Virus record (IMG/VR): IMGVR_UViG_3300035704_000011
Coordinates: 1-55,941 of that record
Strand: one strand, 5' to 3'
DNA from: a virus
Lineage: Duplodnaviria > Caudoviricetes
DNA: 55,941 nt
Shown here: positions 1 to 55,941 of the stretch, one piece after another
Layout of the letters: each line of letters starts with the position of its first letter
Position numbering within the stretch: position 1 is the first letter of the stretch
Program-made: the position numbers and the translations under genes
Notes under the pieces: generated by a model
The model's database searches: none
What the model saw: the letters and a program-made list of their open reading frames with translations, nothing else
Told to the model about the DNA's origin: nothing

Positions 1-127
1 ACCTATTACGCTCCGGCGGATCTGGTCGAGACCGTCAACACGATCGGCATGCGGCTCTATGCCAAGCAATACGAGATGCCGAACGGCAAGGGTGTGCACC
101 TCGATATGCAGATGAACGGCCTGGAGA
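1..127. repeat. 127-bp exact overlap with window end (55815-55941): circular contig
   Basis: acctattacg...ggcctggaga is identical at both ends and falls inside the capsid gene. Confidence 0.97.
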
Positions 128-183
128 TGTGCACCCGGCCCGGCGTCCTGGTCCGCGTTCACAAGGGTCCAGCAGGGCCCTGA
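1..183 (+). CDS. Major capsid protein, C-terminal part (continues from 54954 across the junction)
   Basis: Frame-1 reading TYYAPADLVETVNTIG...CTRPGVLVRVHKGPAGP* continues the ORF from 54954. Confidence 0.93.
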   Translation, partial: TYYAPADLVETVNTIGMRLYAKQYEMPNGKGVHLDMQMNGLEMCTRPGVLVRVHKGPAGP

Positions 184-186
184 GAA

Positions 187-360
187 ATGGCTTCGTTCTG
201 GCTTGGGTTCTGGCTTGCCAGCGCATCGCTGAACATCGTCGCTAACCTCTACTACGTAGGCCGCGGCGGCCGCCAGAAGAGCGCCATGGATTGCGCGCTG
301 GACGCCAGCATGAGCGCAGCCTTTGCGGCCTGGTTCTACTTCGGGTCCGGGATGTTCTAA
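187..360 (+). CDS. Small hydrophobic protein (57 aa)
   Basis: ATG 187 to TAA 360, MASFWLGFWLASASLNIVANLYY...AAWFYFGSGMF; fills the gap after the capsid gene. Confidence 0.5.
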   Translation: MASFWLGFWLASASLNIVANLYYVGRGGRQKSAMDCALDASMSAAFAAWFYFGSGMF

Positions 361-362
361 GG

Positions 363-719
363 GTGGACTACCAGGCGCTGCTCTACGACCCGATTTACAA
401 CGCGCTCGGCGTCGACGCGGTGCTGCACATGGGCATCGAGGCTGGCGACGTGCCATTGCGGGCGATCGACAAGACCGCCGGCATCATCATCAACCAGGCG
501 ATCGGTCTCGAGACGGTGTCGCCGGCGGCAACGGTGCGCGCGGCCGAGTTGGCCGCCGCCGGGGTTCCGCTTGCGGACATCTACAGCCGGACCCTGACGC
601 TGAACGGCAGGGACTGGACCGTGGCGAGCTGGCGGCGCAAGCCCAGCCCCAACGGCGCGGATGACGGCGAGGTCTATCTGATACTCGACGGCGATATCGG
701 CGACGGCGACCCCGGATGA
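363..719 (+). CDS. Head-tail joining protein (lambda gpFII-like)
   Basis: GTG start; beta-rich 118 aa; position after capsid gene. Confidence 0.65.
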   Translation: MDYQALLYDPIYNALGVDAVLHMGIEAGDVPLRAIDKTAGIIINQAIGLETVSPAATVRAAELAAAGVPLADIYSRTLTLNGRDWTVASWRRKPSPNGADDGEVYLILDGDIGDGDPG

Positions 720-1165
720 GCCTCGATCGGCGAGAGCAGCTGCTGGCGCAGCTCGTCCAGATTGCCCTGAACATCGACGGCATCAGGACGGTCGAGCGCA
801 ACAAAGACCAGATCCCGGCGCAGCTGCGCCCGGCGATCGTCATCCTCGATGCGCACGAGGAGGGCATCGAGGGCCAGTTCGGGCTGGGGCGGCCATTGGC
901 TTCGCCCGGCATCATGCATCTCAACCCCGAGATCTATGTCATGTCAGGCGGCGCTTCGGCGACGCTCGGCAGCGACCTCAACGGGTTTCGGCTGCTGCTC
1001 CTGCCGGCGATCCTCTACGACCCGGTGCTGCTCCAGCTCTGCGGCACAAGCGGCGGCATCCAGTATACCGGTTGCATCACCGATCTGGCGCGCGGCGGCA
1101 CGATGGAGGGGCAGATGGCGCTGACATTTTCACTTCATTATCCGCTGCTGCAGGCCGACTTCTAG
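716..1165 (+). CDS. Tail terminator/completion protein (gpU-like)
   Basis: REQLLAQL N-terminus, about 150 aa, directly before tail tube gene. Confidence 0.6.
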   Translation: MSLDRREQLLAQLVQIALNIDGIRTVERNKDQIPAQLRPAIVILDAHEEGIEGQFGLGRPLASPGIMHLNPEIYVMSGGASATLGSDLNGFRLLLLPAILYDPVLLQLCGTSGGIQYTGCITDLARGGTMEGQMALTFSLHYPLLQADF

Positions 1166-1190
1166 GCCCCAACCGGGCCGCCAAATCCAG

Positions 1191-1214
1191 AACCCGCCCA
1201 TCGGCGGGTTTTTT
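1191..1214 (+). terminator. Intrinsic terminator-like hairpin
   Basis: AACCCGCC-cATC-GGCGGGTT followed by T-run. Confidence 0.7.
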
Positions 1215-1238
1215 ATTGTCCAAATTTAAGGGCGACCA

Positions 1239-1766
1239 ATGGCAATACTGACCCCAACAAACACGTCGCCAAACCCGGCGAATTATTACATCGGCCGCGG
1301 CATCGTCACTTGGACGCGCGATGGCGGCAGCGCGCGCGATCTCGGCAACTGCCCGTCGATGCAACTCAAGCCCGCAGTAAAAAACCTGGATCATTTCTCG
1401 TCGCGCAAGGGCCTCCATCTCAAGGACCGCTCCGTCATTACCGAGGCCAACATGACCCTGGTGATGCAGCTTGACGAGTGGACTGGCGACAATCTCGCGA
1501 TGGCGCTGATGGCCCTGGAGGGCGGCGGCACAATCCAGATTATGAGCCTGGCGGAGGTAACAGGCGGGATCAATTTCGTCGGCACCAACGAAGTCGGGGC
1601 ACCGGTCACGATGATCCTGCCGAGCGTAAGTTTTACGCCGACCGGAACGCTGGATTTCATCAGCGCGGACAAGTACGGCATCATTGAAGTGACTGGCGAC
1701 GTGCTGGCCGATCCGTTGACGGGCAGCTTTGGTACGCTCGACTGGAACACAGCGATCCCGGCATGA
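1239..1766 (+). CDS. Major tail tube protein
   Basis: NYYIGRG, RDLGNCP, HFSSRKG motifs typical of siphophage tail tubes; synteny. Confidence 0.85.
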   Translation: MAILTPTNTSPNPANYYIGRGIVTWTRDGGSARDLGNCPSMQLKPAVKNLDHFSSRKGLHLKDRSVITEANMTLVMQLDEWTGDNLAMALMALEGGGTIQIMSLAEVTGGINFVGTNEVGAPVTMILPSVSFTPTGTLDFISADKYGIIEVTGDVLADPLTGSFGTLDWNTAIPA

Positions 1767-2182
1767 CCGGACTGCTCGATATCGCACCGCAGCGCGCCGG
1801 CGTCGAGGTGCTGGGCCACACGCTCGAGGTCGAGGGCGTCACGGTGCGCGGCATCGCCGATCTGCTGCGCCGCTTCCCCGAACTGCTCAAGCTGTTTGGC
1901 GGCGGCGAAAGCCCGGCGGGTGCCATCGTGGCTGCAGCTCCCGATCTCGTCGCTGCGGTCATCGCTTGCGGCCTCGGTCATATGGGCGACGAAGAGCAAG
2001 AGGCCGCCGCCGCCCGGCTGCCGGCTGAAGCGCAGGCGGAGCTCGTCGGCGCGATCCTGAAGCTCACGATGCCGAGCGGCGTCGGCCCTTTCGTCACAAA
2101 GCTGGCCGCGGCGTTCGGCGCGGTCACCGGCCAGCAGGGCACCCAGGCGATGGCCCAGACGAGCAGATCGCCGGCGCCGTAG
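1763..2182 (+). CDS. Tail assembly chaperone (gpG-like)
   Basis: Follows tail tube gene; contains slippery heptamer C CCT TTC at 2086-2092. Confidence 0.8.
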   Translation: MTGLLDIAPQRAGVEVLGHTLEVEGVTVRGIADLLRRFPELLKLFGGGESPAGAIVAAAPDLVAAVIACGLGHMGDEEQEAAAARLPAEAQAELVGAILKLTMPSGVGPFVTKLAAAFGAVTGQQGTQAMAQTSRSPAP

Positions 2183-2373
2183 AAGAACTCATCGCCTCCG
2201 GCCACAGAAGCGCCGAGGTGTGGGCGATGACGCCGCGCGAGCTCGCCGGCTGGCTCGGGCTGGCGCGCGACCGGCGCCGCACTCAGCTGGCCGAGCTGCT
2301 CGCCGTCGCTGCGCTGGGCGCGCAGGGCAAGGGCGAGGACATCAAGCGGCAAATCAAGGAATGGGCCGAGTAG
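2092..2373 (+). CDS. Tail assembly chaperone gpT-like segment reached by -1 frameshift
   Basis: -1 frame is open from the slippery site to TAG 2371-2373 and encodes ...ELIASGHRSAEVWAMTPRELAGWL... Confidence 0.7.
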   Translation, partial: RHKAGRGVRRGHRPAGHPGDGPDEQIAGAVEELIASGHRSAEVWAMTPRELAGWLGLARDRRRTQLAELLAVAALGAQGKGEDIKRQIKEWAE

Positions 2374-2526
2374 AGGGTTTCACCCCGTCCTCCCCGGCAC
2401 TCAGCCCCCACGCCCAGTGGAAAGCCAGCCGACCCGAAGCCTTTTTTTGGCGATTTTCACTTTAAGAAAGCAGCGACTTTGTCAAGGTGAAAATCGCCCT
2501 TTTTTTCTTAACAGGAGTTTTTTGCA

Positions 2527-2910
2527 ATGGCCGTTACTCATTCGTGGCAGACCAGCGTTAAGCCGTCAGGCCTGCCGTCCATGCCAACGGACGCGGCGGT
2601 GGTAATAACCGGAGATTTTTCCGTCGACGTCGAGGAGACGGTCGCCGCCGGGGCGAGCAAGATCGTCTACACCGGCACGATCGATCACACGAAGACGGTT
2701 TCTTTCGTGCTGCACAGCGCGCAGTCGAACGTCACCGTTACGACCGGCAGTCAGACAGTTCCCCTTGGCACCGCCAAGGCGGAGGGCTGGAACTCCTCGA
2801 TGACGAGCGTCGCAAACCCTCTCTCCGGGGACATTACGACACTGACCGTCGATAACACCGCCGGCACCAAGGACACGCTGTTCCGCGCCTCCTTCCTCCA
2901 GCTGGCGTAA
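2527..2910 (+). CDS. Putative virion accessory protein (beta-rich), paralogue 1
   Basis: AGGAG RBS; Ser/Thr/Val-rich; resembles the next ORF. Confidence 0.6.
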   Translation: MAVTHSWQTSVKPSGLPSMPTDAAVVITGDFSVDVEETVAAGASKIVYTGTIDHTKTVSFVLHSAQSNVTVTTGSQTVPLGTAKAEGWNSSMTSVANPLSGDITTLTVDNTAGTKDTLFRASFLQLA

Positions 2911-2942
2911 GCCCCCGCGCAACTGAAAGGGCTTTATTGAAA

Positions 2943-3332
2943 ATGGCCAATTTCACGCATTCCGTCGGAATTACCTACCGCAATGACGCCGGCACCGTCG
3001 CCGCCACGACCCAAAACTATAACGGCGACGGCGAGACTAATTTCAACGAGACCATCGCCGCCTCTGCAAGCAACGCAGAATATGACTGGACCCTGCAAAA
3101 AGACGATGCCGTCACGCTCGCGATCTTCGCCAGCGGAGCGATGACGCTAAAGAGTAACAGCAGCGGCTCGCCGGATGACACGATCACCCTGGCGGCTGGT
3201 CAGCTGCTCGTCTGGACATCGGATAGCGGGATGACGAACCCGTTCAGCAACGGCGACGTGACGAAAATCTATGTCACCAGCACCGCCGGCGGATTGCTGA
3301 AAATCCGTTCGCTGCTCAACGTCGCCCCGTAA
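2943..3332 (+). CDS. Putative virion accessory protein (beta-rich), paralogue 2
   Basis: MANFTHS...NETIAASAS parallels MAVTHS...EETVAAGAS of the previous ORF. Confidence 0.6.
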   Translation: MANFTHSVGITYRNDAGTVAATTQNYNGDGETNFNETIAASASNAEYDWTLQKDDAVTLAIFASGAMTLKSNSSGSPDDTITLAAGQLLVWTSDSGMTNPFSNGDVTKIYVTSTAGGLLKIRSLLNVAP

Positions 3333-3353
3333 GCACTTTAGACCGGTTCCCCG

Positions 3354-3989
3354 ATGGCCCTGCAGCTCGTCTTCAGCGCCGTCAAGGGTGAGTTCGACCA
3401 GGCGCTGCGCGCGATCTATCAGCCGATCGCCGCAGCCGCCACGGGCGCGATCAAGGATGCTGCGGCGCAGGTCAAGACCGAGGGGCGCGCCGCAATCGCC
3501 AACGGCGGTTTCGGCCGAAACTTCCAGAACGCGCTGCAGGTCAACGTGTATCCGAAGACCGGCACCTCGGCCAATGCGGCGGCGCTCGCCTTTCACAAAA
3601 TCCCCTATGCCGGCGTCTTCCAGACGGGCGCCGACATCAGCGGCAAGCCACTGCTCTGGGTCCCGGTGAGCGACTCGCCGGCGCGGGCCTCCGGCCAGTG
3701 GCTGACGCCTAAGACCTTCCCGCAGCTGATCGGCCCGCTGGTGGCGATCAAAAGCAAGAAGGGCCTGCCGATCCTCGCCTCGCCGATTTCTTCCGGGCGA
3801 GCGAGCTCCCGGGTCACCGTGGCGCGACTGCGCAAGGGGCAGCGCGGGCAGGGCACGCGGATTACGCTGCAGCCGATCTTTATCGGCCTCTCGCAGGTGC
3901 GGCTGACGCAGCGTTTCGATCTGCTGGCGGTGTTCCGGAAGGCCCAAGCCCAGCTCGGCCAGTTCTACCTCAACAATCTCAAGACGTAG
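3354..3989 (+). CDS. Basic neck/tail-completion protein (DUF6441/HK97 gp10-like)
   Basis: Basic 211-aa protein with F.TGA.I.GKP.LWVP motif in the tail module. Confidence 0.55.
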   Translation: MALQLVFSAVKGEFDQALRAIYQPIAAAATGAIKDAAAQVKTEGRAAIANGGFGRNFQNALQVNVYPKTGTSANAAALAFHKIPYAGVFQTGADISGKPLLWVPVSDSPARASGQWLTPKTFPQLIGPLVAIKSKKGLPILASPISSGRASSRVTVARLRKGQRGQGTRITLQPIFIGLSQVRLTQRFDLLAVFRKAQAQLGQFYLNNLKT

Positions 3990-3999
3990 CCGGGTAAAA

Positions 4000-6852
4000 A
4001 TGGCCGATTCGACGATCAGCACCCGGATTTCGCTAGAGGGCGCCGAGGACATCCAGAAGCAGCTCGCCGACCTCGGCACGGCCGGCGAGACCGCGTTCAA
4101 GCAGATCGCGGACGCCACGAACGCGACAGGCGGCAGCGCGGCGCTGTCGGGGCTGTCGAACATCGCGGCGACGCTGCGAAATGCCTTCGGGTCCGCCAGC
4201 GAGGCTCTAGCACCGCTGCGAACTGCCTTCGGCGAGCTCGGCGAGGCCATCCTCGGCGTCGGCGAGCACCTCAAATCGGTCGCCGAAGTGTTCGGCATCG
4301 GCCTCGTCGCCGGGCTTGCGGGCGGCGTCGCTGGCATCTTTGAGCTAATCAAGGCCGCGGCCGAGAGCAGTCACCAGCTAGAGATCCAGGCGGGCGCGCT
4401 CGGCCTGTCGGTCGAGCAGCTGCAGGTTTACCGTGCAGCGGCGGCTGCGGTCGGCGTCGACGCAGACAAGCTGTTCACGAGCCTGGCTCGGCTGGCGCAG
4501 AATGTCGGCAAGGAGCACGAAAATCTAAATCAGTCCGCTCTGAAGGTGCTGGAGTCGCTGCCTGCGGCAGCAACTTCGACCGGCGTCGCCGTTGTCCAGG
4601 GCATCAAGCCGGCCGGCGACGCGATCAAGTCGAACATCATCGACAACATCCAGCAGACCGCACCCCAGGTGCAGCAAACGCTGGATGTGCTGACGCGTTC
4701 TGCCTCCGATCTGGGTGCCAAGCTGCCAGCCTCTGCGGTCGAGGCGTTTCGTAAGAACATCCAGGATCTCGCTGTCGCCAATACAGACGCGGGGGCGAAG
4801 TTCCGAGAGGCAGTGGCGGCGCTCGGGATTATGTTCCCGCCGTTGACCTTCGGCGAGCAATTCAAGGACGCCGCCGAGAAGGCGAAGTCCCCGCTCCTGG
4901 CGCTTGGCGTCACACTCAAGGATTTGCAAGACGCCGACGGGAACCTCGACCCGGTTATCCGCAAGCTGATAACCGGCTTTGGTAACATCACAGACCCGGC
5001 CGACAAGGCGCAGCTCGGCCTGGCTGTGCTCGGCAGAGGCTGGAAGGACCTAATCAAGCTCTTCGACGGCGGCGTCGGGAGCATCGACGCGGTCAAAAAG
5101 GCACTGGAAGAACAGGGCCTCGTTCTCAACGACGCCGACGTCAAGACGGGCGCCGAGGCTGCGGTCGCGCTGACCAAGCTGGAAGGCGCGGCAAAAAAGC
5201 TGCGCGACCAGCTCGGGGTCATCTTCGCGCCAGCCAGCACCGAAGCAGCCAGTGCCTTTAAGGATCTGATTACTCAGAACGCCGATGCCCTTAAGGACTT
5301 GGCCAAGGCGATCGCGACCGAGGTGCTGCCCGGCATCGGCAACCTGATCAAGCAGTTTGGTCTTGCCGGCGACGCAGCGAAGAAGGAGAAGCCGCCGGAA
5401 CTCCCGATCGTTGCGCAGGGCAGAGCGCCGACGGTCGGCGCGGGAGGGAAGTTCCATGGCGGCGAGCTCGTTACGGCGCCCGCGCCGCACGCTGCGCCCG
5501 AAACGCCGGCCCCGGTGTCCCAAGCTCCGGAGGATTTGGGGCTGCCGCCAATCGACACCTCACGCATCCAGGATGCGCAGCTAAAGCTGGATGGATTCAA
5601 AACTACGCTGACGGCGATCAAGGATGACATCGTCATCGCCTTCACAGTGATCAAGACCGTTTTAGACGGCATCGCCAGTGCCACTAACTCGTTGTTCGGA
5701 ACCATGATCACGGGCGCCGCCCTCGCGATAGGGCTGGCCATCGGAAGACTGTCCGGCGTCTTTGGGCTGCTGCTGCCGCTACTCCGTGCCGTGGCCGTCT
5801 CTATCGCCTTCCTGGCGACGCCGCTCGGCCTCGGTGTCGCGTTCTTTGTTCTCCTCGCGGCGACGATCGTTCAATTTTGGCCGCAGATATCCGGCGCTGC
5901 AAAAGTCGCCTTCGACTACATCAAGTCGGCAGCCGCGATCGTTGCGGCAGCCTTATCGACTGCTTTCCGCGCATCCATCGCTTTCGTTGTAAATCTATGG
6001 AACGGGCTTTTTGAGAAGGCCACGCAAATTTTCGGCGCAATTTCTGGCGCCATTCAACAAGCTGGCGCAGGCATTGCGCAGTTTATTGCCCCGGCCGTGA
6101 TGGTGTTCTCCGCCATTCAAAAAGGTGTCGCGGGCATTGCGCAGTTTATTGCCCCGGCCGTGATGGTGTTCTCCGATTTGGTAAATGCGATCGGCTTTGT
6201 CGAGCAGGCGTTTAACGGACTCGTCGACTGGGTCAAAGGCTCGGCGCTCGCGATCCTCGGCTTTCTGCAACCGGTCATCGATTTCGTTACGCAGCTCGCC
6301 AATAAGATCGCCGGGCTGTTCTCCTCGGCGGCTTCCGCCGGATCGGCGGGCGGTGGCGACGGCGGCGGCGCGCCAAGCGATGGCAGCGGGCTCGGCCTGG
6401 GCAGCGGCGACTTTAACAGCGGCGCTGGTCAGTTTGCCAGCGGTGGTCCGGTTAGCGGGCCGAGCGGCACCGACACGGTCCCGGCCTGGCTGACCGCGGG
6501 CGAATTCGTGATCCGCGCCGGCGCGGTGCAGCATTATGGCGGCGCGCTCTTTGCCGCGCTGAACGGGATGCGGATGCCGTTCGATACGCTGCGGCATTTC
6601 TCGATGGGCGGGTTTGTCCAGGCGTTGGGCGCCGTGCGGCCGCCGCCCTTGCGCTTTGCCGATGGCGGCATGGTGCCGGCGCTCGCCGGCGGCGGCAGCA
6701 GCGGGCCGATGCAACACCTGACGCTCAATCTCAATGGGCACAGCTTTGGGCTCTCCGTAAGCCCTGGGGAGGTTTTCGACAAGCTGTCGCGCCACGCGCG
6801 CGCGAGCTCCATCCGCAGCGCCGGGCGCAAGCCCGGATGGTTCGGCGGCTGA
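4000..6852 (+). CDS. Tape measure protein
   Basis: 950 aa, Ala/Gly-rich, helical, hydrophobic segment; C-terminal FASGGPVSGPSGTDTVPAWLTAGEFVI motif. Confidence 0.92.
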   Translation: MADSTISTRISLEGAEDIQKQLADLGTAGETAFKQIADATNATGGSAALSGLSNIAATLRNAFGSASEALAPLRTAFGELGEAILGVGEHLKSVAEVFGIGLVAGLAGGVAGIFELIKAAAESSHQLEIQAGALGLSVEQLQVYRAAAAAVGVDADKLFTSLARLAQNVGKEHENLNQSALKVLESLPAAATSTGVAVVQGIKPAGDAIKSNIIDNIQQTAPQVQQTLDVLTRSASDLGAKLPASAVEAFRKNIQDLAVANTDAGAKFREAVAALGIMFPPLTFGEQFKDAAEKAKSPLLALGVTLKDLQDADGNLDPVIRKLITGFGNITDPADKAQLGLAVLGRGWKDLIKLFDGGVGSIDAVKKALEEQGLVLNDADVKTGAEAAVALTKLEGAAKKLRDQLGVIFAPASTEAASAFKDLITQNADALKDLAKAIATEVLPGIGNLIKQFGLAGDAAKKEKPPELPIVAQGRAPTVGAGGKFHGGELVTAPAPHAAPETPAPVSQAPEDLGLPPIDTSRIQDAQLKLDGFKTTLTAIKDDIVIAFTVIKTVLDGIASATNSLFGTMITGAALAIGLAIGRLSGVFGLLLPLLRAVAVSIAFLATPLGLGVAFFVLLAATIVQFWPQISGAAKVAFDYIKSAAAIVAAALSTAFRASIAFVVNLWNGLFEKATQIFGAISGAIQQAGAGIAQFIAPAVMVFSAIQKGVAGIAQFIAPAVMVFSDLVNAIGFVEQAFNGLVDWVKGSALAILGFLQPVIDFVTQLANKIAGLFSSAASAGSAGGGDGGGAPSDGSGLGLGSGDFNSGAGQFASGGPVSGPSGTDTVPAWLTAGEFVIRAGAVQHYGGALFAALNGMRMPFDTLRHFSMGGFVQALGAVRPPPLRFADGGMVPALAGGGSSGPMQHLTLNLNGHSFGLSVSPGEVFDKLSRHARASSIRSAGRKPGWFGG
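6070..6175 (+). repeat. 43-bp exact direct repeat (63-bp period) within tape measure gene
   Basis: ggcattgcgcagtttattgccccggccgtgatggtgttctccg at 6070-6112 and 6133-6175. Confidence 0.9.
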
Positions 6853-7121
6853 TGGCTAAGCCGATAAGGATTAACCGCCTCATTTCAGTTTGGCCGAGCG
6901 AAATCGTATCGCTGGAAAAGGTCTTTCTCGGCGACCCTGACGGATGGCTTAATGTCCGCGTCAGGGGCGGCAACCTTTACCAGACCGAGTTGGTCCATAA
7001 GGTCGACCCGGAATGCCCGATAGACCCGGCTGAACTGTGCGCCCGCCTGGAGACCATAACCGGCATAACGGCCATTAATATTGGGCTCCATTGGGCGCCC
7101 GGTTCGTTGAGCGACCACTGA
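6852..7121 (+). CDS. Hypothetical protein
   Basis: ATG overlaps tape measure stop; lower GC3. Confidence 0.5.
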   Translation: MAKPIRINRLISVWPSEIVSLEKVFLGDPDGWLNVRVRGGNLYQTELVHKVDPECPIDPAELCARLETITGITAINIGLHWAPGSLSDH

Positions 7122-7124
7122 GCC

Positions 7125-7886
7125 ATGCCTGTACTACCGCCCGGCGCATCGACGGTGCTGGCGATGACCGGCATCGGCATCCCCGCCTATTCGGCGCGCG
7201 GCCTCCACCAAACACTGCAGCCGATCGACGCCGCAGTGATGACCCGGCGCACCGTCAATGGTGCGCTCCTCAATCTCGCGCCGCCGCAATTCGCGAAATA
7301 CAAATCGACGATCACCGGCGCCGATCAGGACCCTCCGGGGCTCGACGGCATCTTTCCGGGGCTGGCGGTGACCGTGGATTGCATCGCCGAGCTTAGCATC
7401 AGCGGTGCGGCGCAGCGACCCGAGGTGCCGGGCTCGATCCGCGTCAATGACAACGATACGTTCTATCGGCCGCGTCTGGAGATGATGGTTACCGGATTTT
7501 CGATCGATACCGACGAATGGGGCGCTCAGGTCGGCTGGACCCTCGACCTCGAGGAGGCGCCCGGATCGTTTCCGGGTTCCGTGGTGGTGCAACCCCCTGC
7601 GCTGCTGCCGCCGCCACCGGCATTGACGGTGACGACCAGCCTCACGGTGACCGCGGTGCCGTTTGCGAGCCCCGCGCCTCTCGGGACTACGGTCGCGACC
7701 GTCTCGGCTGTCAACAGCGACGGCTCGGTGTTCGCCGGCATGGTCTTTTTCGCGGCGCCGCTCTTTGATGCCGGCGGGGTCTTTGCGCTGCAGGGACACA
7801 GCGTCGTCATCAACCCGCTCGGCCCCGGCATCGGGAGCCTCTCCGGCCCGGTCACCAATTTATTTACCTTGGGCGCGACGCCATGA
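7125..7886 (+). CDS. Distal tail (Dit-like) protein with C-terminal cadherin/Ig-like domain
   Basis: RRTVNGAL motif after tape measure gene; Pro linker then beta-sandwich. Confidence 0.7.
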   Translation: MPVLPPGASTVLAMTGIGIPAYSARGLHQTLQPIDAAVMTRRTVNGALLNLAPPQFAKYKSTITGADQDPPGLDGIFPGLAVTVDCIAELSISGAAQRPEVPGSIRVNDNDTFYRPRLEMMVTGFSIDTDEWGAQVGWTLDLEEAPGSFPGSVVVQPPALLPPPPALTVTTSLTVTAVPFASPAPLGTTVATVSAVNSDGSVFAGMVFFAAPLFDAGGVFALQGHSVVINPLGPGIGSLSGPVTNLFTLGATP

Positions 7887-7917
7887 TGGGCCGGAAAAGG
7901 ATTGCTTGCTCAGATTT

Positions 7918-8178
7918 TTACTTGAGAAACTCGATCTCGTCCGCGATCAAGGGGATGGTTTGACCCGGCTCATCCGATTGCCGACCATCCATCAAATCAG
8001 CCATCGCGCGGAGCTCCTCAGCCGAGAAGTCGCCGTGCAAACTTATATACTTCTCGCCCTCAACCCAGGTGACCTGCCGCTCCTCAACCCAGCAGCCCTC
8101 CCGCTCTCCAGTCTTCGCTTCCGCGATATATAGCGAGCTGCCAAGGCGTTTCAGAAAACTTGGGATGGGTCCGGTCAT
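7918..8178 (-). CDS. Hypothetical protein (antisense moron)
   Basis: 86-aa ORF with GAGGGA RBS, opposite to tail operon. Confidence 0.55.
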   Translation of the reverse strand: MTGPIPSFLKRLGSSLYIAEAKTGEREGCWVEERQVTWVEGEKYISLHGDFSAEELRAMADLMDGRQSDEPGQTIPLIADEIEFLK

Positions 8179-8204
8179 TAATTTGTTCCCTCTCGTTTGA
8201 CGGT

Positions 8205-8429
8205 TTATCGACGAACGAGGCCACAGAGCGCAGCAATAATTTTTTGCTTCGCCCTGCCTTCTGCCAACGGCGTTCCGCGCTGCTCTCGATAGGCGTCAAC
8301 CGCCTCCGCCAACTCGCCGGCGAGATCGTAATCACCATCGACTCTGGCACGGCCAGAATCGGTGATTTCCCACTCTAAGCTGTCGGCGTAATTCAAAGCG
8401 GCTTCGATCAAACGTTGCGTCGGGTTCAC
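8205..8429 (-). CDS. Hypothetical protein (antisense moron)
   Basis: GTG start with GGAGAAG RBS; NPTQRLIEAALNYADSLEW... Confidence 0.5.
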   Translation of the reverse strand: MNPTQRLIEAALNYADSLEWEITDSGRARVDGDYDLAGELAEAVDAYREQRGTPLAEGRAKQKIIAALCGLVRR

Positions 8430-8466
8430 GTAGGCTTCTCCGCTTACCGATAAAAAGGCTTCCGCC

Positions 8467-9558
8467 ATGTCAGTCGTAATGCAGGCGCCGGCAGCGGTGC
8501 TGCCTGGGCAAACCTTCAAGCTTCCCGTGCCCCCGTTCAATTCCTTCGCCGTGGACGACCAGGGCTTTGTCACGGTCAGTGCCGGCGTCGACCAGATGGT
8601 GCTCGGGTTGGTGGGCTTCGTAAAGGTGGAAGGGCGCAACAACCTTAGCGCTACCACCGACCCGACGACGATGGATGACTCGACGGTCGATTACCTCCCC
8701 GGGTCGCAATGGATCAATGGGTCGGCAACCAATGACTCGGGATCGGCGCCGCGGGCGTGGCTTTGTGTCTCCTCGGCGCCAAGTGCGGCGGTGTGGATCC
8801 AGACCTCGGTCGGCAGCGACGTGGCAGGCTCGGCGGAATTCGGCAATCTCACGATCGACGGTCTGATCAACGGGTCGTGCACCCAGGTCACCGCGTTCTC
8901 AGGCGGCGGTCAATCCGGCGCGACGCAGCTGACGACGCTCATCAACAATATAACCACCGCAACTTCGTCGAGTTCGCCCTACGACAGCTATAAATTGCCC
9001 GCGACCGGCACCGGCGGTGGGCGCTGGGTGTGGGTACTCAATTCGGCGGCAAACCCGGCCCAGGCGTTCGGCCTGAGTGCGGCGACGATAAATGCTTTCG
9101 GTTCGACCATAGGCTTTACTCACCCCCCCGGTTCGCTCGTGCTCTTCGTCGCCCGCGACACCGACAAGTGGAGCGCCTTTAATTTCGACAAGGGCTTTAC
9201 GGTCCCTTATGTCTATAACACGAATAGCGCCACCGCCGGAACGACGCTGACCGGTGCCGACATTTCGGGCGCGATCAATGAGGTCGCGCTGGCGATGACA
9301 GGCACGATGTCAGGCGACGCCAATTGGCAGCTGCCTACGGTGGCAAACTTGGTTGCGGCTATTCCGAACCCGGTCGCCGGCTGGGCCTACAAATTGGCCA
9401 TCGTCAATAAAAGCTCGGCAAACCACACCGGAACGATCACCACAAATACCGGCTGGGACGTGCAGGGCACGATGACGATCGCGCAGGGTGCGACGCGCAG
9501 CTTCCATGTGAAATTGACGACCTTGAGCGCGGCCGTATTGCAATCGATCGACGCCTGA
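8467..9558 (+). CDS. Virion structural/fibre protein
   Basis: TTDPTTMDDST..Y.PGSQWIN..W.C...A.W motif of fibre proteins; Ser/Thr/Gly-rich. Confidence 0.7.
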   Translation: MSVVMQAPAAVLPGQTFKLPVPPFNSFAVDDQGFVTVSAGVDQMVLGLVGFVKVEGRNNLSATTDPTTMDDSTVDYLPGSQWINGSATNDSGSAPRAWLCVSSAPSAAVWIQTSVGSDVAGSAEFGNLTIDGLINGSCTQVTAFSGGGQSGATQLTTLINNITTATSSSSPYDSYKLPATGTGGGRWVWVLNSAANPAQAFGLSAATINAFGSTIGFTHPPGSLVLFVARDTDKWSAFNFDKGFTVPYVYNTNSATAGTTLTGADISGAINEVALAMTGTMSGDANWQLPTVANLVAAIPNPVAGWAYKLAIVNKSSANHTGTITTNTGWDVQGTMTIAQGATRSFHVKLTTLSAAVLQSIDA

Positions 9559-9570
9559 CCTCGAGGAAAT

Positions 9571-9783
9571 TCAGGGTTGCTCTTGATCTTTGACCCGCCA
9601 AACTTCAACGACCTTGGCAGGCTCGAATTCGAGTTTTCGCCCTTCAATGATTACGAGATCCCGATAGCCGTATTCGTTCTCCGCCGCCTTTTTGACCAAG
9701 TCCAGCACATCGGCAAGGCGGTCAAATTCTTTTCGGCTGGCTGACGAGCCGTATCCCCAGAAAGCAAAGTATCGGTCGCACAT
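9571..9783 (-). CDS. Hypothetical protein (antisense moron)
   Basis: 70-aa ORF filling the gap, lower GC. Confidence 0.5.
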   Translation of the reverse strand: MCDRYFAFWGYGSSASRKEFDRLADVLDLVKKAAENEYGYRDLVIIEGRKLEFEPAKVVEVWRVKDQEQP

Positions 9784-11914
9784 GGCTGGCCCTTTCTACT
9801 TCGCCTGGACAGCGCCGGATGAGCTGTGGAGCTCCAGCGTCCTGCGCGAGGACGAAGCAATCTTCGCGATCGAGCTGCGCCAGGTAGAGGGCGATTTCTG
9901 CACCCTGCAGATCGATCTCGTCAACCCGCGGGTCGGCCTGCTGGCGGCCGGACGCGGCCTGTGGAGCTGGCTGTCGTGGACCCCGGCGGGCGGCGACGCG
10001 ATGCCGATCTTCCGCGGCCGTCTCGTCGGCGTGCCAGAAAACCTGCAGGATGAGGTCGTGCGGCTCCAATTCATCGCGCGGCCCGCCGACTACAACGCGC
10101 AAAAGGCGGCCGTCGCGGCGACCCTGCAAGTCGCGCCCTATTGGGATCCGGTGTGGCTCAAGGACAAGGTCGACGATCCCGACACCGTGCTCGAGAGCCG
10201 GCCGGTGCTGTGGCACATCGACCGCGTGACGCTCGCGGTTAGCGTCTCTGACATCATCGACGGCGAGGATGGTACGGTCGACGTCACTGAGGCCGATCAT
10301 TTTTATGACGCGATGACCGTCAGTTATGGTCAGACGCCGCTTCGCGAGGTCACGGTGACCGGAACCGTCACCTGGGCGCAGACGGGCGATGGCACGGTCG
10401 ACCTGACGCCGCCGCTGATCGCCGCGTTTCAGAATTCCGGTTCGCCGCTGGGGTCGCCGCTGATCGCCAGCCTGACGAGCGACGGCCTGTTGTCGTCATG
10501 GCCATCGCCCGGCTCTAACATCGGCGGCGGCTGGTCGGTCGGGATCGATTCCAGCATCGTCAAGGCTGACTGGATCAAGCCGGCCTTTCACAAGGTGGTC
10601 TATACCGACATCGACCCGTTTCCTGTGCCGCCATTGCCGACCAACGACGTGACGGCACCCAGTGTCTGGGTGTATCCGGATTCCTGGTATTTCCCGACGC
10701 CCATTAATAACTTGCGAACTCTGTTGGGTGGCAACGCGGCGGTCAAAACCTGGGGCATCGTGTTCCCGGTCACGCCGCTGTCTGTCCAGTTGATGGCCGA
10801 CTGGATCGCTAACCGCAATCGCTCGGAAACCGTGACCTTCACCCTGTCGGCCGATGTTCAGCCGATTATCACCGACCCTGGCAGCGACGAGAGCACCGCC
10901 CTTACCTATTCCTCGGACGTGATCGGCCAGGCGGTCGATCCGGGCGGTGCCGTGCCGCTCGGCGACCCGGGCCTCGCCAGCTACTTCAAATCTGATCGCG
11001 GCGTGCAGAGCTTCGAATATCTCGTGACATTGGCGCGCGCCAAATTGCTGGCGCGGGCGCGCTGTGTGATCGTCAAATTCGTCGCGCCGTGGGATTTGGT
11101 CATCCCGTGGATCTCGTGCCGTATCAATGTGAAATTGTTCGACGGCCGTTTGCCTGGGGGCGGCGTCATCGGCAAGGTCACCGGCTACGTGCTGACGTTC
11201 AGCGATCAGGGCATCGCGGCCGAGGTGACGCTGGGATGCACGGTCGGGCGGGGCAATACGGTGCAGGGATCGCCCGGCGATCCGACCTACGCCGAGGCGG
11301 GCTATATCGATGGCCCGACCTATACCAGCTTTATCAACGGCCAGATCGACCTCGTGCCGGGCGAGATCACCTATCTGAGCCTCGACAATTTCGACATCCT
11401 CGATGATGGCGCCAATCTTCAGGGCCTCACCGCGTCGAGCGCATTGCAGCCGACGCTGGCGGTCAGCCTCTCGACCCGGTGCACCACGATCCTCGGCAGC
11501 ACAACGGTGCTCAGATTGGGCCCCATCGACGGCCTGGAAAACGGCGGCCTCTACGCGATCGATGATGGAGGCCACGGTTTTATCCAGCCGGGCTCGCTGT
11601 TCACGTTCGACGGAACCAGCGGCGGCACGTTGAGCGTCGGCGCGAGCGCCCACGGAGACGGCATCGACGTGACGATCAGCCGGGCGGCCTCAAACGGCAT
11701 TACGGTAATCAATGGGCTCGCCGACCAGGTTAACGCGGTCAATCAGGCCGCACGCGTAACGGCCATGCCCGACCCGCTGGGGGCATTGAAACGTCTGCCT
11801 ACCACCGTCTGCCTCGAGCTCAGAAGCCTCGATGGCGGCTCGTTCAACACGACATTTCCGATGCAGCTGTCGCAGCTGATGGTGCCCAAGACGATCGACC
11901 TCGAAGCCGCGTAA
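9782..11914 (+). CDS. Tail tip/hub protein
   Basis: MAGPFYFAW start, 710 aa, PIFRGRLVGVP; position in tail module. Confidence 0.75.
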   Translation: MAGPFYFAWTAPDELWSSSVLREDEAIFAIELRQVEGDFCTLQIDLVNPRVGLLAAGRGLWSWLSWTPAGGDAMPIFRGRLVGVPENLQDEVVRLQFIARPADYNAQKAAVAATLQVAPYWDPVWLKDKVDDPDTVLESRPVLWHIDRVTLAVSVSDIIDGEDGTVDVTEADHFYDAMTVSYGQTPLREVTVTGTVTWAQTGDGTVDLTPPLIAAFQNSGSPLGSPLIASLTSDGLLSSWPSPGSNIGGGWSVGIDSSIVKADWIKPAFHKVVYTDIDPFPVPPLPTNDVTAPSVWVYPDSWYFPTPINNLRTLLGGNAAVKTWGIVFPVTPLSVQLMADWIANRNRSETVTFTLSADVQPIITDPGSDESTALTYSSDVIGQAVDPGGAVPLGDPGLASYFKSDRGVQSFEYLVTLARAKLLARARCVIVKFVAPWDLVIPWISCRINVKLFDGRLPGGGVIGKVTGYVLTFSDQGIAAEVTLGCTVGRGNTVQGSPGDPTYAEAGYIDGPTYTSFINGQIDLVPGEITYLSLDNFDILDDGANLQGLTASSALQPTLAVSLSTRCTTILGSTTVLRLGPIDGLENGGLYAIDDGGHGFIQPGSLFTFDGTSGGTLSVGASAHGDGIDVTISRAASNGITVINGLADQVNAVNQAARVTAMPDPLGALKRLPTTVCLELRSLDGGSFNTTFPMQLSQLMVPKTIDLEAA

Positions 11915-11947
11915 AGACCCAGGTTCATTTTCATTTCTGGCCCGCAT

Positions 11948-11972
11948 GGCCCGCTCTGGCGGGCCTTTTTTA
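11948..11972 (+). terminator. Intrinsic terminator-like hairpin
   Basis: GGCCCGC-tctg-GCGGGCC followed by T6. Confidence 0.7.
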
Positions 11973-11994
11973 TTGGCCGAAGGGACTTTCTATT

Positions 11995-12429
11995 TTGGAA
12001 CAGATCATCCGCCCGTTTCAATTGCAGGATCCGGCCTCGACGGCGCGCATTCCCGTCATCGTCGGCCAGGTCGACGTGCAGCCGGCGCATTTGTGCTGGG
12101 GCGGCGTCGGCACGTTGCCGATGGCGGTGCTGCAGGCCGACGATTTCAACGGCGAGAATTTCCGCCTCGAGGAGTGCGACGACCAGCAGGCCGAGGACAC
12201 GCGCGACACCGAGAATTTTGATATCGTCGATCAAAACAATCCCAACAACAAGATCACCGCGCAGCGTATCCGGCGCATCAATTTCAAAAAGACGTCGAAG
12301 CAACATTTTCTCGGCGTCTTCCACACCGACACGACCGATTTCGACCTCCCCGATTTTTTTGCCGGCTCCGGCTTTGGCGATGTGCCGGAAGAGGGCAAGT
12401 GCAAGTCGACTTTCTCGCTCAACCGCTGA
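11995..12429 (+). CDS. Tail tip-associated protein
   Basis: EQIIRPFQ N-terminus; synteny. Confidence 0.6.
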   Translation: MEQIIRPFQLQDPASTARIPVIVGQVDVQPAHLCWGGVGTLPMAVLQADDFNGENFRLEECDDQQAEDTRDTENFDIVDQNNPNNKITAQRIRRINFKKTSKQHFLGVFHTDTTDFDLPDFFAGSGFGDVPEEGKCKSTFSLNR

Positions 12430-12430
12430 C

Positions 12431-13360
12431 ATGGCTCAATTACCGGACGATCCGGGCTCCTATGGTAGCCCTTCGAAGCCGGTGCGGTTCGATCCGTGGC
12501 ACACGATCATCGCAGTGCAGTGGGATAAAAAGCCAGAAGAGCCGCCGCCGCCGCCGCCGCCGCCGTCTGGGCAGCCTTACTGCGGCAGCTATGGATATGG
12601 TGAAATCGTCCAATCCGTATCCCCCGACCGGATTAGCGCCGTGCCATATGGGCCTATCCTAAAAGCGCCTTTCGTCGGCACATTCTCGACAAGGTTGCCA
12701 GTAGGCCCCGGCGGGAGGGACGGCCATCTGTCGCATGTAAACACCGACCTATCGCATTTAGACGACAACGGCGCTCCAATAATAACGGCGGACCCTTTCG
12801 GCAACATCGCCACATCCATTCTGTTGGAATATACGAGCCTGAGCTTCACCAATTTTCAGCTGCTTGGGGAGCTGATAAACGCTGATGGCTCGCCCGACAA
12901 TAACGGCTGGACCGTACCGATGGCGCAGGGCGGGTTCCCGCCGAATGTTGTTACCGGATACAACATCCGCATGGATTGGAATATCGTCTCTGGCACCGTC
13001 GACGATCGCGACCAGGTCGGGCTTGGAATGACGCATCCTTTTAAGGTGGGGACGCTGCCAGCTCCGAGCGTACCGTTTGCCATACTCGGCTCGCGCACGG
13101 GTGGGTCCGCATCATATTTTTACGATTTCAAATATTTGGACTTTGCGCGCCGAGGCATAGGAATCTTCACCGAAGCGAACCAATTTGATCCGGCCGTCGG
13201 AGGGCCGGCGGTACTTTGGTGGATGTCAAAACGATGGTTTGAGACAGAGTGGTTCGCCTCCTCCGAGTTCATGTGGAACATATTAAGCCAGATTGGTGAT
13301 AATTACACATGGCAGATAACCGCCACATGCGCGCCCGAGCCTCCATTTATCTTTTCATGA
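12431..13360 (+). CDS. Putative receptor-binding/tail tip protein with low-GC C-terminal domain
   Basis: Short N-terminus, poly-Pro linker, then an AT-richer domain. Confidence 0.55.
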   Translation: MAQLPDDPGSYGSPSKPVRFDPWHTIIAVQWDKKPEEPPPPPPPPSGQPYCGSYGYGEIVQSVSPDRISAVPYGPILKAPFVGTFSTRLPVGPGGRDGHLSHVNTDLSHLDDNGAPIITADPFGNIATSILLEYTSLSFTNFQLLGELINADGSPDNNGWTVPMAQGGFPPNVVTGYNIRMDWNIVSGTVDDRDQVGLGMTHPFKVGTLPAPSVPFAILGSRTGGSASYFYDFKYLDFARRGIGIFTEANQFDPAVGGPAVLWWMSKRWFETEWFASSEFMWNILSQIGDNYTWQITATCAPEPPFIFS

Positions 13361-13407
13361 AATACCCGCCATTATTTGACTAACCGCTAACCGCGATTTC
13401 CTTTTTC

Positions 13408-13431
13408 CGCCGCCTCCGGGCGGCTTTTTTT
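13408..13431 (+). terminator. Intrinsic terminator-like hairpin
   Basis: GCCGCC-tccg-GGCGGC followed by T-run. Confidence 0.7.
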
Positions 13432-13446
13432 ATTCCCCGGAGCCAG

Positions 13447-14289
13447 ATGGCTGATCTGACAGTCCCGCTGACCTTCCGCACTGCCGGTGCTTGGGGTCCG
13501 GGCCAGAACCGCAATCTCAGCGCCGAGCAAGTCGACAGCAATTTTTACGAGCTGGCGCTGGCGCTCGCAAACGCCCTCGCCAACCCGCCGAGCCCGATCG
13601 AGATCGCTTCGTTCAACGTCGCCGGCGCGGCCCTGACGATCGTGATGTCGAACGGCTCTACAGTGGGGCCGTTGCCGCTGCCGGTGCTGATGTGGCGCTG
13701 GCGCGACGCCTGGATGCCGTTCGTCCCCTATGCGCAGCTCGATGTGTTCAAGGTCGAGGGCACCGGCATTTTCCTGGTGCTGCTCTCCCACAATGCTGCA
13801 GCAAGCTTCGACCCGCTGGCGACCGACGTCGGCGGCAATCCGCTCTACATGAAGCTTATCGGCACCGCGATCCCGCCCGGCGGCGGAACGACAGGGCAAA
13901 TCCTGCGCAAGGCCAGCGACGCCGACAACGACACCCGCTGGGAGGACGCCCCGTTGCCGGTCGCCTTCTTCATGCCGGGCGCGCCGGACAGCAACGCGCT
14001 CAGCCAAGTGGTGATGACCGAGGCGGGCCTGTTCCCGGCCAATTTTGCGGGCAGCTTCGGCCCGGCCCGCGTCGCGGCAACCGCAGCCGCGACGGTGATC
14101 GTCAATGTCGCCGGCAGCGCGGTCGGCAGCGTCACCTATGACGCGGCATCGGCGACGCCGGTCTTTATGACCGCCGGCGGCGGCGTCGCCACGTTCACCG
14201 CCGGCGACGTCGTCGAATTGGGGTTCCCGGCCGTCCCCGACCTGACGCTCGCCGATATCGCCATCACCCTTAGAGCCATCAGGTCCTGA
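13447..14289 (+). CDS. Tail fibre/adaptor protein
   Basis: LSAEQVDSNF, WRDAW...Y..LD and IPPGGGTTGQILRKASDADNDTRW motifs of fibre proteins. Confidence 0.7.
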   Translation: MADLTVPLTFRTAGAWGPGQNRNLSAEQVDSNFYELALALANALANPPSPIEIASFNVAGAALTIVMSNGSTVGPLPLPVLMWRWRDAWMPFVPYAQLDVFKVEGTGIFLVLLSHNAAASFDPLATDVGGNPLYMKLIGTAIPPGGGTTGQILRKASDADNDTRWEDAPLPVAFFMPGAPDSNALSQVVMTEAGLFPANFAGSFGPARVAATAAATVIVNVAGSAVGSVTYDAASATPVFMTAGGGVATFTAGDVVELGFPAVPDLTLADIAITLRAIRS

Positions 14290-14295
14290 CCCACC

Positions 14296-15765
14296 ATGTC
14301 TGCGATATTTACCGAGGGCTTTGACAAATATGGGCCGGCGAATTCGATCAGTGCTGCCGTGCTGGCGGCGCTGACCGCCGGCGAGTGGAATGCCGGCAGC
14401 GGCACCTTCGCGATCGCCGCCGGCCTCAACGGCATCGCCGGCCAGGCGCTGGCGCTGGTCGGCACGCTCGACAAGACTCTGCCCGATAATTACCCGCGGC
14501 TGATCGGCGGCCTGCGCTTTGCAGCGACCCTTAGCGGGACCAGCGGGATCCTATTCGCCGACGGCGCGACCGCGCAGTGCACAGTTACCATCAACCCGAC
14601 GACAGGCACGTTCTCGTTGCGCACCGGCGCCAGCGGCGGAACTGCGATCGCGACGTCCAGCGCGTCGGTTAGCGCCAACGCGACCCACTACCTCGAATGG
14701 GACATCGAGATCGACGCCAGCGGCGACTATTCGATCTGGCTCGACAACGCGCTGATCCTGACCGGGACCGGCAACACCAAGGGCGGCACCGCCAACGCCT
14801 ACGCCAATCTGGAGCAGGTGATCGGCAGCGCAATGACCATCGACGACCATTACCTGTTCGATGACAGCGGCAGCCTCAACAATGCCGCGCGCAACGACAA
14901 CCCGATGATCGTCACGCAATTCCCGACCAGCGACGCCGCAGTGCAAATGACCTTTGGCGCCGCGCTCATCGGGCAGGATTATTCCGTGTCGGCCTCGACC
15001 AACGCGGCGGGCGCCAACCAGCTGGTGGCGCGAAGCTTCACCGCCGGGGTCGCCTGCACGCTCGACTCGGTCGCGATCATGCCAAAAGCCTCATCCGGCA
15101 CCGCCAAGTTCAAGGCGGCGGTGTACGATGGCGCGACCGGGACGTTGCTGTCCACCGGCCCCGAGGTGGTCGGCTGCACCTCCGGCACGGCCCTGATCCT
15201 GAGCCTCACCACGCCGCAGAGCCTTTCTGCTGCGTCTGACTACTGGGTCGGCTACATCACCGACACCTCGATCGTGCTCGCCCAGGTCGATGTAACGCTG
15301 ACCGGCGCCCGGGCCTCGAATACCTACGGCTCGGGCGCGCCGGGCACCTTGCCGACGATGACCCTGGGTCAAGCGAGCTGGCAGATCTGGGGCAACCTCT
15401 CAGGTGTCGCGGTCAATTGGTACGAGGTGGCGAACAACCCGCCGCCCGGCGATGTCAGCTTTGTCTTCGACAGCACCGTCGGGCACGAGGACCTCTACGG
15501 GTTCCCGGCGTTGCCGTTCACCCCGTCCTCGATCGGCCCGGTCGCGGTCAAAGGATTGTGGCGGCTGTCGCAGCCGGGCGTCCGGACCGTCGATCTGCGC
15601 CTCAAATCGGGCACGACCGACGATCCCGGCAATAATCCGGGGCAGACGCCGGCTGGTACCTACGGCTGGCTTTCCAGCTATTTCGACGCCGACCCAGACA
15701 CAATGACCGGCTGGGACCTGGCTGGAGTCAACAACGCCACCGCTGGCGGCAAGATCGCGTCTTAA
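14296..15765 (+). CDS. Virion structural protein (lectin-like beta domains)
   Basis: IFTEGFDKY start, HYLEWDI; Ser/Thr/Gly/Ala-rich. Confidence 0.65.
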   Translation: MSAIFTEGFDKYGPANSISAAVLAALTAGEWNAGSGTFAIAAGLNGIAGQALALVGTLDKTLPDNYPRLIGGLRFAATLSGTSGILFADGATAQCTVTINPTTGTFSLRTGASGGTAIATSSASVSANATHYLEWDIEIDASGDYSIWLDNALILTGTGNTKGGTANAYANLEQVIGSAMTIDDHYLFDDSGSLNNAARNDNPMIVTQFPTSDAAVQMTFGAALIGQDYSVSASTNAAGANQLVARSFTAGVACTLDSVAIMPKASSGTAKFKAAVYDGATGTLLSTGPEVVGCTSGTALILSLTTPQSLSAASDYWVGYITDTSIVLAQVDVTLTGARASNTYGSGAPGTLPTMTLGQASWQIWGNLSGVAVNWYEVANNPPPGDVSFVFDSTVGHEDLYGFPALPFTPSSIGPVAVKGLWRLSQPGVRTVDLRLKSGTTDDPGNNPGQTPAGTYGWLSSYFDADPDTMTGWDLAGVNNATAGGKIAS

Positions 15766-15796
15766 ATCGGAATCCAGGTTAGGGAATTAATACGCA

Positions 15797-16264
15797 ATGA
15801 GCGGTCGCGATACCTACACAATTCATTTCCGTCATGTTGCCGTCTCGGCCGTGCAGGATCTCTGTGCCGCCTATGCTGGCGCCAGCATGGCGCTCGAGGT
15901 GGTTTCGCTCACCATAGGCCAAATCACGCAGACTGCGGTCGAAAATCTTGAACTTTCGGTTAAGCATCTGCCGGCCACCGTTACCGCAGGATCTGGAGGT
16001 ACGGCGCCGACGCCGGTGCCCGGTGGCGGAGTAGCCGCGACATTTACCGCGCGCGTCAATGACACGACACCCGCGACTAGTTCCGGCACGACGGTCTATC
16101 CGCATGTCGATATCTTTAATCTGGTGAATGGATATCAGTGGATCTTCCCGGCTCTGCACCGGCCAAATTGCAAGCTCTCTGAAGCGCTGGTCTTCAGCCT
16201 CGACAGCGCGCCTGCTGGCTCCCGCACGATGACGGGCTCGATGACGGTCCGCGAGCTGTTCTAG
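15797..16264 (+). CDS. Virion structural protein
   Basis: 155-aa beta-rich ORF in fibre cluster. Confidence 0.6.
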   Translation: MSGRDTYTIHFRHVAVSAVQDLCAAYAGASMALEVVSLTIGQITQTAVENLELSVKHLPATVTAGSGGTAPTPVPGGGVAATFTARVNDTTPATSSGTTVYPHVDIFNLVNGYQWIFPALHRPNCKLSEALVFSLDSAPAGSRTMTGSMTVRELF

Positions 16265-16265
16265 C

Positions 16266-17333
16266 ATGACCACCGTCACCGTCTACCGCTCGACCGACAC
16301 CGGGGCGCCCAGCCTCACCGGCCAGGCCGGCGCGCTCGTTACCGTGCTCGATGCGGTGCTGGTCAACGGCTACAACAGCAACAACCCAGCCGGCGCGGGC
16401 TGGGCCAAGTCATTCTCTGGCACCAACAAGGCGGTCTACCGCAACAGCGCCGTCGACGGGACCGGGAGTTACCTGAACGTTGACGACAGCGCGGTTACCA
16501 CCGCCAAGGAAGCCTATATGACCGGCGCGACGGGAGCGTCTGGAGTCGGCACGCTGACCGGTCAATTTCCGACTAGCTCTCAGCTTAATATTGGAACATC
16601 GCCGGCTGGCGCTTTGGTGTGTCGCAAATCAACGACTGCGGATTCGACAGCGCGAGCCTGGACGATTGTCGCGGATGATACGGTGTTTTATCTGTTCGCT
16701 GAGACAGGCGATCAAACAAATCCATTTGCGACTTTTCCTTTCGTTTTCGGTGACATTTTTTCCTACAAGGCCAGCGATGCCAATCGCTGCATCATCATCG
16801 GCCGCAACGCCGCCAACATTTCAAGCGGCAATTCCGAACCGTTGGCTGCCCTGCTAAACACTACGGCCGGATTAAGTGGGACAATTATTGGTCATTACAT
16901 GGCGGCCACATGGACCGGGGTCGGCGGCTCGATTATCGTCGGAAAACATGTAGATCAGTACAAACTTGGCGGTAATATCAACGCCGCCGGCACCGGCATC
17001 TCCGGAGCCACAGCTTTCGTTAATGGCGTCTCTTATTCTGCAGCCATTGGTCGTGCCATAACTCCGAATTTGCCCTATCCAAACGGGCCAGATGGCGGCT
17101 TGTATCTATCTCCAATTTGGATCCATCATACTGGTTGCTTGCGAGGATATTTGAAAGGTTTATGGTCACCCCTGCACGACAGGCCGCTGAATCATAATGA
17201 CACGTACAGCGGCACCGGGAATCTGAGTGGCAAAAGCTTTTTATCACAAGCCATTCTGTCTTGGGCCAACACCACAGTTTCAGTCTCTGACGCAGCGCAG
17301 ATTCATGTCGAGACGTCCTCGACGTGGAGCTGA
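16266..17333 (+). CDS. Tail fibre-type structural protein
   Basis: YRSTDTGAPSLTGQAGALVTVLDAVLVNGY...AGW N-terminus familiar from proteobacterial phage tail proteins. Confidence 0.75.
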   Translation: MTTVTVYRSTDTGAPSLTGQAGALVTVLDAVLVNGYNSNNPAGAGWAKSFSGTNKAVYRNSAVDGTGSYLNVDDSAVTTAKEAYMTGATGASGVGTLTGQFPTSSQLNIGTSPAGALVCRKSTTADSTARAWTIVADDTVFYLFAETGDQTNPFATFPFVFGDIFSYKASDANRCIIIGRNAANISSGNSEPLAALLNTTAGLSGTIIGHYMAATWTGVGGSIIVGKHVDQYKLGGNINAAGTGISGATAFVNGVSYSAAIGRAITPNLPYPNGPDGGLYLSPIWIHHTGCLRGYLKGLWSPLHDRPLNHNDTYSGTGNLSGKSFLSQAILSWANTTVSVSDAAQIHVETSSTWS

Positions 17334-17336
17334 GCA

Positions 17337-18254
17337 GTGGCCGCCACCACATGGGACCCCAACAATAAAGCGGCCGGAATTACGCTGTCGAGCGGCAACC
17401 TCGTCGCGCTGGCGGCGAGCGGCACCAACCCCGGCGTCTTTGCCACCCGCCCGATCACCGGCAAGAGCTACGGCGAGCACACGGTCACGACGATCCCGGG
17501 GAACTTCGCGCTGGGCTTCGCCAACCGCAGCTGGAACGACGCGAGCACCACGATCCTCGGCGGCGACGCCAACGGGCTCGCCTTTCGCCAGGACGGAACG
17601 GTCAAGCTCAATAACGCCAATCTGACGACGATCCAGACCTATGCAGTCGGCAATGTCGTGCAGTTCGCCATCGATCCGTTCGCGGCGCTGGTCTGGTTCA
17701 ACGTCAACAATGGCAGCTGGAATAATTCCGGCGCAGCCAACCCGGCGACCGGGGTCGGCGGCATCGATTATTCATCGATGTCGTATGGCTCGCTGCTCCC
17801 CGCCTTTGGTGCAGTCACCACGACATCGAAGGTGACGACGGTATTTTCATCGGGAGGCTGGACCTATCCGGCGCCGTCCGGCTTCTCCTCGGTCGACGCG
17901 GTCGGCGCATCTGGCGTGGCGGCTGACTTGCTAAGCGCTACGGCACCCTATCTCGGCGCGGCGCGGCAAGACCCATTGACGGGCAGCTTCCAGCGCGTTT
18001 CGATTAATCAAGCCGGCTGGGGGCCGAACGGCAGCACCAACGTATCCGGCACCGTGACGGAGTCGGGCTCGCCGGTCGCCAAGATCGTCAGGATTTACGA
18101 TCGGGCGTCGGGAAAATTTCTCGGTCAGACGACATCGAGCGCGATCGACGGCACCTATTCGATCCCAGCCTTCGGCCATGCTCCCGTCGTAGCAGTCGCC
18201 TTCGACGACCCGACATATAACGCGCTCGTATTTGATGAAGTGATCCCAGCCTAA
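17337..18254 (+). CDS. SPRY/ConA-like domain protein with C-terminal prealbumin-like domain
   Basis: TTWDPNNKAAGITLSSGNL...GKSYGE; C-terminal VSGTVTESGSPVAKIVRIYDRASG...YNALVFDEVIP. Confidence 0.7.
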   Translation: MAATTWDPNNKAAGITLSSGNLVALAASGTNPGVFATRPITGKSYGEHTVTTIPGNFALGFANRSWNDASTTILGGDANGLAFRQDGTVKLNNANLTTIQTYAVGNVVQFAIDPFAALVWFNVNNGSWNNSGAANPATGVGGIDYSSMSYGSLLPAFGAVTTTSKVTTVFSSGGWTYPAPSGFSSVDAVGASGVAADLLSATAPYLGAARQDPLTGSFQRVSINQAGWGPNGSTNVSGTVTESGSPVAKIVRIYDRASGKFLGQTTSSAIDGTYSIPAFGHAPVVAVAFDDPTYNALVFDEVIPA

Positions 18255-18265
18255 CCGGGGAAGCC

Positions 18266-19288
18266 ATGGCGTACACCCCGCCGGCCGGGAACGCCGCCAA
18301 CTTCAATTTTGCCAGCAGTGGCTATGCGGCCCCCGCAGGGAATGCCGCCAATTTCCCGTTCGGCGTAAGCCCCGCCGCATCGGCGCAACAGGCATGGCGC
18401 CGTTTCAGCGCCGGGTCAGACGAAGCCGAGGACCTGCCATTCCGAGCACGGCGCTTCGCGCCGGCTCCGGCCCCAGGGATGGCGGCCGGCGCTGTCCCGT
18501 GGCGACGGCCCTTCTTCGCCGAAGAGGATGGCGAGCCCGACTGGCAGCCGCGACGCGGGCTGGCCGCGCCGATCCAGGCGTTCCTCAGTGGGCTTTCGCG
18601 CGAGGTCCTCGCCAGCGCTGCGGCCGATGCCAATCTTGGCGGCCTGGCGCGGGAGATCCTCGCCAGCGGCCCGGCCATCGCCGATCTCGGAGGCCTCGCC
18701 CGCGAGATCCTGCTCGGCCAGGAGACCGTCGGGCAGCTGGGCGGGCTCGCCCGCGAGATATTGGTCTCCAGCGCGGCAGGCGGCCGGCAGGCGGCGCTGG
18801 TTCGCGAAATCGTGCTGGGCCAGGCGATCACCACCGATCTCGGTGGCATCGCCCGCGAAACGCTGGTCAGTCGCGCTGCGGAAGCCGCGCTCGCCGGCCT
18901 CGTACGCGAGATATTGGTCGGGCCGCCGGTCGCCGCCGAGCTCGGCGGCCTGGCGCGCGAAATCCTGGTTTCCGCCGCGCCCGACGGACATATCGGCGCG
19001 CTCGCCCGCGAGGTCCTGCTCGGCCGCCCGGCCGAGGCGCGCCTTGCGGCGCTGGCGCGAGAGACTCTGACCGCTGTTGCGGCGACAACGTTCTTTGGCG
19101 GCATCGCCCGCGAAGTACTGGTCTCCGGCCCGGCGGCGGGAACGGCAACGTTCTTCGGCGGCCTCGCCCGCGAGACACTGGTCAGCAACGTTGCGGATGC
19201 GCAGCTCGCCGGCCTCGTGCGCGAGGTGCTGATGGCGCGGCAGCGGCCGCGGATGCGCCGGCCATCGGTGCAGTGCTGGCCCCTGTAA
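18266..19288 (+). CDS. Repeat-rich structural protein (about 16 copies of a ~14-aa LGGLAREIL repeat)
   Basis: Duplicated YxPPAGNAANFxF N-terminus, then tandem repeats. Confidence 0.7.
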   Translation: MAYTPPAGNAANFNFASSGYAAPAGNAANFPFGVSPAASAQQAWRRFSAGSDEAEDLPFRARRFAPAPAPGMAAGAVPWRRPFFAEEDGEPDWQPRRGLAAPIQAFLSGLSREVLASAAADANLGGLAREILASGPAIADLGGLAREILLGQETVGQLGGLAREILVSSAAGGRQAALVREIVLGQAITTDLGGIARETLVSRAAEAALAGLVREILVGPPVAAELGGLAREILVSAAPDGHIGALAREVLLGRPAEARLAALARETLTAVAATTFFGGIAREVLVSGPAAGTATFFGGLARETLVSNVADAQLAGLVREVLMARQRPRMRRPSVQCWPL

Positions 19289-19300
19289 AAGAGGTTACTG

Positions 19301-19498
19301 ATGAAGCTCGAATCCTGGCACAGCGCTGAGGACAAGCGGCGCTGGAAAATTGTGCGCACCGACGACTATACCGACGTAGCGGGCGAAATCATCACCGCCG
19401 ACGAGCTGTCTGGCGAGTGCTGCATCCAGGTCGGCGGTGAGACCAAGGTCTTGAGTTTCGGGCCGCGCGGTATCCGCATCGTCGGACGCCGCAGATGA
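19301..19498 (+). CDS. Hypothetical protein
   Basis: GAGG RBS, 65 aa, coupled to next ORF. Confidence 0.65.
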   Translation: MKLESWHSAEDKRRWKIVRTDDYTDVAGEIITADELSGECCIQVGGETKVLSFGPRGIRIVGRRR

Positions 19499-19782
19499 CC
19501 GTCGATGCCGGCGCCCAGATCTTCCAGGCGCTGGGGCGGTTGCAGGGCGATGTCGATGCGGTGTTGCGCGGGCAGGAGGAGCTCGCCGTCCGGCTCGACC
19601 GGCATTTCGAGGACGACAAGCGGCTCGCCGATCGGGTCGGCGCGATCGAAATCGAGCAGGCGCGCTTTGCCGGCGCAGAGGCGAGCCGCACCCGTCGCAA
19701 CGCAGGCATTGCCAGCGTGATCGGCACGATCACCGGGGTCGCCGGCGCGATATTCGGCCACTGGGTCTCCGGCGGCCACTAA
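19495..19782 (+). CDS. Coiled-coil protein with C-terminal transmembrane helix (holin-like)
   Basis: LGRLQGDVDAV coil and AGIASVIGTITGVAGAIFG TM segment. Confidence 0.55.
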   Translation: MTVDAGAQIFQALGRLQGDVDAVLRGQEELAVRLDRHFEDDKRLADRVGAIEIEQARFAGAEASRTRRNAGIASVIGTITGVAGAIFGHWVSGGH

Positions 19783-19791
19783 ACCTCTTTC

Positions 19792-19940
19792 CCGCCCGGC
19801 CCGCTGCGAAGGGGCCGTTCCCAGACGCGACTGCACCACCTCCGAGCTCTTCATCGCCGCTCGGCGGGTGCGCCGTCGCAATACCCCCACGACCACGCAC
19901 CCCCCTGAACGCGCGTCCAGGCCCTTCGCAGGCCGGGCGG
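19792..19940 (+). other. Multi-stem structured non-coding element
   Basis: 19792-19801/19931-19940 (10 bp), 19805-19813/19922-19930 (9 bp) and inner stems are complementary. Confidence 0.55.
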
Positions 19941-19959
19941 CGATGGAGATTTTACTCAC

Positions 19960-20904
19960 ATGGATATCGCCGGGCAGCAGGCATTGCTGGATGTCGTCGC
20001 CGCCTATTCGAACCCGGTCCGCTGGGAAAGCCGATTGCGGCTTACGCTCGAGTTCATCGAGCGGATGCTCAACACCCGCGGGGTGCGATTGACGATGGTC
20101 GAATGCGCCCACGGCGAGCGGCATTTCGAGCTCCCCGAGCACCGCGGCATGAACCTCGTGCGGGTGCGGCAACGCTCGATGCTGTGGAACAAGGAGAACC
20201 TGCTCAACATCGGGATCGCGCGGCTACCCGATAACTGGTCATACGTGGCATGGCTCGATGCCGATATCATGTTCCGCGATCCACACTGGGCGGGCGAGAC
20301 GATTCACGCGCTGCAGCATTACGATGTGATCCAGCCCTGGTCCGACGCCTATGACCTCGGCCCGAAGGGCGAGCACGTCGGCGGCTGGAAAAGTTTCTGC
20401 TACCAGCACCGCCGCGGCTTCCGGGTCAACTGCCGGACCGGCGATGGATATGTTTTCGGCCATCCCGGCTATGCCTGGGCGGCACGGCGGCGCGCGCTCG
20501 ATGCGGTCGGCGGGCTGATCGACACCGGAATCCTCGGTGCCGGCGATCATCACATGGCCTATTCTTTGATCGGCCGCGGCGGGGAGACGACCTCGAAGGA
20601 CAAGCTCCCGGCGACGTATATGGCGCCGATATTGCGCTGGCAGGCATTCGCCGAGGAGGCGATCCAGCGCAATATCGGTTATCTGCGCGGCACGCTCGAG
20701 CATTTCTGGCACGGGCCCAAGCCCGACCGCCGCTATGTCGACCGCTGGAAAATCCTGATTCGCAACCAGTTCGACCCGGCGATCGATCTGCGCCGGACGA
20801 CCCGCTGGGTCTACGAGCTCGCCGGCAACAAGCCGCAATTGCGCGACGACCTCGATGCCTATTTCCGACAGCGCAACGAAGACTCGAACGAGTGTCCCCC
20901 GTAA
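19960..20904 (+). CDS. Glycosyltransferase-like protein (GT-A fold)
   Basis: WNKENLLNIG, YVAWLDADI (DxD), GHPGYAWA, GAGDHHMA, HFWHG. Confidence 0.75.
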   Translation: MDIAGQQALLDVVAAYSNPVRWESRLRLTLEFIERMLNTRGVRLTMVECAHGERHFELPEHRGMNLVRVRQRSMLWNKENLLNIGIARLPDNWSYVAWLDADIMFRDPHWAGETIHALQHYDVIQPWSDAYDLGPKGEHVGGWKSFCYQHRRGFRVNCRTGDGYVFGHPGYAWAARRRALDAVGGLIDTGILGAGDHHMAYSLIGRGGETTSKDKLPATYMAPILRWQAFAEEAIQRNIGYLRGTLEHFWHGPKPDRRYVDRWKILIRNQFDPAIDLRRTTRWVYELAGNKPQLRDDLDAYFRQRNEDSNECPP

Positions 20905-20916
20905 CGGAGAGATACC

Positions 20917-21141
20917 ATGAAGGTGATTCCCCTGACCCTGGCCGGCGGCCGCACGGTATTTTGCCGGTTCGATGGCGATTTTTACCTATGGCGGGCGGCC
21001 GACAATTCGGTGACCGTCGTCATTTCGGCGGCCGGCGAAATCGACGTGATGGAGACGCCGGCGGAAGTGCTTCACATCATCCGCGAGTCGGGCGGCGACA
21101 TGCACGCCCGCGTCGCCGAAGCCCTCGCCAATGTCCGATGA
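20917..21141 (+). CDS. Hypothetical protein
   Basis: GGAGA RBS; V.ETPAEV motif. Confidence 0.6.
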   Translation: MKVIPLTLAGGRTVFCRFDGDFYLWRAADNSVTVVISAAGEIDVMETPAEVLHIIRESGGDMHARVAEALANVR

Positions 21142-21313
21142 CAAGGTGGTGCGGCTCGTGCCGACGCGAGAGCCGCAGCCGCCGCGCGCCGACCGCGTGC
21201 TCGCCGCGCTGATCATCCTGACCAACGGCGTCGTGAGAGTCGGCAAGACCGCCGTCTATGCGGCGATCCTGCTGCTCGCCGCGATCGGCGCCGTCAGCCT
21301 GATCGGGCGTTAG
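21131..21313 (+). CDS. Small membrane protein
   Basis: Hydrophobic C-terminus. Confidence 0.55.
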   Translation: MSDDKVVRLVPTREPQPPRADRVLAALIILTNGVVRVGKTAVYAAILLLAAIGAVSLIGR

Positions 21314-21720
21314 GCAGCGGCGCGGTAGACCCCATTTTCAAGGGTCAGCTTGCCCTTGTTGACGAGAAGCCGCTGCACGTTCGATGGCGGCGCAGTCGGT
21401 TTCCATCCTGCGAGCTGACGAATCTGCTCATAGGTCGCGCCGTCCGGAAATTTCTCGGCGAGCAGCTGCGGGATTGCATTCATTGCAATCTTGGTCGGCG
21501 CGGCCGGTGCTTCGGCGCTCGCCGCCTTGCGCGGCCGGCCGCGTCCTGGGGTGGCCACCGTTTTCGTCCTCATCGTTGCAAGCAAATCACCCGCGCTCTC
21601 GCATAGGACCTCTGCTGTAGTGAAGTTGCCGCCGGTGATGGCGGCCGATGCCTTTTTCAGAAAGTCGCCCGCCACCGTCGCGATCTTAGCGCGGTAATTC
21701 GTAGTAGTCGTTGATTGCAT
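21310..21720 (-). CDS. AT-hook plus winged-helix-like DNA-binding protein (moron)
   Basis: AAGGAGGA RBS; PGRGRPRK AT-hook; C-terminal wHTH-like segment. Confidence 0.6.
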   Translation of the reverse strand: MQSTTTTNYRAKIATVAGDFLKKASAAITGGNFTTAEVLCESAGDLLATMRTKTVATPGRGRPRKAASAEAPAAPTKIAMNAIPQLLAEKFPDGATYEQIRQLAGWKPTAPPSNVQRLLVNKGKLTLENGVYRAAA

Positions 21721-21860
21721 TGTGATCCTCCTTTTCTCGTGCCCTCCAAATACCACCCACCCGCTGCCGGATTAAACAATTATTTGCCCAAAAGACCCGC
21801 GTTTTCGCCGCAAAAAAGGCCGCAGCGCCGACGAGACCGCGCCAGGAATTAAGGAAAATC

Positions 21861-22544
21861 ATGACCGCCAGCACCGAGATCCTCACGGCAATCGCCGGCT
21901 GGGCGCCAAAGCCCGTCGCGGCGAGCGAGGCGCAGGCGGCCCTCGCTGCAATCTTCGAGGGCGAAGGGGGCCGCTCGTTCCGCGAACTCTACAGCGGCGG
22001 CGAGTTGCTGATGCCCGACCATCCGAACATCGAAATCATGGGCAAGCGGCGGCTATGGACCGGCAACCTCGCCGTGTTCCCTGACTGGGGCGGCGCAGAA
22101 CTTGACGACCGTCGCACCAAAACCCACGCCGCCGGCGCCGGCCAGGACGAGCCGGCGACATGGCAGACAATCGGCCGGCTCACCGGTGTCACCGGGTTTG
22201 AACCGACCGATCAACTCGATGGAAATTGGTTCCTCGCGCAGCACGATTTCGCCGCGCGCAGCGGCCAGGACCTGCTCGCCGCGCTGCAGGCCGGTCACCC
22301 CGAGCTCGTCACGACCTATCTCATCCGGGTCTGGCCTGGCGGTGCTGACCGCAGCTTCGCCAAGCGCTTCGCCGCCAACCTGGCGGCCCTCAAGGCGCTC
22401 TCGATGCCGCCACCGCCACCACCGCCGCCCTATGCCGGCATGGTGCCGCAGCGGCTCTCGGTCGAGCTCCTCCTCAAGCCGGCGAGCGACGGCCACAGCC
22501 TCGAGCTCACCGCCGAGCACCTCACTGCGGGACCCGCGCCGTGA
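21861..22544 (+). CDS. Endolysin (lambda R/GH104-like lytic transglycosylase)
   Basis: IFEGEG (catalytic Glu candidate), HAAGAGQ....TW, FEPTDQ resemble TAAGRYQ..TW..FSP.SQ. Confidence 0.65.
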   Translation: MTASTEILTAIAGWAPKPVAASEAQAALAAIFEGEGGRSFRELYSGGELLMPDHPNIEIMGKRRLWTGNLAVFPDWGGAELDDRRTKTHAAGAGQDEPATWQTIGRLTGVTGFEPTDQLDGNWFLAQHDFAARSGQDLLAALQAGHPELVTTYLIRVWPGGADRSFAKRFAANLAALKALSMPPPPPPPPYAGMVPQRLSVELLLKPASDGHSLELTAEHLTAGPAP

Positions 22545-22981
22545 TGAACCCGAAAATGACGACCGGCGCAGCCGCTGGCATCGCAGTTCAGATCGTCGTC
22601 GTGCTGATGTGGCTCCTGGCGATGGCGCACATCACCGTCCCGAACGACGTTGCGATAGCGCTCGCCGGGATCATCACCTGGGCGGGCGGGCTTGTCCTGC
22701 ATCCCAACAATTCAGCCGATGCACCGCCCGGCAATCGTATGACGCCGATCGTTCGCTCGATAATTGCCGCCCTCGCCGTCGTCGGGCTCGCCGGTCCGCT
22801 CGCCTTGCGGGCGCTCGCAACCAGCGATGAGCCGACGACCGTCTGGCAGACTATCGCCGCGGCGCCGTCGATCGTCGACTTGATCGAGCCGGCTTTCGAT
22901 CCCTGCAATCGTTCTGGCCAGGGCGCCGTCGAATTGCGCCGCTGCCTGGCCCTGAGCGCGACCACCAAAGGCCCACAATGA
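22541..22981 (+). CDS. Membrane protein (holin/spanin candidate)
   Basis: Three hydrophobic segments; follows endolysin. Confidence 0.5.
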   Translation: MMNPKMTTGAAAGIAVQIVVVLMWLLAMAHITVPNDVAIALAGIITWAGGLVLHPNNSADAPPGNRMTPIVRSIIAALAVVGLAGPLALRALATSDEPTTVWQTIAAAPSIVDLIEPAFDPCNRSGQGAVELRRCLALSATTKGPQ

Positions 22982-23172
22982 TCCGGCTGACCCTTTTCCT
23001 CTGCGGCGCGCTCGCCGCAGCCGCGCTCGCGATGCTCGGCGGGTGCTCGACGCCGCAGGTCGTCCAGGCCACCGATTGCCGCGGTGCCGCGGCACCGTGC
23101 GGGACAATCGCCATCGATCAACACGCAATGACCCCCCTCATGCTCACGGTTCCGGTGTCCGCCCTACCCTAG
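22978..23172 (+). CDS. Small lipoprotein (o-spanin candidate)
   Basis: Signal peptide with LGGC lipobox. Confidence 0.55.
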   Translation: MIRLTLFLCGALAAAALAMLGGCSTPQVVQATDCRGAAAPCGTIAIDQHAMTPLMLTVPVSALP

Positions 23173-23447
23173 GCGGACTTTTCCGGCCCGATTGCGGGCG
23201 ACCGTTCGGGCGGCGCTCCTGCGCTTTCTAATGCCTCATCGATCCTCTGGATCGCCGCGATGAAAGCCGCCCGTAGCTGGCGTATTTCCTGAATTTCTTC
23301 GTCGCCGCAAATTTTATCGTCGACGGAACGGCCCCGGATGTGGCTGTCCATTAGGCTAGACGAGCCCCGCGTAATCTGGCGGAATGCGGTAGCGATGTTA
23401 GACGGAGATTTCGTAAAACCCCATTGAAAACAAAGGCCATAACATCC

Positions 23448-23494
23448 GACTGAAAATCCGTGTGTCGGTGGTTCAATTCCGCCCCTGGGCACCA
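23448..23494 (+). mobile_element. attP core: 3' part of tRNA-Phe(GAA)
   Basis: GACTGAAAATCCGTGTGTCGGTGGTTCAATTCCGCCCCTGGGCACCA (anticodon loop to CCA, no 5' half); flanked by ATTGAAAAC/GTTTTCAAT inverted repeat and GYTAGAC repeats; near integrase. Confidence 0.9.
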
Positions 23495-23531
23495 GCGTTT
23501 TCAATCACTTGCGAGAGGCAACGAAAGCGCG

Positions 23532-23999
23532 TTAGACATCTATGTCGCTCGCGCTAGACACCCAATTCCAAAATCCTTGCGCACCGCGGTGCGGGATAGG
23601 CGGTTCGAAGCGCTCGATGCTCGTAAGCGGCCAGGCGAATTTGTGCGCATCGATCCGATCACTGTCGAATTCCCTTTTCCAGTTGGTGCGCACCCATTCG
23701 AGCGCCGGCACTGACCTGCCAATGATCGCCGTGCCGAGGATCGACGACAGCGGCCAGGATTTGGTGTGAACGGTAGCCAACAGTGGGCGCGCGATTTCGC
23801 AGATAAGAGACGTCTCCTCGTCGTCGATGCGGGCGATGATGTCGGCGATCTCATCCGCCCGCGCCGGCCGCGCGCCTGCGTGGAGGGCGATGCGCTGCCC
23901 AACGATCCGCTTCGGACAATACCAGCTTCGCCATTCGACGGTCTTCGCACCGGCGATGATCAGGCTACACCAAGGCTGCCAAATCGTGAGGGCTTTCAC
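23532..23999 (-). CDS. ASCH domain protein (copy 1)
   Basis: ALTIWQPWCSLIIAGAKTVEWRSW...IALHAG...RGAQGFW. Confidence 0.85.
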   Translation of the reverse strand: MKALTIWQPWCSLIIAGAKTVEWRSWYCPKRIVGQRIALHAGARPARADEIADIIARIDDEETSLICEIARPLLATVHTKSWPLSSILGTAIIGRSVPALEWVRTNWKREFDSDRIDAHKFAWPLTSIERFEPPIPHRGAQGFWNWVSSASDIDV

Positions 24000-25030
24000 T
24001 TCCGCCTCGGCCTGAGCTTCGCGACCGCCGCGACGGCGCGCTTTTTGCGATCCGCTTCCTCGCTGTAGTGCGCGGCCATCTGCAGGGTCTTGTGGCCGAG
24101 CAGCGCGGCGATGGTGCGCGAGTCGGCGCCGCGGTCGGCGAGCAGCCGACCCGCCGTGTGACGTAGACCGTGGAAAGTCAGCCCCGGCCGCACCTTCCCC
24201 TCTACCTGGAGCTTGCGGACGAGCCGGAAGAACATGACGCGGAAGCCGTTCCCGCTGTAGGGCCGCCCGCTCTGGTTGGCGACCAGGGTTAGCGCGACGA
24301 TATGAATCCGACTTTCCGACTCGGCGTCCAAAATGGTCTTTAGCTGCGGGTGCACCGGCAGCTCGACCAGTGATCCGGTCTTGCCCTGCGACCAGCGCAG
24401 CCAGCTGCCGTCATAGATCGACCGCTGCGCGCGGATGACGTCGCCCTCGCGCATGCCCGCAAACATGCCGAGCGCGATCCCGACCTTAAGGCCGCCAGAG
24501 GCTGCCGCGAGCACCACATCGCACTCGTCTGGGTCCCATGCTCGATTAGCTTGTGGCGTCCCGCGCGGCCGGCGCAATTTCGGCACGGTCGCCGCCTGGT
24601 TGGTTTCGACCAGGTCGCGCACGGCTCCCCACTTCAGCAACAGCCGCAGCACGCTCAGGACATAGTTGGCGAACCGCCGCCTGTGCGCCTGGAAGGCCGC
24701 GTCCCGCACCTCGATCACGTAGGCCGAGGTGATTCCGAGCAGCGCGTCACCATCGAGTGGCCGCAGATAGTCGAATACCTTTTGATAGTCAGCCCGTGTC
24801 CGGGGTGCGAGCTCGAGGAACTCCGGCGAGCGGTGATAGGCGGCGATCAGCGCGCCGAGTGTTCCCGGGTTCGGCGCCTGCGGCCGCTGGCCGTCTAGCC
24901 GCTCAACCTCAGCCAGGAATGCGGCGGTGCCGAACGGTGCGTGGATGCGGGTGCCGGTGCGCCGGTGGTAGGCGTAGAGCCTCCCGCGGCTGCGGTAGAG
25001 CTTAACGCCGCGCACCTTGATCTCCACCAT
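23996..25030 (-). CDS. int: Tyrosine integrase
   Basis: GMREGD, QGKTG, FHGLRHT, LGHKT...HY catalytic motifs. Confidence 0.95.
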   Translation of the reverse strand: MVEIKVRGVKLYRSRGRLYAYHRRTGTRIHAPFGTAAFLAEVERLDGQRPQAPNPGTLGALIAAYHRSPEFLELAPRTRADYQKVFDYLRPLDGDALLGITSAYVIEVRDAAFQAHRRRFANYVLSVLRLLLKWGAVRDLVETNQAATVPKLRRPRGTPQANRAWDPDECDVVLAAASGGLKVGIALGMFAGMREGDVIRAQRSIYDGSWLRWSQGKTGSLVELPVHPQLKTILDAESESRIHIVALTLVANQSGRPYSGNGFRVMFFRLVRKLQVEGKVRPGLTFHGLRHTAGRLLADRGADSRTIAALLGHKTLQMAAHYSEEADRKKRAVAAVAKLRPRRK

Positions 25031-25826
25031 CGGCCATCCCCCGCACCGCAGAGAGGACAGCTTTCGCCACCGCGCGGCCCATGGCAAGCGGGACGCCGTT
25101 CCCTACAGCCTTGCGCTTGCTGGTCGCCGCAAGCGGGCAATCCTTATCGGCCAGGAAATCCGGTGGCAGCCCCTGCAGCTCGCACATGCGCGACAGCGGC
25201 ATTGCCCGTCCTGTGGTCGGCAGCCGCCCACCATCCCATCCTCGGTTCAGGCACGACGATCGGCCGCCGCTCTCAGTCGGTTTCCGCAATCCGCCCTTTA
25301 GCTTACCACTACCGCCGATTTTCACTGGAATTATTTCGCGCGCATCGCAAGTCACCGCTCGTTCCGGGTCTGGCCGATGAAGCGCAAGCGTGTCGATCCT
25401 AAGCCGGGTGCTGTCCGGCGAGCCAAAGCTGAAGCGGCGCTGTCGGTTGGTCAGTCCGCCAACCCAAACATCGCGGAGAATTTCGTCGCGGACGTGATAG
25501 CCCTCGACCGATGGGAGCGGCGCGTCTGGCACGTTCTCCATCAGGAACCATCCTGGCCGCGCCTCGGCAACGCACCGATCAAATTCCGGGGTCAGGTTTT
25601 CGGCTAGCTGATGGCCGTTTGCAGAGATGATGAACCGCAGCTTGCTGAATGCCTGGCACGGCGGGCCGCCTATCACGCCATCAAATTTGCCGGCTGGCGG
25701 ATGGAACTGCTTAATATCGCCGCCCCACAGCAGATCCGGCCCGCGCACGACACAAAAGCCGACCTCCTCGAAGGCCCGGTCCAAAAGGCCTATTCCTGGA
25801 AACAGGGACAGCACCAGTTTCATCAC
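25002..25826 (-). CDS. DNA cytosine-5 methyltransferase
   Basis: SLFPGIG, GGPPCQ, MENV, RQRRF, VGNGVP motifs. Confidence 0.92.
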   Translation of the reverse strand: MMKLVLSLFPGIGLLDRAFEEVGFCVVRGPDLLWGGDIKQFHPPAGKFDGVIGGPPCQAFSKLRFIISANGHQLAENLTPEFDRCVAEARPGWFLMENVPDAPLPSVEGYHVRDEILRDVWVGGLTNRQRRFSFGSPDSTRLRIDTLALHRPDPERAVTCDAREIIPVKIGGSGKLKGGLRKPTESGGRSSCLNRGWDGGRLPTTGRAMPLSRMCELQGLPPDFLADKDCPLAATSKRKAVGNGVPLAMGRAVAKAVLSAVRGMADGGDQGARR

Positions 25827-26080
25827 CGCCGCTGCTCACCATTGAGCCGCTCCCCCATCGACCGAGCGTCGACAGGCTGCGCGAGCCCGGATTGCGCGTC
25901 CAGCCAGCGGTCCAGGGCTTTGACATCCCACAGGTTCCGGCGGCCGAACTCGAGCGGCGGCACAGCGGGCTTGACCTGCTCGTCGAAAAAATTGGGCGAC
26001 ATGCCGCAGTAAAGCGCCGCTGCCTCGCGCGACAGTAATCGCGGCGTCATGCCGGCGGGCAGGCGGCGAGGCTCAGGCAT
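25823..26080 (-). CDS. Excisionase/AlpA-like HTH protein
   Basis: PRLLSREAAALYCGMS...WDVKALDRWLD. Confidence 0.75.
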   Translation of the reverse strand: MPEPRRLPAGMTPRLLSREAAALYCGMSPNFFDEQVKPAVPPLEFGRRNLWDVKALDRWLDAQSGLAQPVDARSMGERLNGEQRR

Positions 26081-26585
26081 CCGCAGCCCACCGCCAGAAG
26101 CCTTGTGCACCGCGCGCCGGCAGCGGGAGGTCGAACCGTTCGATCGCGGTTAGCGGCCACGCCCACATATGATGGTCGATCCGCATCGAATCCGCTTCGG
26201 CTGCGGCGGATTGCTCGCGACTGAACAAGATGTGAGCGCGGCGCGGCTCTCCCAGGATTGCTGTTCCGAGCACAGCAGAGAGAGGCAACATTCCTGGCGC
26301 GAGGTGCCATCGTTCCAAAAACGGCGCAGCGGCCTCGTTGATTATCGAGTGCTTCCGGTGCATGCGATCCAGTAGATCGGCGATTTCGTCTCGGCGAGCT
26401 GGGCGGGCACCGGCGTGGATCGCAATCCGTTTGCCGATCAGATCAGGTCGCCGAGACCGATAATCCCACTTGCGGAATTCGTAAGGCTTCCAGCCTTCGA
26501 TGATCAAGGTCGACCAAGGTGCCCACACCGTAAGGGCATAAACCGGCTCAGCCATCGGCAATGCACCAACATCCGTCGCAGTCAT
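26073..26585 (-). CDS. ASCH domain protein (copy 2)
   Basis: ALTVWAPWSTLIIEGWKPYEFRKW...IAIHAG...RGAQGFW. Confidence 0.85.
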   Translation of the reverse strand: MTATDVGALPMAEPVYALTVWAPWSTLIIEGWKPYEFRKWDYRSRRPDLIGKRIAIHAGARPARRDEIADLLDRMHRKHSIINEAAAPFLERWHLAPGMLPLSAVLGTAILGEPRRAHILFSREQSAAAEADSMRIDHHMWAWPLTAIERFDLPLPARGAQGFWRWAADA

Positions 26586-26711
26586 ATTTGAGACGGATGA
26601 GCCCGAGCGATTCCGCGACGAATACGGCGTGCGCGACCATGATGCCGAGCAGCGTGCAGCCCAGCCGAAAGGCGAAGCTTACCGCGCCATCCATCCAATA
26701 ACCAGGAGGCC

Positions 26712-26888
26712 TCACGCCAGGCCCTCGATCGTCGCCAGCACGGCACGCATCGCAGCGAGTTCGTGGTCGGCGGTCTCCTGCTTCATTTTTTTGATGGAGA
26801 CGCGCCGGGGATAGACGGCCTCGCGCATGGCGATCTCTCGCCTGACGCAGCGGATCTGGTCGGCGAGCGAAATGGTCGGTTCGCTCAT
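26712..26888 (-). CDS. Hypothetical phage protein
   Basis: ISLADQIRCVRREIAMRE.VYPR motif. Confidence 0.65.
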   Translation of the reverse strand: MSEPTISLADQIRCVRREIAMREAVYPRRVSIKKMKQETADHELAAMRAVLATIEGLA

Positions 26889-27121
26889 TCCGCCCAATCC
26901 AAGTCGCCGATTTCAATGGTCGGCTTAGACAACTCCAAAATGGCGGCCATCCGGGCGATAAACTCCTGCAGCTTAGAAATCTGGGATGCGTCAGCGATCG
27001 TGGCGTCGATCACGAACCGCACACGCTTGCCAGATTGCTCCAGGTACGAATTGAACCCATCCTCGCTCGCAATTGCGTTGGCGCGACGCCAGGCGGCCGT
27101 TTCTGCTCGCCCGCCGCTCAT
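26885..27121 (-). CDS. Hypothetical protein
   Basis: Overlapping start/stop with neighbours. Confidence 0.5.
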   Translation of the reverse strand: MSGGRAETAAWRRANAIASEDGFNSYLEQSGKRVRFVIDATIADASQISKLQEFIARMAAILELSKPTIEIGDLDWAE

Positions 27122-28434
27122 AGCGCCGGAGTCTCCCGCTCAACCTCCGACATCGCCATCGCCAGATCGGTCGAGGCTTGCTTGTCGGCCTGGCGCAGCA
27201 GGCTCAGGTAACGCGCCTGCGCGGCGCGAAAGGCTTTACGGTCATCCGGCGCGACAGCGCGGAATTCGGCCAGCACGCGTGCTGCGTAGTCTTTCCAGTC
27301 AAAGCCGCCGCGGACCTTTGACGGCTCGATCTCGGGATCGCCCCGGGGAGGGGTAGCACCTGGGGAAATCGCAACAGGGGGTCCTCCTTTCTGCTGATGT
27401 TGCCGATCCCCCTCCCCGGGGCGGTTCTGTTGCGCGCCGCGCAGCCGGGTGGCGAACGCCGCCTCGACCGCCGCGACGTGCTCGCGGTGCTGATCGCGAT
27501 ATTCCCGCATCACCGGCGCGTTGATCTCGCGAAAGCGGTGCACGTTTGCGAGTTCCCCGATGCTCTGGATCGCCGTCACCATGCGACCGCGCCATTCCTC
27601 GATCGTCGAGCAGCTGGTTTCGTCGCGGTTGCGCTTGATCGCGAAGCGGCGCGGCTCCAGCGCCTCGACCGATGGCCCTTGTGTGGGCGCGGGAGGCGCC
27701 GCCGTCTCGCCGTCGATGACGATCCCCTTCTCCGGGTGCAGATAGGCGTGTCGCCCTTGTTCCTCGTGCGCCTCGTCGATGCGGGCGGCCAGCACGAAGG
27801 AGGATAGGGGCAAGGACCGCCCCAAGCGTCGCCGCGCGGTCTTGGCGCACATTGCGGCGTACGGAATTCCAGGCTGATTCCATGGCGACTCGGCCCGCTT
27901 CGCGCCAGGTGCCCGATTTTTGATTTCGAGGATTTCGTCGATCGACATCACGACGACAATCGGCCGACGATCGGGCGCGGTAGCTGTCGCCCAGCTCGCG
28001 ACGATCCTCCGATCTTTCTCGCCCCCTAGCTGTGGCCGATGCAGGACATGGGGTTCGCTGCCGAGCTGGAAGTCGAATTCATCGTTATCACGCACGACCT
28101 CGCCAGCGACCGTCAGACCGGCGCGCCATCCCAAAGTTGCCTGACCTTTATAGCCCGTAATCCAATTCGCCTTCGCGATACCCTTGTCTCGGAAGGGCAC
28201 GAGGAATCCCTGGCCAGTCACACCATCCGCTTCCAGACCAAGGACGGCACCAGTCATCGCTGCCTGCATGATCGAGAGTGGTGTGCACGCCAAAAGCTGC
28301 TCGTTCCGTTCGCAGGAGATGACGACCGTGCGGATCATCCGCTCAGCTGTCAGGCCAGTCGGCCGCAGCACCTGATCGAACATTGGCCGAAGGGCCGACA
28401 GCTGGTGCTCGATGACGGCGAGGGCTTGGCTCAT
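27118..28434 (-). CDS. recT: RecT-family recombinase with C-terminal extension
   Basis: CTPLSIMQA...LGLE...LVPF...GYKG...SPW...MCAKTARRRL. Confidence 0.88.
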   Translation of the reverse strand: MSQALAVIEHQLSALRPMFDQVLRPTGLTAERMIRTVVISCERNEQLLACTPLSIMQAAMTGAVLGLEADGVTGQGFLVPFRDKGIAKANWITGYKGQATLGWRAGLTVAGEVVRDNDEFDFQLGSEPHVLHRPQLGGEKDRRIVASWATATAPDRRPIVVVMSIDEILEIKNRAPGAKRAESPWNQPGIPYAAMCAKTARRRLGRSLPLSSFVLAARIDEAHEEQGRHAYLHPEKGIVIDGETAAPPAPTQGPSVEALEPRRFAIKRNRDETSCSTIEEWRGRMVTAIQSIGELANVHRFREINAPVMREYRDQHREHVAAVEAAFATRLRGAQQNRPGEGDRQHQQKGGPPVAISPGATPPRGDPEIEPSKVRGGFDWKDYAARVLAEFRAVAPDDRKAFRAAQARYLSLLRQADKQASTDLAMAMSEVERETPAL

Positions 28435-29759
28435 AGTGGCAGCTCCCGCGCCTCCGACGTCGCCGCCTGTTCGGGACGGCTCCCCTCGGAGGATCGGATT
28501 GCGCCGTCTTCGATCACCACGCCAGTTTTGCCCTCGTCGTCGGTGACCTCCAGCCAGCATTGATAGTCCTGCGACTCGATCATTTCCGACAAAAGACGCA
28601 GGCTCTCGCGGTCGAGCAGCGAACCGTCGCGGATGCACAGCACGCGCAGCTTCGGATTGGCCGCCATGGCAATGGCCACGCTGACGCGGATCTTCTCGGC
28701 TTGCGAGGCTTGATCGAGCGGCAGCCCGTCGAACAGAACCTCGCCATCGCCAAAGCTCAGGCCCGGCACCGGCATCGAAGCATTGGCGATCGCCTCGGTC
28801 CTTCTCGCGAGCCGCTCTTCCATCGCGGTAGTCAACGCATGAGAGCGCGCTTCGAGAACCCGCGCTTCGGCCTCTATCGTCTCCCGACGCAGCTTGGCTT
28901 CGACCTGCGCGTTGATCTCGCGCGCCGCCTCAAGCTGATCGACGATGTCGGCGGTATCCACTTGATCCGGAACCGGCGGTTGTTCAGCGAGCTCTTTGTC
29001 GATCCGAGCCGCCTGCGTTTCGAGCTCGGCCGCGGCAGACTCCAGCGCGTCTGCTTCCCGGCGCAAATCCGCGGCTTCCTCGCGTCGTTCCGCTGCGGTC
29101 CGGCGCTCGCGATCGGCCTCGGCCTCCGTCGCCTCGCGCCGCCACTTTAGCCGCTCGAGTAAGGAATTCGCCTCCCCTGCCGAGCGCAACCTCTCTGTCA
29201 ACGCCGCAACGTCGATCGGCTCAGTCGGCAGGTCTCCCGGATATTGAATGCCGCCGGCCTGGCCGCGCAGCCGGCGCGCATCGCGGTTGACCTCGGTGCG
29301 AGTCTCGTAATCGCGTGCGTTTTGCCCATCCAGCGCATCAACGTCGCCGTCGAGCTTCACGAGGCGGCGCAGCGCGTCGAGCTGCTCTCGCGGCTCCATC
29401 CTGGTGAATTCGAGCGGGTCGAACGCGATCGCGCCAATCATCTCGTCGAGCATCCGCTGCGGCGATGGAAAGCGCGCACCTGACGCCGCCTCGACGGTCA
29501 CTGTCGAGCTGCCCTGCCCAAATCTCCGCGTGACGATGATCTCGCCGAGATCTAGTCGGATCCGCGCACTCTCCGCGCCGCGGCGGATTGGCCGCTGAGG
29601 CGTGGCCTTCAGGCCACCCACCGCGCTCCAAATCGCATCGAGCACGCTGGATTTCCCGGCAGCATTGGCTCCCCGGATTTCGACCAGATTGCCGTTTGGG
29701 GTGATCTCCACGGCGCGCAGCCGCTTGAAATTCTCGGCGGCCAGTTTGATGATCTTCAT
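28431..29759 (-). CDS. SMC-like AAA ATPase
   Basis: ENFKRL, Walker A GANAAGKSS, coiled coil, IRDGSLLD. Confidence 0.85.
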   Translation of the reverse strand: MKIIKLAAENFKRLRAVEITPNGNLVEIRGANAAGKSSVLDAIWSAVGGLKATPQRPIRRGAESARIRLDLGEIIVTRRFGQGSSTVTVEAASGARFPSPQRMLDEMIGAIAFDPLEFTRMEPREQLDALRRLVKLDGDVDALDGQNARDYETRTEVNRDARRLRGQAGGIQYPGDLPTEPIDVAALTERLRSAGEANSLLERLKWRREATEAEADRERRTAAERREEAADLRREADALESAAAELETQAARIDKELAEQPPVPDQVDTADIVDQLEAAREINAQVEAKLRRETIEAEARVLEARSHALTTAMEERLARRTEAIANASMPVPGLSFGDGEVLFDGLPLDQASQAEKIRVSVAIAMAANPKLRVLCIRDGSLLDRESLRLLSEMIESQDYQCWLEVTDDEGKTGVVIEDGAIRSSEGSRPEQAATSEARELPL

Positions 29760-29762
29760 GGT

Positions 29763-29951
29763 TTATGATCCGGTCGCGGTGACGATCAGCGTGTCGCCAG
29801 CAACGATGCGGAATGACGCCATGTTAGCGGCCCGCTCTCTAATAGGCTCGATGACGGTGCGTTTCGGCTGCTGGCCGACGACGAGTTCAATAACCTGAAT
29901 GTCTCGTGTCGCTGACTCGTCGTCGTTGTAGATGCTGACGGTGATCTTCAC
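29763..29951 (-). CDS. Hypothetical protein
   Basis: 62 aa, translationally coupled. Confidence 0.5.
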   Translation of the reverse strand: MKITVSIYNDDESATRDIQVIELVVGQQPKRTVIEPIRERAANMASFRIVAGDTLIVTATGS

Positions 29952-30880
29952 GCAACAATCCCCTGCCCTTCGCCGACCGGCGCCACTTCCTGCGTGCGCT
30001 CGATCTTGATCTTGGTCTGCACCGAGGCCTTGCGGATCTCTTTCGCCCCGTCGTGCGGCGCGCAGATGGTCGGCCGGATCGGAATTCGGGTAATCTTGCA
30101 GCGCGCGCCGTTGACGATCAGCCGGCCGGCGGTGCCGGTGCGCGCCAGAATCTTCGCCTGCATCAGTTCCTTGAGTTTGCGATTAAAGGTTTCATCCTTG
30201 CGCGCCGACGCAAACTGCCGAACCGTCTCCGCCAGCTCCTGGTCCTCGAGGTCCTCGATGATCTCTTCGGGATCGGCAGTCGGATAGAGCGCGGCGAGCA
30301 TCGGCAACTCGAGCGGCGAGCCCAGCGGATCAGGCGCGTCGTTCCTTTCGATGCTTTCGAAGAACAACGCCGCCTCCTCGCGCAGCCGGTCGGCCAACTC
30401 GCCGTTGCGCTCGCGTTCTAGCCAGCGCATTTCGTTGCCGCCGACCAGCGCGGCGATGATCCCATGATCGGTGCCGGCGGCGAGCATCTGGACCTGCAGC
30501 TGGATCTCGACATGCGGCGCTGCGGCGGTCTCGCTCCAGGTTTCTTTCCACCTGAGCCAGTCGATATTTTTCGCTTCGACAATGACGGGTCCGCGATCCG
30601 GCATGACCATCCGGCCATCGATCGTCGCCCCGAGTTGGCCGGCGCGCGTATATTCGTTGGCCGTGTTCTCGGCGACCTCCAGCCGGTAGGCGAGCGACGT
30701 GGCGTAGAGAATATCGTCCTGCAGCAGCTTGCCCCAGGCGATCCGCTCATTGCCGGCAACCTCCAGCGGCATGCCGTTTTTGAAGTGATGCCAGAGCATA
30801 AATTTGGTGAAGTACGGGTGCGCGTTGAACAGGGCCGCCGCTTGCGAGGCCGACACGCTTTGCTGGGTCGGATCGGGCAT
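29948..30880 (-). CDS. YqaJ/lambda-exonuclease-like recombination nuclease
   Basis: VSASQAAAL, GATIDG, VEAKN, QLQVQM. Confidence 0.85.
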   Translation of the reverse strand: MPDPTQQSVSASQAAALFNAHPYFTKFMLWHHFKNGMPLEVAGNERIAWGKLLQDDILYATSLAYRLEVAENTANEYTRAGQLGATIDGRMVMPDRGPVIVEAKNIDWLRWKETWSETAAAPHVEIQLQVQMLAAGTDHGIIAALVGGNEMRWLERERNGELADRLREEAALFFESIERNDAPDPLGSPLELPMLAALYPTADPEEIIEDLEDQELAETVRQFASARKDETFNRKLKELMQAKILARTGTAGRLIVNGARCKITRIPIRPTICAPHDGAKEIRKASVQTKIKIERTQEVAPVGEGQGIVA

Positions 30881-31213
30881 TTACATCGCCCAGCGCAGGA
30901 GCGCAGCCTCAGTGATCGTGACGCCGGCCCACGCGACCCCGGCACCCAGTGAAATTGCAACCAGCCACAGGAAAAGGTTGGCGACGATCGCCCAGCCATC
31001 GGCGCAGCGCAATATTATCGCTACGACCGCGCTGAGGGCCGTAATAATCAGTCCCCAGGCACCCAGCGACAGCGCGAGCAGTATGGCCGCAGCCGCTATC
31101 TTTGGGGCCCGGCGCTCATAGCGCCGCGGGTCGATCGTGCGGGTGGGGGGATTGCTGACCGCGCCGGTGATGGAAAGGAGCTCCGGACGCAGCGGAACGA
31201 CCTCTCCGGTCAT
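30881..31213 (-). CDS. Membrane protein
   Basis: Two hydrophobic segments. Confidence 0.55.
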   Translation of the reverse strand: MTGEVVPLRPELLSITGAVSNPPTRTIDPRRYERRAPKIAAAAILLALSLGAWGLIITALSAVVAIILRCADGWAIVANLFLWLVAISLGAGVAWAGVTITEAALLRWAM

Positions 31214-31359
31214 AGAGGGAACCAGCCGGCCGGGGCCTGCAGCGCGGCAGTGACGACGAGCGTCAGCCCCGCGGCTACGCACATAACGAAAATCACGGCG
31301 TCGGTGCGCTGGCGTTGCCGCCGCATCCCGATAAGCTGCTCCTTGAGCGGGTGGCTCAT
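31210..31359 (-). CDS. Small membrane protein
   Basis: GAGGAG RBS, one TM segment. Confidence 0.5.
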   Translation of the reverse strand: MSHPLKEQLIGMRRQRQRTDAVIFVMCVAAGLTLVVTAALQAPAGWFPL

Positions 31360-31385
31360 GACGTTGTCTCCTCTACTTGCGTCGT

Positions 31386-31619
31386 TCATTTCGTCTCCTC
31401 CACAGGCTTGTATAAAATCGCTCCAGCCGGCGCGGCCTCGACCGCAGTGATTGGCGCGTTCAGCGCCTTGATGTAAATTGCGCGGCACTGCTCAATGCCG
31501 TCGATGTGCCGCTGTTGCGCGTAGAGTTCGATCAGCGAGATGGCGCGCCGGTGCTCCAGATCCGTCAGCACATCCCGGCAGTGGAGAAGGCAGTCGGCGG
31601 CTGATTGGGGATCGCTCAT
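31386..31619 (-). CDS. Hypothetical protein
   Basis: Coupled ORF in leftward operon. Confidence 0.55.
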   Translation of the reverse strand: MSDPQSAADCLLHCRDVLTDLEHRRAISLIELYAQQRHIDGIEQCRAIYIKALNAPITAVEAAPAGAILYKPVEETK

Positions 31620-31807
31620 TCAGGAAGCCCTTTCCTTTCTATGAGCGCGCGCAGCAGCTGCGCCTTGGCGACGACCGTGATTTTGGAGGCCCGCAGATAG
31701 GTCATCGCGGTGATCGCCACGTCATTGCGGCCGGCCAAATCCTGCCGCCGGCTGAGGCGGTCGAACCGCACCTTGTTAGGACCCCTCGGCACGCCGCGGC
31801 GGCTCAT
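31616..31807 (-). CDS. Hypothetical protein
   Basis: Coupled ORF in leftward operon. Confidence 0.5.
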   Translation of the reverse strand: MSRRGVPRGPNKVRFDRLSRRQDLAGRNDVAITAMTYLRASKITVVAKAQLLRALIERKGLPE

Positions 31808-32136
31808 CGCCCGCGCGCCTTAGCGAGCGCTGCGGTAGCTTCTTCCCACGCACTGAGCGCTAACCGGTAGCTTGCGTCGGCGTCTACGTACTCCTCTGGC
31901 ATCGGCTTGCCGCGCGTTACCAGCACAGCATTGAGCGCCTCGAACATATCTGGCGCGGCTGCAATCAGTGCGGCGCGCTGTCGTTTAGCCTCGAAAGGCG
32001 TCGGGTCAGCAAAACTTAGCCGCGCTATGTCGAGGTTGTTCTCCGGGTGCGGCCATGCCGGATAGCGGATATACGGGCCGCCATAGGTCACCCAATCAAT
32101 CCGCCAGTCCTCGTATTTGCCTTTCCACTCGGTCAT
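31804..32136 (-). CDS. Hypothetical phage protein (LIAAAPDM motif)
   Basis: AALIAAAPDMFEAL...AALAKARG, common among phage early proteins. Confidence 0.7.
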   Translation of the reverse strand: MTEWKGKYEDWRIDWVTYGGPYIRYPAWPHPENNLDIARLSFADPTPFEAKRQRAALIAAAPDMFEALNAVLVTRGKPMPEEYVDADASYRLALSAWEEATAALAKARGR

Positions 32137-32549
32137 CGCCCGATCTCCGCGAGCGCGATCTCGGCCCGGCGCATCGCGGTTGCCTCGGGTTCGGCGGCAA
32201 GCGCGGTCTCGATTCGTTCATGCCGCCGGATGCGTTCGCGGATGTTCCGCTCGGTCAGTGTGATCATTTCGCCACCATGCAGCTCCACCAGGAGCGTGCG
32301 ATTGCGCTGCAGCCAACGGAGCCCGAACCAGGGCTTGTCTGATGGTGGCGCCTGCTCGTACTCCGGCGGACACGGCACCAACTCGCACCGGTCGTATCTG
32401 CCGAGCTGTTGTCCCGGCTCATCCTCGGGCCGCGCGAAGACCGGACCGTTGGGCTCGGGCTCGCCCGCGAAGTGCGTGCGAACGTGGTCGACGATCAGCG
32501 GGCTGACGAGCGGCTGATCCCGGAGCAGCACCCGGTCGCCGGGCTTCAT
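32133..32549 (-). CDS. Hypothetical protein
   Basis: Coupled ORF. Confidence 0.55.
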   Translation of the reverse strand: MKPGDRVLLRDQPLVSPLIVDHVRTHFAGEPEPNGPVFARPEDEPGQQLGRYDRCELVPCPPEYEQAPPSDKPWFGLRWLQRNRTLLVELHGGEMITLTERNIRERIRRHERIETALAAEPEATAMRRAEIALAEIGR

Positions 32550-32863
32550 ACGAGGCCCCGGGACAGCTCGATCGCCGCCTGTTGAATCGTAATTACAGCC
32601 TTGTCCGCATGCGCTTGCGCTTTATGCCGAGCGCTCGCTGCCGCGTCGCGGGTGTCATAAACCAGCGCGGCGTCGAACCACTGCGGTCGCGAATACCGGC
32701 CTTGTGGATCGTGCTTGCTGCCGGCAACTTCAAGACAGATCTGCAGCCGCCCGGCACGGGTGCGCTCAGCCCGACCTTGGAGGAAGCACAGCCTAGCAAG
32801 GCGAGCTCCGGGCCCGGCTACGAGCCAGCGGATGTTGTCGGCGGCGGCGGCCGGCGCGATCAT
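32546..32863 (-). CDS. Hypothetical protein
   Basis: Coupled ORF. Confidence 0.5.
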   Translation of the reverse strand: MIAPAAAADNIRWLVAGPGARLARLCFLQGRAERTRAGRLQICLEVAGSKHDPQGRYSRPQWFDAALVYDTRDAAASARHKAQAHADKAVITIQQAAIELSRGLV

Positions 32864-34143
32864 CCCGCCGCTCCGGCGAGCGACTGGAATTCCGCGATCC
32901 AGCCCTCAACGATCATCGCCAGTTGATTCGTCGCTGGAGTGTCGCCCTTGTGGATCCCGAGAAACCAACGCTCAATCTGCCGATCAGAATTGGCAAAGCC
33001 GAGTTCACTTAACGGCACGCGCCGAATATTGGCGATCGTTCCAGCCAAGCAGGCGCAATCGCCGGTGTAGGTCGATCCGTCTATCCGACCTTCGCGTAGG
33101 GCGGCGAGCAGGCCAGGGATCTCGGGCTGCGCGCGCAATAGAACATCCCAAAAATCATTGCGGACGCCGTCGAGGCGGGCGCCGTCGAGGCTGGCGCCGA
33201 AGAGGCTGGCGCCGTCGAGGCGGGCGCCGTCGAGGCGGGCGGCGTCGAGGCTGGCGCCGACGAGGCTGGCGCCGAAGAGGCGGGCGCCGTCGAGGCGGGC
33301 GCCGTCGAGGCGGGCGCCGTCGAGGCGGGCGGCGTCGAGGCGGGCGCCGACGAGGCTGCCGCCGTCGAGGCTGGCGCCGAAGAGGCGGGCGCCGACGAGG
33401 CTGGCGCGGTCGAGGCGGGCGCCGTCGAGGCGGGCGCCGTCGAGGCGGGCGCCGTCGAGGCGGGCGGCGTCGAGGCTGGCGCCGTCGAGGCGGGCGCGGT
33501 CGAGGCGGGCGCCGTCGAGGCGGGCGGCGTCGAGGCTGGCGCCGACGAGGCTGGCGCCGTCGAGGCTGGCGCCGAAGAGGCGGGCGCCGACGAGGCTGGC
33601 GCGGTCGAGGCGGGCGCCGTCGAGGCGGGCGCCGTCGAGGCGGGCGCCGTCGAGGCTGGCGCCGACGAGGCTGGCGCCGACGAGGCTGGCGCCGACGAGG
33701 CTGGCGCGGTCGAGGCGGGCGCCGTCGAGGTGGGCGCCGTCGAGGCGGGCGCCGTCGAGGCGGGCGGCGTCGAGGCTGGCGGCGTCGAGGCTGGCGCCGA
33801 CGAGGCTGGCGTCGAGGCGGGCGCCGTCGAGGCTGGCGCCGACGAGGTGGGCGCCGTCGAGGCGGGCGCCGTCGAGGCGGGCGGCGTCGAGGCTGGCGCC
33901 GACGAGGCGGGCGCCGACGAGGCTGGCGCCGTCGAGGCGGGCGCCGTCGAGGCTGGCGCCGACGAGGCGGGCACCGTCGAGGCTGGCGCCGTCTGAGACT
34001 ACGATCTCAAGCGCGGCACGAAGGTACCATCGCTCTTCGTAGGCCGGGATCTGCACCTCAAGTGAGGCGCGGCCCGTCCATCTGAGGAACGGGATCTTTA
34101 CGGTGATGGTGCCGGTAGCGGCGTCGGCGTCGTCGTCTGGCAT
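32860..34143 (-). CDS. Pentapeptide repeat protein
   Basis: About 55 A(R/S)L(D/V/F)G repeats between non-repetitive ends; GGAGGGGAG RBS. Confidence 0.92.
33163..33993. repeat. 15-bp tandem repeat tract encoding the pentapeptides
   Basis: Near-identical gccgtcgaggcgggc units; one 12-bp unit near 33805. Confidence 0.95.
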
Positions 34144-34170
34144 GCTCCCCTCCCGCATATTGTCCGAGCC

Positions 34171-34223
34171 ACGATATTTGCATTCATGCACATTGGTCAA
34201 GAGGAAAGTTTGCAATTATGCGC
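34171..34223 (-). promoter_or_regulatory. PL-like promoter and OL operators
   Basis: -35 TTGACC (34200-34195), -10 TATCGT (34176-34171); TTGCA-N4-TGCRC boxes at 34178-34191 and 34210-34223. Confidence 0.75.
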
Positions 34224-34318
34224 ATCGGGGGGGGGCAGCGGCGCGGACGGCGAGACAATAATGTGGCAGCTTATGCAATCGGCCGAGCCACGTTGGTTAG
34301 CTATGTCGGGAGGAAAAA

Positions 34319-34717
34319 ATGAACGCCCTAGAAGAGGCCGAAAATCGCTTCCTTAGTACGGTCGAGCGACTGATCCCGGACTATTTCGCAGAGGCCGCGC
34401 CACCGAGACCGGGCTGGGGTTGGCCAGTGGTCAAGGTTAGTGCGGTCCCCATGGCGGCGGTCTGCGCCGCGCTTGCTGCCGCGAGTTTCGGTTGGCTGCC
34501 AGATATGGACGCAGGCTTCGAAGGCTCGCTGAGTGGCCTTTTCCTGGCAATCCTGGTGAGTCGGTGGCTCGCCGGGCCCTACGCCGCCATGGTGGGCGTC
34601 GCTCTGTCGGGCGCCGGAATACTTTGCCTGTCAGGGACAACCGACGGCGCGCAATGGCTCGAAGGATATGCCGCCATGATGGTCTGCTTGTGCGGCACAG
34701 CGATGATGACCGGCTAG
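34319..34717 (+). CDS. Membrane protein in the immunity region
   Basis: GGAGG RBS; about four hydrophobic segments. Confidence 0.65.
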   Translation: MNALEEAENRFLSTVERLIPDYFAEAAPPRPGWGWPVVKVSAVPMAAVCAALAAASFGWLPDMDAGFEGSLSGLFLAILVSRWLAGPYAAMVGVALSGAGILCLSGTTDGAQWLEGYAAMMVCLCGTAMMTG

Positions 34718-35172
34718 TCTTGGCCGCGCAGGTTCCTTCGTCGGCGTAGAATCGTCCGCGCCAAAAAGAGCGCGTTCTCATCGTTGATGACGGGACGCCC
34801 GGCGTTCTCGCATTCAGCCAGGACGTCGTAAAAATCCGCGGCGATCTCGGCTATCACGGCAGCGCGATCGGGCAGCTCGCGACTACCCACGACATCCTCG
34901 GCGACAAGATACGCCGCTCGAAGTTTCTGCAGATCCGGCATCTTCGCCTCTGCGTTCGACAGCGCAGGCGGCAGCGGCACGCCGCTGGCGCCTGATAGCT
35001 TGGCGAGCGTGAGCGTCGACAGCACATGCTTGGTCGGCTGATTGAGGAACCGGGTAACGGTCGACGGCGCAACGCCCGCCGCTATGGCGAGCTTTGTCGC
35101 GCTGAGCCCGCTGACCCGCACCATCGCCTCGACCAAGTCTTTTATGACCTGTCGCACGTCGTCATTGCGCAT
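34714..35172 (-). CDS. CI-like repressor (XRE HTH, no peptidase domain)
   Basis: SGLSATKLAIAAGVAPSTVTRFLN; divergent from cro; 152 aa. Confidence 0.82.
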   Translation of the reverse strand: MRNDDVRQVIKDLVEAMVRVSGLSATKLAIAAGVAPSTVTRFLNQPTKHVLSTLTLAKLSGASGVPLPPALSNAEAKMPDLQKLRAAYLVAEDVVGSRELPDRAAVIAEIAADFYDVLAECENAGRPVINDENALFLARTILRRRRNLRGQD

Positions 35173-35174
35173 GT

Positions 35175-35263
35175 TTGCATCTTTGCGCGCGAGAGGGCCG
35201 GCTGTCCGCTTGCAAGATTGCGCAAATTTTCGCTTGACGATGTTGCAAGAATGCAAATAGCCT
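35175..35263. promoter_or_regulatory. OR operators (three) and PR promoter
   Basis: TTGCA-N4-TGCRM at 35175-35188, 35210-35223, 35243-35256; -35 TTGACG 35234-35239, -10 TAGCCT 35258-35263. Confidence 0.8.
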
Positions 35264-35270
35264 TGCGCGC

Positions 35271-35495
35271 ATGAGCATTCCCAGCCCGGAGGAAATCGAG
35301 CGCCGCGTGAAGAGCGCCGGCCTTTCGATGCGAGAGGCCTGCAAACGAGCGGATGTCCACCAATCCACCTGGTCTCGGTGGAAATCAGGGAAGGGCGCCA
35401 CCGTCGGCGCACTGCAGCGGCTCGTGGATGTGGTTGTCGCGGCCGAACGGGCGCGCGGTGCTGCGGATCAGCCTTCTGGGGCGGCGCGGTGCTGA
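35271..35495 (+). CDS. Cro-like repressor
   Basis: AGLSMREACKRADVHQSTWSRWKSG HTH. Confidence 0.85.
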   Translation: MSIPSPEEIERRVKSAGLSMREACKRADVHQSTWSRWKSGKGATVGALQRLVDVVVAAERARGAADQPSGAARC

Positions 35496-35719
35496 GCTTC
35501 CGGCCGGGACCCTATGGTGGGGCAGCGTCGGCTACGGCGGGCCGCGCTGGCGGGAATTGCAGCTGGGGAGCTGACGTCATTCGCGGCGCCGGTCCCGCAA
35601 GTCTTCCAGGCGCGCGCGCCGTCGCCGCCTGCTCTCCAGCTTGCGGCGCAGCCGCAGCCACAGCACTGGCACGGCGAGCACGCCGAGCGCCGCCAGCCCT
35701 AGCGCGATAGGCGCGGTCA

Positions 35720-35989
35720 ATGGCAGACTCCTGCACCGCGCTCGAATTCCCGGTCGTTGAACTGGCAGACCGGCCCGGTGCCGCACGCTACGCCATCCGC
35801 TTTCGCGGCCAGGCTTCCACCTATGTCGCCGTGTACCTGCAAGAGAATTGGCGGCACGCATGGGAGCGCGCCGGGCGTTCGGTGCCGCCGGCCCTGGTCA
35901 TCCTCGATTCCGATATGGAGCTGCTGACCGCTTTCGGCGATGCCGACCTGCGCGCGGTCGGGGTCTTGCGGATTGAGGCCGGTCAATGA
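35720..35989 (+). CDS. Hypothetical protein
   Basis: 89-aa ORF with high GC3. Confidence 0.55.
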   Translation: MADSCTALEFPVVELADRPGAARYAIRFRGQASTYVAVYLQENWRHAWERAGRSVPPALVILDSDMELLTAFGDADLRAVGVLRIEAGQ

Positions 35990-36484
35990 CGATCCCCAGG
36001 CGTCACGGTGCCGGGGATGCGGCTCGCCTTTGGCTGAGGGACGAGGGCTCGACGCCGCGCCTGTGGGGGGCCGTCGGAGATCACGGACCCGGCGGCTCCC
36101 CTGTCGCACAGCGCGCCGCGGGTGCAGGCGCACTGACGCTCGCGAGCCTCGGTCAGCTTGTCGTTGGGGGAAAACGACTGAAGCTCGCGGGCGTTCTCAT
36201 TCGAATCCATAGGGGGCCTTTGTCGGGCAACCGGTGCCAAAGGCATGCAGGCCGGCCTTCGATGTCGGGTCCGGCCCTTTGTCTCTGCCGAGAAAAATCT
36301 CGGTGGCCAGATGCTGGGCGTCGTGGCGGCCCCAATACGCGAAGGCCGGTGGAGGTGGAGCCGATCCAATGCTCCGCCGGCCAGCGCTGCGTCAGTCTCT
36401 CTGATCAGCCGCCGCGCCTGTTCCACCAGTCGCGCGGCCCAATGTTTCACGGGAAACCGGTCTCCTTTCATCGCTGCGCTTTCC

Positions 36485-36841
36485 ATGTCCCAACAATCGG
36501 CAGGAATGCGCGAAATGGCGAGGAGGCCGGTGGCCAGTGAGACTAGCTTGTTCGATAGCGGCATTGCCGACCGCGCCGCGACATTCCTGGCTGTTAACCA
36601 CGCCGGGCCGCACGCCACGAAGCGCATTTCGCGCGCGTTCGGCGTCAGCTTGGGGATGGCGAAACTGCTGCGCGCCGGCCGCGGCTGGACCGTGGCGCGC
36701 CTCGATCAGGCTGTCCGGGTTTATGGCCAGGCGTTTGGCGATTTTGTGTTTCCGCCATCGGCCGACGAGATCCACGACCGCCTCGACCGGATCGAGCGGC
36801 AATTGTCGGAAATCCGCAACGACCTGCGGGGGGAGCAATGA
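36485..36841 (+). CDS. CII-like HTH regulator
   Basis: HATKRISRAFGVSLGMAKLLRAG plus C-terminal coiled coil; downstream of cro. Confidence 0.55.
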   Translation: MSQQSAGMREMARRPVASETSLFDSGIADRAATFLAVNHAGPHATKRISRAFGVSLGMAKLLRAGRGWTVARLDQAVRVYGQAFGDFVFPPSADEIHDRLDRIERQLSEIRNDLRGEQ

Positions 36842-36950
36842 ATGGTCGATTGGATCCGTCGCGTTGTCGGCTGTGCGCTGGCGTGCGCGTCAGATGCGTT
36901 CAGATGGCTTTCGCGGCAGGTGACGCCACCACGTAGCAAGGGGGGAGAGA

Positions 36951-37583
36951 ATGGCACGGAAAGGGAAGAGCAACGGTAATGGGTATGCCGACGGCGAAGC
37001 GCCAGAGGCCTTACCTGGTGCCGACGTCGAGTTGCTCGACAGGCTGCCCGACATTGCCGCTCGTATCGACAGCGCCAAGGCAAAGTCGGATGACGCGCGC
37101 AGCGACCTCGGGCACATCTACCACCAGGCCGAGGAGGACGGCTTCAACCGCAGGGCCATCAAAGAGGCGGTACGCCTGCGCAATATGGAGCCGGACAAGC
37201 GGAATGATTACCTCGCGAGCCTCAACGCCTACTGCGCCAAGCTCTGCATCTGGGGTCAGGGTGCGATTTTCGAGGAACCGCGGCCGCCGCAGCCGGATGC
37301 ACTTTCCTTTGTTGCGGCACCAACCAAGGAAGAGCTGCACGAGAGCTTGGCGCAAGCCAATCATGACGCTGCCGGCTATACACACGAAGTCGGCCGGCAA
37401 GCCGGGCTAGAAGGCAAGAGCCCCACCGACAACCCCTGGCCCGCAGGCGGCGCGGCGTACGGCGTGTGGCACAGGGGCTGGCTCGCCGGGCAGGAAGAGC
37501 TCGTCAACAACACCATCGGCAAAGCCCCGCGCAAGCGCCGCAAGGCCAAAGATGGCGGGGGCACTGAGGCCCAAGTCCATTGA
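36951..37583 (+). CDS. GapR (DUF2312)-like domain fused to Rmf/CrpP-like domain
   Basis: IYHQAEEDGFNRRAIKEAVRLRNME resembles GapR; GRQAGLEGKSPTDNPW...WHRGW resembles RMF. Confidence 0.7.
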   Translation: MARKGKSNGNGYADGEAPEALPGADVELLDRLPDIAARIDSAKAKSDDARSDLGHIYHQAEEDGFNRRAIKEAVRLRNMEPDKRNDYLASLNAYCAKLCIWGQGAIFEEPRPPQPDALSFVAAPTKEELHESLAQANHDAAGYTHEVGRQAGLEGKSPTDNPWPAGGAAYGVWHRGWLAGQEELVNNTIGKAPRKRRKAKDGGGTEAQVH

Positions 37584-38068
37584 CCGACGCTGTCGAGATA
37601 ACCGTGCTCGGCAAACCGGTCAGCTGGAAGCGGGCCCAGCGAAACCCGATGACCGGCGCCGTCTATGTCGATCAGGCCAGCGAGAATTACCGCGCGATCA
37701 TCCGGGAAGCGGCGCGCGCTCCGATGCGCGGTCGCCCTATCTTCGATGGGCCAGTGGAAGTCTCGGTCATCGCAGTGTTCCAGATCCCGCGATCCTGGCC
37801 GAAATATCGAATAGCGCAGGCTGTAGCGGGCTGTGTTCCCTACACTGGCAGTCTCGACCTCGACAATATCATCAAGGCGCTGAAGGACAGTCTCAAGGGC
37901 GTCGTCTATCAAGACGACAGGCTCGTCTCGTCATACGGCGCCTGCGCCAAAATCTATGGCGAGAAGCCCCGGCTCGAGGTCCGCATTGCGCCGATCGCCG
38001 TGAAGGCTGCGGTCAGGATCGGCCGGCCGCTCGAGCACACGCCGGACCTATTCGCGGGTGGAGCATGA
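37580..38068 (+). CDS. rusA: RusA-family Holliday junction resolvase
   Basis: DLDNIIKALKDSLKGVVYQDDRLV. Confidence 0.92.
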   Translation: MTDAVEITVLGKPVSWKRAQRNPMTGAVYVDQASENYRAIIREAARAPMRGRPIFDGPVEVSVIAVFQIPRSWPKYRIAQAVAGCVPYTGSLDLDNIIKALKDSLKGVVYQDDRLVSSYGACAKIYGEKPRLEVRIAPIAVKAAVRIGRPLEHTPDLFAGGA

Positions 38069-38165
38069 GCCGCGCCCGCAAAGCTTCGGCGCCGTTTCAT
38101 TGGGTGCCGGAGGCCTTGCTGGCCAGGTCCCAATGCGCCCTGGCCAGCCCTTTCGGGAGCGGCGC

Positions 38166-38480
38166 ATGACCGCCATCCATGCAATCGAAGCCGCGATCGG
38201 GCACGCATACGCGATCGGACGCGTCGACCAGTCGATCCAGGTCGCCGGCGAGGAGCTGCTGCGCATGGTGGCGGCGCAGCCGGGGATAACACCGGAAGCG
38301 ATCCTATGGCTCTGCGGCGAGGAAGCAAACCGTCCTGATTGGGACGAAGTCTTGTGGAGACTCGCCGATGTGTGGTGCGAGCTGCAGCGCGGGCTACAGG
38401 GCCGCGGCGCTCGCCAGCTACCGCCGTCCCCTCACTCCGGAATACCCGTCTCGGAGGCTGCGGCCCTTCGGCCGCCATAA
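38166..38480 (+). CDS. Hypothetical protein
   Basis: GGAG RBS; between rusA and replication gene. Confidence 0.5.
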   Translation: MTAIHAIEAAIGHAYAIGRVDQSIQVAGEELLRMVAAQPGITPEAILWLCGEEANRPDWDEVLWRLADVWCELQRGLQGRGARQLPPSPHSGIPVSEAAALRPP

Positions 38481-38625
38481 AACCCAAAGCGCCGGCCTCG
38501 GGAAATGAAGCCGGCGCCTTGGTCGACCAACGAAACCACACTCTCCTGGGGGAAAAAAGCGTGGCCCGTTCAACCCTTTATAGCAGATTTATATGTAGAA
38601 TTCGAGACGCGGGGCGAGGCCGGCC

Positions 38626-39324
38626 ATGAAGGTCCGGCGGGTCGATTTCTATCCCGATGAATGGCTGGCGGGGACATTCAATCTCACTGCCGTCGAGCGC
38701 GGCGTCTACATCACGCTCTGCGCGCTCATCTACAGCCACGGAGGACCCATCAAGGCAGATGGCTTGGCCAAGCTCTGCGGGCTGCACGGCAATGCTTTCC
38801 GCAGTATAAAATCGCGGCTCGTCGAGCTTGGGAAAATCTTCGAAAACGCCGGAGAAATAACCGTCAAACGGTGCGAAAAGGAATTGGAAAACGCTCGGAA
38901 AAGGCTCGAAAATAAAAAAAGTAGAGCCGAAGTCAACGACTTACGAGCGACTCCAACTATCAACCATCAACTAAACCAACTATCAACGAACGAAAAAGAC
39001 GCGCCCGCGCGCGAGGACAGCGAGTTCGTTCGTTCGGAAGAGGACTTCGCAAGATTTTGGGAAGCCTATCCCAGCCAGGTCGGAGAGGTCGCCGCGAGGC
39101 TGGCGTTTGCCATCGCCGCCCGCAAGGTCGAGGTTGCCGTGCTGATCGCCGCAGTCGAGCGATACCGCGCCTCGAAGCCTCCGGATCGCCAATGGCTGAA
39201 TCCGGAGAACTGGCTGAATGGCGAGCGCTGGCTTGATCGCCCGGGTGGGCTCAACGGCGCTGGCGTGGCTGCTGTGGAGCCTGAACGCCGGCGGCCTAGG
39301 GCGCCGCCGCCCGAAAGGCTGTGA
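38626..39324 (+). CDS. Replication initiator (YdaU/DUF1376-like)
   Basis: FYPDEWLAGT..LT..ERGVYITL; FARFWEAYP; NPENWLNGERWLD. Confidence 0.82.
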   Translation: MKVRRVDFYPDEWLAGTFNLTAVERGVYITLCALIYSHGGPIKADGLAKLCGLHGNAFRSIKSRLVELGKIFENAGEITVKRCEKELENARKRLENKKSRAEVNDLRATPTINHQLNQLSTNEKDAPAREDSEFVRSEEDFARFWEAYPSQVGEVAARLAFAIAARKVEVAVLIAAVERYRASKPPDRQWLNPENWLNGERWLDRPGGLNGAGVAAVEPERRRPRAPPPERL

Positions 39325-39328
39325 GCCA

Positions 39329-39595
39329 ATGGCGATCGATAATCGCTTCCCCAGTGAGGCGCACTACGCCGAACTGAAGGCCAAGGGCTACACCGGCAGG
39401 ATCCATGACGAGGACCTCTGGGCGTGGCACGCCTACGACTACGGCTGGCGCCGCATCATGCTGCAGACCCGCGAAGACCATTCGCCGATCGATTCTGATC
39501 GGGCGTGGTACGACGCCAAGTTCGCGGCAGAAGCCGAGATTTTCTACGCTCGGAAGTTCAATCGCCAGGCGCCGGCGATTGGCACGGCAGCATGA
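39329..39595 (+). CDS. Hypothetical protein
   Basis: 88-aa ORF after replication gene. Confidence 0.6.
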   Translation: MAIDNRFPSEAHYAELKAKGYTGRIHDEDLWAWHAYDYGWRRIMLQTREDHSPIDSDRAWYDAKFAAEAEIFYARKFNRQAPAIGTAA

Positions 39596-39789
39596 ACGCA
39601 CAACCGACCAAAGAGCAGATCCTCTCCGTCGCCTGCCCGCAGTGCTCGGCGCGATCGGGGGACGCGTGCAAGGTGCGCAATGAGGAGGTGGGCGCATTCC
39701 ACGCCGCCCGCATCGGGACGGCACGCCGGTCGGTCGCCGAGCGCCGCGAGACCCAGATCCGGGTCGCGGCTCAGCTGTTGCGACCGTGA
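39592..39789 (+). CDS. Small zinc-finger protein
   Basis: CPQC...C...H..R motif. Confidence 0.65.
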   Translation: MNAQPTKEQILSVACPQCSARSGDACKVRNEEVGAFHAARIGTARRSVAERRETQIRVAAQLLRP

Positions 39790-39817
39790 CGCCGGCGAGC
39801 CGCAGCTGTGACGCTGA

Positions 39818-39994
39818 ATGATTTTCTACAACGATAACGATCGCTATGTGGCGCAATGGCTGGGTATATTGCTCGCGCGTGTGAACGCGAGTCGGGCGGT
39901 CTCTTCGCCTGCCTCCGGCTGGTGGTTGGCTACACTTCCACCAGCCCCGATAAACCGCCCCGTTGCGAGATCTGACCCTCGCGCGGGGCGTTAG
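39818..39994 (+). pseudogene. Possible N-terminal remnant of a second C5 methyltransferase
   Basis: MIFYNDNDRYVAQWL resembles the YYNEIDPYAAQWL start of phage C5 MTases, then similarity is lost. Confidence 0.4.
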
Positions 39995-40120
39995 GCTTTC
40001 GGGTCGATGCTGTGGCGCTGAATGACCACCCGCGTGCCTATGCCAGCATGGCCGATCGGCGCATCCGCGATGACAGCCCGGCTCTTTTCACAGATAGCTG
40101 CCGAATGAGGAGTTTCAGCG

Positions 40121-40294
40121 ATGCGAGACGCGATCGACGCGATTGTGCGGCAGACCGGATTTACCGCCGAGGAGGCGGGCGAGATCCTGATTGCGTTGGC
40201 CGATCTTCGCGACGGGTCGGAGGCGCGGCTGGTGGCACTGATCAACGTCTTGTTGCTGCGCTACGATCATCAGCCGGCGCCGGTGGAGTGCTGA
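40121..40294 (+). CDS. Hypothetical protein (57 aa)
   Basis: GAGGAG RBS; MRDAIDAIVRQTGF... Confidence 0.5.
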   Translation: MRDAIDAIVRQTGFTAEEAGEILIALADLRDGSEARLVALINVLLLRYDHQPAPVEC

Positions 40295-40622
40295 AGACGG
40301 CGATATCGAACGTCGCCAGCAGCCGTCTTGCAGCGTGACTCTCGAGCTCGGTGACCATCGAGAAGTAGTTGACACGCTCGCCATAGATGCGCCGCGTCGC
40401 GGTGCGGGCGGCGAGCTGGGCAATGGCAATCGTGTAACGGCGCGAAACAGGGATTCGCCCACTGGCCCACCCATATACCCGCTGCCTCCGGACGCCGATG
40501 GCAAGCGAGAGGGGCGTTTTCCAATGGCTGCCGAAGATGTACGCGCCCATCCTTGCGAGGTCCCCCTTGGTGAGCTGGCTAATGGCGGTGGGCTTCAAAA
40601 ACGCGGCATTTACGTACCCCAA
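40242..40622 (-). CDS. HTH transcriptional regulator
   Basis: FGSHWKTPLSLAIGVRRQRVYGWASG..PV. Confidence 0.65.
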   Translation of the reverse strand: MGYVNAAFLKPTAISQLTKGDLARMGAYIFGSHWKTPLSLAIGVRRQRVYGWASGRIPVSRRYTIAIAQLAARTATRRIYGERVNYFSMVTELESHAARRLLATFDIAVFSTPPAPADDRSAATRR

Positions 40623-40704
40623 ACTACGGGTTTAGTTTGCCATTAACCAAGCAGAATGCGAAAGGGGGAACGGGATGTGTAGTACTTTTAGGGGCGGGGC
40701 TGAG

Positions 40705-41640
40705 ATGACGTTGTCGGTTCGCCTGCTCGGCTCTTTGGTGATTGAAACGGGGGATCGCGGGCTCGGGAAAATCCCGAAGAAAGCTCGCGCCCTGCTCGCC
40801 TTTCTTGCCGCTCAACACGGCCAGCCCGTCGCTCGCTCACGAGTGGCGGACATGCTCTGGCCGTACCAGGGACATGAGCAATCCCTCCACAGCCTACGTA
40901 ATTGCCTAATGGAGCTGCGCAAGGCTTTGGGGCGGGGTACAGACACTCACTTAGCCGCCGACTATGTGCGCTGCCGGATCCAGGACGCCGCCGTTGACCT
41001 TGTACAATTTGAGCAGCTATCGCGTTCCCAGCGGTTTTGTGACCTGCAGGCGGCAGCCGATTTGTACCGCGGCGAGCTCCTGGACGATGTCGAGATAGAT
41101 TCCGAGCCGTTTCAGGAATGGCTGACGGCGGAGCGTCGCCGGACACTCGCTGTGGCGTGCGATATCTTGCAACGATTGATGACGATGCACGATGCTGCCG
41201 GCGACCACGACGCGGCGATTCAGTGCGGCCGACGGCTAGTTTTTCTCGACCCGTTCGCGGAATCAGGACAGCGCGCCTTGATGCGCGCATATGCCGGTGC
41301 GGGGCGTCGTAGTGAAGCGCTCCTCCAATATAGGAGCTGCGCCGAGACACTGAAGCGCGAACTGGGCGTCGCGCCTGACACCGAGACGCAGTCGTTGGCG
41401 ATAGAGATTGGGGGTTCGAAGATGGCTATAATCGAGCGATCTATACCTCCAGCGAGACGGATCAGCTGTCCGGCCGCTGATGCGCTAATCCCGCTCGGCA
41501 TTGAATTGGGTAATGCGATCGACGGTGGTGCGAAATTGCGGCGCGGGATGGCTGTCGAGATCGTCAGCCACATAAAATCGCTCGGGGATTTTTTTGCATC
41601 AGCAGCGTCGCGCTCCTCCTGCTCAGAATCCTCATATTGA
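40705..41640 (+). CDS. SARP/AfsR-family regulator (wHTH plus BTAD)
   Basis: VRLLGSL, KARALLAFLA, SLRNCL.ELRKAL, LYRGELL, DPFAE, ELGVAP..ET. Confidence 0.9.
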   Translation: MTLSVRLLGSLVIETGDRGLGKIPKKARALLAFLAAQHGQPVARSRVADMLWPYQGHEQSLHSLRNCLMELRKALGRGTDTHLAADYVRCRIQDAAVDLVQFEQLSRSQRFCDLQAAADLYRGELLDDVEIDSEPFQEWLTAERRRTLAVACDILQRLMTMHDAAGDHDAAIQCGRRLVFLDPFAESGQRALMRAYAGAGRRSEALLQYRSCAETLKRELGVAPDTETQSLAIEIGGSKMAIIERSIPPARRISCPAADALIPLGIELGNAIDGGAKLRRGMAVEIVSHIKSLGDFFASAASRSSCSESSY

Positions 41641-41797
41641 TTTCTGTCGGATTTTCAGGTATGCTCTAGGCCGAAATACGGTATTTGCGCCCAGCTCGTT
41701 AGCCGACGGCGCGTTGACGCCAGGAAAGCTAAAGTTCAGATCTGCCCCGGTTCATAAAACTGCGGGCGGATTTTTGTTAGATATTTTAAGAGATTTG

Positions 41798-42337
41798 ATG
41801 AAAGCGCGCAGGCGGTCAGCTCAGCTGACTGATATTCTGGCGCCGACCATTGAGCGATCAACGCACGATGTCGTCGAACGTCTGGAAAAACCGATCGCCG
41901 ATACCGCCGGCTGCGTGGCGAGGCCGTATCGTGCGATCGACATCCTGGCCGCGATGGAGCGGCGCGGCGCGATAACCGTTGGGATGCGGATGGCTGGCGA
42001 GACCTTCCGAATGAAATTCAACCGTGCCCACTTAGAGCAGTTGCGTGCGGCCGATATGTCGCGCTCGCCCGGAGGAGGCAAAGGTCCCAACGATCTCCCA
42101 TCGGCAACCTATGCAGCACGCGAGCACGTCTGGCGCGCAATCTGCGCCGTCGGCGGCCTCGCCTCGGCGGGCGGCGCATGCTTGTGGCATGTCGTCGGGC
42201 TCGAGGTCAGCCTAAAACGGTGGGCCCAAGAGCAAGGCTGGAACGGTCGTATGGTCAGCCAGGAAGCTGCCACCGGTATATTGATCTGCGCGCTCGGCGC
42301 GCTCGAGGCGCACTATGACGATGGCAGGCGCGCATAA
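41798..42337 (+). CDS. DUF6456-like putative late activator/antiterminator
   Basis: MERRGAIT...AGETFR..F; LWHVVGLEVSLKRW...L.AL..HY. Confidence 0.65.
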   Translation: MKARRRSAQLTDILAPTIERSTHDVVERLEKPIADTAGCVARPYRAIDILAAMERRGAITVGMRMAGETFRMKFNRAHLEQLRAADMSRSPGGGKGPNDLPSATYAAREHVWRAICAVGGLASAGGACLWHVVGLEVSLKRWAQEQGWNGRMVSQEAATGILICALGALEAHYDDGRRA

Positions 42338-42608
42338 CCTTCAGCCATTCAGGTCGCCATCGCTGGCTGAAGTCACGACGAATCTAAAAGAATGGCGTCG
42401 CCAGTTTGATCTCGAAATGTGTGCAAACCTGTTGCGCGCACGCAAAGAGGCCGGATTGACCCAAGCAGAACTTGGCTACCGATGCGGCATTGATGCCGCG
42501 AAGGTGTGCCGCTGGGAAAGTGGCGCCCTGGTGATTGCCGCGTCATATCTGGCACTGGTCGCGTCTGCGCTCGGCGTGCCGCCGATGTCGCTGTGGCCGA
42601 AATACTGA
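42315..42608 (+). CDS. XRE-family HTH regulator
   Basis: ARKEAGLTQAELGYRCGID...CRWESG. Confidence 0.85.
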   Translation: MTMAGAHNLQPFRSPSLAEVTTNLKEWRRQFDLEMCANLLRARKEAGLTQAELGYRCGIDAAKVCRWESGALVIAASYLALVASALGVPPMSLWPKY

Positions 42609-42624
42609 TAACCGTTGCAGTTGA

Positions 42625-43002
42625 ATGTTGTGCCCTCACTGTTTTGGAAGGCTCGACGGGCAACCATCGGTGATCCTGTCGCCGCCTTGGTTTGATCATC
42701 AGCGACGCGAGATCATCGTTGATGGTGAGCGGCGGCATCTCCGAAGTGGTTTGTGGAGGCTGCTCCTCATCTTTTGGGATCGCCAGGATCAGTTCTTGCC
42801 CGTGGGCCGTCTTATAGACCTCCTATATGCTGGAAATCTCCAGAGTAGCCAAACAGATACCTTTAGGGTCCAGATTAGTCGTCTGCGCAAAGCCCTCGAT
42901 GGCACGCCATTCGCGATTCTTAATCAGTACGACTGCGGTTATATGCTTACATCCGGGCGGGCTGATGAGAGGGAAATCGCCCGAAGGCGCCGGAACTTAT
43001 AG
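42625..43002 (+). CDS. CxxC plus OmpR-type winged-helix protein (1)
   Basis: CPHC; LIDLLY...FRVQISRLRKAL...GYML; no receiver domain. Confidence 0.75.
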   Translation: MLCPHCFGRLDGQPSVILSPPWFDHQRREIIVDGERRHLRSGLWRLLLIFWDRQDQFLPVGRLIDLLYAGNLQSSQTDTFRVQISRLRKALDGTPFAILNQYDCGYMLTSGRADEREIARRRRNL

Positions 43003-43050
43003 CCATTGTTGCTGCGCTGCTCTGTTCCTCGTGTTGAGGTAGCCATCGGG

Positions 43051-43206
43051 ATGGAGCCGCTGACCGCGCCCTGCCCAGGCTGCGGCACTGCTGTATTTTA
43101 TTCGGGCTATTGGTGCGACGATTGCGGCATATCCGCGATTGAGGGCGCGGCGCTGGACGCCGACTTCGAGCCCGACGCCGATTTCGAGGCCGATAATCAT
43201 GATTGA
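43051..43206 (+). CDS. Small zinc-ribbon acidic protein
   Basis: CPGC...CDDC. Confidence 0.45.
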   Translation: MEPLTAPCPGCGTAVFYSGYWCDDCGISAIEGAALDADFEPDADFEADNHD

Positions 43207-43386
43207 TTATGTTTTTCGCGGCCCTCGCGATGGCAAAATGCGTGACCGGATTAGAAAGAGCGACGGACCTTGCAATAAATCGGACAATTTTTCCGTTGAA
43301 AACGCAACCGAGATTTGCCTCAGGTTTGAAATTTCGGGCGTAGGCCTCCTGCGGTCCATAGTATCACGAGCGATACTAGGACGACC

Positions 43387-43800
43387 ATGATTTGCGAGCG
43401 CTGCGCCGACGAAATCGAAAACGCGGCAGCGCGCCCGCCTCCAGAAATGCGTGGGCCGATCTGGGTCATCGCCGGAGAAAAGCGCAGCGTGCGGCCTATC
43501 GTACGCCGCATTTTCAAGATCCTATGGTCGCGCCGTGACGTGCTGGTCCGCCGCGAGGCGTTCATGACGCAGCTTTATGGCCACCGTGCCGACCCGCCAT
43601 TCGACGGCACCTTAGATACGCATCTCTGCTATTTGCGCCAGGCGCTGGAGGGGAGCGGCTTCGGGATCCACACTTACCGCGGCGAGGGATGGCAACTCGT
43701 CCAACTCTCGCCTGGAACACAGGCCAGCGAAGCGCGGCGCTCTGCTGCGGCCAGCAGTAGGCAGATCGCGCGGCGCCTGCGCGAGGCTATGAGCCGTTGA
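43387..43800 (+). CDS. CxxC plus OmpR/CtrA-type winged-helix protein (2)
   Basis: CERC; EAFMTQLYG..ADPP...LDTHLCYLRQAL...IHTYRGEGWQL. Confidence 0.78.
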   Translation: MICERCADEIENAAARPPPEMRGPIWVIAGEKRSVRPIVRRIFKILWSRRDVLVRREAFMTQLYGHRADPPFDGTLDTHLCYLRQALEGSGFGIHTYRGEGWQLVQLSPGTQASEARRSAAASSRQIARRLREAMSR

Positions 43801-44044
43801 ACCTCTGGGAGATTTTGTTTCCCTGTTAGATAATTAGCCGAGCGAGGCGCTGCCCCGGTTCGCAGCCGGAGCAGCACCTCTGACCACAGCGAGATGAGGC
43901 TCGCAGATGGCTTCTCGGAATAAAGATAACTCCCCGATTTTTACGCAAGTGTTGAGGCGCGTCGAGCTCCCTCGCCTCGTCAAACGGGCGTCTGGTGACG
44001 TAAAAAATGGCTCGCACGAACAAATAGATAATAGGATCCGTGAA

Positions 44045-44773
44045 ATGGCCCGCAAGATCAGTGGGTTAGAGTATGCGGACCGCAGATATATCGCCTACTA
44101 CCGCGTTTCAACGCTTCAACAAGGGGCTTCTGGACTTGGTTTAGAGGCCCAGCGCGAAGCGGTAGGTCGATATGTTTTTAGCGTGGCTGGCGAGATCATT
44201 GCTGAGTTCGAGGAGATCGAAAGCGGCAAGCGATCAGAGAATCGACCCAAGCTGATCGAAGCTCTAGCCCACGCGAGGGCGACCCGCGCGACGCTCGTGA
44301 TTGCGAAGCTTGATCGCCTGGCCAGGAACGTGGCTTTCATCAGTTCGCTGATGGACGCCGGCGTCGACTTCATCGCGGCCGATATGCCGATGGCCAACAG
44401 ATTAACAGTCCACGTTCTGGCCGCGGTAGCCGAGCACGAACGTGAGATGATCAGCGTCCGAACGAAGGCAGCGCTTGCTGCGGCAAAAGCCAGGGGCGTG
44501 AAGCTTGGCAATCCTAAGCTTCGCGCCGGCGATCGCGAAAGCGCGCGCGCGGCCTGCCGTGTTCGGGTGGCAAAGGCGAACAAGATCGCAAGCTCGATCA
44601 TGCCATACATCGAGGCTGCGCGAAGTGCTGGATGCAGGACTCTCGCCGAGCTGGCCGACGCGCTGACCGCTCGCGGCATTAGAACTCCCGGAGGCAAATC
44701 TAAATGGAGCGCGGAACAGGTGCGTCGGATAACGGCGCGGCTTTCGATGAGCGCGCGTTCAATATCAAGCTAG
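44045..44773 (+). CDS. Serine recombinase (resolvase/invertase family)
   Basis: YYRVST..Q..SGLGLEAQ, AKLDRLARN, ERE.IS.RTK.AL. Confidence 0.93.
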   Translation: MARKISGLEYADRRYIAYYRVSTLQQGASGLGLEAQREAVGRYVFSVAGEIIAEFEEIESGKRSENRPKLIEALAHARATRATLVIAKLDRLARNVAFISSLMDAGVDFIAADMPMANRLTVHVLAAVAEHEREMISVRTKAALAAAKARGVKLGNPKLRAGDRESARAACRVRVAKANKIASSIMPYIEAARSAGCRTLAELADALTARGIRTPGGKSKWSAEQVRRITARLSMSARSISS

Positions 44774-44964
44774 GAGCGGCGATCCGCGCCAGCCGCCGCG
44801 CGCAAGGCCTGGCCCAAAAAGCCCTGGCTCGCGCCTGCGTCTTGACCACGACTTCGATGTCCCGCATCGAACGCGGCAAACGAGGGCTGAGGCTGTCGCA
44901 GCTGCAGACGATCGCCGACGAGCTAGGCGTGACGTCGGTGGCTCTGTTGCGAGCCGCATGCTGA
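44704..44964 (+). CDS. XRE-family HTH regulator
   Basis: LGAAIRASRRAQGLAQKALA...SRIERGKR. Confidence 0.8.
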   Translation: MERGTGASDNGAAFDERAFNIKLGAAIRASRRAQGLAQKALARACVLTTTSMSRIERGKRGLRLSQLQTIADELGVTSVALLRAAC

Positions 44965-45052
44965 AGGGCGAGGCGCCGCGTTGCAGATTGTGCGGTCGCT
45001 ACGTCTGCCGCTGGTGCGACTATTTCGATTGCCCGCACGGGATCGCTAGGGA

Positions 45053-45319
45053 GTGGACGCAACGACGACATCCGTCGCGATAACGATCATTCTCCACGCA
45101 TTTATGTGGGCTGGCGGCCCGGATGTTCCCGATTCGGTTTATGCATGGCGGATCAATGACGTCGATGTTGCTGCGGGTTATGCGATCAGATTAGAAGATC
45201 CGCCTTACGTGTACCAAAGCCGCAACTCCTGCGATGCTGGCCGAGCAGCCAAGGACAAGGTCAATCCGCCGGCCCCGAACACCTATTCGGTCTGCCTGCC
45301 GATGGCTCGAGATGGATGA
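45053..45319 (+). CDS. Hypothetical exported protein
   Basis: GGGAG RBS, hydrophobic N-terminus, two Cys. Confidence 0.5.
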   Translation: MDATTTSVAITIILHAFMWAGGPDVPDSVYAWRINDVDVAAGYAIRLEDPPYVYQSRNSCDAGRAAKDKVNPPAPNTYSVCLPMARDG

Positions 45320-45745
45320 GTTTGGTTTTTGTCGCGTGCGTTTTTGGCGCAATCCGTTCCGTTGGATCATGCGTGATCCCCACGCGTATTGGTTCTGGTT
45401 CTGGTTAGGGGTTTACGTTGCGTCGTCGATGATCTGTATCGTGCGAATTCTGAGGTGAACCCTGGACAGGCTCAGCCCCCGTTCACCGCCGGACTGGCGC
45501 GTCATGTCCTCGTCACATGAAAAGGCCGACGATTGCGCTGTTGTTGAGATAACGCTGGCGCCGAGCGTCTACGCTGAGTTGCTCGAGCGGCTAGACCGCT
45601 TCGTGTATCAGCGTGACACTTACGCTGACCGCAACTGGCTCAAGCGGTTCTGCGGGAGCTTACGCCGAGCCGGATAGATAGGTTTCACCCGCCCGCGTTG
45701 GTCAGTCCGGCGAGGAAAGCCGATGCGGTGCGGTGCGCCGGGGAA

Positions 45746-45784
45746 GGACGCCTCGCCTCTACCACTCGTTTAGGCGAGGCGTCC
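45746..45784. other. Perfect 13-bp inverted repeat
   Basis: GGACGCCTCGCCT-N13-AGGCGAGGCGTCC. Confidence 0.7.
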
Positions 45785-45809
45785 GACCGCCTCAAAGGAA
45801 TGCCGAGTA

Positions 45810-46016
45810 ATGTCGCTGAGCGTCCATGAGTTCATCAGGTGCGCGAAGGCCATCTTTGCCTTCGGTGCAGGATACAAGGCGGGTGAGCGCTATGCGCTGG
45901 GTGAAGCCGAAGCGGCGCGAGCCAAGCGCATCGATGCTGAGGCTTGGCAGCTCGGCTACGACCTGAGCAATCGCAGGTACATGGGCGCCGACAAGCAATC
46001 CTTTTCCCAGGATTAA
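45810..46016 (+). CDS. Hypothetical protein
   Basis: AAGGA RBS, 68 aa. Confidence 0.5.
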   Translation: MSLSVHEFIRCAKAIFAFGAGYKAGERYALGEAEAARAKRIDAEAWQLGYDLSNRRYMGADKQSFSQD

Positions 46017-46091
46017 GTAATTCTTTTCAAGTAATGCTTTCTAAAACCCCGACATTCTACGACTAATCCACAAACAAGTAGGTTGTGTTGC

Positions 46092-46135
46092 GGGTCCTTG
46101 TACAACCAAATAGTAATACGGGAGCTTCGGAGCCC
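46092..46135 (+). other. Putative cos packaging site (cosQ plus cosN)
   Basis: GGGTCCT (lambda cosQ) at 46092-46098, then TACG|GGAGCTTCGGAG at lambda-like spacing, upstream of small terminase. Confidence 0.65.
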
Positions 46136-46175
46136 GAATCGTCTCCAGCTGTCGACTTTATTTTATCGATGAAAC

Positions 46176-46667
46176 TTGCCAAGGAAGTCTAACTTTTCGG
46201 GCCAGGTCGCGAACCGGGCCGAGATGGCCGGGATCCTTGGCGTCAGCCCGACAACCCTCGATCGCTATGTCGCGGCCGGCTGTCCGGTCGAAACGCGCGG
46301 CGAACTGCGACGGGAGTACCAGTTCAACTCGGCTGCGGTGATCGCCTGGCGTGACCAGCGGGACGCTGCGGCGCGCGAGAAGGCTGGGGCCGCCGGTCTG
46401 ACCGGCGCCGAGAGCGCAAGGGAGCGCTATACGCTCGCATCGGCCGAGCTGAAGGAGTTGCAGCTTGCCGAAAGGCGCGGGCTGATGATCTCGGTCGAGG
46501 ACGTCGCGCCGATTCTCGCCGACGAGCTGGCGAATGTCCGCTCGCGGCTGATGGCGATGCCAGGGCGGCTGGCGACGGTGCTCGCCGACATGACCGATCC
46601 GGCGACGATCGAGACGACGATCGAGGAAGAGGTCGCCGGTGCCCTCAGCGAATTGAAGAGTGGCTGA
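46176..46667 (+). CDS. Terminase small subunit (Nu1-like)
   Basis: NRAEMAGILGVSPTTLDRYVAAGCP wHTH plus coiled coil. Confidence 0.9.
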   Translation: MPRKSNFSGQVANRAEMAGILGVSPTTLDRYVAAGCPVETRGELRREYQFNSAAVIAWRDQRDAAAREKAGAAGLTGAESARERYTLASAELKELQLAERRGLMISVEDVAPILADELANVRSRLMAMPGRLATVLADMTDPATIETTIEEEVAGALSELKSG

Positions 46668-48672
46668 ACCGAAAACTGCGCTGGAAGCTGCGGAGAAATT
46701 ACGAGGGCTCGTTAGGGCCGCGATTACCGAGGCGCTGCGGCCGCCGCTGCGCATCAGCCTGCCGGAGTGGGCCGATACATACCGCCGGCTGTCGCGCGAC
46801 AGCGGCAGCATCGGCGGGGCCTGGCAGACGAGCCGCGTTGCGGTCGCGCGCGGCCCGATGATGGCGGTGACCGAGCCCGGGGTGCAGGTCATCACGCTGA
46901 TGGTCGCGACCCAGCTGCTCAAGACGAGCGTCTTGGAAAACGTCATCGGCTACTACGCGCACACCGACCCATGCCCGATGCTGCTGGTGCAGCCCAAGGA
47001 CGAAGCGGCCGACTCGTTCTCGAAGGAGCGCCTCGCGCCGATGATCGCGGCGACGCCGATCTTGCGCGAGCTGATGGGCGACCAGCGCACGCGGCGCTGG
47101 GAAAACACGCTGGGGTTTCGCAAATTCCCCGGCGGGTCTCTGGCGATCGTCTCGGCCGGAAGCCCGACCAACCTGGCGATGCGCGCGATCCGCGTCACCT
47201 TGCTCGACGAGATCGACAAATACGAGACGAGCAAGGAGGGCGACCCGGTCGGGCTCGCCGAGGAGCGCAGCGCCACCTTCACGACCCGGCGGCTGTCGAT
47301 CCGGGCCTGCTCGCCGACCTGGGAAGAGACCAGCCGGATCAACCGCTCTTACAACGAGAGCGACCAGCGGCGCGCCTTTGTCCCCTGCCCGCATTGTGGA
47401 CACTCACAAGACCTCGACTTCTTCCGGCACGTCCATTGGGAGAAATCCGAGGACGGCCGGCACCTACCCGAGACCGCGCATATCGGCTGCGAAAGCTGCG
47501 GCGTTGTGTGGAGCGAGGCCGAGCGGCTTCTCGCGCTGCAGCGGATCGAGTGGCGGCAGACCCGGAAAATCACCTGTTGCGGCGAGGCGCAGGACCCGCG
47601 CGCGACCCGGTCGTGGCTATGGGACGCCAAGACCGAGGTCGGTTATGCGACTTGCACGCATTGCGGCAAACGAGCGGTGCCGCACCGGCACGCCGGGTTT
47701 ACCGCATCGAAGCTCTACAGCCCATGGCTGACGGTCGTGGATCTGGCGAAGGCGTGGATCGTCGCCAAGGACGATCCGGAATCGAAGCAGACCTTCTACA
47801 ACACGCAACTCGCGCTGGCCTACAAGACCGAGGCGCTGAAGGAACTCGGGCACGAGGCGCTGCTGCGCCGCCGCGAGCATTGGGAAGCGGTGCCGGACGA
47901 GGTGCTGGTCATCAGCGCCGGCGTCGACATGCAGGACAACCGGCTCGAGGTCGAGGTCGTCGGCTGGGGGCTCGGCGAGGAAAGCTGGTCGCTGGCCTAT
48001 GAGATTTTCACCGGCGACCCGGCGAAGAATGAGGTTTGGAGCGAGCTCGACGAATTCCTGCTGGCGCCGCTGACGCGAGCCGACGGCAGGGCAATGGCTA
48101 TCCGCGCCGCCTGCATCGATAGCGGCGGTCACAACACGCAGGACGCCTACCGCTTCGCGCAGGCTCGCATCGGCCGCAATGTGTGGGCGATCAAGGGCGC
48201 CTCCGACCGCGCGCAATGGTCGCCGATCTGGCCGAGCTCGACGCGGTCGAAGGGCGGTCGCTACCGCGCCGGCTATCGGCCTATCATCCTTGGCGTCAAC
48301 GCCGCCAAAGAGGCGGTTCGCCAGCGCCTACTGATCGCCGAGCCGGGACCCGGATATTGCCATTTCCCGGTCGGACGATCGGCCGGCTATTTCGAGCAGC
48401 TGACCAGCGAGCGGCTGGTCATCGAGCGCAAGGGCGGCACGTTGCTGCGCCGCTGGGTTTTGCCGGCGCACCGCGCTGCCGAGGCGCTCGACTGCCGGGT
48501 CTACGCCTATGCAGCCCTGTGGGGTCTCTATCACCTGCGCCGCCTGCGGCTCGATCGCGCCGCGCAGCTGATCAACGATGCGCCGCCGGCGGTCGCTGCG
48601 CACGCAGCGGCGCCGACGGCAGGCGCAACCATGCGGCCGCGCTCGCGGCACAGCAACTTCGTCAGAGGTTAA
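46660..48672 (+). CDS. Terminase large subunit (lambda gpA family)
   Basis: TQLLKT (variant Walker A), LLDEID, CSPT, GVDMQ, CIDSGG, EALDCRVYA. Confidence 0.95.
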   Translation: MAEPKTALEAAEKLRGLVRAAITEALRPPLRISLPEWADTYRRLSRDSGSIGGAWQTSRVAVARGPMMAVTEPGVQVITLMVATQLLKTSVLENVIGYYAHTDPCPMLLVQPKDEAADSFSKERLAPMIAATPILRELMGDQRTRRWENTLGFRKFPGGSLAIVSAGSPTNLAMRAIRVTLLDEIDKYETSKEGDPVGLAEERSATFTTRRLSIRACSPTWEETSRINRSYNESDQRRAFVPCPHCGHSQDLDFFRHVHWEKSEDGRHLPETAHIGCESCGVVWSEAERLLALQRIEWRQTRKITCCGEAQDPRATRSWLWDAKTEVGYATCTHCGKRAVPHRHAGFTASKLYSPWLTVVDLAKAWIVAKDDPESKQTFYNTQLALAYKTEALKELGHEALLRRREHWEAVPDEVLVISAGVDMQDNRLEVEVVGWGLGEESWSLAYEIFTGDPAKNEVWSELDEFLLAPLTRADGRAMAIRAACIDSGGHNTQDAYRFAQARIGRNVWAIKGASDRAQWSPIWPSSTRSKGGRYRAGYRPIILGVNAAKEAVRQRLLIAEPGPGYCHFPVGRSAGYFEQLTSERLVIERKGGTLLRRWVLPAHRAAEALDCRVYAYAALWGLYHLRRLRLDRAAQLINDAPPAVAAHAAAPTAGATMRPRSRHSNFVRG

Positions 48673-48676
48673 GCAA

Positions 48677-49084
48677 ATGAAGGTTATGAAAGCTGTCCTG
48701 ACCTGGGGCATGCCAGCCACGCTGGCCTTGCTGGTCTCGTGCTCGCCTGCAATGGCGGCCAGCACGACGACGTCGAACGTAGTGATTACCGTCAAGCACT
48801 CTGCGGCGGTCATCGCTGTGGCGCCTAGCGCACCAAGTATTTTCGACGACCTCGCCGCCGGCCAGATCGTCTTTGTCGCGACGGTGACGATGACGAATGG
48901 AAAGGCTTTCGCCGGCCAGGTCAGCTTTTCCGATCCCAGCAATGTGTTCAGCCTAGTGCCGGCGAGCCCTCAAACGACACCCCCATCGTGGAACGTGGTT
49001 GTGGGCGCAAACGGTCTGCTGAGCATGATCCCGGCGGGCCAAGCGCAAATTATTGACACCGTGTCGATCACCGCGAAGCCGTAA
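48677..49084 (+). CDS. Exported cadherin/Ig-like protein (moron)
   Basis: Signal peptide ending AMA-A; beta-sandwich resembling C-terminus of 7125-7886. Confidence 0.65.
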   Translation: MKVMKAVLTWGMPATLALLVSCSPAMAASTTTSNVVITVKHSAAVIAVAPSAPSIFDDLAAGQIVFVATVTMTNGKAFAGQVSFSDPSNVFSLVPASPQTTPPSWNVVVGANGLLSMIPAGQAQIIDTVSITAKP

Positions 49085-49088
49085 AAAA

Positions 49089-49298
49089 ATGGCGGATGAT
49101 GCTGCGAGCCAGCTCGCCGCGCTCAAGAAAGCAAGAGCCAGCGGTGTGCTGACCGTGCACCACGGCGACACGTCGACGACGTTCCGCACGCTGGCGGAAA
49201 TCGACTCGATCGTCCGCAGCCTCGAAGCCGAAGCCGAGGCCGCCAGCAGCCCGCGCCCTCGGTTGCGCTACGCGGTTCAGCTGACCAAGGGCCTCTGA
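49089..49298 (+). CDS. Head completion protein (gpW-like)
   Basis: QLAALKKARASGVLTV.HGD....FRTLAEI. Confidence 0.88.
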   Translation: MADDAASQLAALKKARASGVLTVHHGDTSTTFRTLAEIDSIVRSLEAEAEAASSPRPRLRYAVQLTKGL

Positions 49299-49307
49299 AG
49301 GATAGCG

Positions 49308-50198
49308 TCAGGCCGCTGCGCGCGGCGTGTCTTCGGCGGGATGCACGCGCAATCTGGGCTCCAAATCAGAGCCGGCATCCCGCCACGCCCGCCACAGATC
49401 GCGCAGCAGGCGCTTTGTCATATAGCGGCGCGCGTCGGCATCGGCGTGCGCCGGGGTCCAGCCGCGGGCCAGCACCCAGGCCTTGCGCTCGGCGTAGGCC
49501 TCGCCGTAGGGACCGATCGGGTGGGCTGGCGCATCGTCCTTGGCGCCGCGCCACTGCGCGCGGAACAGCACGTCGGAGCAGAAGACCCAGACCTCGGCGC
49601 GGCGTTGCCGGTTGTAGCCATGCCGGATCCAGTCATCCTTGGTGGCGCCCTCGCCGGGGCTGCCCTGGCGGTGACCGTCGAAGACCGCGAGGCCGAGCCG
49701 CTTCCACAGCTTTGCGGGGTTGGCATAATTGCCGAGATCGCCGGCCTCGCCGACGATAACGGCAAGGCCGAGCTCGCCGAAGCCGCGGACGGCGTGGACG
49801 AACGAGATTGCCGGCAATGCGCGAGCCAGCTTGATCATGCGCTTCTCGACATCGCCGCGCAGCTGGTCCCAGGTGGCGCGCGACGCCGCCGATGCGATGA
49901 CCAGACGCGGCAGGTCGCTATTCGCCGGGAACTGGTCGATCTTGCCGCCCTCGATCTCGCGGCGCAGCTTTGCGGCTGCGCTGAAGAGCGCCTTCCGCTC
50001 GGCTGGGACAAGGCTGGTATGGTAGCCCGACGACCGCGCCAGCAGCGCCTCGATCGAACGATCGCAGCGCTGCTGCTGGCGGATGCAAAAGATCCTGTGG
50101 CGTTGCCGCTCAATAAGATTTTCGCAGGCCTCGCTGACGGACATGTTCCCCAAGGGGGGCAGCGTCGACCCGGTCCGTCCGGCGCGGTCGTCAGGCAT
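49308..50198 (-). CDS. IS110/Nop-fold RNA-binding protein without nuclease domain (TasA-like); alternative start at 50144
   Basis: Coiled coil, VRGFGELGLAVIVGEAGDLGNYANPAKLWKRLGL, YNRQRR, ARRYMTKRLLRDLWRAW match the IS110 C-terminal half; no DEDD RuvC or HNH. Confidence 0.82.
   Translation of the reverse strand: MPDDRAGRTGSTLPPLGNMSVSEACENLIERQRHRIFCIRQQQRCDRSIEALLARSSGYHTSLVPAERKALFSAAAKLRREIEGGKIDQFPANSDLPRLVIASAASRATWDQLRGDVEKRMIKLARALPAISFVHAVRGFGELGLAVIVGEAGDLGNYANPAKLWKRLGLAVFDGHRQGSPGEGATKDDWIRHGYNRQRRAEVWVFCSDVLFRAQWRGAKDDAPAHPIGPYGEAYAERKAWVLARGWTPAHADADARRYMTKRLLRDLWRAWRDAGSDLEPRLRVHPAEDTPRAAA
49335..49384 (-). ncRNA. Guide-like hairpin unit 5 (3' end of Tas-like gene)
   Basis: GGCGGGATGC-CG-gctctgatt-TGGAGCCCA-gattgcgcg-T-GCATCCCGCC. 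Confidence 0.8.
50136..50179 (-). ncRNA. Guide-like hairpin unit 4 (5' end of Tas-like gene)
   Basis: GACGGAC-CG-ggtcgacgc-TGCCCCCCT-tggggaaca-T-GTCCGTC. Confidence 0.7.
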
Positions 50199-50862
50199 TC
50201 GGCGCGCTGGTCGCGAGTTTCCAGCAGAGCATGATCTCGTCGTCGGAGCGCTCGCCGATCAGCATCGAATCGGGCATGCCCTCCGTGACCAGGGCGGCAA
50301 AGCGCACCCATGCGCCTTGGGCGAGGCCCCAGGCGCGCAGCTCGCCGGCCGAGAGCTGCGCGAGCTGTTTGCCGTTGATGACATGGTCGAGCAGGAAGCA
50401 GCGCTTGGCTCGCTCGACCGCAGCCTGAGCCGCGGTTGATGGCCCAGCTGGCGGACGGGCATCACGGCTTTGGGTATCAATTGCGGAACGGCCCGTCGCG
50501 CTCGGCTGGGTTTGGTGTGGTCTAGCCGCGGGCTGGGCATGCGGGGGCTGGGCATCGTGCCCTTTATGGCCTGACCCGGGGCTGGATTTCGCTTTGTTGC
50601 GCTCACGCATTTCGTGCAGCACCTGTCTGAACAGGTGGAGCATGGCCGGCCCGCGGACCTCGGCGACGAGCTCCCAGATCAGCGCTGCGGCATCATCGTC
50701 GGCGAGCAGCGTCTGCTCGAAAACGACGAGAGACGGCTCGGGGATGCCCTTGCCGATGCGGATCGCTGCCGCCATGAGCGAGCGCAGCCGCTCGGCGGCC
50801 GTCTGAAACCCGGCTGCCCGCATGGCGGTGCCGACGGTCGTGGGTGTTTCGATCTCTTGCAC
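50191..50862 (-). CDS. Tas-associated hypothetical protein whose linker is encoded by two guide units
   Basis: GTG start with AGAGGGGGA RBS; two helical domains joined by a P/Q/H/A-rich linker. Confidence 0.75.
   Translation of the reverse strand: MQEIETPTTVGTAMRAAGFQTAAERLRSLMAAAIRIGKGIPEPSLVVFEQTLLADDDAAALIWELVAEVRGPAMLHLFRQVLHEMRERNKAKSSPGSGHKGHDAQPPHAQPAARPHQTQPSATGRSAIDTQSRDARPPAGPSTAAQAAVERAKRCFLLDHVINGKQLAQLSAGELRAWGLAQGAWVRFAALVTEGMPDSMLIGERSDDEIMLCWKLATSAPNA
50454..50497 (-). ncRNA. Guide-like hairpin unit 3
   Basis: GACGGGC-CG-ttccgcaat-TGATACCCA-aagccgtga-T-GCCCGTC. Confidence 0.82.
50530..50577 (-). ncRNA. Guide-like hairpin unit 2
   Basis: GGGTCAGGC-CA-taaagggca-CGATGCCCA-gcccccgca-T-GCCCAGCCC (imperfect stem). 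Confidence 0.72.
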
Positions 50863-50879
50863 AGGCTTCCCCCTCTGCT

Positions 50880-50933
50880 GCGGGTCGCGGCATCAGTGAA
50901 ATGGGCGGCAAACTTATTAGGGCCGCAACCCGC
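50880..50933 (-). ncRNA. Guide-like hairpin unit 1 (5' leader)
   Basis: GCGGGTTGCGGC-CC-taataagtt-TGCCGCCCA-tttcactga-T-GCCGCGACCCGC. Confidence 0.8.
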
Positions 50934-50939
50934 GGGCCG

Positions 50940-50968
50940 AGAGTAGCAATCGCGAGAGGGTGACGCAA
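50940..50968 (-). promoter_or_regulatory. Sigma70-type promoter of the Tas-like moron
   Basis: -35 TTGCGT (50968-50963), 17 bp, extended -10 TGcTACTCT (50945-50940); predicted +1 near 50933. Confidence 0.7.
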
Positions 50969-50973
50969 CGCAA

Positions 50974-52515
50974 ATGCCACTGGACGGGCCGCGCATCCTC
51001 GACCGGTACGGCAATCCGGCGCGCCGCGCCACCGGGCTCAACCCCGGCGCCATCGGCGGAACCGCCGCATCGCCGCATGCCTCGTGGGATGCCGGCCAGA
51101 CCGGGCGCCGCCTCAGCGCGATCCCGACCGCGGCGCGCTCGATCAACACGCTGCTGCGCAGCTATGGCAAGGCGGTGCTGGCGCGGTCGCGCTACCTGGC
51201 GGCTAACAACCCTTATGCCGCGGCGGCGCGCGAGGCCTACATCAGCTCGATGGTCGGCTCGGGCATTATCCCGTCGCCGAATTTCGACGACGCGAAATTG
51301 AAGGCGACGGTCAATCAGGTCTGGGATGACTGGACCGACGAGGCGGACGCCGACTGGATCACCAATTTCTACGGGCTGCAGTCGATCATTGCCGGCGAGC
51401 TCTTCGAGGCCGGCGAGGTCTTTGTCCGGTTCCGCCCGCGCATGCAGCAGGACGGTTTTATCGTGCCGCTGCAATTGCAGGTGCTGCCGGCCGAGATGCT
51501 CGATGCGAACTGGAACCGGAACCTCAACCTCGGCAACGGCAGCCGTATCGAGTGTGGCATCGAGTTCGATGCGATCGGGCGACGCCGCGCCTACCACTTC
51601 TGGGCCACGTTCCCCGGCACCGACCAATATTTCGGGGTGGGCCCATGGACCCGGATCGCGGTGCCCGCCGACCAGATCCTGCACATCTACCGGCCGATCC
51701 GCGCCGGCCAGCTGCGCGGGATCCCGCACACCCTCTCGATGATCACGACCTTGGCGTTGCTTGATCTCTACGACGACGCCGAGCTCGAGCGGAAGCGCGT
51801 CGCGGCGCTCTTCGGCGCCTTTATCACGCGGCCCGACCGCGACGACGAGGACCACCCGCTCGGGATGGCGCAGAACCTGACGACACCGCGCGGCGACGTG
51901 CAGCCGAGCCCGGCGCTGGAGCCGGGTGTGACGGTCGATCTGGCGCCCGGCGAGGACATCAAATTTGCCGAGCCGGCCGATGTCGGCAGCACCTATGAGC
52001 CATTCCAGTACCGCTGCCTGCTGCGGGCCGCCGCCGGCGCCGGCATACTCTATTCGGACATGACCGGGGACCTGCGGCGCACCTCGTTCGGATCGATCCG
52101 CGCCGGCCTCATCGCGCACCGCCGGCGCGTCGACACACTGCAGCAGTCGGTGATCATCTATCAGCTGTGCCAGCGGGTCTATAACCGTTGGTGGACTGAG
52201 GCGGTGTTAGCCGGCGCGTTGCCGGTCAGCCCGGCCGATTTTGCGGCCAATCAGCGGATGTACCGCCGCGCCGACTGGATCCCGCCGAAATGGGACTGGA
52301 TCGACCCGCTGAAGGACATCGAAGCCGAGCAGCTCGCGGTGCAGAACGGATTCAAGTCGCGCAGCGCCGTCATCAAAGGGACGGGACTGGACCCGGCGAT
52401 CGTCGACATGGAACGAAAACAGGATTTCGAGCGCGAGACGAGGCTCGGCCTGCCGCATACAGAGGCCCAGCCGCCGCCGCCGGTTCCGGCCGGCGCGAGC
52501 GGGCCATCGGAGTGA
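50974..52515 (+). CDS. Portal protein (lambda family)
   Basis: ARSRYLAANNPYA, RAGQLRGIP, TGDL....FGSIRAG, WDWIDPLKD. Confidence 0.95.
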   Translation: MPLDGPRILDRYGNPARRATGLNPGAIGGTAASPHASWDAGQTGRRLSAIPTAARSINTLLRSYGKAVLARSRYLAANNPYAAAAREAYISSMVGSGIIPSPNFDDAKLKATVNQVWDDWTDEADADWITNFYGLQSIIAGELFEAGEVFVRFRPRMQQDGFIVPLQLQVLPAEMLDANWNRNLNLGNGSRIECGIEFDAIGRRRAYHFWATFPGTDQYFGVGPWTRIAVPADQILHIYRPIRAGQLRGIPHTLSMITTLALLDLYDDAELERKRVAALFGAFITRPDRDDEDHPLGMAQNLTTPRGDVQPSPALEPGVTVDLAPGEDIKFAEPADVGSTYEPFQYRCLLRAAAGAGILYSDMTGDLRRTSFGSIRAGLIAHRRRVDTLQQSVIIYQLCQRVYNRWWTEAVLAGALPVSPADFAANQRMYRRADWIPPKWDWIDPLKDIEAEQLAVQNGFKSRSAVIKGTGLDPAIVDMERKQDFERETRLGLPHTEAQPPPPVPAGASGPSE

Positions 52516-52527
52516 CGGATACGGTTG

Positions 52528-52665
52528 TCAGTGGAGCCATCCTCGCACCATATCGACGAACTGAATCACGTCCATCGTAAACCACACTAGCACAAAGACG
52601 CCCGCCGCAGTGATCTGGCGCGGCGTCAGTGATTGGCCGGAAAGGATACGATGAAGAGCTTCCAT
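52528..52665 (-). CDS. Small membrane protein (antisense moron)
   Basis: 45 aa with one TM segment; TATTCT just upstream. Confidence 0.45.
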   Translation of the reverse strand: MEALHRILSGQSLTPRQITAAGVFVLVWFTMDVIQFVDMVRGWLH

Positions 52666-52716
52666 GAGGCGCGAGAATAGCGCTAACCGCCTCGAAAAAG
52701 CACAGTGCTTAGCAGC

Positions 52717-52740
52717 AAGCCGCCTTTTGGGCGGCTTTTG
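52717..52740 (+). terminator. Terminator-like hairpin
   Basis: AAGCCGCC-tttt-g-GGCGGCTT-TT. Confidence 0.6.
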
Positions 52741-52757
52741 CATTTCAGGGACAGCAA

Positions 52758-53900
52758 ATGGCGAAAAAGACGTGGTTCTCCGCTGCGGCGGGAGCCAATG
52801 GCACGGCCGATATCGCGATTTACGACGATATCGGCTCCTGGGGAGTCACTTCGGGTGATTTTCGCGACGCGCTGGCCGCCGTCGGGCCGGTCGACACGAT
52901 CAAATTGCGGCTGAATTCGCGCGGTGGCGACGTATTCGACGGGATCGCGATCCACAACATGCTGGCGCGCCATCCAGCCAAGGTCAACGTCACCGTCGAC
53001 GGCGTCGCCGCCTCGATCGCCAGCATCATCGCGATGGCCGGCGACGAAGTGACGATGCCGGAAAACGCGACGATGTTCATCCACAACCCCTTCGCCCTCG
53101 CGATGGGTGACGCGACCGTCATGGCCGAGATGTCCGACGCCCTCGACAAGCTCGGTCGGGGTATGGCGGCGACCTATGCACGCAAGACCGGGCAGGAGCC
53201 CGAGGCGATGCTGGCGGTGATGAATGCCAACACCTGGATGACTGCGCAGGAGGCCAAAGACAAAGGGTTTGCGGATGTCGTGGCCGCGCCGGCAAAGATC
53301 GTGGCGCGGTTCGATCTGCGGCACCTGGCGCCTCCCGCCGCGATCGTCGCGCAGCTGCAAGCGGCCTACGACCCAGACGGCGACGGCGACGACGATGTGC
53401 TCGAGTGCCTCGGCTTTATCGGCAAGGCCATCGATAACCTGGCGGACGCGGTCGGGTGCCTGACCGGCGCCGGCGATCCGGATGATGACAGCGAGCCGGC
53501 GCCCCCGGCGATGGCATCGCTACGCAAGGCCTTGCGCGCGGCCCTTTCAGCGCTCCCGCAGGCGGCCGCAGACGCCCCCGCCGTCTACCTGACAGGAGAT
53601 CTGGCGTCCTTTCCCGCGAACAGCGGCGAGGCCGAGCAAAATGGCGGCGGCAAAGAGACCCGGGCCGAGGAGATGATCCAGATCTCCGCCGCCTGCAAGC
53701 TCGCCGGGCTATCGGATCTCGCAACGGAATTTATGCAATCGGGCAAGAGCCTGGTGCAGGTGCAATCCGAGCTTCTGAAGCTGCGGGCCAATCGTGGCGA
53801 CGGCTCCGATGGCGAAATCGGCTCGCGCCACAACCCGATCTCCCGCGACCTGACCGAGACCTGGGCGAAGACGCTGGACAAGATTAACGCAAGGAACTGA
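52758..53900 (+). CDS. ClpP-type prohead protease with scaffold region
   Basis: LNSRGGDVFDG, DGVAASIASII, MFIHNP, TWMTAQEA. Confidence 0.93.
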   Translation: MAKKTWFSAAAGANGTADIAIYDDIGSWGVTSGDFRDALAAVGPVDTIKLRLNSRGGDVFDGIAIHNMLARHPAKVNVTVDGVAASIASIIAMAGDEVTMPENATMFIHNPFALAMGDATVMAEMSDALDKLGRGMAATYARKTGQEPEAMLAVMNANTWMTAQEAKDKGFADVVAAPAKIVARFDLRHLAPPAAIVAQLQAAYDPDGDGDDDVLECLGFIGKAIDNLADAVGCLTGAGDPDDDSEPAPPAMASLRKALRAALSALPQAAADAPAVYLTGDLASFPANSGEAEQNGGGKETRAEEMIQISAACKLAGLSDLATEFMQSGKSLVQVQSELLKLRANRGDGSDGEIGSRHNPISRDLTETWAKTLDKINARN

Positions 53901-53904
53901 GCAA

Positions 53905-54459
53905 ATGAGCACACTCGAATGGAACCCGCCGCCCGGCGCCTTCATCCTCTCCGAAGCCAATGCCATGCGCGCGCGAGAGAATTACCCTCTCTCGCTGGGC
54001 AAGACGCTGAAGGCCGGCGGTGTAGCCAAAGTCGAGCCGGCGGTCGACCTGACGACGACAGCCAGCACGCATACGAACAAGACCCTGGACACACTGGCGG
54101 CGGTGACCGACCTGGTCGTGGGCGATGTTTATGCGATCAGTGGAACGGGGATCCCGACCGGCACGACGTTCACATACACAGGGACAAGCGCCGGGACCCT
54201 GAGCGCCGCGGCGACCGCCAGCGGAACCGGCGTTTCGATGCACATAACCAAGCCCGCCGGTGTCGGCCCGTGGCTGGTCGTGGGAGACACCCCGGCGGGC
54301 GTCTCGATTTATGACATGGACGCGACCGCCGCTGCGCTGATGGGCTCGTTTATCGCCCGCGACGCCGAGGTCAACCTCAAGCTGCTCGTCTTCCCCGCCG
54401 ACAGCGACGCCGATGTCGTCTCCGATCTCGCCGGTCTCGGCATCGTCTGCCGCAACTGA
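53905..54459 (+). CDS. Head decoration protein (gpD-like) with inserted beta domain
   Basis: FILSEAN..RARE and ARDAEVN...L..LGIVCR ends; Thr-rich insert. Confidence 0.82.
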   Translation: MSTLEWNPPPGAFILSEANAMRARENYPLSLGKTLKAGGVAKVEPAVDLTTTASTHTNKTLDTLAAVTDLVVGDVYAISGTGIPTGTTFTYTGTSAGTLSAAATASGTGVSMHITKPAGVGPWLVVGDTPAGVSIYDMDATAAALMGSFIARDAEVNLKLLVFPADSDADVVSDLAGLGIVCRN

Positions 54460-54470
54460 GGGAGCTAAAG

Positions 54471-54884
54471 ATGACAATCTCCCCACAGGATCTTGCTGCC
54501 GCGATTGCCCAGGGCGATGCGCCCGCCGACCAGGTCGGAGCCTCCGGCCTGCAAGCCGCCTCGAACCTCTCCGACCTGGCCAGCGCGGGAACCGCACGGA
54601 CCAATCTCGGGCTCGGCACGGCGGCGGTGCGCAATCTTGCCGCTGTGTTTCTCAAAAAGGCCCTCGTCGCCGGGGCCGCCGCCGGCAATATCACGGTCAC
54701 CGGCATCAAGACCACCGATGCGCTATCGCTGGTGCTGCAGTTTATCGGCGCCGGGACTGCGGTGACCGATGTCACCGACCTGACGAGCGAATTCACGATC
54801 AGCGCCACGAACACCATCAACAACACCAGCGGCACCGCGAGCACCGGCGACAAGCTGCTCGTCGTCTGGGTAGCCGCCAGCTAA
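54471..54884 (+). CDS. Head fibre/decoration protein
   Basis: NLSDLASAGTARTNLGLGTAA fibre motif; between gpD and capsid genes. Confidence 0.6.
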   Translation: MTISPQDLAAAIAQGDAPADQVGASGLQAASNLSDLASAGTARTNLGLGTAAVRNLAAVFLKKALVAGAAAGNITVTGIKTTDALSLVLQFIGAGTAVTDVTDLTSEFTISATNTINNTSGTASTGDKLLVVWVAAS

Positions 54885-54906
54885 ACGGCGCAATTTTCCG
54901 CCTAGC

Positions 54907-54930
54907 AAAGCCGCCTTCGGGCGGCTTTTT
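54907..54930 (+). terminator. Terminator-like hairpin before capsid gene
   Basis: AAAGCCGCC-ttcg-GGCGGCTTT-TT. Confidence 0.7.
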
Positions 54931-54953
54931 CATTTTTCAGGAGTCCGGCCAAA

Positions 54954-55941
54954 ATGCCGATGCTTGACGTATTCCGAACTGATGCATTTTCGGTCACGAG
55001 CCTGACCGATGCGATCAGCAAGATTAAATATGTGCCGGGCCGCATTGGCAGCCTGGGCCTCTTCCGCGAGAGCGGCGTCTCGACCACCTCGGTGGTGATC
55101 GAGGAGCGCAACGGCGTCCTGACCCTGGTCGCGCCGACCCCGCGCGGGGGCCCCGGCCACACGATGCCGCTGCTGACCCGCGCCGCGCGCTCGTTCCGCG
55201 TGCCGCATTTCGAGGTCAATGACAACATCATGGCCGAGGAGGTCGAGGGCGTGCGCTCCTTCGGCTCAGAAACCGAGGTCGAGACCGTGCAGGGCAAGGT
55301 CGGCGATCACATGATTGACGCGACCAACTCGCTGGCTGCAACGCAGGAATATTCCCGCGTCGGCGCGGTGACCGGGATCATCACCTATGCCGACGGCAGC
55401 ACGATGAACCTGTTCGACGAGTTCGACGTGACCCCGCCCAGCGACGTCTATCTCGACCTGGAGGCGATGAGCCCGGTGTTGGGCGCGTTGCGCGTGGCGA
55501 TCACCGGGATTGCGCGCACGATCGGCAACGAGCTGAGCACCGTGCCGTTCAGCGGCCTATATGCGATCTGCGGCGACAATTTCTATGACACGCTGATCGC
55601 CCACCCAGAGGTGCGGGCTACTTATCTCAGCTATGCGGCAGCGGCCGATTTGCGGGCCCCGACCGTCAGCTCGCCGGCAACCGGCGGCAGCTGGGGCGCC
55701 TTCCCCTTTGCCGGCGTCATGTGGGACAATTATTTCGGCAAGGTCGGCTCGACCGATTTTGTCGATACCGACGAGGCGCAGATCTTCCCGCTCGGCGTGC
55801 CCAACCTGTTCCGCACCTATTACGCTCCGGCGGATCTGGTCGAGACCGTCAACACGATCGGCATGCGGCTCTATGCCAAGCAATACGAGATGCCGAACGG
55901 CAAGGGTGTGCACCTCGATATGCAGATGAACGGCCTGGAGA
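54954..55941 (+). CDS. Major capsid protein (lambda gpE family), N-terminal part; ends at 183 after circularisation
   Basis: MPMLDVFRTDAFSVTSLTDAISKIKYVPGRIGSLGLF...; AGGAG RBS; absent from ORF track because its stop is across the junction. Confidence 0.93.
   Translation, partial: MPMLDVFRTDAFSVTSLTDAISKIKYVPGRIGSLGLFRESGVSTTSVVIEERNGVLTLVAPTPRGGPGHTMPLLTRAARSFRVPHFEVNDNIMAEEVEGVRSFGSETEVETVQGKVGDHMIDATNSLAATQEYSRVGAVTGIITYADGSTMNLFDEFDVTPPSDVYLDLEAMSPVLGALRVAITGIARTIGNELSTVPFSGLYAICGDNFYDTLIAHPEVRATYLSYAAAADLRAPTVSSPATGGSWGAFPFAGVMWDNYFGKVGSTDFVDTDEAQIFPLGVPNLFRTYYAPADLVETVNTIGMRLYAKQYEMPNGKGVHLDMQMNGLE

Follow-up and report, generated by a model that had tools for sequence, protein, structure and literature searches.

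What does a two-gene cassette that lies antisense within the head operon of a phage, and that carries five hairpins, encode, and what would its products do? The window, by which we mean the whole stretch of DNA that was analyzed (55,941 nucleotides of IMG/VR record IMGVR_UViG_3300035704_000011), comes from a temperate soil phage, and the first-pass annotation, made from the letters alone, had read the cassette as a TasA-type RNA-guided DNA binder. The first descriptions of TIGR-Tas systems date from 2025-26, and the discussions of two of the papers concerned pose the natural targets and roles as questions (Faure 2025, PMC12045711; Xu 2026, 10.64898/2026.09.09.750476). In the stem-loop arrays linked to TasA, two 8-12-nt spacers are accompanied by box C/D motifs and variable palindromes, and processing yields an RNA that comprises the entire stem-loop unit (Faure 2025). 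Stem-loop systems have flexible positions and fewer units, their intragenic units get processed and bound, and TasA has been shown to bind DNA and to repress under RNA guidance (Xu 2026). Stem-loop arrays, nuclease-free TasA, and guides within coding sequence are all already in print (Faure 2025; Xu 2026). We conclude that the cassette is very probably a stem-loop TIGR-TasA system of a temperate phage. The earlier interpretation is supported by the protein, by the guides, and by their association, each in the tests described below, and the outcome that it named, repression or interference, would hold for the phage TasA by analogy with tested relatives.

An antisense cassette inserted between gpW and portal

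The carrier phage has an integrase, RecT/RecE-like genes, and a lambda-like head module, and its GC content is ~64%. The cassette, which consists of a companion gene and tasA on the minus strand, is flanked by the gpW and portal genes as an antisense insertion (Table 1), an arrangement on which gene calls, Pfam, and PHROG agree with the first-pass annotation. None of 26 portal relatives has the cassette at the gpW-portal site, which bears out its earlier description as a moron, and the evidence is that the head operon received the cassette by insertion. The named portal relatives are from Mesorhizobium and Bradyrhizobium (53-58% identity). Relatives of TasA were found in Acetobacteraceae, Azospirillum, Rhodoferax, and others, the closest among those with DNA to compare being 49-54% identical. 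A search for a promoter-like site for the cassette found none.

The system is also present in a relative that has been cultured, Rhizobium phage RHph_X2_25 (host Sinorhizobium americanum), where it adjoins the repressor gene; this phage and its host are the place where the biology is directly testable.

Table 1. Positions in the window of the cassette genes, their neighbors, and the five candidate guide units, with covariance model (CM) scores and folding z scores
Feature	Coordinates	Strand	Core	Description	Spacers	CM bits	CM E	Folding z
gpW	49053-49298			PHROG head-tail adaptor Ad1				
tasA	49308..50144	-		Nuclease-free Tas (Nop-domain) protein; 278-aa gene call (P0001)				
U5	49335..49384	-	49344-49375	Within tasA 3' end, codes for variable C-terminal tail	GCTCTGATT / GATTGCGCG	32.8	9.3e-5	-4.4
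U4	50136..50179	-	50142-50173	Past companion stop codon (50193-50191), overlaps tasA start	GGTCGACGC / TGGGGAACA	22.1	0.021	0.0
Companion	50191..50862	-		223 aa; single gene call (P0241)				
U3	50454..50497	-	50460-50491	In frame in companion linker, aa 122-137	TTCCGCAAT / AAGCCGTGA	30.6	2.9e-4	-2.1
U2	50530..50577	-	50538-50569	In frame in companion linker, aa 96-112	TAAAGGGCA / GCCCCCGCA	24.1	0.0077	-1.0
U1	50880..50933	-	50891-50922	5' leader of companion gene	TAATAAGTT / TTTCACTGA	32.2	1.2e-4	-3.2
Portal	50974-52515			Lambda-type portal; Pfam E 8.4e-90				

A Tas-like protein with no detected nuclease domain

The tasA gene call can be extended to a longer frame of 296 aa that starts at 50198, and aa 94 to 273 of this frame match the NCBIfam model NF052498 (TIGR_Tas_endo) with an E value of 7.9e-18 and 65.2 bits, a score that lies under the equivalog cut-off of 100 bits. 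A profile built from 31 sequences of the family matched TaTasR of structure 9MTY with an E value of 1.4e-8, the aligned regions being those of the HhH and the C-terminal helix; Faure 2025 cites this structure, and the stretch of its chain aligned by the profile is the TaTasR sequence given in the portion of Table S1 of that paper considered here.

An AlphaFold2 (AF2) model of TasA (pLDDT 89.2, pTM 0.81) has long N-terminal helices at residues 3-38, 47-65, and 78-107. The first-pass annotation had proposed a fold comparison with Tas, IS110, and Nop5 proteins, and when the model was compared with solved structures in Foldseek, TasR and TasH came first, followed by IS621 and then by Nop5. The top matches, to TasR and TasH, had a probability of 1.00 and TM scores of 0.44-0.54 by query; the E value for 9mty_B was 2.4e-4, and the TasH entries reached 0.52-0.54 by query and 0.48-0.62 by target. 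IS621 (8wt9) followed with an E value of 0.022, ISCro4 was also among the fold matches, and Nop5 (3id5) was a weak match, with a probability of 0.44 and a TM score of 0.27. Searches of Pfam and NCBIfam at E values up to 1 detected no RuvC, HNH, or DEDD domain in TasA, so the earlier claim that RuvC and HNH are missing stands. As judged from sequence profiles and the predicted fold, this 278-aa product belongs to the Tas proteins and is nuclease-free, with a Nop-type core that appears homologous to that of the characterized Tas proteins.

Five candidate guide units on the tasA strand

All five hairpins listed by the first-pass annotation were found on the minus strand where it had placed them, inside 1.6 kb and on the strand of tasA. 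Every unit fits the pattern CC-N-9N-YG-N3-CCCW-9N-TG (that is, CCN-9-YG-N3-C-CCW-9-TG), with all box positions and the exact 9-3-9 spacing retained in 5/5 units. The ten spacers all differ, and the stems differ in sequence from unit to unit, as the annotation had said; the conserved core, which it had described as an invariant loop of 30 nt, is 32 nt long from CC to TG. The 32-nt pattern has 7 occurrences in the window, where 0.77 would be expected by chance; none of 100 shuffles reached 7. The remaining two matches, at 10641-10672 and 10683-10714, are on the plus strand and have no flanking stem.

The units vary in the quality of their stems and in how they are embedded in the genes. U1 has a 12-pair stem with one mismatch, the stem of U2 is weak (two mismatches and one wobble), and in U4 the second box C is CCT. 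The folding energies of U1, U3, and U5 stand out from those of shuffled sequences, whereas those of U2 and U4 are no better than shuffles (Table 1), so the case for the units is built on motif, register, and strand instead. U2 and U3 form the sole neighboring pair, 32 nt apart, and U1, U4, and U5 stand single. Four of the five overlap genes, namely U2 and U3 in the companion open reading frame (ORF), U4 at the tasA start, where its box D TG is the final two bases of the tasA ATG (50144-50142), and U5 in the tasA tail. Because these four overlap coding or start-codon sequence, their spacers are under other constraints, and it may be that some of the four do not function as guides. The C-terminal tail of TasA that U5 encodes has a pLDDT under 50, and the tails of homologues retain (L/M)xP and VxPPA, the codons of which correspond to the box and stem positions of U5.

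An Rfam search returned nothing at threshold. [quoted passage not shown] RNAs of ~36 nt had been expected from the units, but the published processed RNA of stem-loop systems is the whole unit, which here would be about 44-58 nt.

The units covary and accompany tasA homologues on one strand

The first-pass annotation had suggested looking for similar 9-9-9 hairpins near homologues, and these are present. In 80 viral loci the strict motif occurred 128 times on the gene strand and once on the other, and 116 of the 128 have stems of 5 pairs or more; in the 110 loci with relatives the counts were 166 and 2, or 149 and 0 when a stem was included. A relaxed motif combined with a stem of at least 6 pairs gave 469 matches on the gene strand and 40 on the other in the same 110 loci. 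By these motifs, 48/110 loci (strict) and 80/110 (relaxed) were positive. Unit positions recur as well, with 20 units in companion ORFs and 11 at tasA 3' ends in the relatives. Box D as an in-frame, open xTG start codon was found in just 7/53 upstream units (85 loci), so the overlap of box D with the tasA start in the window is idiosyncratic.

The stems in this family covary, as we found with 113 related units that were chosen without regard to stems. Pairing was present in 81.6% of cells, compared with 49.7% after shuffling and 42-54% in slid registers; the covariation score was 0.772 against 0.211 shuffled, a value that 0/500 shuffles reached, and all 10 stem pairs change on both sides. The loop consensus of the family is TGAnACCCA. 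A covariance model built from other loci only, and thus blind to the window, placed the five window units at ranks 1 to 5, all on the minus strand and with E values from 9.3e-5 (U5, the top match) to 0.021.

A conserved companion of tasA

The gene upstream of tasA is a regular partner, in that 91/110 loci encode, upstream of tasA and on the same strand, a homologue of its C-terminal domain. Its AF2 model is confident for residues 9-93 and 143-219, and residues 102-136 have a pLDDT under 50; the layout is that of two helical domains with a disordered linker between them, and it is this linker that encodes U2 and U3. The companion had no match in Pfam, NCBIfam, PHROGs, or PDB sequences, its fold had no PDB match in Foldseek at an E value of 0.001 or better, and 0/24 members of its family matched the ParB models of Pfam.

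One reading, which we put forward tentatively and think rather unlikely as a whole, is that the companion is a working partner of the TasA clade, that the nested guides give dosage control, and that the natural job of the system is phage-phage warfare. Since the guides are nested in the linker and at the tasA start codon, guide release and protein synthesis would compete on each transcript, which could provide the dosage control. The guide of a relative (L039/L096) has its predicted site at the codons of the conserved WKRMGL motif in rival tasA genes, and the tasA gene of L039/L096 itself is mismatched at 5/18 positions of that site.

Proposed mechanism and target searches

The anatomy of the cassette, the homology and fold of its protein, and the strand-specific association of the protein family with covarying units come from the analyses above. 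By analogy with published relatives, we propose that the cassette is transcribed, that the units are released from the mRNA, that binding is by a dimer, and that DNA is targeted. The minus strand from 49308 to 50933 would be transcribed through the companion gene and tasA, and five hairpins in the transcript would be guide-RNA (tigRNA) units, each with a variable stem closing its loop. Read in order, a loop would present box C (CCN), 9-nt spacer A, box D (YG), 3 nt, a C followed by the second box C (CCW), 9-nt spacer B, and box D (TG). TasA is predicted by homology to be a coiled-coil dimer of Nop-type RNA-binding domains, with one box C/D pair per protomer. Each of the two spacers would pair with a different strand of the target, an 18-bp stretch of DNA made up of the sequence of spacer A and, after it, that of spacer B in reverse complement. 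Because TasA is without a nuclease domain, we propose that the complex binds without cutting, and the likeliest outcome would be that transcription or replication is blocked at the target. As for the biological role, our guess is that the prophage silences competing mobile elements or host genes.

The published tigRNA1 and its substrate oligonucleotide served as a check on the geometry of the predicted target. Searches were for sites of this form, with a gap of 0-2 between the two spacer-derived halves. In the genome of the phage itself there was no site at up to 2 mismatches, the best having 3, and the 110 related loci contained two matches at 2 mismatches and none better. Exact matches in IMG/VR numbered 8 for U1, 9 for U3, 1 each for U2 and U4, and 0 for U5; the 17 matches to U1 and U3 were in contigs of 28-56% GC, with many near-duplicate contexts, and we read the exact IMG/VR matches as being at chance level. 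The U5 target was found in 0/5 genomes carrying relatives and 0/401 sampled alphaproteobacterial genomes.

Alternative explanations

That none of these searches (own genome, 110 loci, IMG/VR, and bacterial genomes for U5) yielded a target is what would be expected if the cassette were a decaying or domesticated relic of a TIGR-TasA system, in which the units served mainly as mRNA structure, for example in translation of the companion and tasA, and guided nothing to DNA. The coding overlap of four of the units, the unremarkable thermodynamics of U2 and U4, and the small number and dispersal of the units fit this account too. We nevertheless consider it improbable, for the five units have kept every box position and the exact spacing, the same positions recur in relatives, both ORFs are intact with GC3 values of 0.84 (tasA) and 0.78 (companion), and intragenic units are known to be processed and bound (Xu 2026).

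It is less probable still that the cassette is a box C/D-like guide system acting on RNA, by modifying or binding RNA of the host or phage. The TasA fold is related to Nop5, and the layout of the guides resembles that of box C/D sRNAs (Faure 2025, discussion), but solved Tas structures match TasA far better than Nop5 does, and of the published proteins, TasR showed no activity towards RNA and TasA binds DNA. The cassette encodes no fibrillarin-like or L7Ae-like protein, the companion being without a Pfam or NCBIfam match. Membership among the box C/D sRNPs was rejected on the absence of these two partners from the cassette and on the weakness of the Nop5 match.

We give hardly any credence to the idea that the cassette is an intact or remnant mobile element of the IS110 type whose hairpins resemble those of a bridge RNA. 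This account draws on a weak match of TasA to Transposase_20 (E 0.076), on matches to the IS110 model NF033542 (E 6.5e-5, 22 bits against a cut-off of 140) and to PHROG 4285 ("transposase"; E 1.1e-10), and on the presence of IS621 and ISCro4 among the fold matches. However, PF01548 of Pfam has no match in TasA, and the NF033542 alignment begins at model position 118 and query residue 23, so that there is no room for a DEDD/RuvC domain; Tas structures outrank IS621, the RNA would consist of five single-loop units and not of one two-loop bridge RNA, and the family constitutes a conserved operon of phages that includes a companion gene. Palindromes arising by chance, or regulatory hairpins of a generic sort, in either case without guide function, for which one could cite the ease with which GC-rich sequence folds, the z scores of U4 and U2, and the background matches of the relaxed motif on both strands of the window (some within a pentapeptide-repeat gene), have a negligible probability and were rejected as already contradicted by the pattern enrichment, the strand bias around homologues, the covariation in exact register, and the window-blind model.

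Comparison with known systems

On the preferred reading, that of a stem-loop TIGR-TasA system, the closest counterparts are PlTasA, from a Peromyscus leucopus gut contig (Faure 2025; cryo-EM in the Guan 2026 preprint, 10.64898/2026.08.11.744272), and BlTasA and MbTasA, which are stem-loop TIGR-TasA systems (Xu 2026 preprint). Set alongside the window by their published descriptions, they have in common with it a nuclease-free Tas protein with a coiled coil and a C-terminal RNA-binding domain; variable palindromic stems and two ~9-nt spacers, each within a CCA-like box C and a YG box D; gene-strand units upstream, downstream, and inside coding sequence; and a phage host. They differ in that their units form tandem subarrays, whereas the window has just five, single or in one pair; in that two window units sit in the second gene, the companion, and not in tas; and in that one window unit covers the tasA start codon and CUU is missing from the window stem bases. 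Box D is mostly TG here and CG in the PlTIGR units in the portion of Table S1 (Faure 2025) considered. That portion also contains 17 occurrences of one peptide common to related clades and none of six peptides specific to the phage TasA clade.

The dual-repeat TIGR systems (TaTasR, 9MTY; SpTasH, 9W03 and related entries) have in common with the phage system the Nop-type core, the box C/D logic, the 9-nt spacers, the predicted target rule, and the 9-nt loop TGAnACCCA, which matches the repeated TGAAACCCA of the TaTIGR array as given in the same portion of Table S1. Unlike TasR and TasH, the phage system has no RuvC or HNH, stems replace its conserved edge repeats, and there is no regular 36-nt periodicity. 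The TasParB-TasA operons (Faure 2025) likewise have a conserved gene upstream of tasA in the operon, and their arrays may lie upstream, downstream, or between genes, as they do in the phage cassette; however, the companion is not ParB-like, and published TasParB loci have dual-repeat arrays. With the IS110 recombinases IS621 and ISCro4, the phage system has in common a related coiled coil and C-terminal domain and RNA loops with paired guide segments, but it is without the DEDD catalytic domain, the two-loop bridge RNA, or any sign of mobility. Understanding of how TIGR-Tas systems work is unchanged by the locus. What it adds to the known systems is the context of a complete temperate-phage genome for TIGR-TasA and a very compact arrangement, with guides in the 5' leader, the companion linker, the start codon, and the gene tail.

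Five predicted guide hairpins in the window

All five hairpins proposed by the first-pass annotation were found, each on the minus strand (table). On that strand every core reads CC-N, 9 nt, YG, 3 nt, CCCW, 9 nt, TG and is closed by a stem, an inverted repeat with 6 to 12 pairs, that varies in sequence between units. Whereas 0.77 matches to the 32-nt pattern would be expected, the window has seven, a count reached by 0 of 100 shuffles, which bears out the original observation, and units U1 to U5 account for five of the seven. The remaining two matches (10641-10672 and 10683-10714, plus strand) are without stems and lie 10 nt apart within a 740-aa tail-region ORF (9692-11914), on the strand opposite the cassette, with a covariance-model score of just 10 bits. 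Two chance matches so near each other would be unlikely; the pair has no other guide hallmark.

Coordinates of the cassette, its surroundings and two related systems
Feature	Coordinates	Strand	Remark
Integrase	23996-25087	minus	
gpW-type head-tail adaptor	49053-49298		
tasA frame	49308-50198	minus	296 aa; database entry is 278 aa from ATG 50144-50142
U5	49335-49384	minus	guide unit
U4	50136-50179	minus	guide unit
Companion ORF	50191-50862	minus	223 aa
U3	50454-50497	minus	guide unit
U2	50530-50577	minus	guide unit
U1	50880-50933	minus	guide unit
Lambda-family portal	50974-52515		
RHph_X2_25 system (L196)	MW960032.1 21813-28463		TasA relative annotated hypothetical
L039/L096 guide	L039:3624-3655; L096:4624-4655		3' end of another phage's tasA

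Folding energy singled out only U1, U3 and U5 (z of -3.2, -2.1 and -4.4; U2 at -1.0 and U4 at 0.0 did not stand out), so it is motif, register and strand that carry the case for the hairpins. A covariance model made from units of other viral loci, with the window left out, gave its top five ranks to the five window units, all on the minus strand (E of 9.3e-5 to 0.021). A sixth match (30435-30483, plus strand; 20.5 bits, E 0.045), which has a 9-pair stem and a loop 3 bases short and lies antisense within the RecE-like exonuclease gene, is probably due to chance.

Units of the same kind surround TasA relatives

We compared 110 loci encoding a TasA relative (80 viral and 30 from bacterial genomes). 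In the viral loci the strict motif occurred 128 times on the gene strand versus once on the other, and stems with 5 or more pairs flanked 116 of the 128; with all 110 loci taken together the counts were 166 versus 2 (149 versus 0 with stems), and 48 loci had at least one strict unit. Relaxing the motif and asking for 6 or more stem pairs gave 469 versus 40 by strand, with 80 of the 110 loci positive. In the window, a 451-aa protein consisting largely of pentapeptide repeats (A-S/R-L-D/V-G; 32860-34215, minus strand, a 72% GC stretch) gives false matches with the relaxed guide motif.

Covariation was measured on the viral loci, with every distinct strict match included (113 in all, picked by loop motif only). 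Over ten flanking positions 81.6% of cells pair versus 49.7% when shuffled, and the covariation score is 0.772 versus 0.211, with 0 of 500 shuffles reaching 0.772; in slid registers pairing is 42-54%. The stems near homologues thus covary. In the related units (L001-L110) CTT peaks at 13 of 133, three bases past the stem. This clade shows little of the CUU motif that has been described at the stem bases of stem-loop tigRNAs, and it may be processed differently.

TasA is a nuclease-free Tas protein

Pfam gave only a sub-threshold match to Transposase_20, and PHROGs placed TasA in a family labelled 'transposase'. The NCBIfam TIGR-Tas effector model matched with an E value of 7.9e-18, at 65 bits under its equivalog cut-off of 100. 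Because the weak IS110 match aligns only from model position 118 on, the catalytic DEDD domain is, judging by sequence, absent. A 31-member family profile found the solved TaTasR structure 9MTY (E 1.4e-8), which is cited in Faure 2025 (PMC12045711); the aligned stretch matches the TaTasR sequence of Table S1 of that paper.

In the confident AlphaFold2 model (pLDDT 89.2, pTM 0.81), three long helices lie in the N-terminal part and the C-terminal domain is helical too; disorder is confined to the last ~17 residues, which U5 encodes. Among solved structures the model best matches TasR (9MTY, E 2.4e-4) and several TasH complexes (TM 0.52-0.54 by query, 0.48-0.62 by target), followed by IS621 and ISCro4 and then, at low probability, Nop5 and Nop56/58. 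The Tas/IS110-related fold suggested at first pass is therefore upheld, with Tas, IS110 and Nop5 all among the matches and Tas ranked first. The ESM Atlas comparison agrees with this, viral hypothetical proteins reaching TM 0.76-0.87 and IS110 transposases ~0.6. The family comprises 865 proteins at E <=1e-3 among 7189 candidates scored, and a precomputed Pfam domain was present in 0 of 120 listed members.

The cassette occupies an unusual insertion site

The window (55,941 bases, a whole virus record, GC ~64%) derives from a temperate tailed phage. Besides the genes in the table it encodes a DNA methyltransferase, RecT-like and RecE-like proteins, RusA, small and large terminase subunits, a head protease, a major head protein and a tape-measure protein. 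The interval between gpW and portal holds two minus-strand ORFs, antisense to the head genes. No tasA or companion match was present in 26 loci with portal relatives, 25 of them at 43-50% identity to the window portal and one, 98% identical, lacking the upstream region; wherever gpW was detected (4 of these loci) it directly adjoins portal. Conversely, a lambda-type terminase flanks just 1 of 110 tasA loci, and in a 12-locus sample most genes near tasA belong to the early, recombination or lysogeny classes (RusA, YqaJ, RecT, primase, HTH repressors and integrase). Since portal relatives lack the cassette and tasA loci are rarely near a lambda-type terminase, we concluded that the cassette is an insertion and its site unusual.

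Units overlap the companion gene and both ends of tasA

In 91 of 110 loci the gene strand has a homologue of the companion C-terminal domain directly upstream of tasA; the N-terminal domain occurs in 39 loci, and 36 have both within one ORF. The companion model has confident helical domains at residues 9-93 and 143-219, joined by a linker with pLDDT <50 at residues 102-136. With residues 96-112 encoded by U2 and 122-137 by U3, both units lie almost wholly within the low-confidence linker, and 20 units occupy the equivalent part of companion ORFs at other loci. The companion has no family in Pfam, NCBIfam or PHROG and no sequence or fold match in the PDB, and 0 of 24 family members match a ParB model, which rules out the published TasParB. 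No companion gene was found in the available text of Xu 2026 or Guan 2026.

The 46 nt that separate the companion stop codon from tasA are taken up by U4. The TG of its box D also ends the tasA start codon ATG, and the sole Shine-Dalgarno-like run, GGGGA, lies inside its spacer B. Translation of tasA would presumably cease if U4 were excised from the transcript or bound by TasA; because U4 holds both elements, a single transcript would either release U4 or be translated into TasA, not both. This exact overlap is not conserved, being in frame and open in 7 of 53 upstream units. U5 encodes the disordered C-terminal tail of TasA, and in the tails of homologues box- and stem-encoded residues are kept while spacer-encoded residues vary.

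A cultured relative

Rhizobium phage RHph_X2_25 (MW960032, host Sinorhizobium americanum X2_25) encodes a TasA relative at 31% identity. The 8 covariance-model matches are all on the strand of the tasA relative, some around it and some within it, and the units have CG as box D. A gene upstream is a relative of the companion (hhalign probability 79.6%, E 1.5e-5), and next to the cassette are a gene annotated as repressor C and an XRE regulator. For six parsed units, no site at <=2 mismatches was found in the phage's own genome. By these sequence likenesses, RHph_X2_25 carries the same kind of system as the window.

Target searches

Sites were predicted by the rule derived from the published tigRNA1 and its substrate oligonucleotide, in which one strand reads spacer A and then the reverse complement of spacer B; target gaps of 1-2 bp are tolerated (Faure 2025, PMC12045711, available text). 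No U1-U5 site was found in the phage's own genome at <=2 mismatches or in the 110 related loci at <=1, and the U5 site was absent from the bacterial genomes searched. Exact matches in IMG/VR were few, those of U1 and U3 falling in low-GC contigs, and we read all of the exact matches as chance.

A wider test sought sites of 198 distinct guides from 150 tasA loci and the window in the same sequences. The true geometry gave 2 matches at 1 mismatch and 25 at 2, versus 0 at <=1 and 5 to 14 at 2 in four control geometries. The excess is due to a single guide, in L039 and L096, which contributes 13 of the 27 matches (2 loci at 1 mismatch, 11 at 2); no such cluster appeared in the controls. The 18-bp site predicted for it consists of the codons that specify the conserved tasA motif WKRMGL; its own tasA differs from this site at 5 positions and the window tasA (near 49706) at 3. 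Anti-rival, phage-against-phage targeting is possible, and because this is a single post hoc event we treat it as a lead, not a result.

Comparison with published TIGR-Tas systems

In Faure 2025 (PMC12045711), stem-loop TIGR arrays carry a pair of 8-12-nt spacers bounded by box C (CCA) and box D (UG) and have variable palindromes where edge repeats would be; they are associated with nuclease-free TasA and processed to whole stem-loop units. Xu 2026 (10.64898/2026.09.09.750476) reports 2,559 stem-loop arrays with loops mostly 9 nt long; unit positions are flexible and can be at the 5' end, at the 3' end or in disordered internal stretches of tas. The same paper presents direct evidence for RNA-guided DNA binding and reversible transcriptional repression by TasA. 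Guan 2026 (10.64898/2026.08.11.744272) describes cryo-EM structures that contain PlTasA and a stem-loop guide. For the window's family the loop consensus, TGAnACCCA, matches the repeated unit TGAAACCCA of the TaTIGR array (Table S1, Faure 2025). Because every defining feature that we tested was found at the window locus, we conclude that it belongs to the published stem-loop TIGR-TasA kind, the identity put forward at first pass; by analogy, its TasA would act as a DNA binder.

What the first reader, a model, noticed from the sequence alone, without database searches (positions are those of the whole stretch)
50191..50862. Guide units dispersed inside coding sequence, and an uncharacterised partner protein
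Seen: instead of a contiguous non-coding array, two units form the in-frame low-complexity linker (GSGHKGHDAQPPHAQP and TGRSAIDTQSRDARP) of a 223-aa ORF, and two more encode the extreme ends of the Tas-like ORF. Inference: one transcript is both mRNA and pre-guide RNA, so guide processing would destroy the message, and spacers must avoid in-frame stops. The upstream ORF may be a dedicated effector or cofactor for the nuclease-less protein. I do not know of a description of this layout.
Basis: partly seen in the sequence, partly recalled or inferred. Interest (0 to 1): 0.85.

Follow-up and report, generated by a model that had tools for sequence, protein, structure and literature searches.

The report
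Guide RNAs embedded in partner gene
A temperate phage carries a nuclease-free RNA-guided DNA-binding system (TIGR-TasA) whose guide RNA units are scattered through its two-gene operon, two of them written in frame inside the flexible linker of a conserved, previously undescribed partner protein.

Summary
On the minus strand, 49334-50932, lie five about 52-nt stem-loop units: stem, CCR, 9-nt spacer, YG, 4 nt, CCA, 9-nt spacer, UG, stem. This is the published anatomy of stem-loop tigRNAs. A covariance model built only from units of other phages ranks these five first in the 56-kb genome.

The 296-aa ORF is a TasA. Its family profile hits only TasR 9MTY in the PDB, and its AlphaFold model matches TasR and TasH best.

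The 223-aa ORF is a real gene of an unnamed family: two folded helical domains joined by a disordered linker that holds units U1 and U2.

The layout is conserved. The partner sits directly upstream of tas in 39 of 86 related viral loci. Both domains share one open frame in 37 of 37 loci, and 20 of 39 partners host 1-3 units. In two phages with 89% identical partner genes, the embedded spacers are 2 of 18 identical.

Guides inside tas itself were reported in a 2026 preprint. Guides inside a conserved partner gene, and the partner family, were not in the texts I could read.

Co-transcription, processing, targets and the partner's function remain inferred. This is a new variant of a known kind.

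The parts
50881..50932 (-). Unit U0. A stem-loop tigRNA-like unit in the 5' leader, upstream of the partner ORF, inside the 111-nt gap to the divergent portal gene. Box C is CCC, spacer A is 9 nt, then UG, CCGC, CCA, spacer B of 9 nt, UG. The stem is 10-13 bp.
   Evidence: Covariance model R1 gives 31.0 bits, E 6.8e-4. The pattern matches with 1 mismatch. Stem of 13 with at most 1 mismatch. The MFE structure shows a 12-bp closing stem.
50191..50862 (-). Partner gene, 223 aa, GTG start preceded by AGGGGGA. It has an N-terminal helical domain (about residues 9-92), a disordered linker (about 93-141) and a C-terminal helical domain (about 142-219). It belongs to an unnamed family found directly upstream of tasA.
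   Evidence: GC at codon position 3 is 0.83 (N domain), 0.58 (linker) and 0.86 (C domain). AF2 mean pLDDT is 82, with the linker at 52-67. The family has 258 representatives at E<=0.001. No Pfam family is shared by the 49 members scanned. The best Foldseek PDB match has E 0.62. It lies upstream of tas in 39 of 86 loci.
50528..50579 (-). Unit U1, in frame in the partner linker (residues 95-112). It is the weakest unit: box D of the loop is CG, not UG, and the stem is interrupted by two adjacent mismatches.
   Evidence: Exact pattern match. R1 gives 21.8 bits, E 0.043. The MFE keeps the closing stem; z is -2.4.
50450..50501 (-). Unit U2, in frame in the partner linker (residues 121-138). It is the best-scoring unit of the window.
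   Evidence: Exact pattern match. R1 gives 33.1 bits, E 2.7e-4. The MFE shows a long closing stem; z is -3.3.
50132..50183 (-). Unit U3, at the partner/tasA junction. It starts 8 nt after the partner stop codon. Spacer B contains the GGGGA before the ATG at 50144, and the final box D 'UG' is the UG of that ATG. If tasA starts at the ATG at 50198, which overlaps the partner stop, U3 encodes codons 6-22. The second box C is CCU.
   Evidence: Pattern match with 1 mismatch. R1 gives 25.9 bits, E 7e-3. A 7-bp closing stem appears in the MFE and the centroid, but z is +0.65. Sequence read.
49308..50198 (-). tasA. A Nop-domain-only TIGR-associated protein, 296 aa from the ATG at 50198. The public gene call is 278 aa from the ATG at 50144.
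   Evidence: 865 homologues. The family profile hits only TasR 9mty_A in the PDB, E 2.1e-8. AF2 pLDDT is 93.5. Foldseek's best matches are TasR and TasH, then IS110-family recombinases. No nuclease or other Pfam domain.
49334..49385 (-). Unit U4, in frame in the disordered C-terminal tail of TasA (codons 272-289 of 296), with a perfect 10-11-bp stem.
   Evidence: Exact pattern match. R1 gives 32.1 bits, E 4.2e-4. The C-terminal blocks of the AF2 model have pLDDT 55 and 51. MFE stem, z -2.3. The closest homologue, P0004 (70% identical), keeps the box-coded residues of this tail but differs at the spacer-coded ones.

Best explanation
The region 49308-50932 (minus strand) is a stem-loop TIGR-TasA system of a temperate phage, laid out as a compact two-gene operon: U0, partner gene containing U1 and U2, U3, tasA containing U4.

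Shown:
- The 296-aa protein is a nuclease-less Tas protein (TasA).
- The five units have the anatomy of stem-loop tigRNAs. Each has two 9-nt spacers, each preceded by box C (CCR) and followed by box D (YG). A 9-nt loop lies between the spacers, and a variable stem closes the unit.
- The 223-aa ORF is a genuine protein-coding gene of a conserved TasA-associated family. Its disordered inter-domain linker serves as a landing pad for 0-3 guide units.
- These units are kept in frame, are almost always read in one phase, and have spacers that turn over while the rest of the gene stays conserved.

Inferred:
- The operon is transcribed as one RNA, and the units are bound by a TasA dimer and trimmed out of that RNA. 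Each guide taken from U1 or U2 would then cost one partner message. TasA binding at U3 would occlude its own translation start, giving negative feedback.
- The mature RNPs bind 18-bp DNA targets, one spacer per strand, and block transcription, as shown experimentally for other TasA proteins. The targets would lie in the host or in competing mobile elements, not in the phage itself.
- The partner protein acts with TasA, as a cofactor, effector or processing aid. Its activity is unknown.
For: TasA identity:
- The family profile's only significant PDB hit is TasR 9mty_A, E 2.1e-8.
- The AF2 model has pLDDT 93.5. Foldseek ranks 1-7 are TasR and TasH (E 5.5e-5 to 3.4e-3), followed by the IS110-family recombinases ISCro4 and IS621.
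- No nuclease domain is present.

Units in the window:
- The exact motif occurs 4 times against 0.23 expected.
- A model built only from foreign units ranks the five units first in the window.

Units in related loci:
- In 86 related viral loci the model finds 112 + 124 = 236 hits at E<=0.05, and all 236 are on the tas-sense strand.
- Without any stem requirement, the motif occurs 173 times on the sense strand and 5 times on the antisense strand. 134 of the 173 have at least 5 uninterrupted flanking pairs, against 0 of the 5.
- Base frequencies of 140 distinct units show even base use in the two 9-nt spacers. The third base of each box C, left free by the selection pattern, is A in 74-76% of units, giving CCA. 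The loop is A-rich. This matches box C 'CCA', box D 'UG', 9-nt spacers and the 9-nt loop described by Faure 2025 and Xu 2026.

Partner is coding:
- The N and C domains carry the genome's codon-position GC signature, and the linker does not.
- Both domains are in one stop-free frame in 37 of 37 loci.
- The family has 258 representatives.

Conserved embedding:
- 20 of 39 partner genes host 27 units: 25 in codon phase 2, 2 in phase 1 and 0 in phase 0.
- The peptide imprint of a phase-2 unit occurs 51 times in 37 of 151 family representatives, against 0.22 in shuffles.
- An Acetobacteraceae MAG locus has three units in the linker.

Spacer turnover:
- Between L019 and L021, the partner CDS outside the unit is 521 of 584 identical, while the embedded spacers are 0 of 9 and 2 of 9 identical. 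Read by eye from the two sequences, two stem pairs change on both sides and still pair.

Disorder:
- U1 and U2 lie in the linker, with pLDDT 52-67. U4 lies in the tail, with pLDDT about 50.

Function of TasA:
- RNA-guided DNA binding and repression by other TasA proteins were shown by Xu 2026.
Against: - There is no RNA evidence of any kind for this locus, so expression, co-transcription and processing are not shown.
- No sigma-70-like promoter was found in 49100-51200.
- No target was found. The best 18-bp matches in the phage's own genome have 3 mismatches, no better than shuffled guides.
- U1 is weak: E 0.043, loop box D is CG, and the stem is broken.
- U3 folds no better than shuffles, z +0.65.
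- The CUU trinucleotide that Xu 2026 report at stem bases is not seen at the bases of the five stems (read).
- 19 of 39 partner genes carry no detectable unit, and 47 of 86 Tas loci show no partner, some of them cut at the contig end.
- One partner homologue (L096) has no tas and no units within 3.5 kb.
- The partner has no recognisable family or fold, so its role is a guess.
- The strong phase bias may reflect common descent rather than selection.
- The loci are related to each other. L029-L032 give identical unit scores and offsets, as do L083/L084 and L079/L080. The locus counts therefore overstate the number of independent events.
Confidence: 0.8

Rival explanations
1. The embedded units are mainly cis-acting TasA binding sites on the mRNA, acting as translational or stability operators for autoregulation of the partner and tasA. 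They are not sources of mature guides.
For: U3 overlaps the GGGGA and the ATG at 50144 of tasA, and starts 15 nt after the alternative ATG at 50198. Many relatives have a unit abutting the tas start, for example L003 3936, L012 3938, L017 3933, L020 3932, L027 3936 and L030 3951.
Against: A pure operator needs boxes and a stem but not variable spacers. Yet the embedded spacers are replaced between near-identical genes, 2 of 18 identical against 89% elsewhere. Embedded units also score as well as intergenic ones; U2 is the best hit in the window. Intragenic units of BlTasA were recovered as processed RNAs in RNP pull-downs (Xu 2026). The two roles do not exclude each other.
Confidence: 0.1
2. 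The embedded units are decaying relics of an array that was overrun by an expanding or fused ORF. They are tolerated in a disordered linker but no longer used.
For: U1 is degenerate: CG box D, broken stem, E 0.043. 19 of 39 partners have lost or never had units. Disordered linkers tolerate almost any sequence.
Against: Boxes and stems are kept in 27 embedded units across diverged loci. Two stem pairs change on both sides and still pair between L019 and L021 (read by eye from the sequences). U2 and U4 are among the best matches to a model trained on intergenic units. The imprint is present in 37 of 151 family representatives.
Confidence: 0.06
3. The 223-aa ORF is not one protein. The region is a non-coding spacer-like stretch, or two small genes, that happens to be open in a GC-rich genome.
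For: GC-rich genomes give many long spurious ORFs (one search lists 73 ORFs of at least 50 aa in 10 kb). The linker lacks the coding GC3 signature, 0.58. The first word-indexed search found only one homologue.
Against: The N and C parts have GC3 of 0.83 and 0.86 and low GC2, like the bona fide genes. There are 258 family representatives. Both domains are in one stop-free frame in 37 of 37 loci, although the linker varies by 0-3 units. AF2 folds both domains with pLDDT above 90.
Confidence: 0.03
4. The 'units' are chance GC-rich hairpins in a low-complexity linker.
For: The thermodynamic z-scores of single units are modest, from -1.9 to -3.3, with one at +0.65.
Against: The motif occurs 4 times against 0.23 expected. 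A model built from foreign units ranks the five first. All 236 hits in relatives are on the tas-sense strand.
Confidence: 0.01

Closest known systems
Stem-loop TIGR-TasA systems (PlTasA, BlTasA, MbTasA): Faure et al. 2025, Science, PMC12045711; Xu et al. 2026, bioRxiv 10.64898/2026.09.09.750476; 'Asymmetric DNA targeting' preprint 10.64898/2026.08.11.744272
   Same: A Nop-only Tas protein. Units have two short spacers, each flanked by box C (CCA) and box D (UG), a roughly 9-nt loop and variable palindromic stems. Units lie upstream, downstream and inside tas, in disordered regions and without breaking the frame. The system is phage-borne.
   Different: Here there is no contiguous array at all. 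Two of the five units lie inside a different, conserved protein-coding gene. The CUU motif at the stem base is not seen. No experimental data exist for this clade.
tasParB-tasA operons (Faure et al. [quoted passage not shown]
   Same: A conserved gene sits in an operon directly upstream of tasA, with guide units upstream, downstream and between the two genes.
   Different: That partner is ParB-like and its arrays are dual-repeat. This partner has no ParB or any other Pfam match (0 of 49 members share a family) and no PDB fold match. Its arrays are stem-loop, and units lie inside its ORF.
IS110/IS621 bridge-RNA recombinases
   Same: They share the Nop-like RNA-binding domain. Foldseek ranks 8-13 go to ISCro4 and IS621. 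There is a weak Transposase_20 match and a PHROG 'transposase' label.
   Different: No DEDD/RuvC domain is present, so no recombinase function is expected. The guides are short dual-spacer units, not a bridge RNA.
Eukaryotic snoRNA host genes (box C/D snoRNAs carried within transcripts of protein-coding genes; recalled general knowledge, no call)
   Same: Box C/D-type guide RNAs are carried inside the transcript of another gene, so guide supply and host-gene expression are coupled.
   Different: snoRNAs lie in introns and are released by splicing without cost to the message. Here the units lie in translated sequence, so release and translation of the same molecule should exclude each other.

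Membership tests
TIGR-Tas, TasA subtype (protein) | Nop-domain fold related to solved Tas proteins | tested here: met
   The profile of 68 homologues hits only 9mty_A (TasR), E 2.1e-8. The AF2 model (pLDDT 93.5) has Foldseek ranks 1-7 at TasR and TasH, E 5.5e-5 to 3.4e-3, TM about 0.5.
TIGR-Tas, TasA subtype (protein) | No HNH or RuvC nuclease domain | tested here: met
   No Pfam domain at E<=0.01. At E<=10 there is only a sub-threshold Transposase_20 match. The model is a coiled coil plus a C-terminal domain only.
TIGR-Tas, TasA subtype (protein) | Dimerisation through the coiled coil | not tested
   Long N-terminal helices are predicted. No homodimer prediction was run.
Stem-loop TIGR array (RNA) | [quoted passage not shown] | tested here: met
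   All five units have 9-nt spacers, a 9-nt loop, box C of CCR (CCC in U0, CCU in the second box of U3) and box D of UG (CG in the loop of U1).
Stem-loop TIGR array (RNA) | Variable palindromic stems closing each unit | tested here: met
   Stems are 7-13 bp and differ in sequence. U1 is interrupted by two mismatches.
Stem-loop TIGR array (RNA) | Several units beside tas on the same strand, conserved across relatives, with variable spacers | tested here: met
   Five units lie on the tas strand. All 236 hits in 86 loci are on the tas strand. Base use in the spacers is even. Spacers are swapped between L019 and L021.
Stem-loop TIGR array (RNA) | CUU motif at the stem base as processing mark (frequent, per Xu 2026) | tested here: not met
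   No CUU was seen at the bases of the five stems on reading. The feature is described as frequent, not as defining.
Stem-loop TIGR array (RNA) | Expression and processing into discrete tigRNAs bound by Tas | not testable with these tools
   No RNA run was listed.
TIGR-Tas (function) | RNA-guided binding of an 18-bp DNA target, one spacer per strand | not testable with these tools
   A self-genome search gave nothing beyond shuffled controls. Searches of public collections have no power for 18-mers.
tasParB partner | ParB-like domain in the gene upstream of tasA | tested here: not met
   No ParB match among 49 partner-family members. The best Foldseek PDB match has E 0.62.
IS110-family transposase | N-terminal DEDD/RuvC-like catalytic domain plus Transposase_20 above threshold | tested here: not met
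   No DEDD_Tnp_IS110 match. Transposase_20 scores 13.8 bits against a cut-off of 21.3.

The most novel reading that the evidence does not exclude
The partner is a dedicated guide host gene and a TasA cofactor in one. Its disordered linker is a programmable cassette site where whole tigRNA units are gained, lost and re-spacered without breaking the protein. Guides are cut out of its mRNA, so each guide made destroys one partner message. TasA binding at U3 shuts off tasA translation. The system thereby sets its own ratio of guide, effector and cofactor. The partner would then be the missing auxiliary factor for stem-loop tigRNA maturation, or the effector that gives nuclease-less TasA an activity beyond steric repression.
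Probability: 0.3. Interest if true: 0.85.

Novelty: new variant of a known kind. Interest (0 to 1): 0.68.

Why it matters
TIGR-Tas is a recently discovered family of compact, PAM-free RNA-guided DNA binders. How stem-loop guides are transcribed, matured and renewed is unknown, as is what nuclease-less TasA does in nature; the authors of the 2026 preprint list these as open questions.

This locus and its relatives contribute two things.

First, they reveal a conserved, unnamed partner protein family in the tasA operon. It is found in 39 of 86 related viral loci and has 258 representative clusters. It is a concrete candidate for the auxiliary factor or effector.

Second, they show guide units written in frame into that partner's linker. 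Spacer replacement inside an otherwise conserved gene shows that guide renewal operates within coding sequence under a double constraint: an RNA structure and an open frame.

The mRNA-versus-guide conflict becomes directly testable on a 1.7-kb fragment. The work also gives a simple protein-level imprint, G-[HQR]-x3-[DE]-x-[QH]-x3-[AV], that flags embedded guides in protein databases.

Tried and rejected
Searches that found nothing useful
- Chance hairpins were rejected.
- The second exact motif match at 10641 (plus strand) and the 1-mismatch matches at 10683 and 11505 lie inside a 740-aa tail-like ORF without flanking stems, so I treat them as chance.
- A stems-only hairpin census was uninformative: about 4000 background hairpins per strand.
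- The self-target search tried both possible 18-bp geometries, up to 5 mismatches, both strands. The best matches had 3 mismatches, no better than 200 shuffled guides.
- I did not search public collections for targets. An 18-mer is expected by chance about once or more per pattern in collections of 1e11 bases or more, and Xu 2026 make the same point.
- Partner function: Pfam and PHROGs found nothing for the window's protein, and Pfam found nothing shared by the 49 members. The ESM Atlas gave no usable hit. The best Foldseek PDB match had E 0.62.
- P0102, labelled 'ParB-like nuclease domain' by its source, has no Pfam match. It looks like a read-through of the Tas C-terminal half into a following gene, so it does not link the partner to ParB.
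- Complex prediction with two TasA copies plus the partner, each with its alignment, gave 'no answer', score 0.00. That is neither for nor against binding.
- The look-up of sequencing runs (kind rna) listed no RNA holder.
- The promoter scan found 0 sites. The 3 terminator-like sites compare with 1.1 expected and were not interpreted.
- The word-indexed protein search found only one partner homologue. The exhaustive profile search found 258.
- Supplements of the papers are closed. Faure 2025 figs S13-S14 and tables, and the Xu 2026 extended data and TIGRSafari, may already show partner genes or partner-embedded units. My statement that this is not described rests on two things: the main-text sections read (Faure sections 4, 6, 8, 9, 24, 44 and 49; Xu sections 5, 7, 11, 12 and 13, plus term searches), and literature searches.
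Full report
Context. The window is a complete 55,941-bp virus record with direct terminal repeats. It encodes a tyrosine integrase, so the phage is probably temperate. The finding lies in a lambda-like head module on the plus strand:
- Nu1-like small terminase, 46176-46667
- gpA terminase, 46660-48672
- gpW-like adaptor, 49053-49298
- lambda-family portal, 50974-52515
- ClpP-type protease, 52758-53900

Two minus-strand ORFs are wedged between the adaptor and the portal. One is a 296-aa ORF (49308-50198). The other is the 223-aa ORF of the finding (50191-50862). Its stop overlaps the ATG of the 296-aa ORF by 8 nt.

The units.
- The exact pattern occurs 4 times in the window against 0.23 expected, and 0 of 100 shuffles reach 4. 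Three of the four are here on the minus strand.
- With one mismatch, two more appear at the locus: 50142-50173 and 50891-50922.
- The fourth exact match (10641, plus strand) has no flanking stem and lies in a tail-like ORF.
- I then built a covariance model from 140 distinct units taken only from other viral loci. Searched with filters off, it gave five top hits in the window: U2 50450-50501 (E 2.7e-4), U4 49334-49385 (4.2e-4), U0 50881-50932 (6.8e-4), U3 50132-50183 (7e-3) and U1 50528-50579 (0.043). All are on the minus strand, and the next hit has E 0.097.
- Each unit folds with the predicted closing stem around a 30-nt interior. The z-scores are modest (-1.9, -2.4, -3.3, +0.65, -2.3), as expected for a structure that is mostly an open loop.

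What the units are. The anatomy matches the published stem-loop tigRNA. That RNA has two 8-12-nt spacers, each flanked by box C ('CCA') and box D ('UG'). It has a loop of about 9 nt and variable palindromic stems in place of edge repeats (Faure 2025; Xu 2026).
- Across 86 related viral loci the model finds 112 + 124 = 236 hits at E<=0.05. All 236 are on the strand of the tas homologue, although both strands were searched.
- With no stem requirement, the bare motif occurs 173 times on that strand and 5 times on the other. 134 of the 173 have at least 5 uninterrupted flanking pairs, against 0 of the 5.
- In the 140 units the spacer positions have even base use. The third base of each box C, which the selection pattern left free, is A in 74-76% of units, giving CCA. 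The loop is A-rich, and only the stem bases next to the boxes are conserved.

The Tas protein. The 296-aa ORF (278 aa in the public gene call) has 865 homologues. None of the 120 listed has a Pfam domain.
- Its own Pfam signal is a sub-threshold Transposase_20 match. PHROGs calls it 'transposase'.
- A profile of 68 homologues hits one PDB sequence, 9mty_A, at E 2.1e-8. That entry is the TasR-tigRNA-DNA structure of Faure et al..
- The AlphaFold model (pLDDT 93.5, pTM 0.86) matches TasR and TasH chains best (ranks 1-7), then the IS110-family recombinases.
- With no nuclease domain, it is a TasA.
- Its last 20 or so residues are disordered, and that is where U4 lies.
- The closest homologue, P0004 (70% identical), keeps the box-coded residues of this tail and differs at the spacer-coded ones.

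The 223-aa ORF is a real gene.
- Its N-terminal 90 and C-terminal 81 codons have the genome's coding signature (GC3 0.83 and 0.86, GC2 0.44 and 0.49). The linker does not (GC at positions 1/2/3 is 0.73/0.71/0.58).
- The word-indexed search found one homologue. An exhaustive profile search found 258 representative clusters at E<=0.001.
- AlphaFold gives two confident helical domains, residues 9-92 and 142-219, joined by a disordered linker with pLDDT 52-67. The linker holds U1 (residues 95-112) and U2 (residues 121-138).
- The family has no Pfam model: 0 of 49 members share one. It has no PDB fold match (best E 0.62) and no Atlas lead.
- It is not the ParB-like 'tasParB' that Faure et al. found beside dual-repeat tasA genes.

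The layout is conserved.
- A profile of the partner family finds a homologue on the same strand directly upstream of tas in 39 of 86 Tas-seeded viral loci. Some of the others are cut at the contig end.
- Of 8 viral loci found by searching with the partner, 7 have tas downstream. The exception, L096, has a short linker, no units and no tas within 3.5 kb.
- The single locus found in the genome collection is an uncultured Acetobacteraceae MAG. It has the partner, tas, and three units in the partner linker.
- In 37 of 37 loci where both partner domains are detected, they share one stop-free frame.
- 20 of 39 partners host 1-3 model hits between the domains, 27 units in all. 25 of these have the first C of box C at codon position 3, 2 have it at position 2, and none has it at position 1.
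- Position 1 would read the frequent UGA of 'UG-A' as a stop. The bias between the other two phases may be descent or selection; I cannot tell which.
- Several loci are near-duplicates: L029-L032 give identical unit scores and offsets, as do L083/L084 and L079/L080. The independent count is therefore lower.
- At the protein level, the imprint of a phase-2 unit, G-[HQR]-x3-[DE]-[TAPSN]-[QH]-x3-[AV], occurs 51 times in 37 of 151 family representatives. Shuffles give 0.22 on average and at most 2.
- By the strict motif with stems, 140 distinct units in the 86 loci fall as follows: 85 upstream of tas, 32 downstream, 13 inside the partner and 10 inside tas.

Spacer turnover inside a gene. L019 and L021 carry partner genes that are 521 of 584 (89%) identical outside the embedded unit. 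Within the unit, the boxes and the stem architecture are kept, but spacer A is 0 of 9 identical and spacer B is 2 of 9 identical. Read by eye from the two sequences, two stem pairs change on both sides and still pair. The neighbouring intergenic units of the same two phages have identical spacers, and L021 has one extra whole unit, a 53-nt indel. This is the behaviour expected of a guide cassette. It is not expected of a peptide under selection or of a decaying relic.

How it most likely works. The inferred steps run as follows:
- A single transcript starts upstream of U0. No promoter was detected by the sigma-70 scan.
- TasA dimers bind the box C/D pairs of each unit.
- Host or auxiliary RNases trim the units out.
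- The RNPs bind 18-bp targets, with one spacer on each DNA strand, and block transcription. This last step was shown for MbTasA and catalytically dead TasR and is supported structurally for PlTasA.

Because U1 and U2 are translated sequence, release of a guide and translation of the same mRNA molecule should exclude each other. U3 contains the GGGGA and the ATG at 50144, or codons 6-22 if the ATG at 50198 is used. TasA binding there should therefore repress its own synthesis. None of this was tested. No RNA run was listed for this sequence. No target was found in the phage's own genome beyond what shuffled guides give, so the targets are presumably in the host or in competing elements. In the one named relative, Rhizobium phage RHph_X2_25, the unannotated tas locus lies in the immunity region between 'repressor protein C' and an XRE-family gene. 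That position fits a regulatory or exclusion role, but it is only context.

Comparison with what is known. The system is a member of the stem-loop TIGR-TasA kind. [quoted passage not shown] U3 and U4 are therefore examples of a described phenomenon. Relatives here also carry a unit about 170-230 nt into tas. What I did not find described is a conserved non-Tas partner gene that hosts guides in its linker, nor the partner family itself. That statement rests on the main texts read, on term searches and on library searches. Supplements and TIGRSafari could not be seen. The CUU processing motif reported by Xu et al. is not evident at the stem bases here.

Verdict. I rate this a new variant of a known kind, of real interest to the TIGR-Tas field.

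Noticed in passing
window 33160-33993 (ORF 32860-34215, minus strand): A 15-nt tandem repeat with 55.8 copies at 88% match makes a 79% GC block. On the minus strand it encodes a 451-aa protein made largely of pentapeptide repeats (A-[SR]-L-[DV]-G). This looks like a phage-borne pentapeptide-repeat protein of unusually regular, recently expanded repeats.
   Followed up: partly
window 48578-49084 (+): This ORF lies between the terminase and the gpW-like adaptor. Its product contains MKVMKAVLTWGMPATLALLVSCSP, a signal peptide with a lipobox-like LVSC (motif recalled, not tested). It has no Pfam or PHROG match. It may be a moron-type lipoprotein.
   Followed up: no
window 24050-24406 (minus strand, 368-aa frame): A tyrosine integrase (PF00589, 50.9 bits) is present, so the phage is probably temperate.
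   Followed up: partly
L097 = Rhizobium phage RHph_X2_25 (MW960032.1), record 21813-28463: A cultured, named phage carries an unannotated stem-loop TIGR-Tas locus. The tas gene is annotated 'hypothetical protein'. Model hits lie at locus positions 1756, 2443, 2621, 2908, 2963, 3022 and 3913, and three of them fall inside the 5' part of the annotated tas CDS. The locus sits between 'repressor protein C' and an XRE-family gene. This phage could serve as an experimental system.
   Followed up: partly
L003 4173, L012 4197, L013 4200, L016 1160, L019 4170 and 4227, L020 4230, L021 4230, L027 4179, L033 4203: Many relatives carry one or two units about 170-230 nt into tas. This may be the internal (wedge-loop) position reported for BlTasA; I did not map it onto the fold. 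The window's tasA has none there.
   Followed up: partly
L019 3169-3990 versus L021 3124-3990: L021 has one whole extra unit, a 53-nt insertion, in the intergenic array relative to L019. The flanking units have identical spacers. This is gain or loss of a whole unit between close relatives.
   Followed up: yes
L098 3742-3928, 4295-4352, 4664-4721 (Acetobacteraceae MAG contig): The units of this locus span 58 nt against the 52-nt model, so its spacers or loop are longer than in the viral set. Three of the units lie in tandem in the partner linker.
   Followed up: no
window 52714-52745 and 54904-54935 (+): Two similar GC-hairpin-plus-T-run elements, 78% alike, follow the portal gene and the gene before the major capsid gene. 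They are probably intrinsic terminators or attenuators within the late operon.
   Followed up: no
P0102 (311 aa, from the protein collection): Its source labels this protein 'ParB-like nuclease domain'. It is the C-terminal half of a close Tas homologue (70% identical) that continues into unrelated sequence, and it has no Pfam match. It is probably a chimeric gene call, and the label is misleading.
   Followed up: partly

Follow-up and report, generated by a model that had tools for sequence, protein, structure and literature searches.

A stem-loop TIGR-TasA module with five dispersed guide units in a temperate soil phage, and the search for its predicted DNA targets

A temperate phage carries, between its gpW-like and portal genes, a tas gene accompanied by five short units with two spacers each, which raises the question of what DNA these units might guide the Tas protein to. 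The window, that is, the whole stretch of DNA analysed (a virus record of 55,941 bases, 63.7% G+C), is the complete genome of a temperate lambda-like soil phage with a 127-nt terminal repeat, an integrase and a head module. The tas module is an insert oriented oppositely to the two genes that border it, the gpW-like gene converging on it from the left and the portal gene diverging from it on the right (Table 1). The best matches of the large terminase were only 58-61% identical and came from Devosia, Cellvibrionaceae and Bradyrhizobium assemblies, with no close prophage among them by which a host could be assigned. The only sequencing run found to contain the stretch was a DNA run from a soil metagenome that may be its source, with no RNA run, and a simple scan for a sigma-70-like promoter returned 0 sites.

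Table 1. Coordinates of the tas module, its guide units and the bordering genes in the window
Feature	Position	Strand	Description or evidence	Fold z; covariance-model match
Head-tail adaptor (gpW-like) gene	49053..49298	+	phrog_2545, E 1.9e-12	
tas gene, TasA type	49308..50198 (longest ORF, 296 aa)	-	NCBIfam, AF2 model, Foldseek	
u5, in tas C-terminal tail	49330..49389, core 49346-49372	-	loop TGGAGCCCA; perfect 11-bp stem	-3.11; 25.4 bits, E 1.7e-3
u4, between P0002 stop codon and probable tas start codon	50132..50183, core 50144-50170	-	loop TGCCCCCCT; perfect 7-bp stem	-0.13 (no better than shuffles); 21.3 bits, E 0.016
ORF P0002, 223 aa	50191..50862	-	ORF; overlaps longest tas ORF	
u3, in P0002 linker	50450..50501, core 50462-50488	-	loop TGATACCCA; perfect 7-bp stem	-3.14; 33.8 bits, E 1.9e-5 (best match)
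u2, in P0002 linker	50522..50585, core 50540-50566	-	loop CGATGCCCA; stem 3 bp + 2 mismatches + 5 bp (perfect stem 3 bp; 8 pairs with 2 mismatches allowed)	-2.07; 16.2 bits, E 0.25 (not significant), rank 9
u1, intergenic	50876..50937, core 50893-50919	-	CCC, spacer A TAATAAGTT, loop TGCCGCCCA, spacer B TTTCACTGA, TG; perfect 12-bp stem	-3.17; 50884-50929, 30.6 bits, E 1.1e-4
Portal gene	50974..52515	+	phrog_21, E 1.9e-89; portal annotations in phage records	

Each unit has a 27-nt core, in which a 9-nt loop separates the 9-nt spacers A and B, and the cores fall between 49346 and 50919 on the minus strand. Each core is flanked by a box C (CCN) and a box D (TG), with a stem that closes the unit. 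All five fit the pattern CCN-N9-[T/C]GN4CC[A/T]-N9-TG; the 3' box D is invariably TG (5/5), the loop box D is TG and the loop box C is CCA in four units out of five, and the 5' box C is CCG in three units, CCA in one and CCC in one. They share the strand of tas and lie within 1.6 kb, with start-to-start spacings of 431, 78, 318 and 798 nt, so that only u2 and u3 are adjacent. Among them u1 is the sole unit in non-coding DNA, and u2 is the weakest. An Rfam search found no family, the sole match being a sub-threshold sRNA (E 0.27).

The units are closely interwoven with the two reading frames of the module. P0002 has a single homolog (P0124), conservation with which is confined to residues 23-82 and 148-199, and its non-conserved linker is the segment that contains u2 and u3. 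No family for this ORF was found in Pfam, PHROG or NCBIfam, the Atlas gave no usable feature match, and its own structure model was poor. The probable start of tas is at 50144, which gives a protein of 278 residues and coincides with the record's own gene call (278 aa), beginning at M19 of the longest frame. The ATG of this codon 19 consists of the final base of the u4 spacer B together with box D, and the same spacer includes the likely Shine-Dalgarno sequence besides the first base of the start codon, so that translation, and not a target, may be what constrains it.

To what extent could such units arise by chance? The strict pattern CCN-N9-TGN4CCA-N9-TG matched three times on both strands of the window, and the three matches are u1, u3 and u5, with perfect stems of 7-12 bp. 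The relaxed pattern gave 11 matches in the window, of which the five units are those with clear flanking stems. When a stem of at least 6 bp was added to the relaxed pattern, only 6 scattered matches were obtained in 685,190 bases from 80 unrelated terminase loci, which also held 0 relatives of Tas or P0002. Combined with a stem of at least 5 bp, the pattern picked out 6, 5, 3, 6 and 4 units in five whole phage records, all of them in tas-adjacent arrays and 0 elsewhere.

Relatives of the Tas protein with 35-44% identity were detected in one MAG locus and seven IMG/VR loci, and in seven of these eight the tas strand carries arrays built in the same way (12, 6, 5, 0, 3, 3, 6 and 1 units; the MAG locus, L001, has the 12 guides). 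The relatives' arrays are tandem, with a spacing of 52-72 nt within arrays. In 33 of their units, for which a stem of at least 5 bp was itself a selection criterion, 97.3% of the stem cells pair as against 65.3% in shuffles, and seven of eight stem pairs change on both sides. With a covariance model built solely from these 33 units, the first four of the 72 matches listed in the window were, in order, u3, u1, u5 and u4; a further match at 48909-48965 (+), with E 0.047 and a 19-nt insertion at the loop position, is doubtful. In one relative locus (L003) a unit occupies the place that u5 has here. Furthermore, a Tas homolog with 70% identity (P0005) keeps the residues that the stems and loop of u5 encode (WRAWRDA...L[E/K]P...VHPAED) and differs in those that the u5 spacers encode (GSD/RLR versus DIS/LVD), a variation that at the sequence level looks guide-like.

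The Tas protein consists of a coiled coil and a Nop domain without a nuclease domain. It matches NCBIfam NF052498 (TIGR_Tas_endo) with E 7.9e-18 and 65.2 bits, below the curated cutoff of 100, and this model is likewise matched by all 50 of the 50 aligned Tas homologs. The AF2 model is all-helical with a pLDDT of 89.1, apart from a C-terminal tail of low confidence (pLDDT 49). A sequence search of the protein (P0001) against the PDB returned nothing meaningful. In Foldseek searches the top matches of the model were TasR (9mty) and TasH (9vzx/9w04), and ranks 1-10 were all TasR or TasH chains (E 1e-4 to 1e-2, TM by query 0.42-0.51, sequence identity 14-18%); IS110-family recombinases (IS621 8wt6/8wt9 and ISCro4 9t56) occupied ranks 12-14, and the box C/D proteins Nop5 and Prp31 ranks 38, 45 and 50. 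No RuvC or HNH nuclease domain was found in the 278-296 residues of the all-helical protein, nor any nuclease family in Pfam or NCBIfam. We also considered Tas as an IS110 transposase. The IS110 model NF033542 is weakly matched (E 6.5e-5, 22 bits where the cutoff is 140) at profile positions 118-295 of 343, Transposase_20 of Pfam is matched at E 0.076, and the PHROG label is 'transposase'; this candidate was rejected, the profile match being only partial and lacking the RuvC-like segment, with no DEDD/RuvC or Tnp domain found.

Stem-loop TIGR-TasA systems have been described by Faure et al. 2025 (PMC12045711), by Xu et al. 2026 (preprint 10.64898/2026.09.09.750476) and for PlTasA (preprint 10.64898/2026.08.11.744272), and the phage locus is a further example of this known type. 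It shares with them a phage-borne, nuclease-less Nop-domain protein, two 9-nt spacers with box C (CCA-like), box D (UG) and a 9-nt loop, variable palindromic stems instead of edge repeats, and units that may precede the tas coding sequence, fall within it or lie at its ends. Flexible and intragenic unit positions are among the features described in preprint 10.64898/2026.09.09.750476, which also describes intragenic stem-loop tigRNAs with TasA acting as a repressor. However, the phage units are spread out rather than tandem, two of them sit in the linker of an upstream ORF distinct from tas, most have CCG or CCC as their 5' box C, and the Tas score lies under the NCBIfam cutoff. The conserved CUU at the stem base, given by Xu et al. 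(10.64898/2026.09.09.750476) as the processing site of stem-loop systems, is also lacking, as none of the five units has a CTT within about 10 nt of its stem base; among the relatives' units it is seen at the 5' base in 4/33 and at the 3' base in 7/33. The dual-repeat TIGR-TasR/TasH systems (9mty, 9vzx, 9w04) provide the best structural matches and share the tandem-spacer logic and the box C/D motifs, but the phage system has neither RuvC/HNH, nor a conserved edge repeat, nor a regular 36-nt unit, and the sequence identity is low. With the IS110 bridge-RNA recombinases (IS621, ISCro4) the protein has in common a coiled coil and a Nop-like RNA-binding core, whereas neither DEDD/RuvC nor the C-terminal Tnp serine domain was detected in it, and five simple units stand here instead of one two-loop bridge RNA. 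Archaeal and eukaryotic box C/D snoRNPs (Nop5, 3id5/3icx) share the Nop-domain fold and dual guides framed by box C/D; in contrast, the structural match is weak (TM 0.25-0.29), the target here is presumed to be DNA, and neither a fibrillarin nor an L7Ae partner gene was noticed among the ORFs examined.

The initial annotation had read the units as TIGR guides and derived from them five 18-bp targets, all of which we rebuilt identically as spacer A followed by the reverse complement of spacer B. This order would fit the published cleavage pattern (PMC12045711), since 3' overhangs would arise only in it, and in PlTasA both spacers are described as pairing with opposite strands of one unwound region (preprint 10.64898/2026.08.11.744272). 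The observation made by eye that the phage genome lacks a full match was borne out and extended: with 0-2 mismatches, on both strands and in four geometries (A followed by rcB, rcB by A, A by B and B by A), there were 0 matches. That the phage has no near-perfect site of its own speaks for targets elsewhere and against simple self-regulation. In IMG/VR, species-representative bacterial genomes and JGI metagenomes, searched in the A+rcB order (genome contigs with u1, u3 and u5, metagenome contigs with u1), the matches either did not exceed the level of chance or of controls or fell in AT-rich DNA of no relation to the phage. Chance alone would give about 17 occurrences of an 18-bp site in the species-representative genomes (596 billion bases), and 10 and 15 were observed; thus, recognition of a true target needs the context of the host or sample together with matched controls. 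Wherever both were measured, match rates equalled those of the controls, and hence target matches give no independent support for DNA targeting. For a phage to which no host could be assigned, the absence of targets from databases would count neither for nor against such targeting. The guide reading is partly supported, as regards real stem-loop tigRNAs beside a Tas gene and the A+rcB geometry, but no natural target was found.

The predicted target of u1 is indeed very AT-rich for this genome, with G+C at 4 of 18 positions, and this had been taken as a hint of a promoter or of foreign DNA. No match lends substance to that idea, the exact matches being all in unrelated contigs of 22-49% G+C. 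When the spacers were searched in guide form (A-N9-B) in IMG/VR, those of u1 were found in 8 stretches, all AT-rich and none tigRNA-like, and those of u3 in 0. The low G+C of u1 may instead reflect freedom from coding constraint, as it is the only non-coding unit.

Among the alternatives, we would give most room to a partly vestigial array, in which u2, u4 and perhaps other coding-embedded units no longer act as guides, their spacers being shaped by coding and translation and their predicted targets meaningless. The mismatched stem and non-significant score of u2, the u4 loop ending in CCT, its fold score and its spacer B with ribosome-binding site and ATG, and the dispersal of the units relative to the relatives' tandem arrays all favor it. 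Yet loops beginning with CG and loops ending with CCT are present in the relatives' tandem arrays too, intragenic stem-loop tigRNAs are reported as expressed in preprint 10.64898/2026.09.09.750476, and homologs keep the scaffold residues while the spacer-encoded ones vary; on these grounds we consider this alternative improbable. Regulation of the phage's own genes through imperfect sites (15-16 of 18 positions matching), which would tune their expression, we judge to be less probable still. With 25 guides from five whole phage records and the arrays masked, there was 1 match with 2 mismatches and there were 3 with 3 mismatches in the guides' own records, compared with about 0.5-2 at up to 3 mismatches in control searches adjusted to the same number of queries (0.47 for mispaired, 0.75 for cross-record, 1.0 for shuffled and 1 for reversed guides, and 1-2 in the other geometries). 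The excess is small, however, the other geometries reach 1-2, and all three sites inspected, namely 10452-10469 (u4) and 18794-18811 (u5) in the window and a 16/18 site in a relative (G154), lie within ORFs and not in regulatory regions. In addition, most single mismatches are described as abolishing the activity of ParTasR (preprint 10.64898/2026.07.30.739390).

The RNAs could also guide TasA to RNA, or have some other role, snoRNA-like or structural, with no DNA target in existence. The kinship of the fold to Nop5 and Prp31 and the lack of a DNA target in our searches are compatible with this, but the closest folds are the DNA-targeting TasR and TasH, TasR is described as inactive on RNA substrates in PMC12045711, and TasA proteins bind DNA according to preprints 10.64898/2026.09.09.750476 and 10.64898/2026.08.11.744272; we regard such a role as very unlikely. 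Almost no weight attaches to the notion of chance motifs in G+C-rich DNA beside an IS110-like remnant. The weak NF033542 match and the PHROG label might suggest it, but it is contradicted by the pattern, the 80-locus control and the statistics of the five records and of the covariance model, as well as by an all-helical model and an IS110 match that omits the RuvC-like segment.

We therefore consider it quite probable that the region works as a stem-loop TIGR-TasA module of a temperate phage, with five dispersed tigRNAs, with targets that are most likely external, and by binding rather than cleavage. The departures from the known type (dispersed units, CCA in only one of the five 5' boxes and no CUU), the statistics of u2 and u4, the translation signals in the u4 spacer B, the result of the promoter scan and the lack of target matches above controls count against this reading. 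By homology, a TasA dimer would attach to the box C/D motifs of each processed RNA, whose two spacers would then base-pair with opposite strands of a contiguous 18-bp DNA site, and the expected outcome would be binding and transcriptional blocking, given that TasA has no nuclease domain. What the analysis establishes is the anatomy of the units, the family to which the module belongs and the lack of sites for its guides in the phage genome. It is homology that suggests DNA targeting by the phage TasA, and the expression and processing of the RNAs and the repression by the module would follow the same analogy. The natural targets would lie outside the phage's own genome, most likely in the host or in rival mobile elements.

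A more speculative extension, which we put forward tentatively and hold to be on the whole unlikely, is that in lysogens TasA and five dual-coded guides form a programmable repressor of host genes or rival phages, a moron for RNA-guided immunity or host takeover, with guides interlocked with translation and autoregulation built in. The interlock would lie in the u4 spacer B, from which tas would draw its ribosome-binding site and start codon, and in u2 and u3 within the linker of a conserved accessory protein; under this extension, excision of a guide would destroy the tas mRNA, and the autoregulation would thus be built in.

The natural targets and the biological role of TIGR-Tas systems are named as an open question by the field's own authors, in statements found in PMC12045711 and preprint 10.64898/2026.09.09.750476. 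The present locus offers a clean case, since the genome of this temperate phage is complete and none of its five guides has a near-perfect site in it, and guide units that double as coding sequence and translation signals represent a concrete and testable design feature.

The longest tas ORF encodes 296 aa, and the gene call of the record, which begins at codon 19, gives 278 aa. The tas product matched the NCBIfam model NF052498 ('TIGR-Tas system RNA-guided endonuclease') with an E-value of 7.9e-18 and 65.2 bits, which is below the 100-bit cutoff, and the same model was matched by 50/50 aligned members of the Tas family. A weak match to an IS110 model was confined to profile positions 118-295, the PHROGs label is 'transposase', and nothing significant was recovered from Pfam. 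Among the 865 database proteins matching Tas at E <=1e-5, the best 120 showed no Pfam domains, and a single 'ParB-like nuclease domain' label was their only functional name. The AF2 model derived from the family alignment is all-helical (pLDDT 89.1, pTM 0.82), with low confidence only at residues 1-18 and 278-296, the parts encoded by the tigRNA units u4 and u5. Foldseek searches against the PDB placed TIGR-TasR (9mty) and TasH (9vzx, 9w04, 21kl, 9w02 and 9w03) at ranks 1-10, followed by IS110-family recombinases and Nop5. Given that the protein has no nuclease domain, it falls in the TasA class. The system is a TIGR-TasA module of the stem-loop type and belongs to a known kind: a 2025 paper (PMC12045711) and 2026 preprints (10.64898/2026.09.09.750476, 10.64898/2026.08.11.744272) describe arrays of stem-loop units, units located within genes and TasA acting as a repressor. 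In a metagenomic homolog, P0103, which is 70% identical to the Nop domain, the Tas-homolog ORF continues into a ParB-like N-terminal segment, recalling the TIGR-ParB association reported in PMC12045711.

All five 18-mers proposed in the initial annotation could be rebuilt from the sequence. Each unit core runs on the minus strand as a 9-nt spacer A, a 9-nt loop and a 9-nt spacer B, and 5/5 units display a 5' CCN, a 3' TG and an enclosing stem. Folding the units one at a time recovered the stem that closes each of them, with 30 nt enclosed. The stem of u2 comprises 8 pairs in total once a 2-nt mismatch is bridged.

Coordinates in the window of the tigRNA units and other features (CM, covariance model of relatives' units)
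Feature	Position	Strand	Loop	Perfect stem (bp)	Fold z	CM rank	CM bits	CM E
u1 core	50893-50919	-	TGCCGCCCA	12	-3.17	2	30.6	1.1e-4
u2 core	50540-50566	-	CGATGCCCA	3	-2.07	9	16.2	0.25
u3 core	50462-50488	-	TGATACCCA	7	-3.14	1	33.8	1.9e-5
u4 core	50144-50170	-	TGCCCCCCT	7	-0.13	4	21.3	0.016
u5 core	49346-49372	-	TGGAGCCCA	11	-3.11	3	25.4	1.7e-3
Longest tas ORF	49308-50198	-
P0002 gene	50862-50191	-
P0002 stop codon to probable tas start	50142-50183	-
Adaptor gene	49053-49298	+
Portal gene	from 50974	+
Opposite-strand hairpin	48909-48965	+					19.3	0.047
ORF holding this hairpin	48578-49084
15/18 site of u4	10452-10469
15/18 site of u5	18794-18811
Terminal repeat	1-127, 55815-55941
Tyrosine integrase; serine recombinase/invertase-like	23996-25087; 43907-44773	-; +
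Pentapeptide-repeat protein gene	32860-34215	-
15-nt tandem repeat	33160-33993
950-aa ORF	4000-6852
63-nt tandem duplication	6048-6175

When both window strands were scanned, the strict pattern CCN-N9-TGN4CCA-N9-TG had three occurrences, namely u1, u3 and u5, and a relaxed pattern had 11, of which those with clear stems are the five units. A set of 80 unrelated terminase loci, 685,190 bases in all, contained 6 scattered matches to the relaxed pattern with a stem of at least 6; across five whole phage records (the window and four relatives), matches with a stem of at least 5 were confined to arrays adjoining tas. The guides are real, and the observation made in the initial annotation is confirmed.

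Eight loci, one from a Geminicoccaceae MAG and seven from IMG/VR, encode Tas relatives with 35-44% identity. Units of the form stem-CCA-N9-TGxCxCCCA-N9-TG-stem were found on the tas strand in 7/8 of them, mostly in tandem (12, 6, 5, 0, 3, 3, 6 and 1 units per locus). In an ungapped alignment of 33 of the relatives' units, C8, C9, G21, C26, C27, T38 and G39 are invariant. Of the stem cells, 97.3% are paired, versus 65.3% in shuffles, and both-sided changes occur in 7/8 stem pairs, the covariation of inner pairs being partly circular evidence as the units were selected with a stem of at least 5. These 33 units were the sole basis of a covariance model, which was run over the whole window with filters off. 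Its top four ranks fell to u3, u1, u5 and u4, which are thereby independently supported; u2 is a plausible but weak tigRNA unit. The same model also scored a hairpin on the strand opposite to tas, within a function-unassigned ORF; its stem is 8 bp long, CCA follows the 5' arm, TG precedes the 3' arm, and the 41-nt interior lacks a canonical loop.

The predicted target had been written as spacer A followed by the reverse complement of spacer B. We infer that this geometry is the right one from the polarity of the overhangs, since it alone gives 3' overhangs and the converse order gives 5' ones. The earlier scan by eye, which saw no full match in this genome, holds: five guides in four geometries gave 0 matches at 0-2 mismatches. 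In the array-masked window, two 15/18 sites were detected, both inside ORFs. The 25 guides of the five whole records matched their own records 0 times at 0-1 mismatches, once at 2 and three times at 3, against about 0.5-2 matches at <=3 mismatches in controls scaled to 25 queries, a faint excess at most. The match at G154 41304-41321 (L122 1501-1518), where a relative's guide meets its own genome inside ORFs, is 16/18 (spacer A 9/9, spacer B 7/9); the shuffled-spacer control at this mismatch level, scaled to 25 queries, gave about 0.02 matches. In ParTasR, single mismatches mostly abolished activity, according to a preprint (10.64898/2026.07.30.739390).

In IMG/VR, u1 had exact matches in 4 stretches of one contig lineage of about 30% G+C and u2-u5 had none; the two 9-mers of u1 as A-N9-B, used as a control, matched 8 stretches, which belong to 4 lineages and do not resemble tigRNAs. 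Exact matches to u1 in JGI metagenome contigs (27 stretches) all lay in contigs of 22-49% G+C. In 596 billion bases of species-representative genomes, u3 and u5 had 10 and 15 exact matches, where about 17 are expected by chance (2 x 596e9 / 4^18), and these lay in unrelated phyla with unrelated flanks. At <=2 mismatches, u1 gave 9 matches, all at 2, in 151 genomes of the order to which a Devosia MAG belongs, and the reversed control gave 19. At <=1 mismatch, u4 had 0 matches in 301 alphaproteobacterial genomes (control 3), and u2 had 0 in 121 (control 0). These external searches for the 18-mers, of the kind that the initial annotation had called for, yielded neither a match pattern above control nor recurrence in a plausible host lineage. 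The predicted targets are correctly formed, with no natural target among the searched collections; homology is the ground on which the predicted guides would be expected to target DNA.

Its identical 127-base termini show this virus record to be a complete phage genome, assembled as a circle in which the major head gene spans the junction. It encodes small and large terminases, a gpW-like adaptor, portal, protease, decoration and major head proteins, along with a tyrosine integrase, a YqaJ-like recombinase, a pentapeptide-repeat protein and a serine recombinase. Identity to the closest relatives of the terminase is only 58-61%. The gene for the 451-aa pentapeptide-repeat protein contains 55.8 copies of a 15-nt tandem repeat. 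A 950-aa ORF without a Pfam match, whose position suggests a tape-measure protein, holds a 63-nt tandem duplication of 93% identity.

The tas module lies between the adaptor and portal genes on the opposite strand; 5' to 3' along the minus strand, the order is u1 (intergenic), P0002, u4 and tas. The 3' tail of tas contains u5. In P0005 (70% identical), the residues encoded by the u5 stem and loop are kept and those encoded by the spacers are changed. Many tails of the homologs P0005-P0012 approximate L[E/K/P]P-xxx-[V/I/M][P/H]P[A/S] after WRAWR, with variable spacer-encoded residues, and in the relative's locus L003 the corresponding position is occupied by a unit whose spacers differ. The tail pattern is what a tigRNA lying within the 3' end of tas leaves in the protein sequence.

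In comparison with published stem-loop TIGR-TasA systems, the units here differ in that they are dispersed and lack a CUU motif, two of them are placed inside a separate accessory ORF, and u4 overlaps the site where translation of tas starts. The two in the accessory ORF, u2 and u3, lie in the non-conserved middle (linker) of P0002 (223 aa), whose one homolog, P0124, conserves residues 23-82 and 148-199, including an identical 15-residue stretch. Across the u3 loop, the P0124 linker reads FDTQHDA versus IDTQSRDA in the window, an amino-acid shadow of the tigRNA loop; from this resemblance, the P0124 gene probably carries a tigRNA unit too. In this TIGR clade, P0002 may serve as an accessory protein. 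At the other overlap, u4 occupies the gap between P0002 and tas, and the ATG of tas codon 19 is formed by the final base of its spacer B and box D. This spacer (TGGGGAACA) contains the Shine-Dalgarno-like GGGGA, which could serve tas; processing of u4 may thus be coupled to translation of tas, or its spacer may be constrained by translation.
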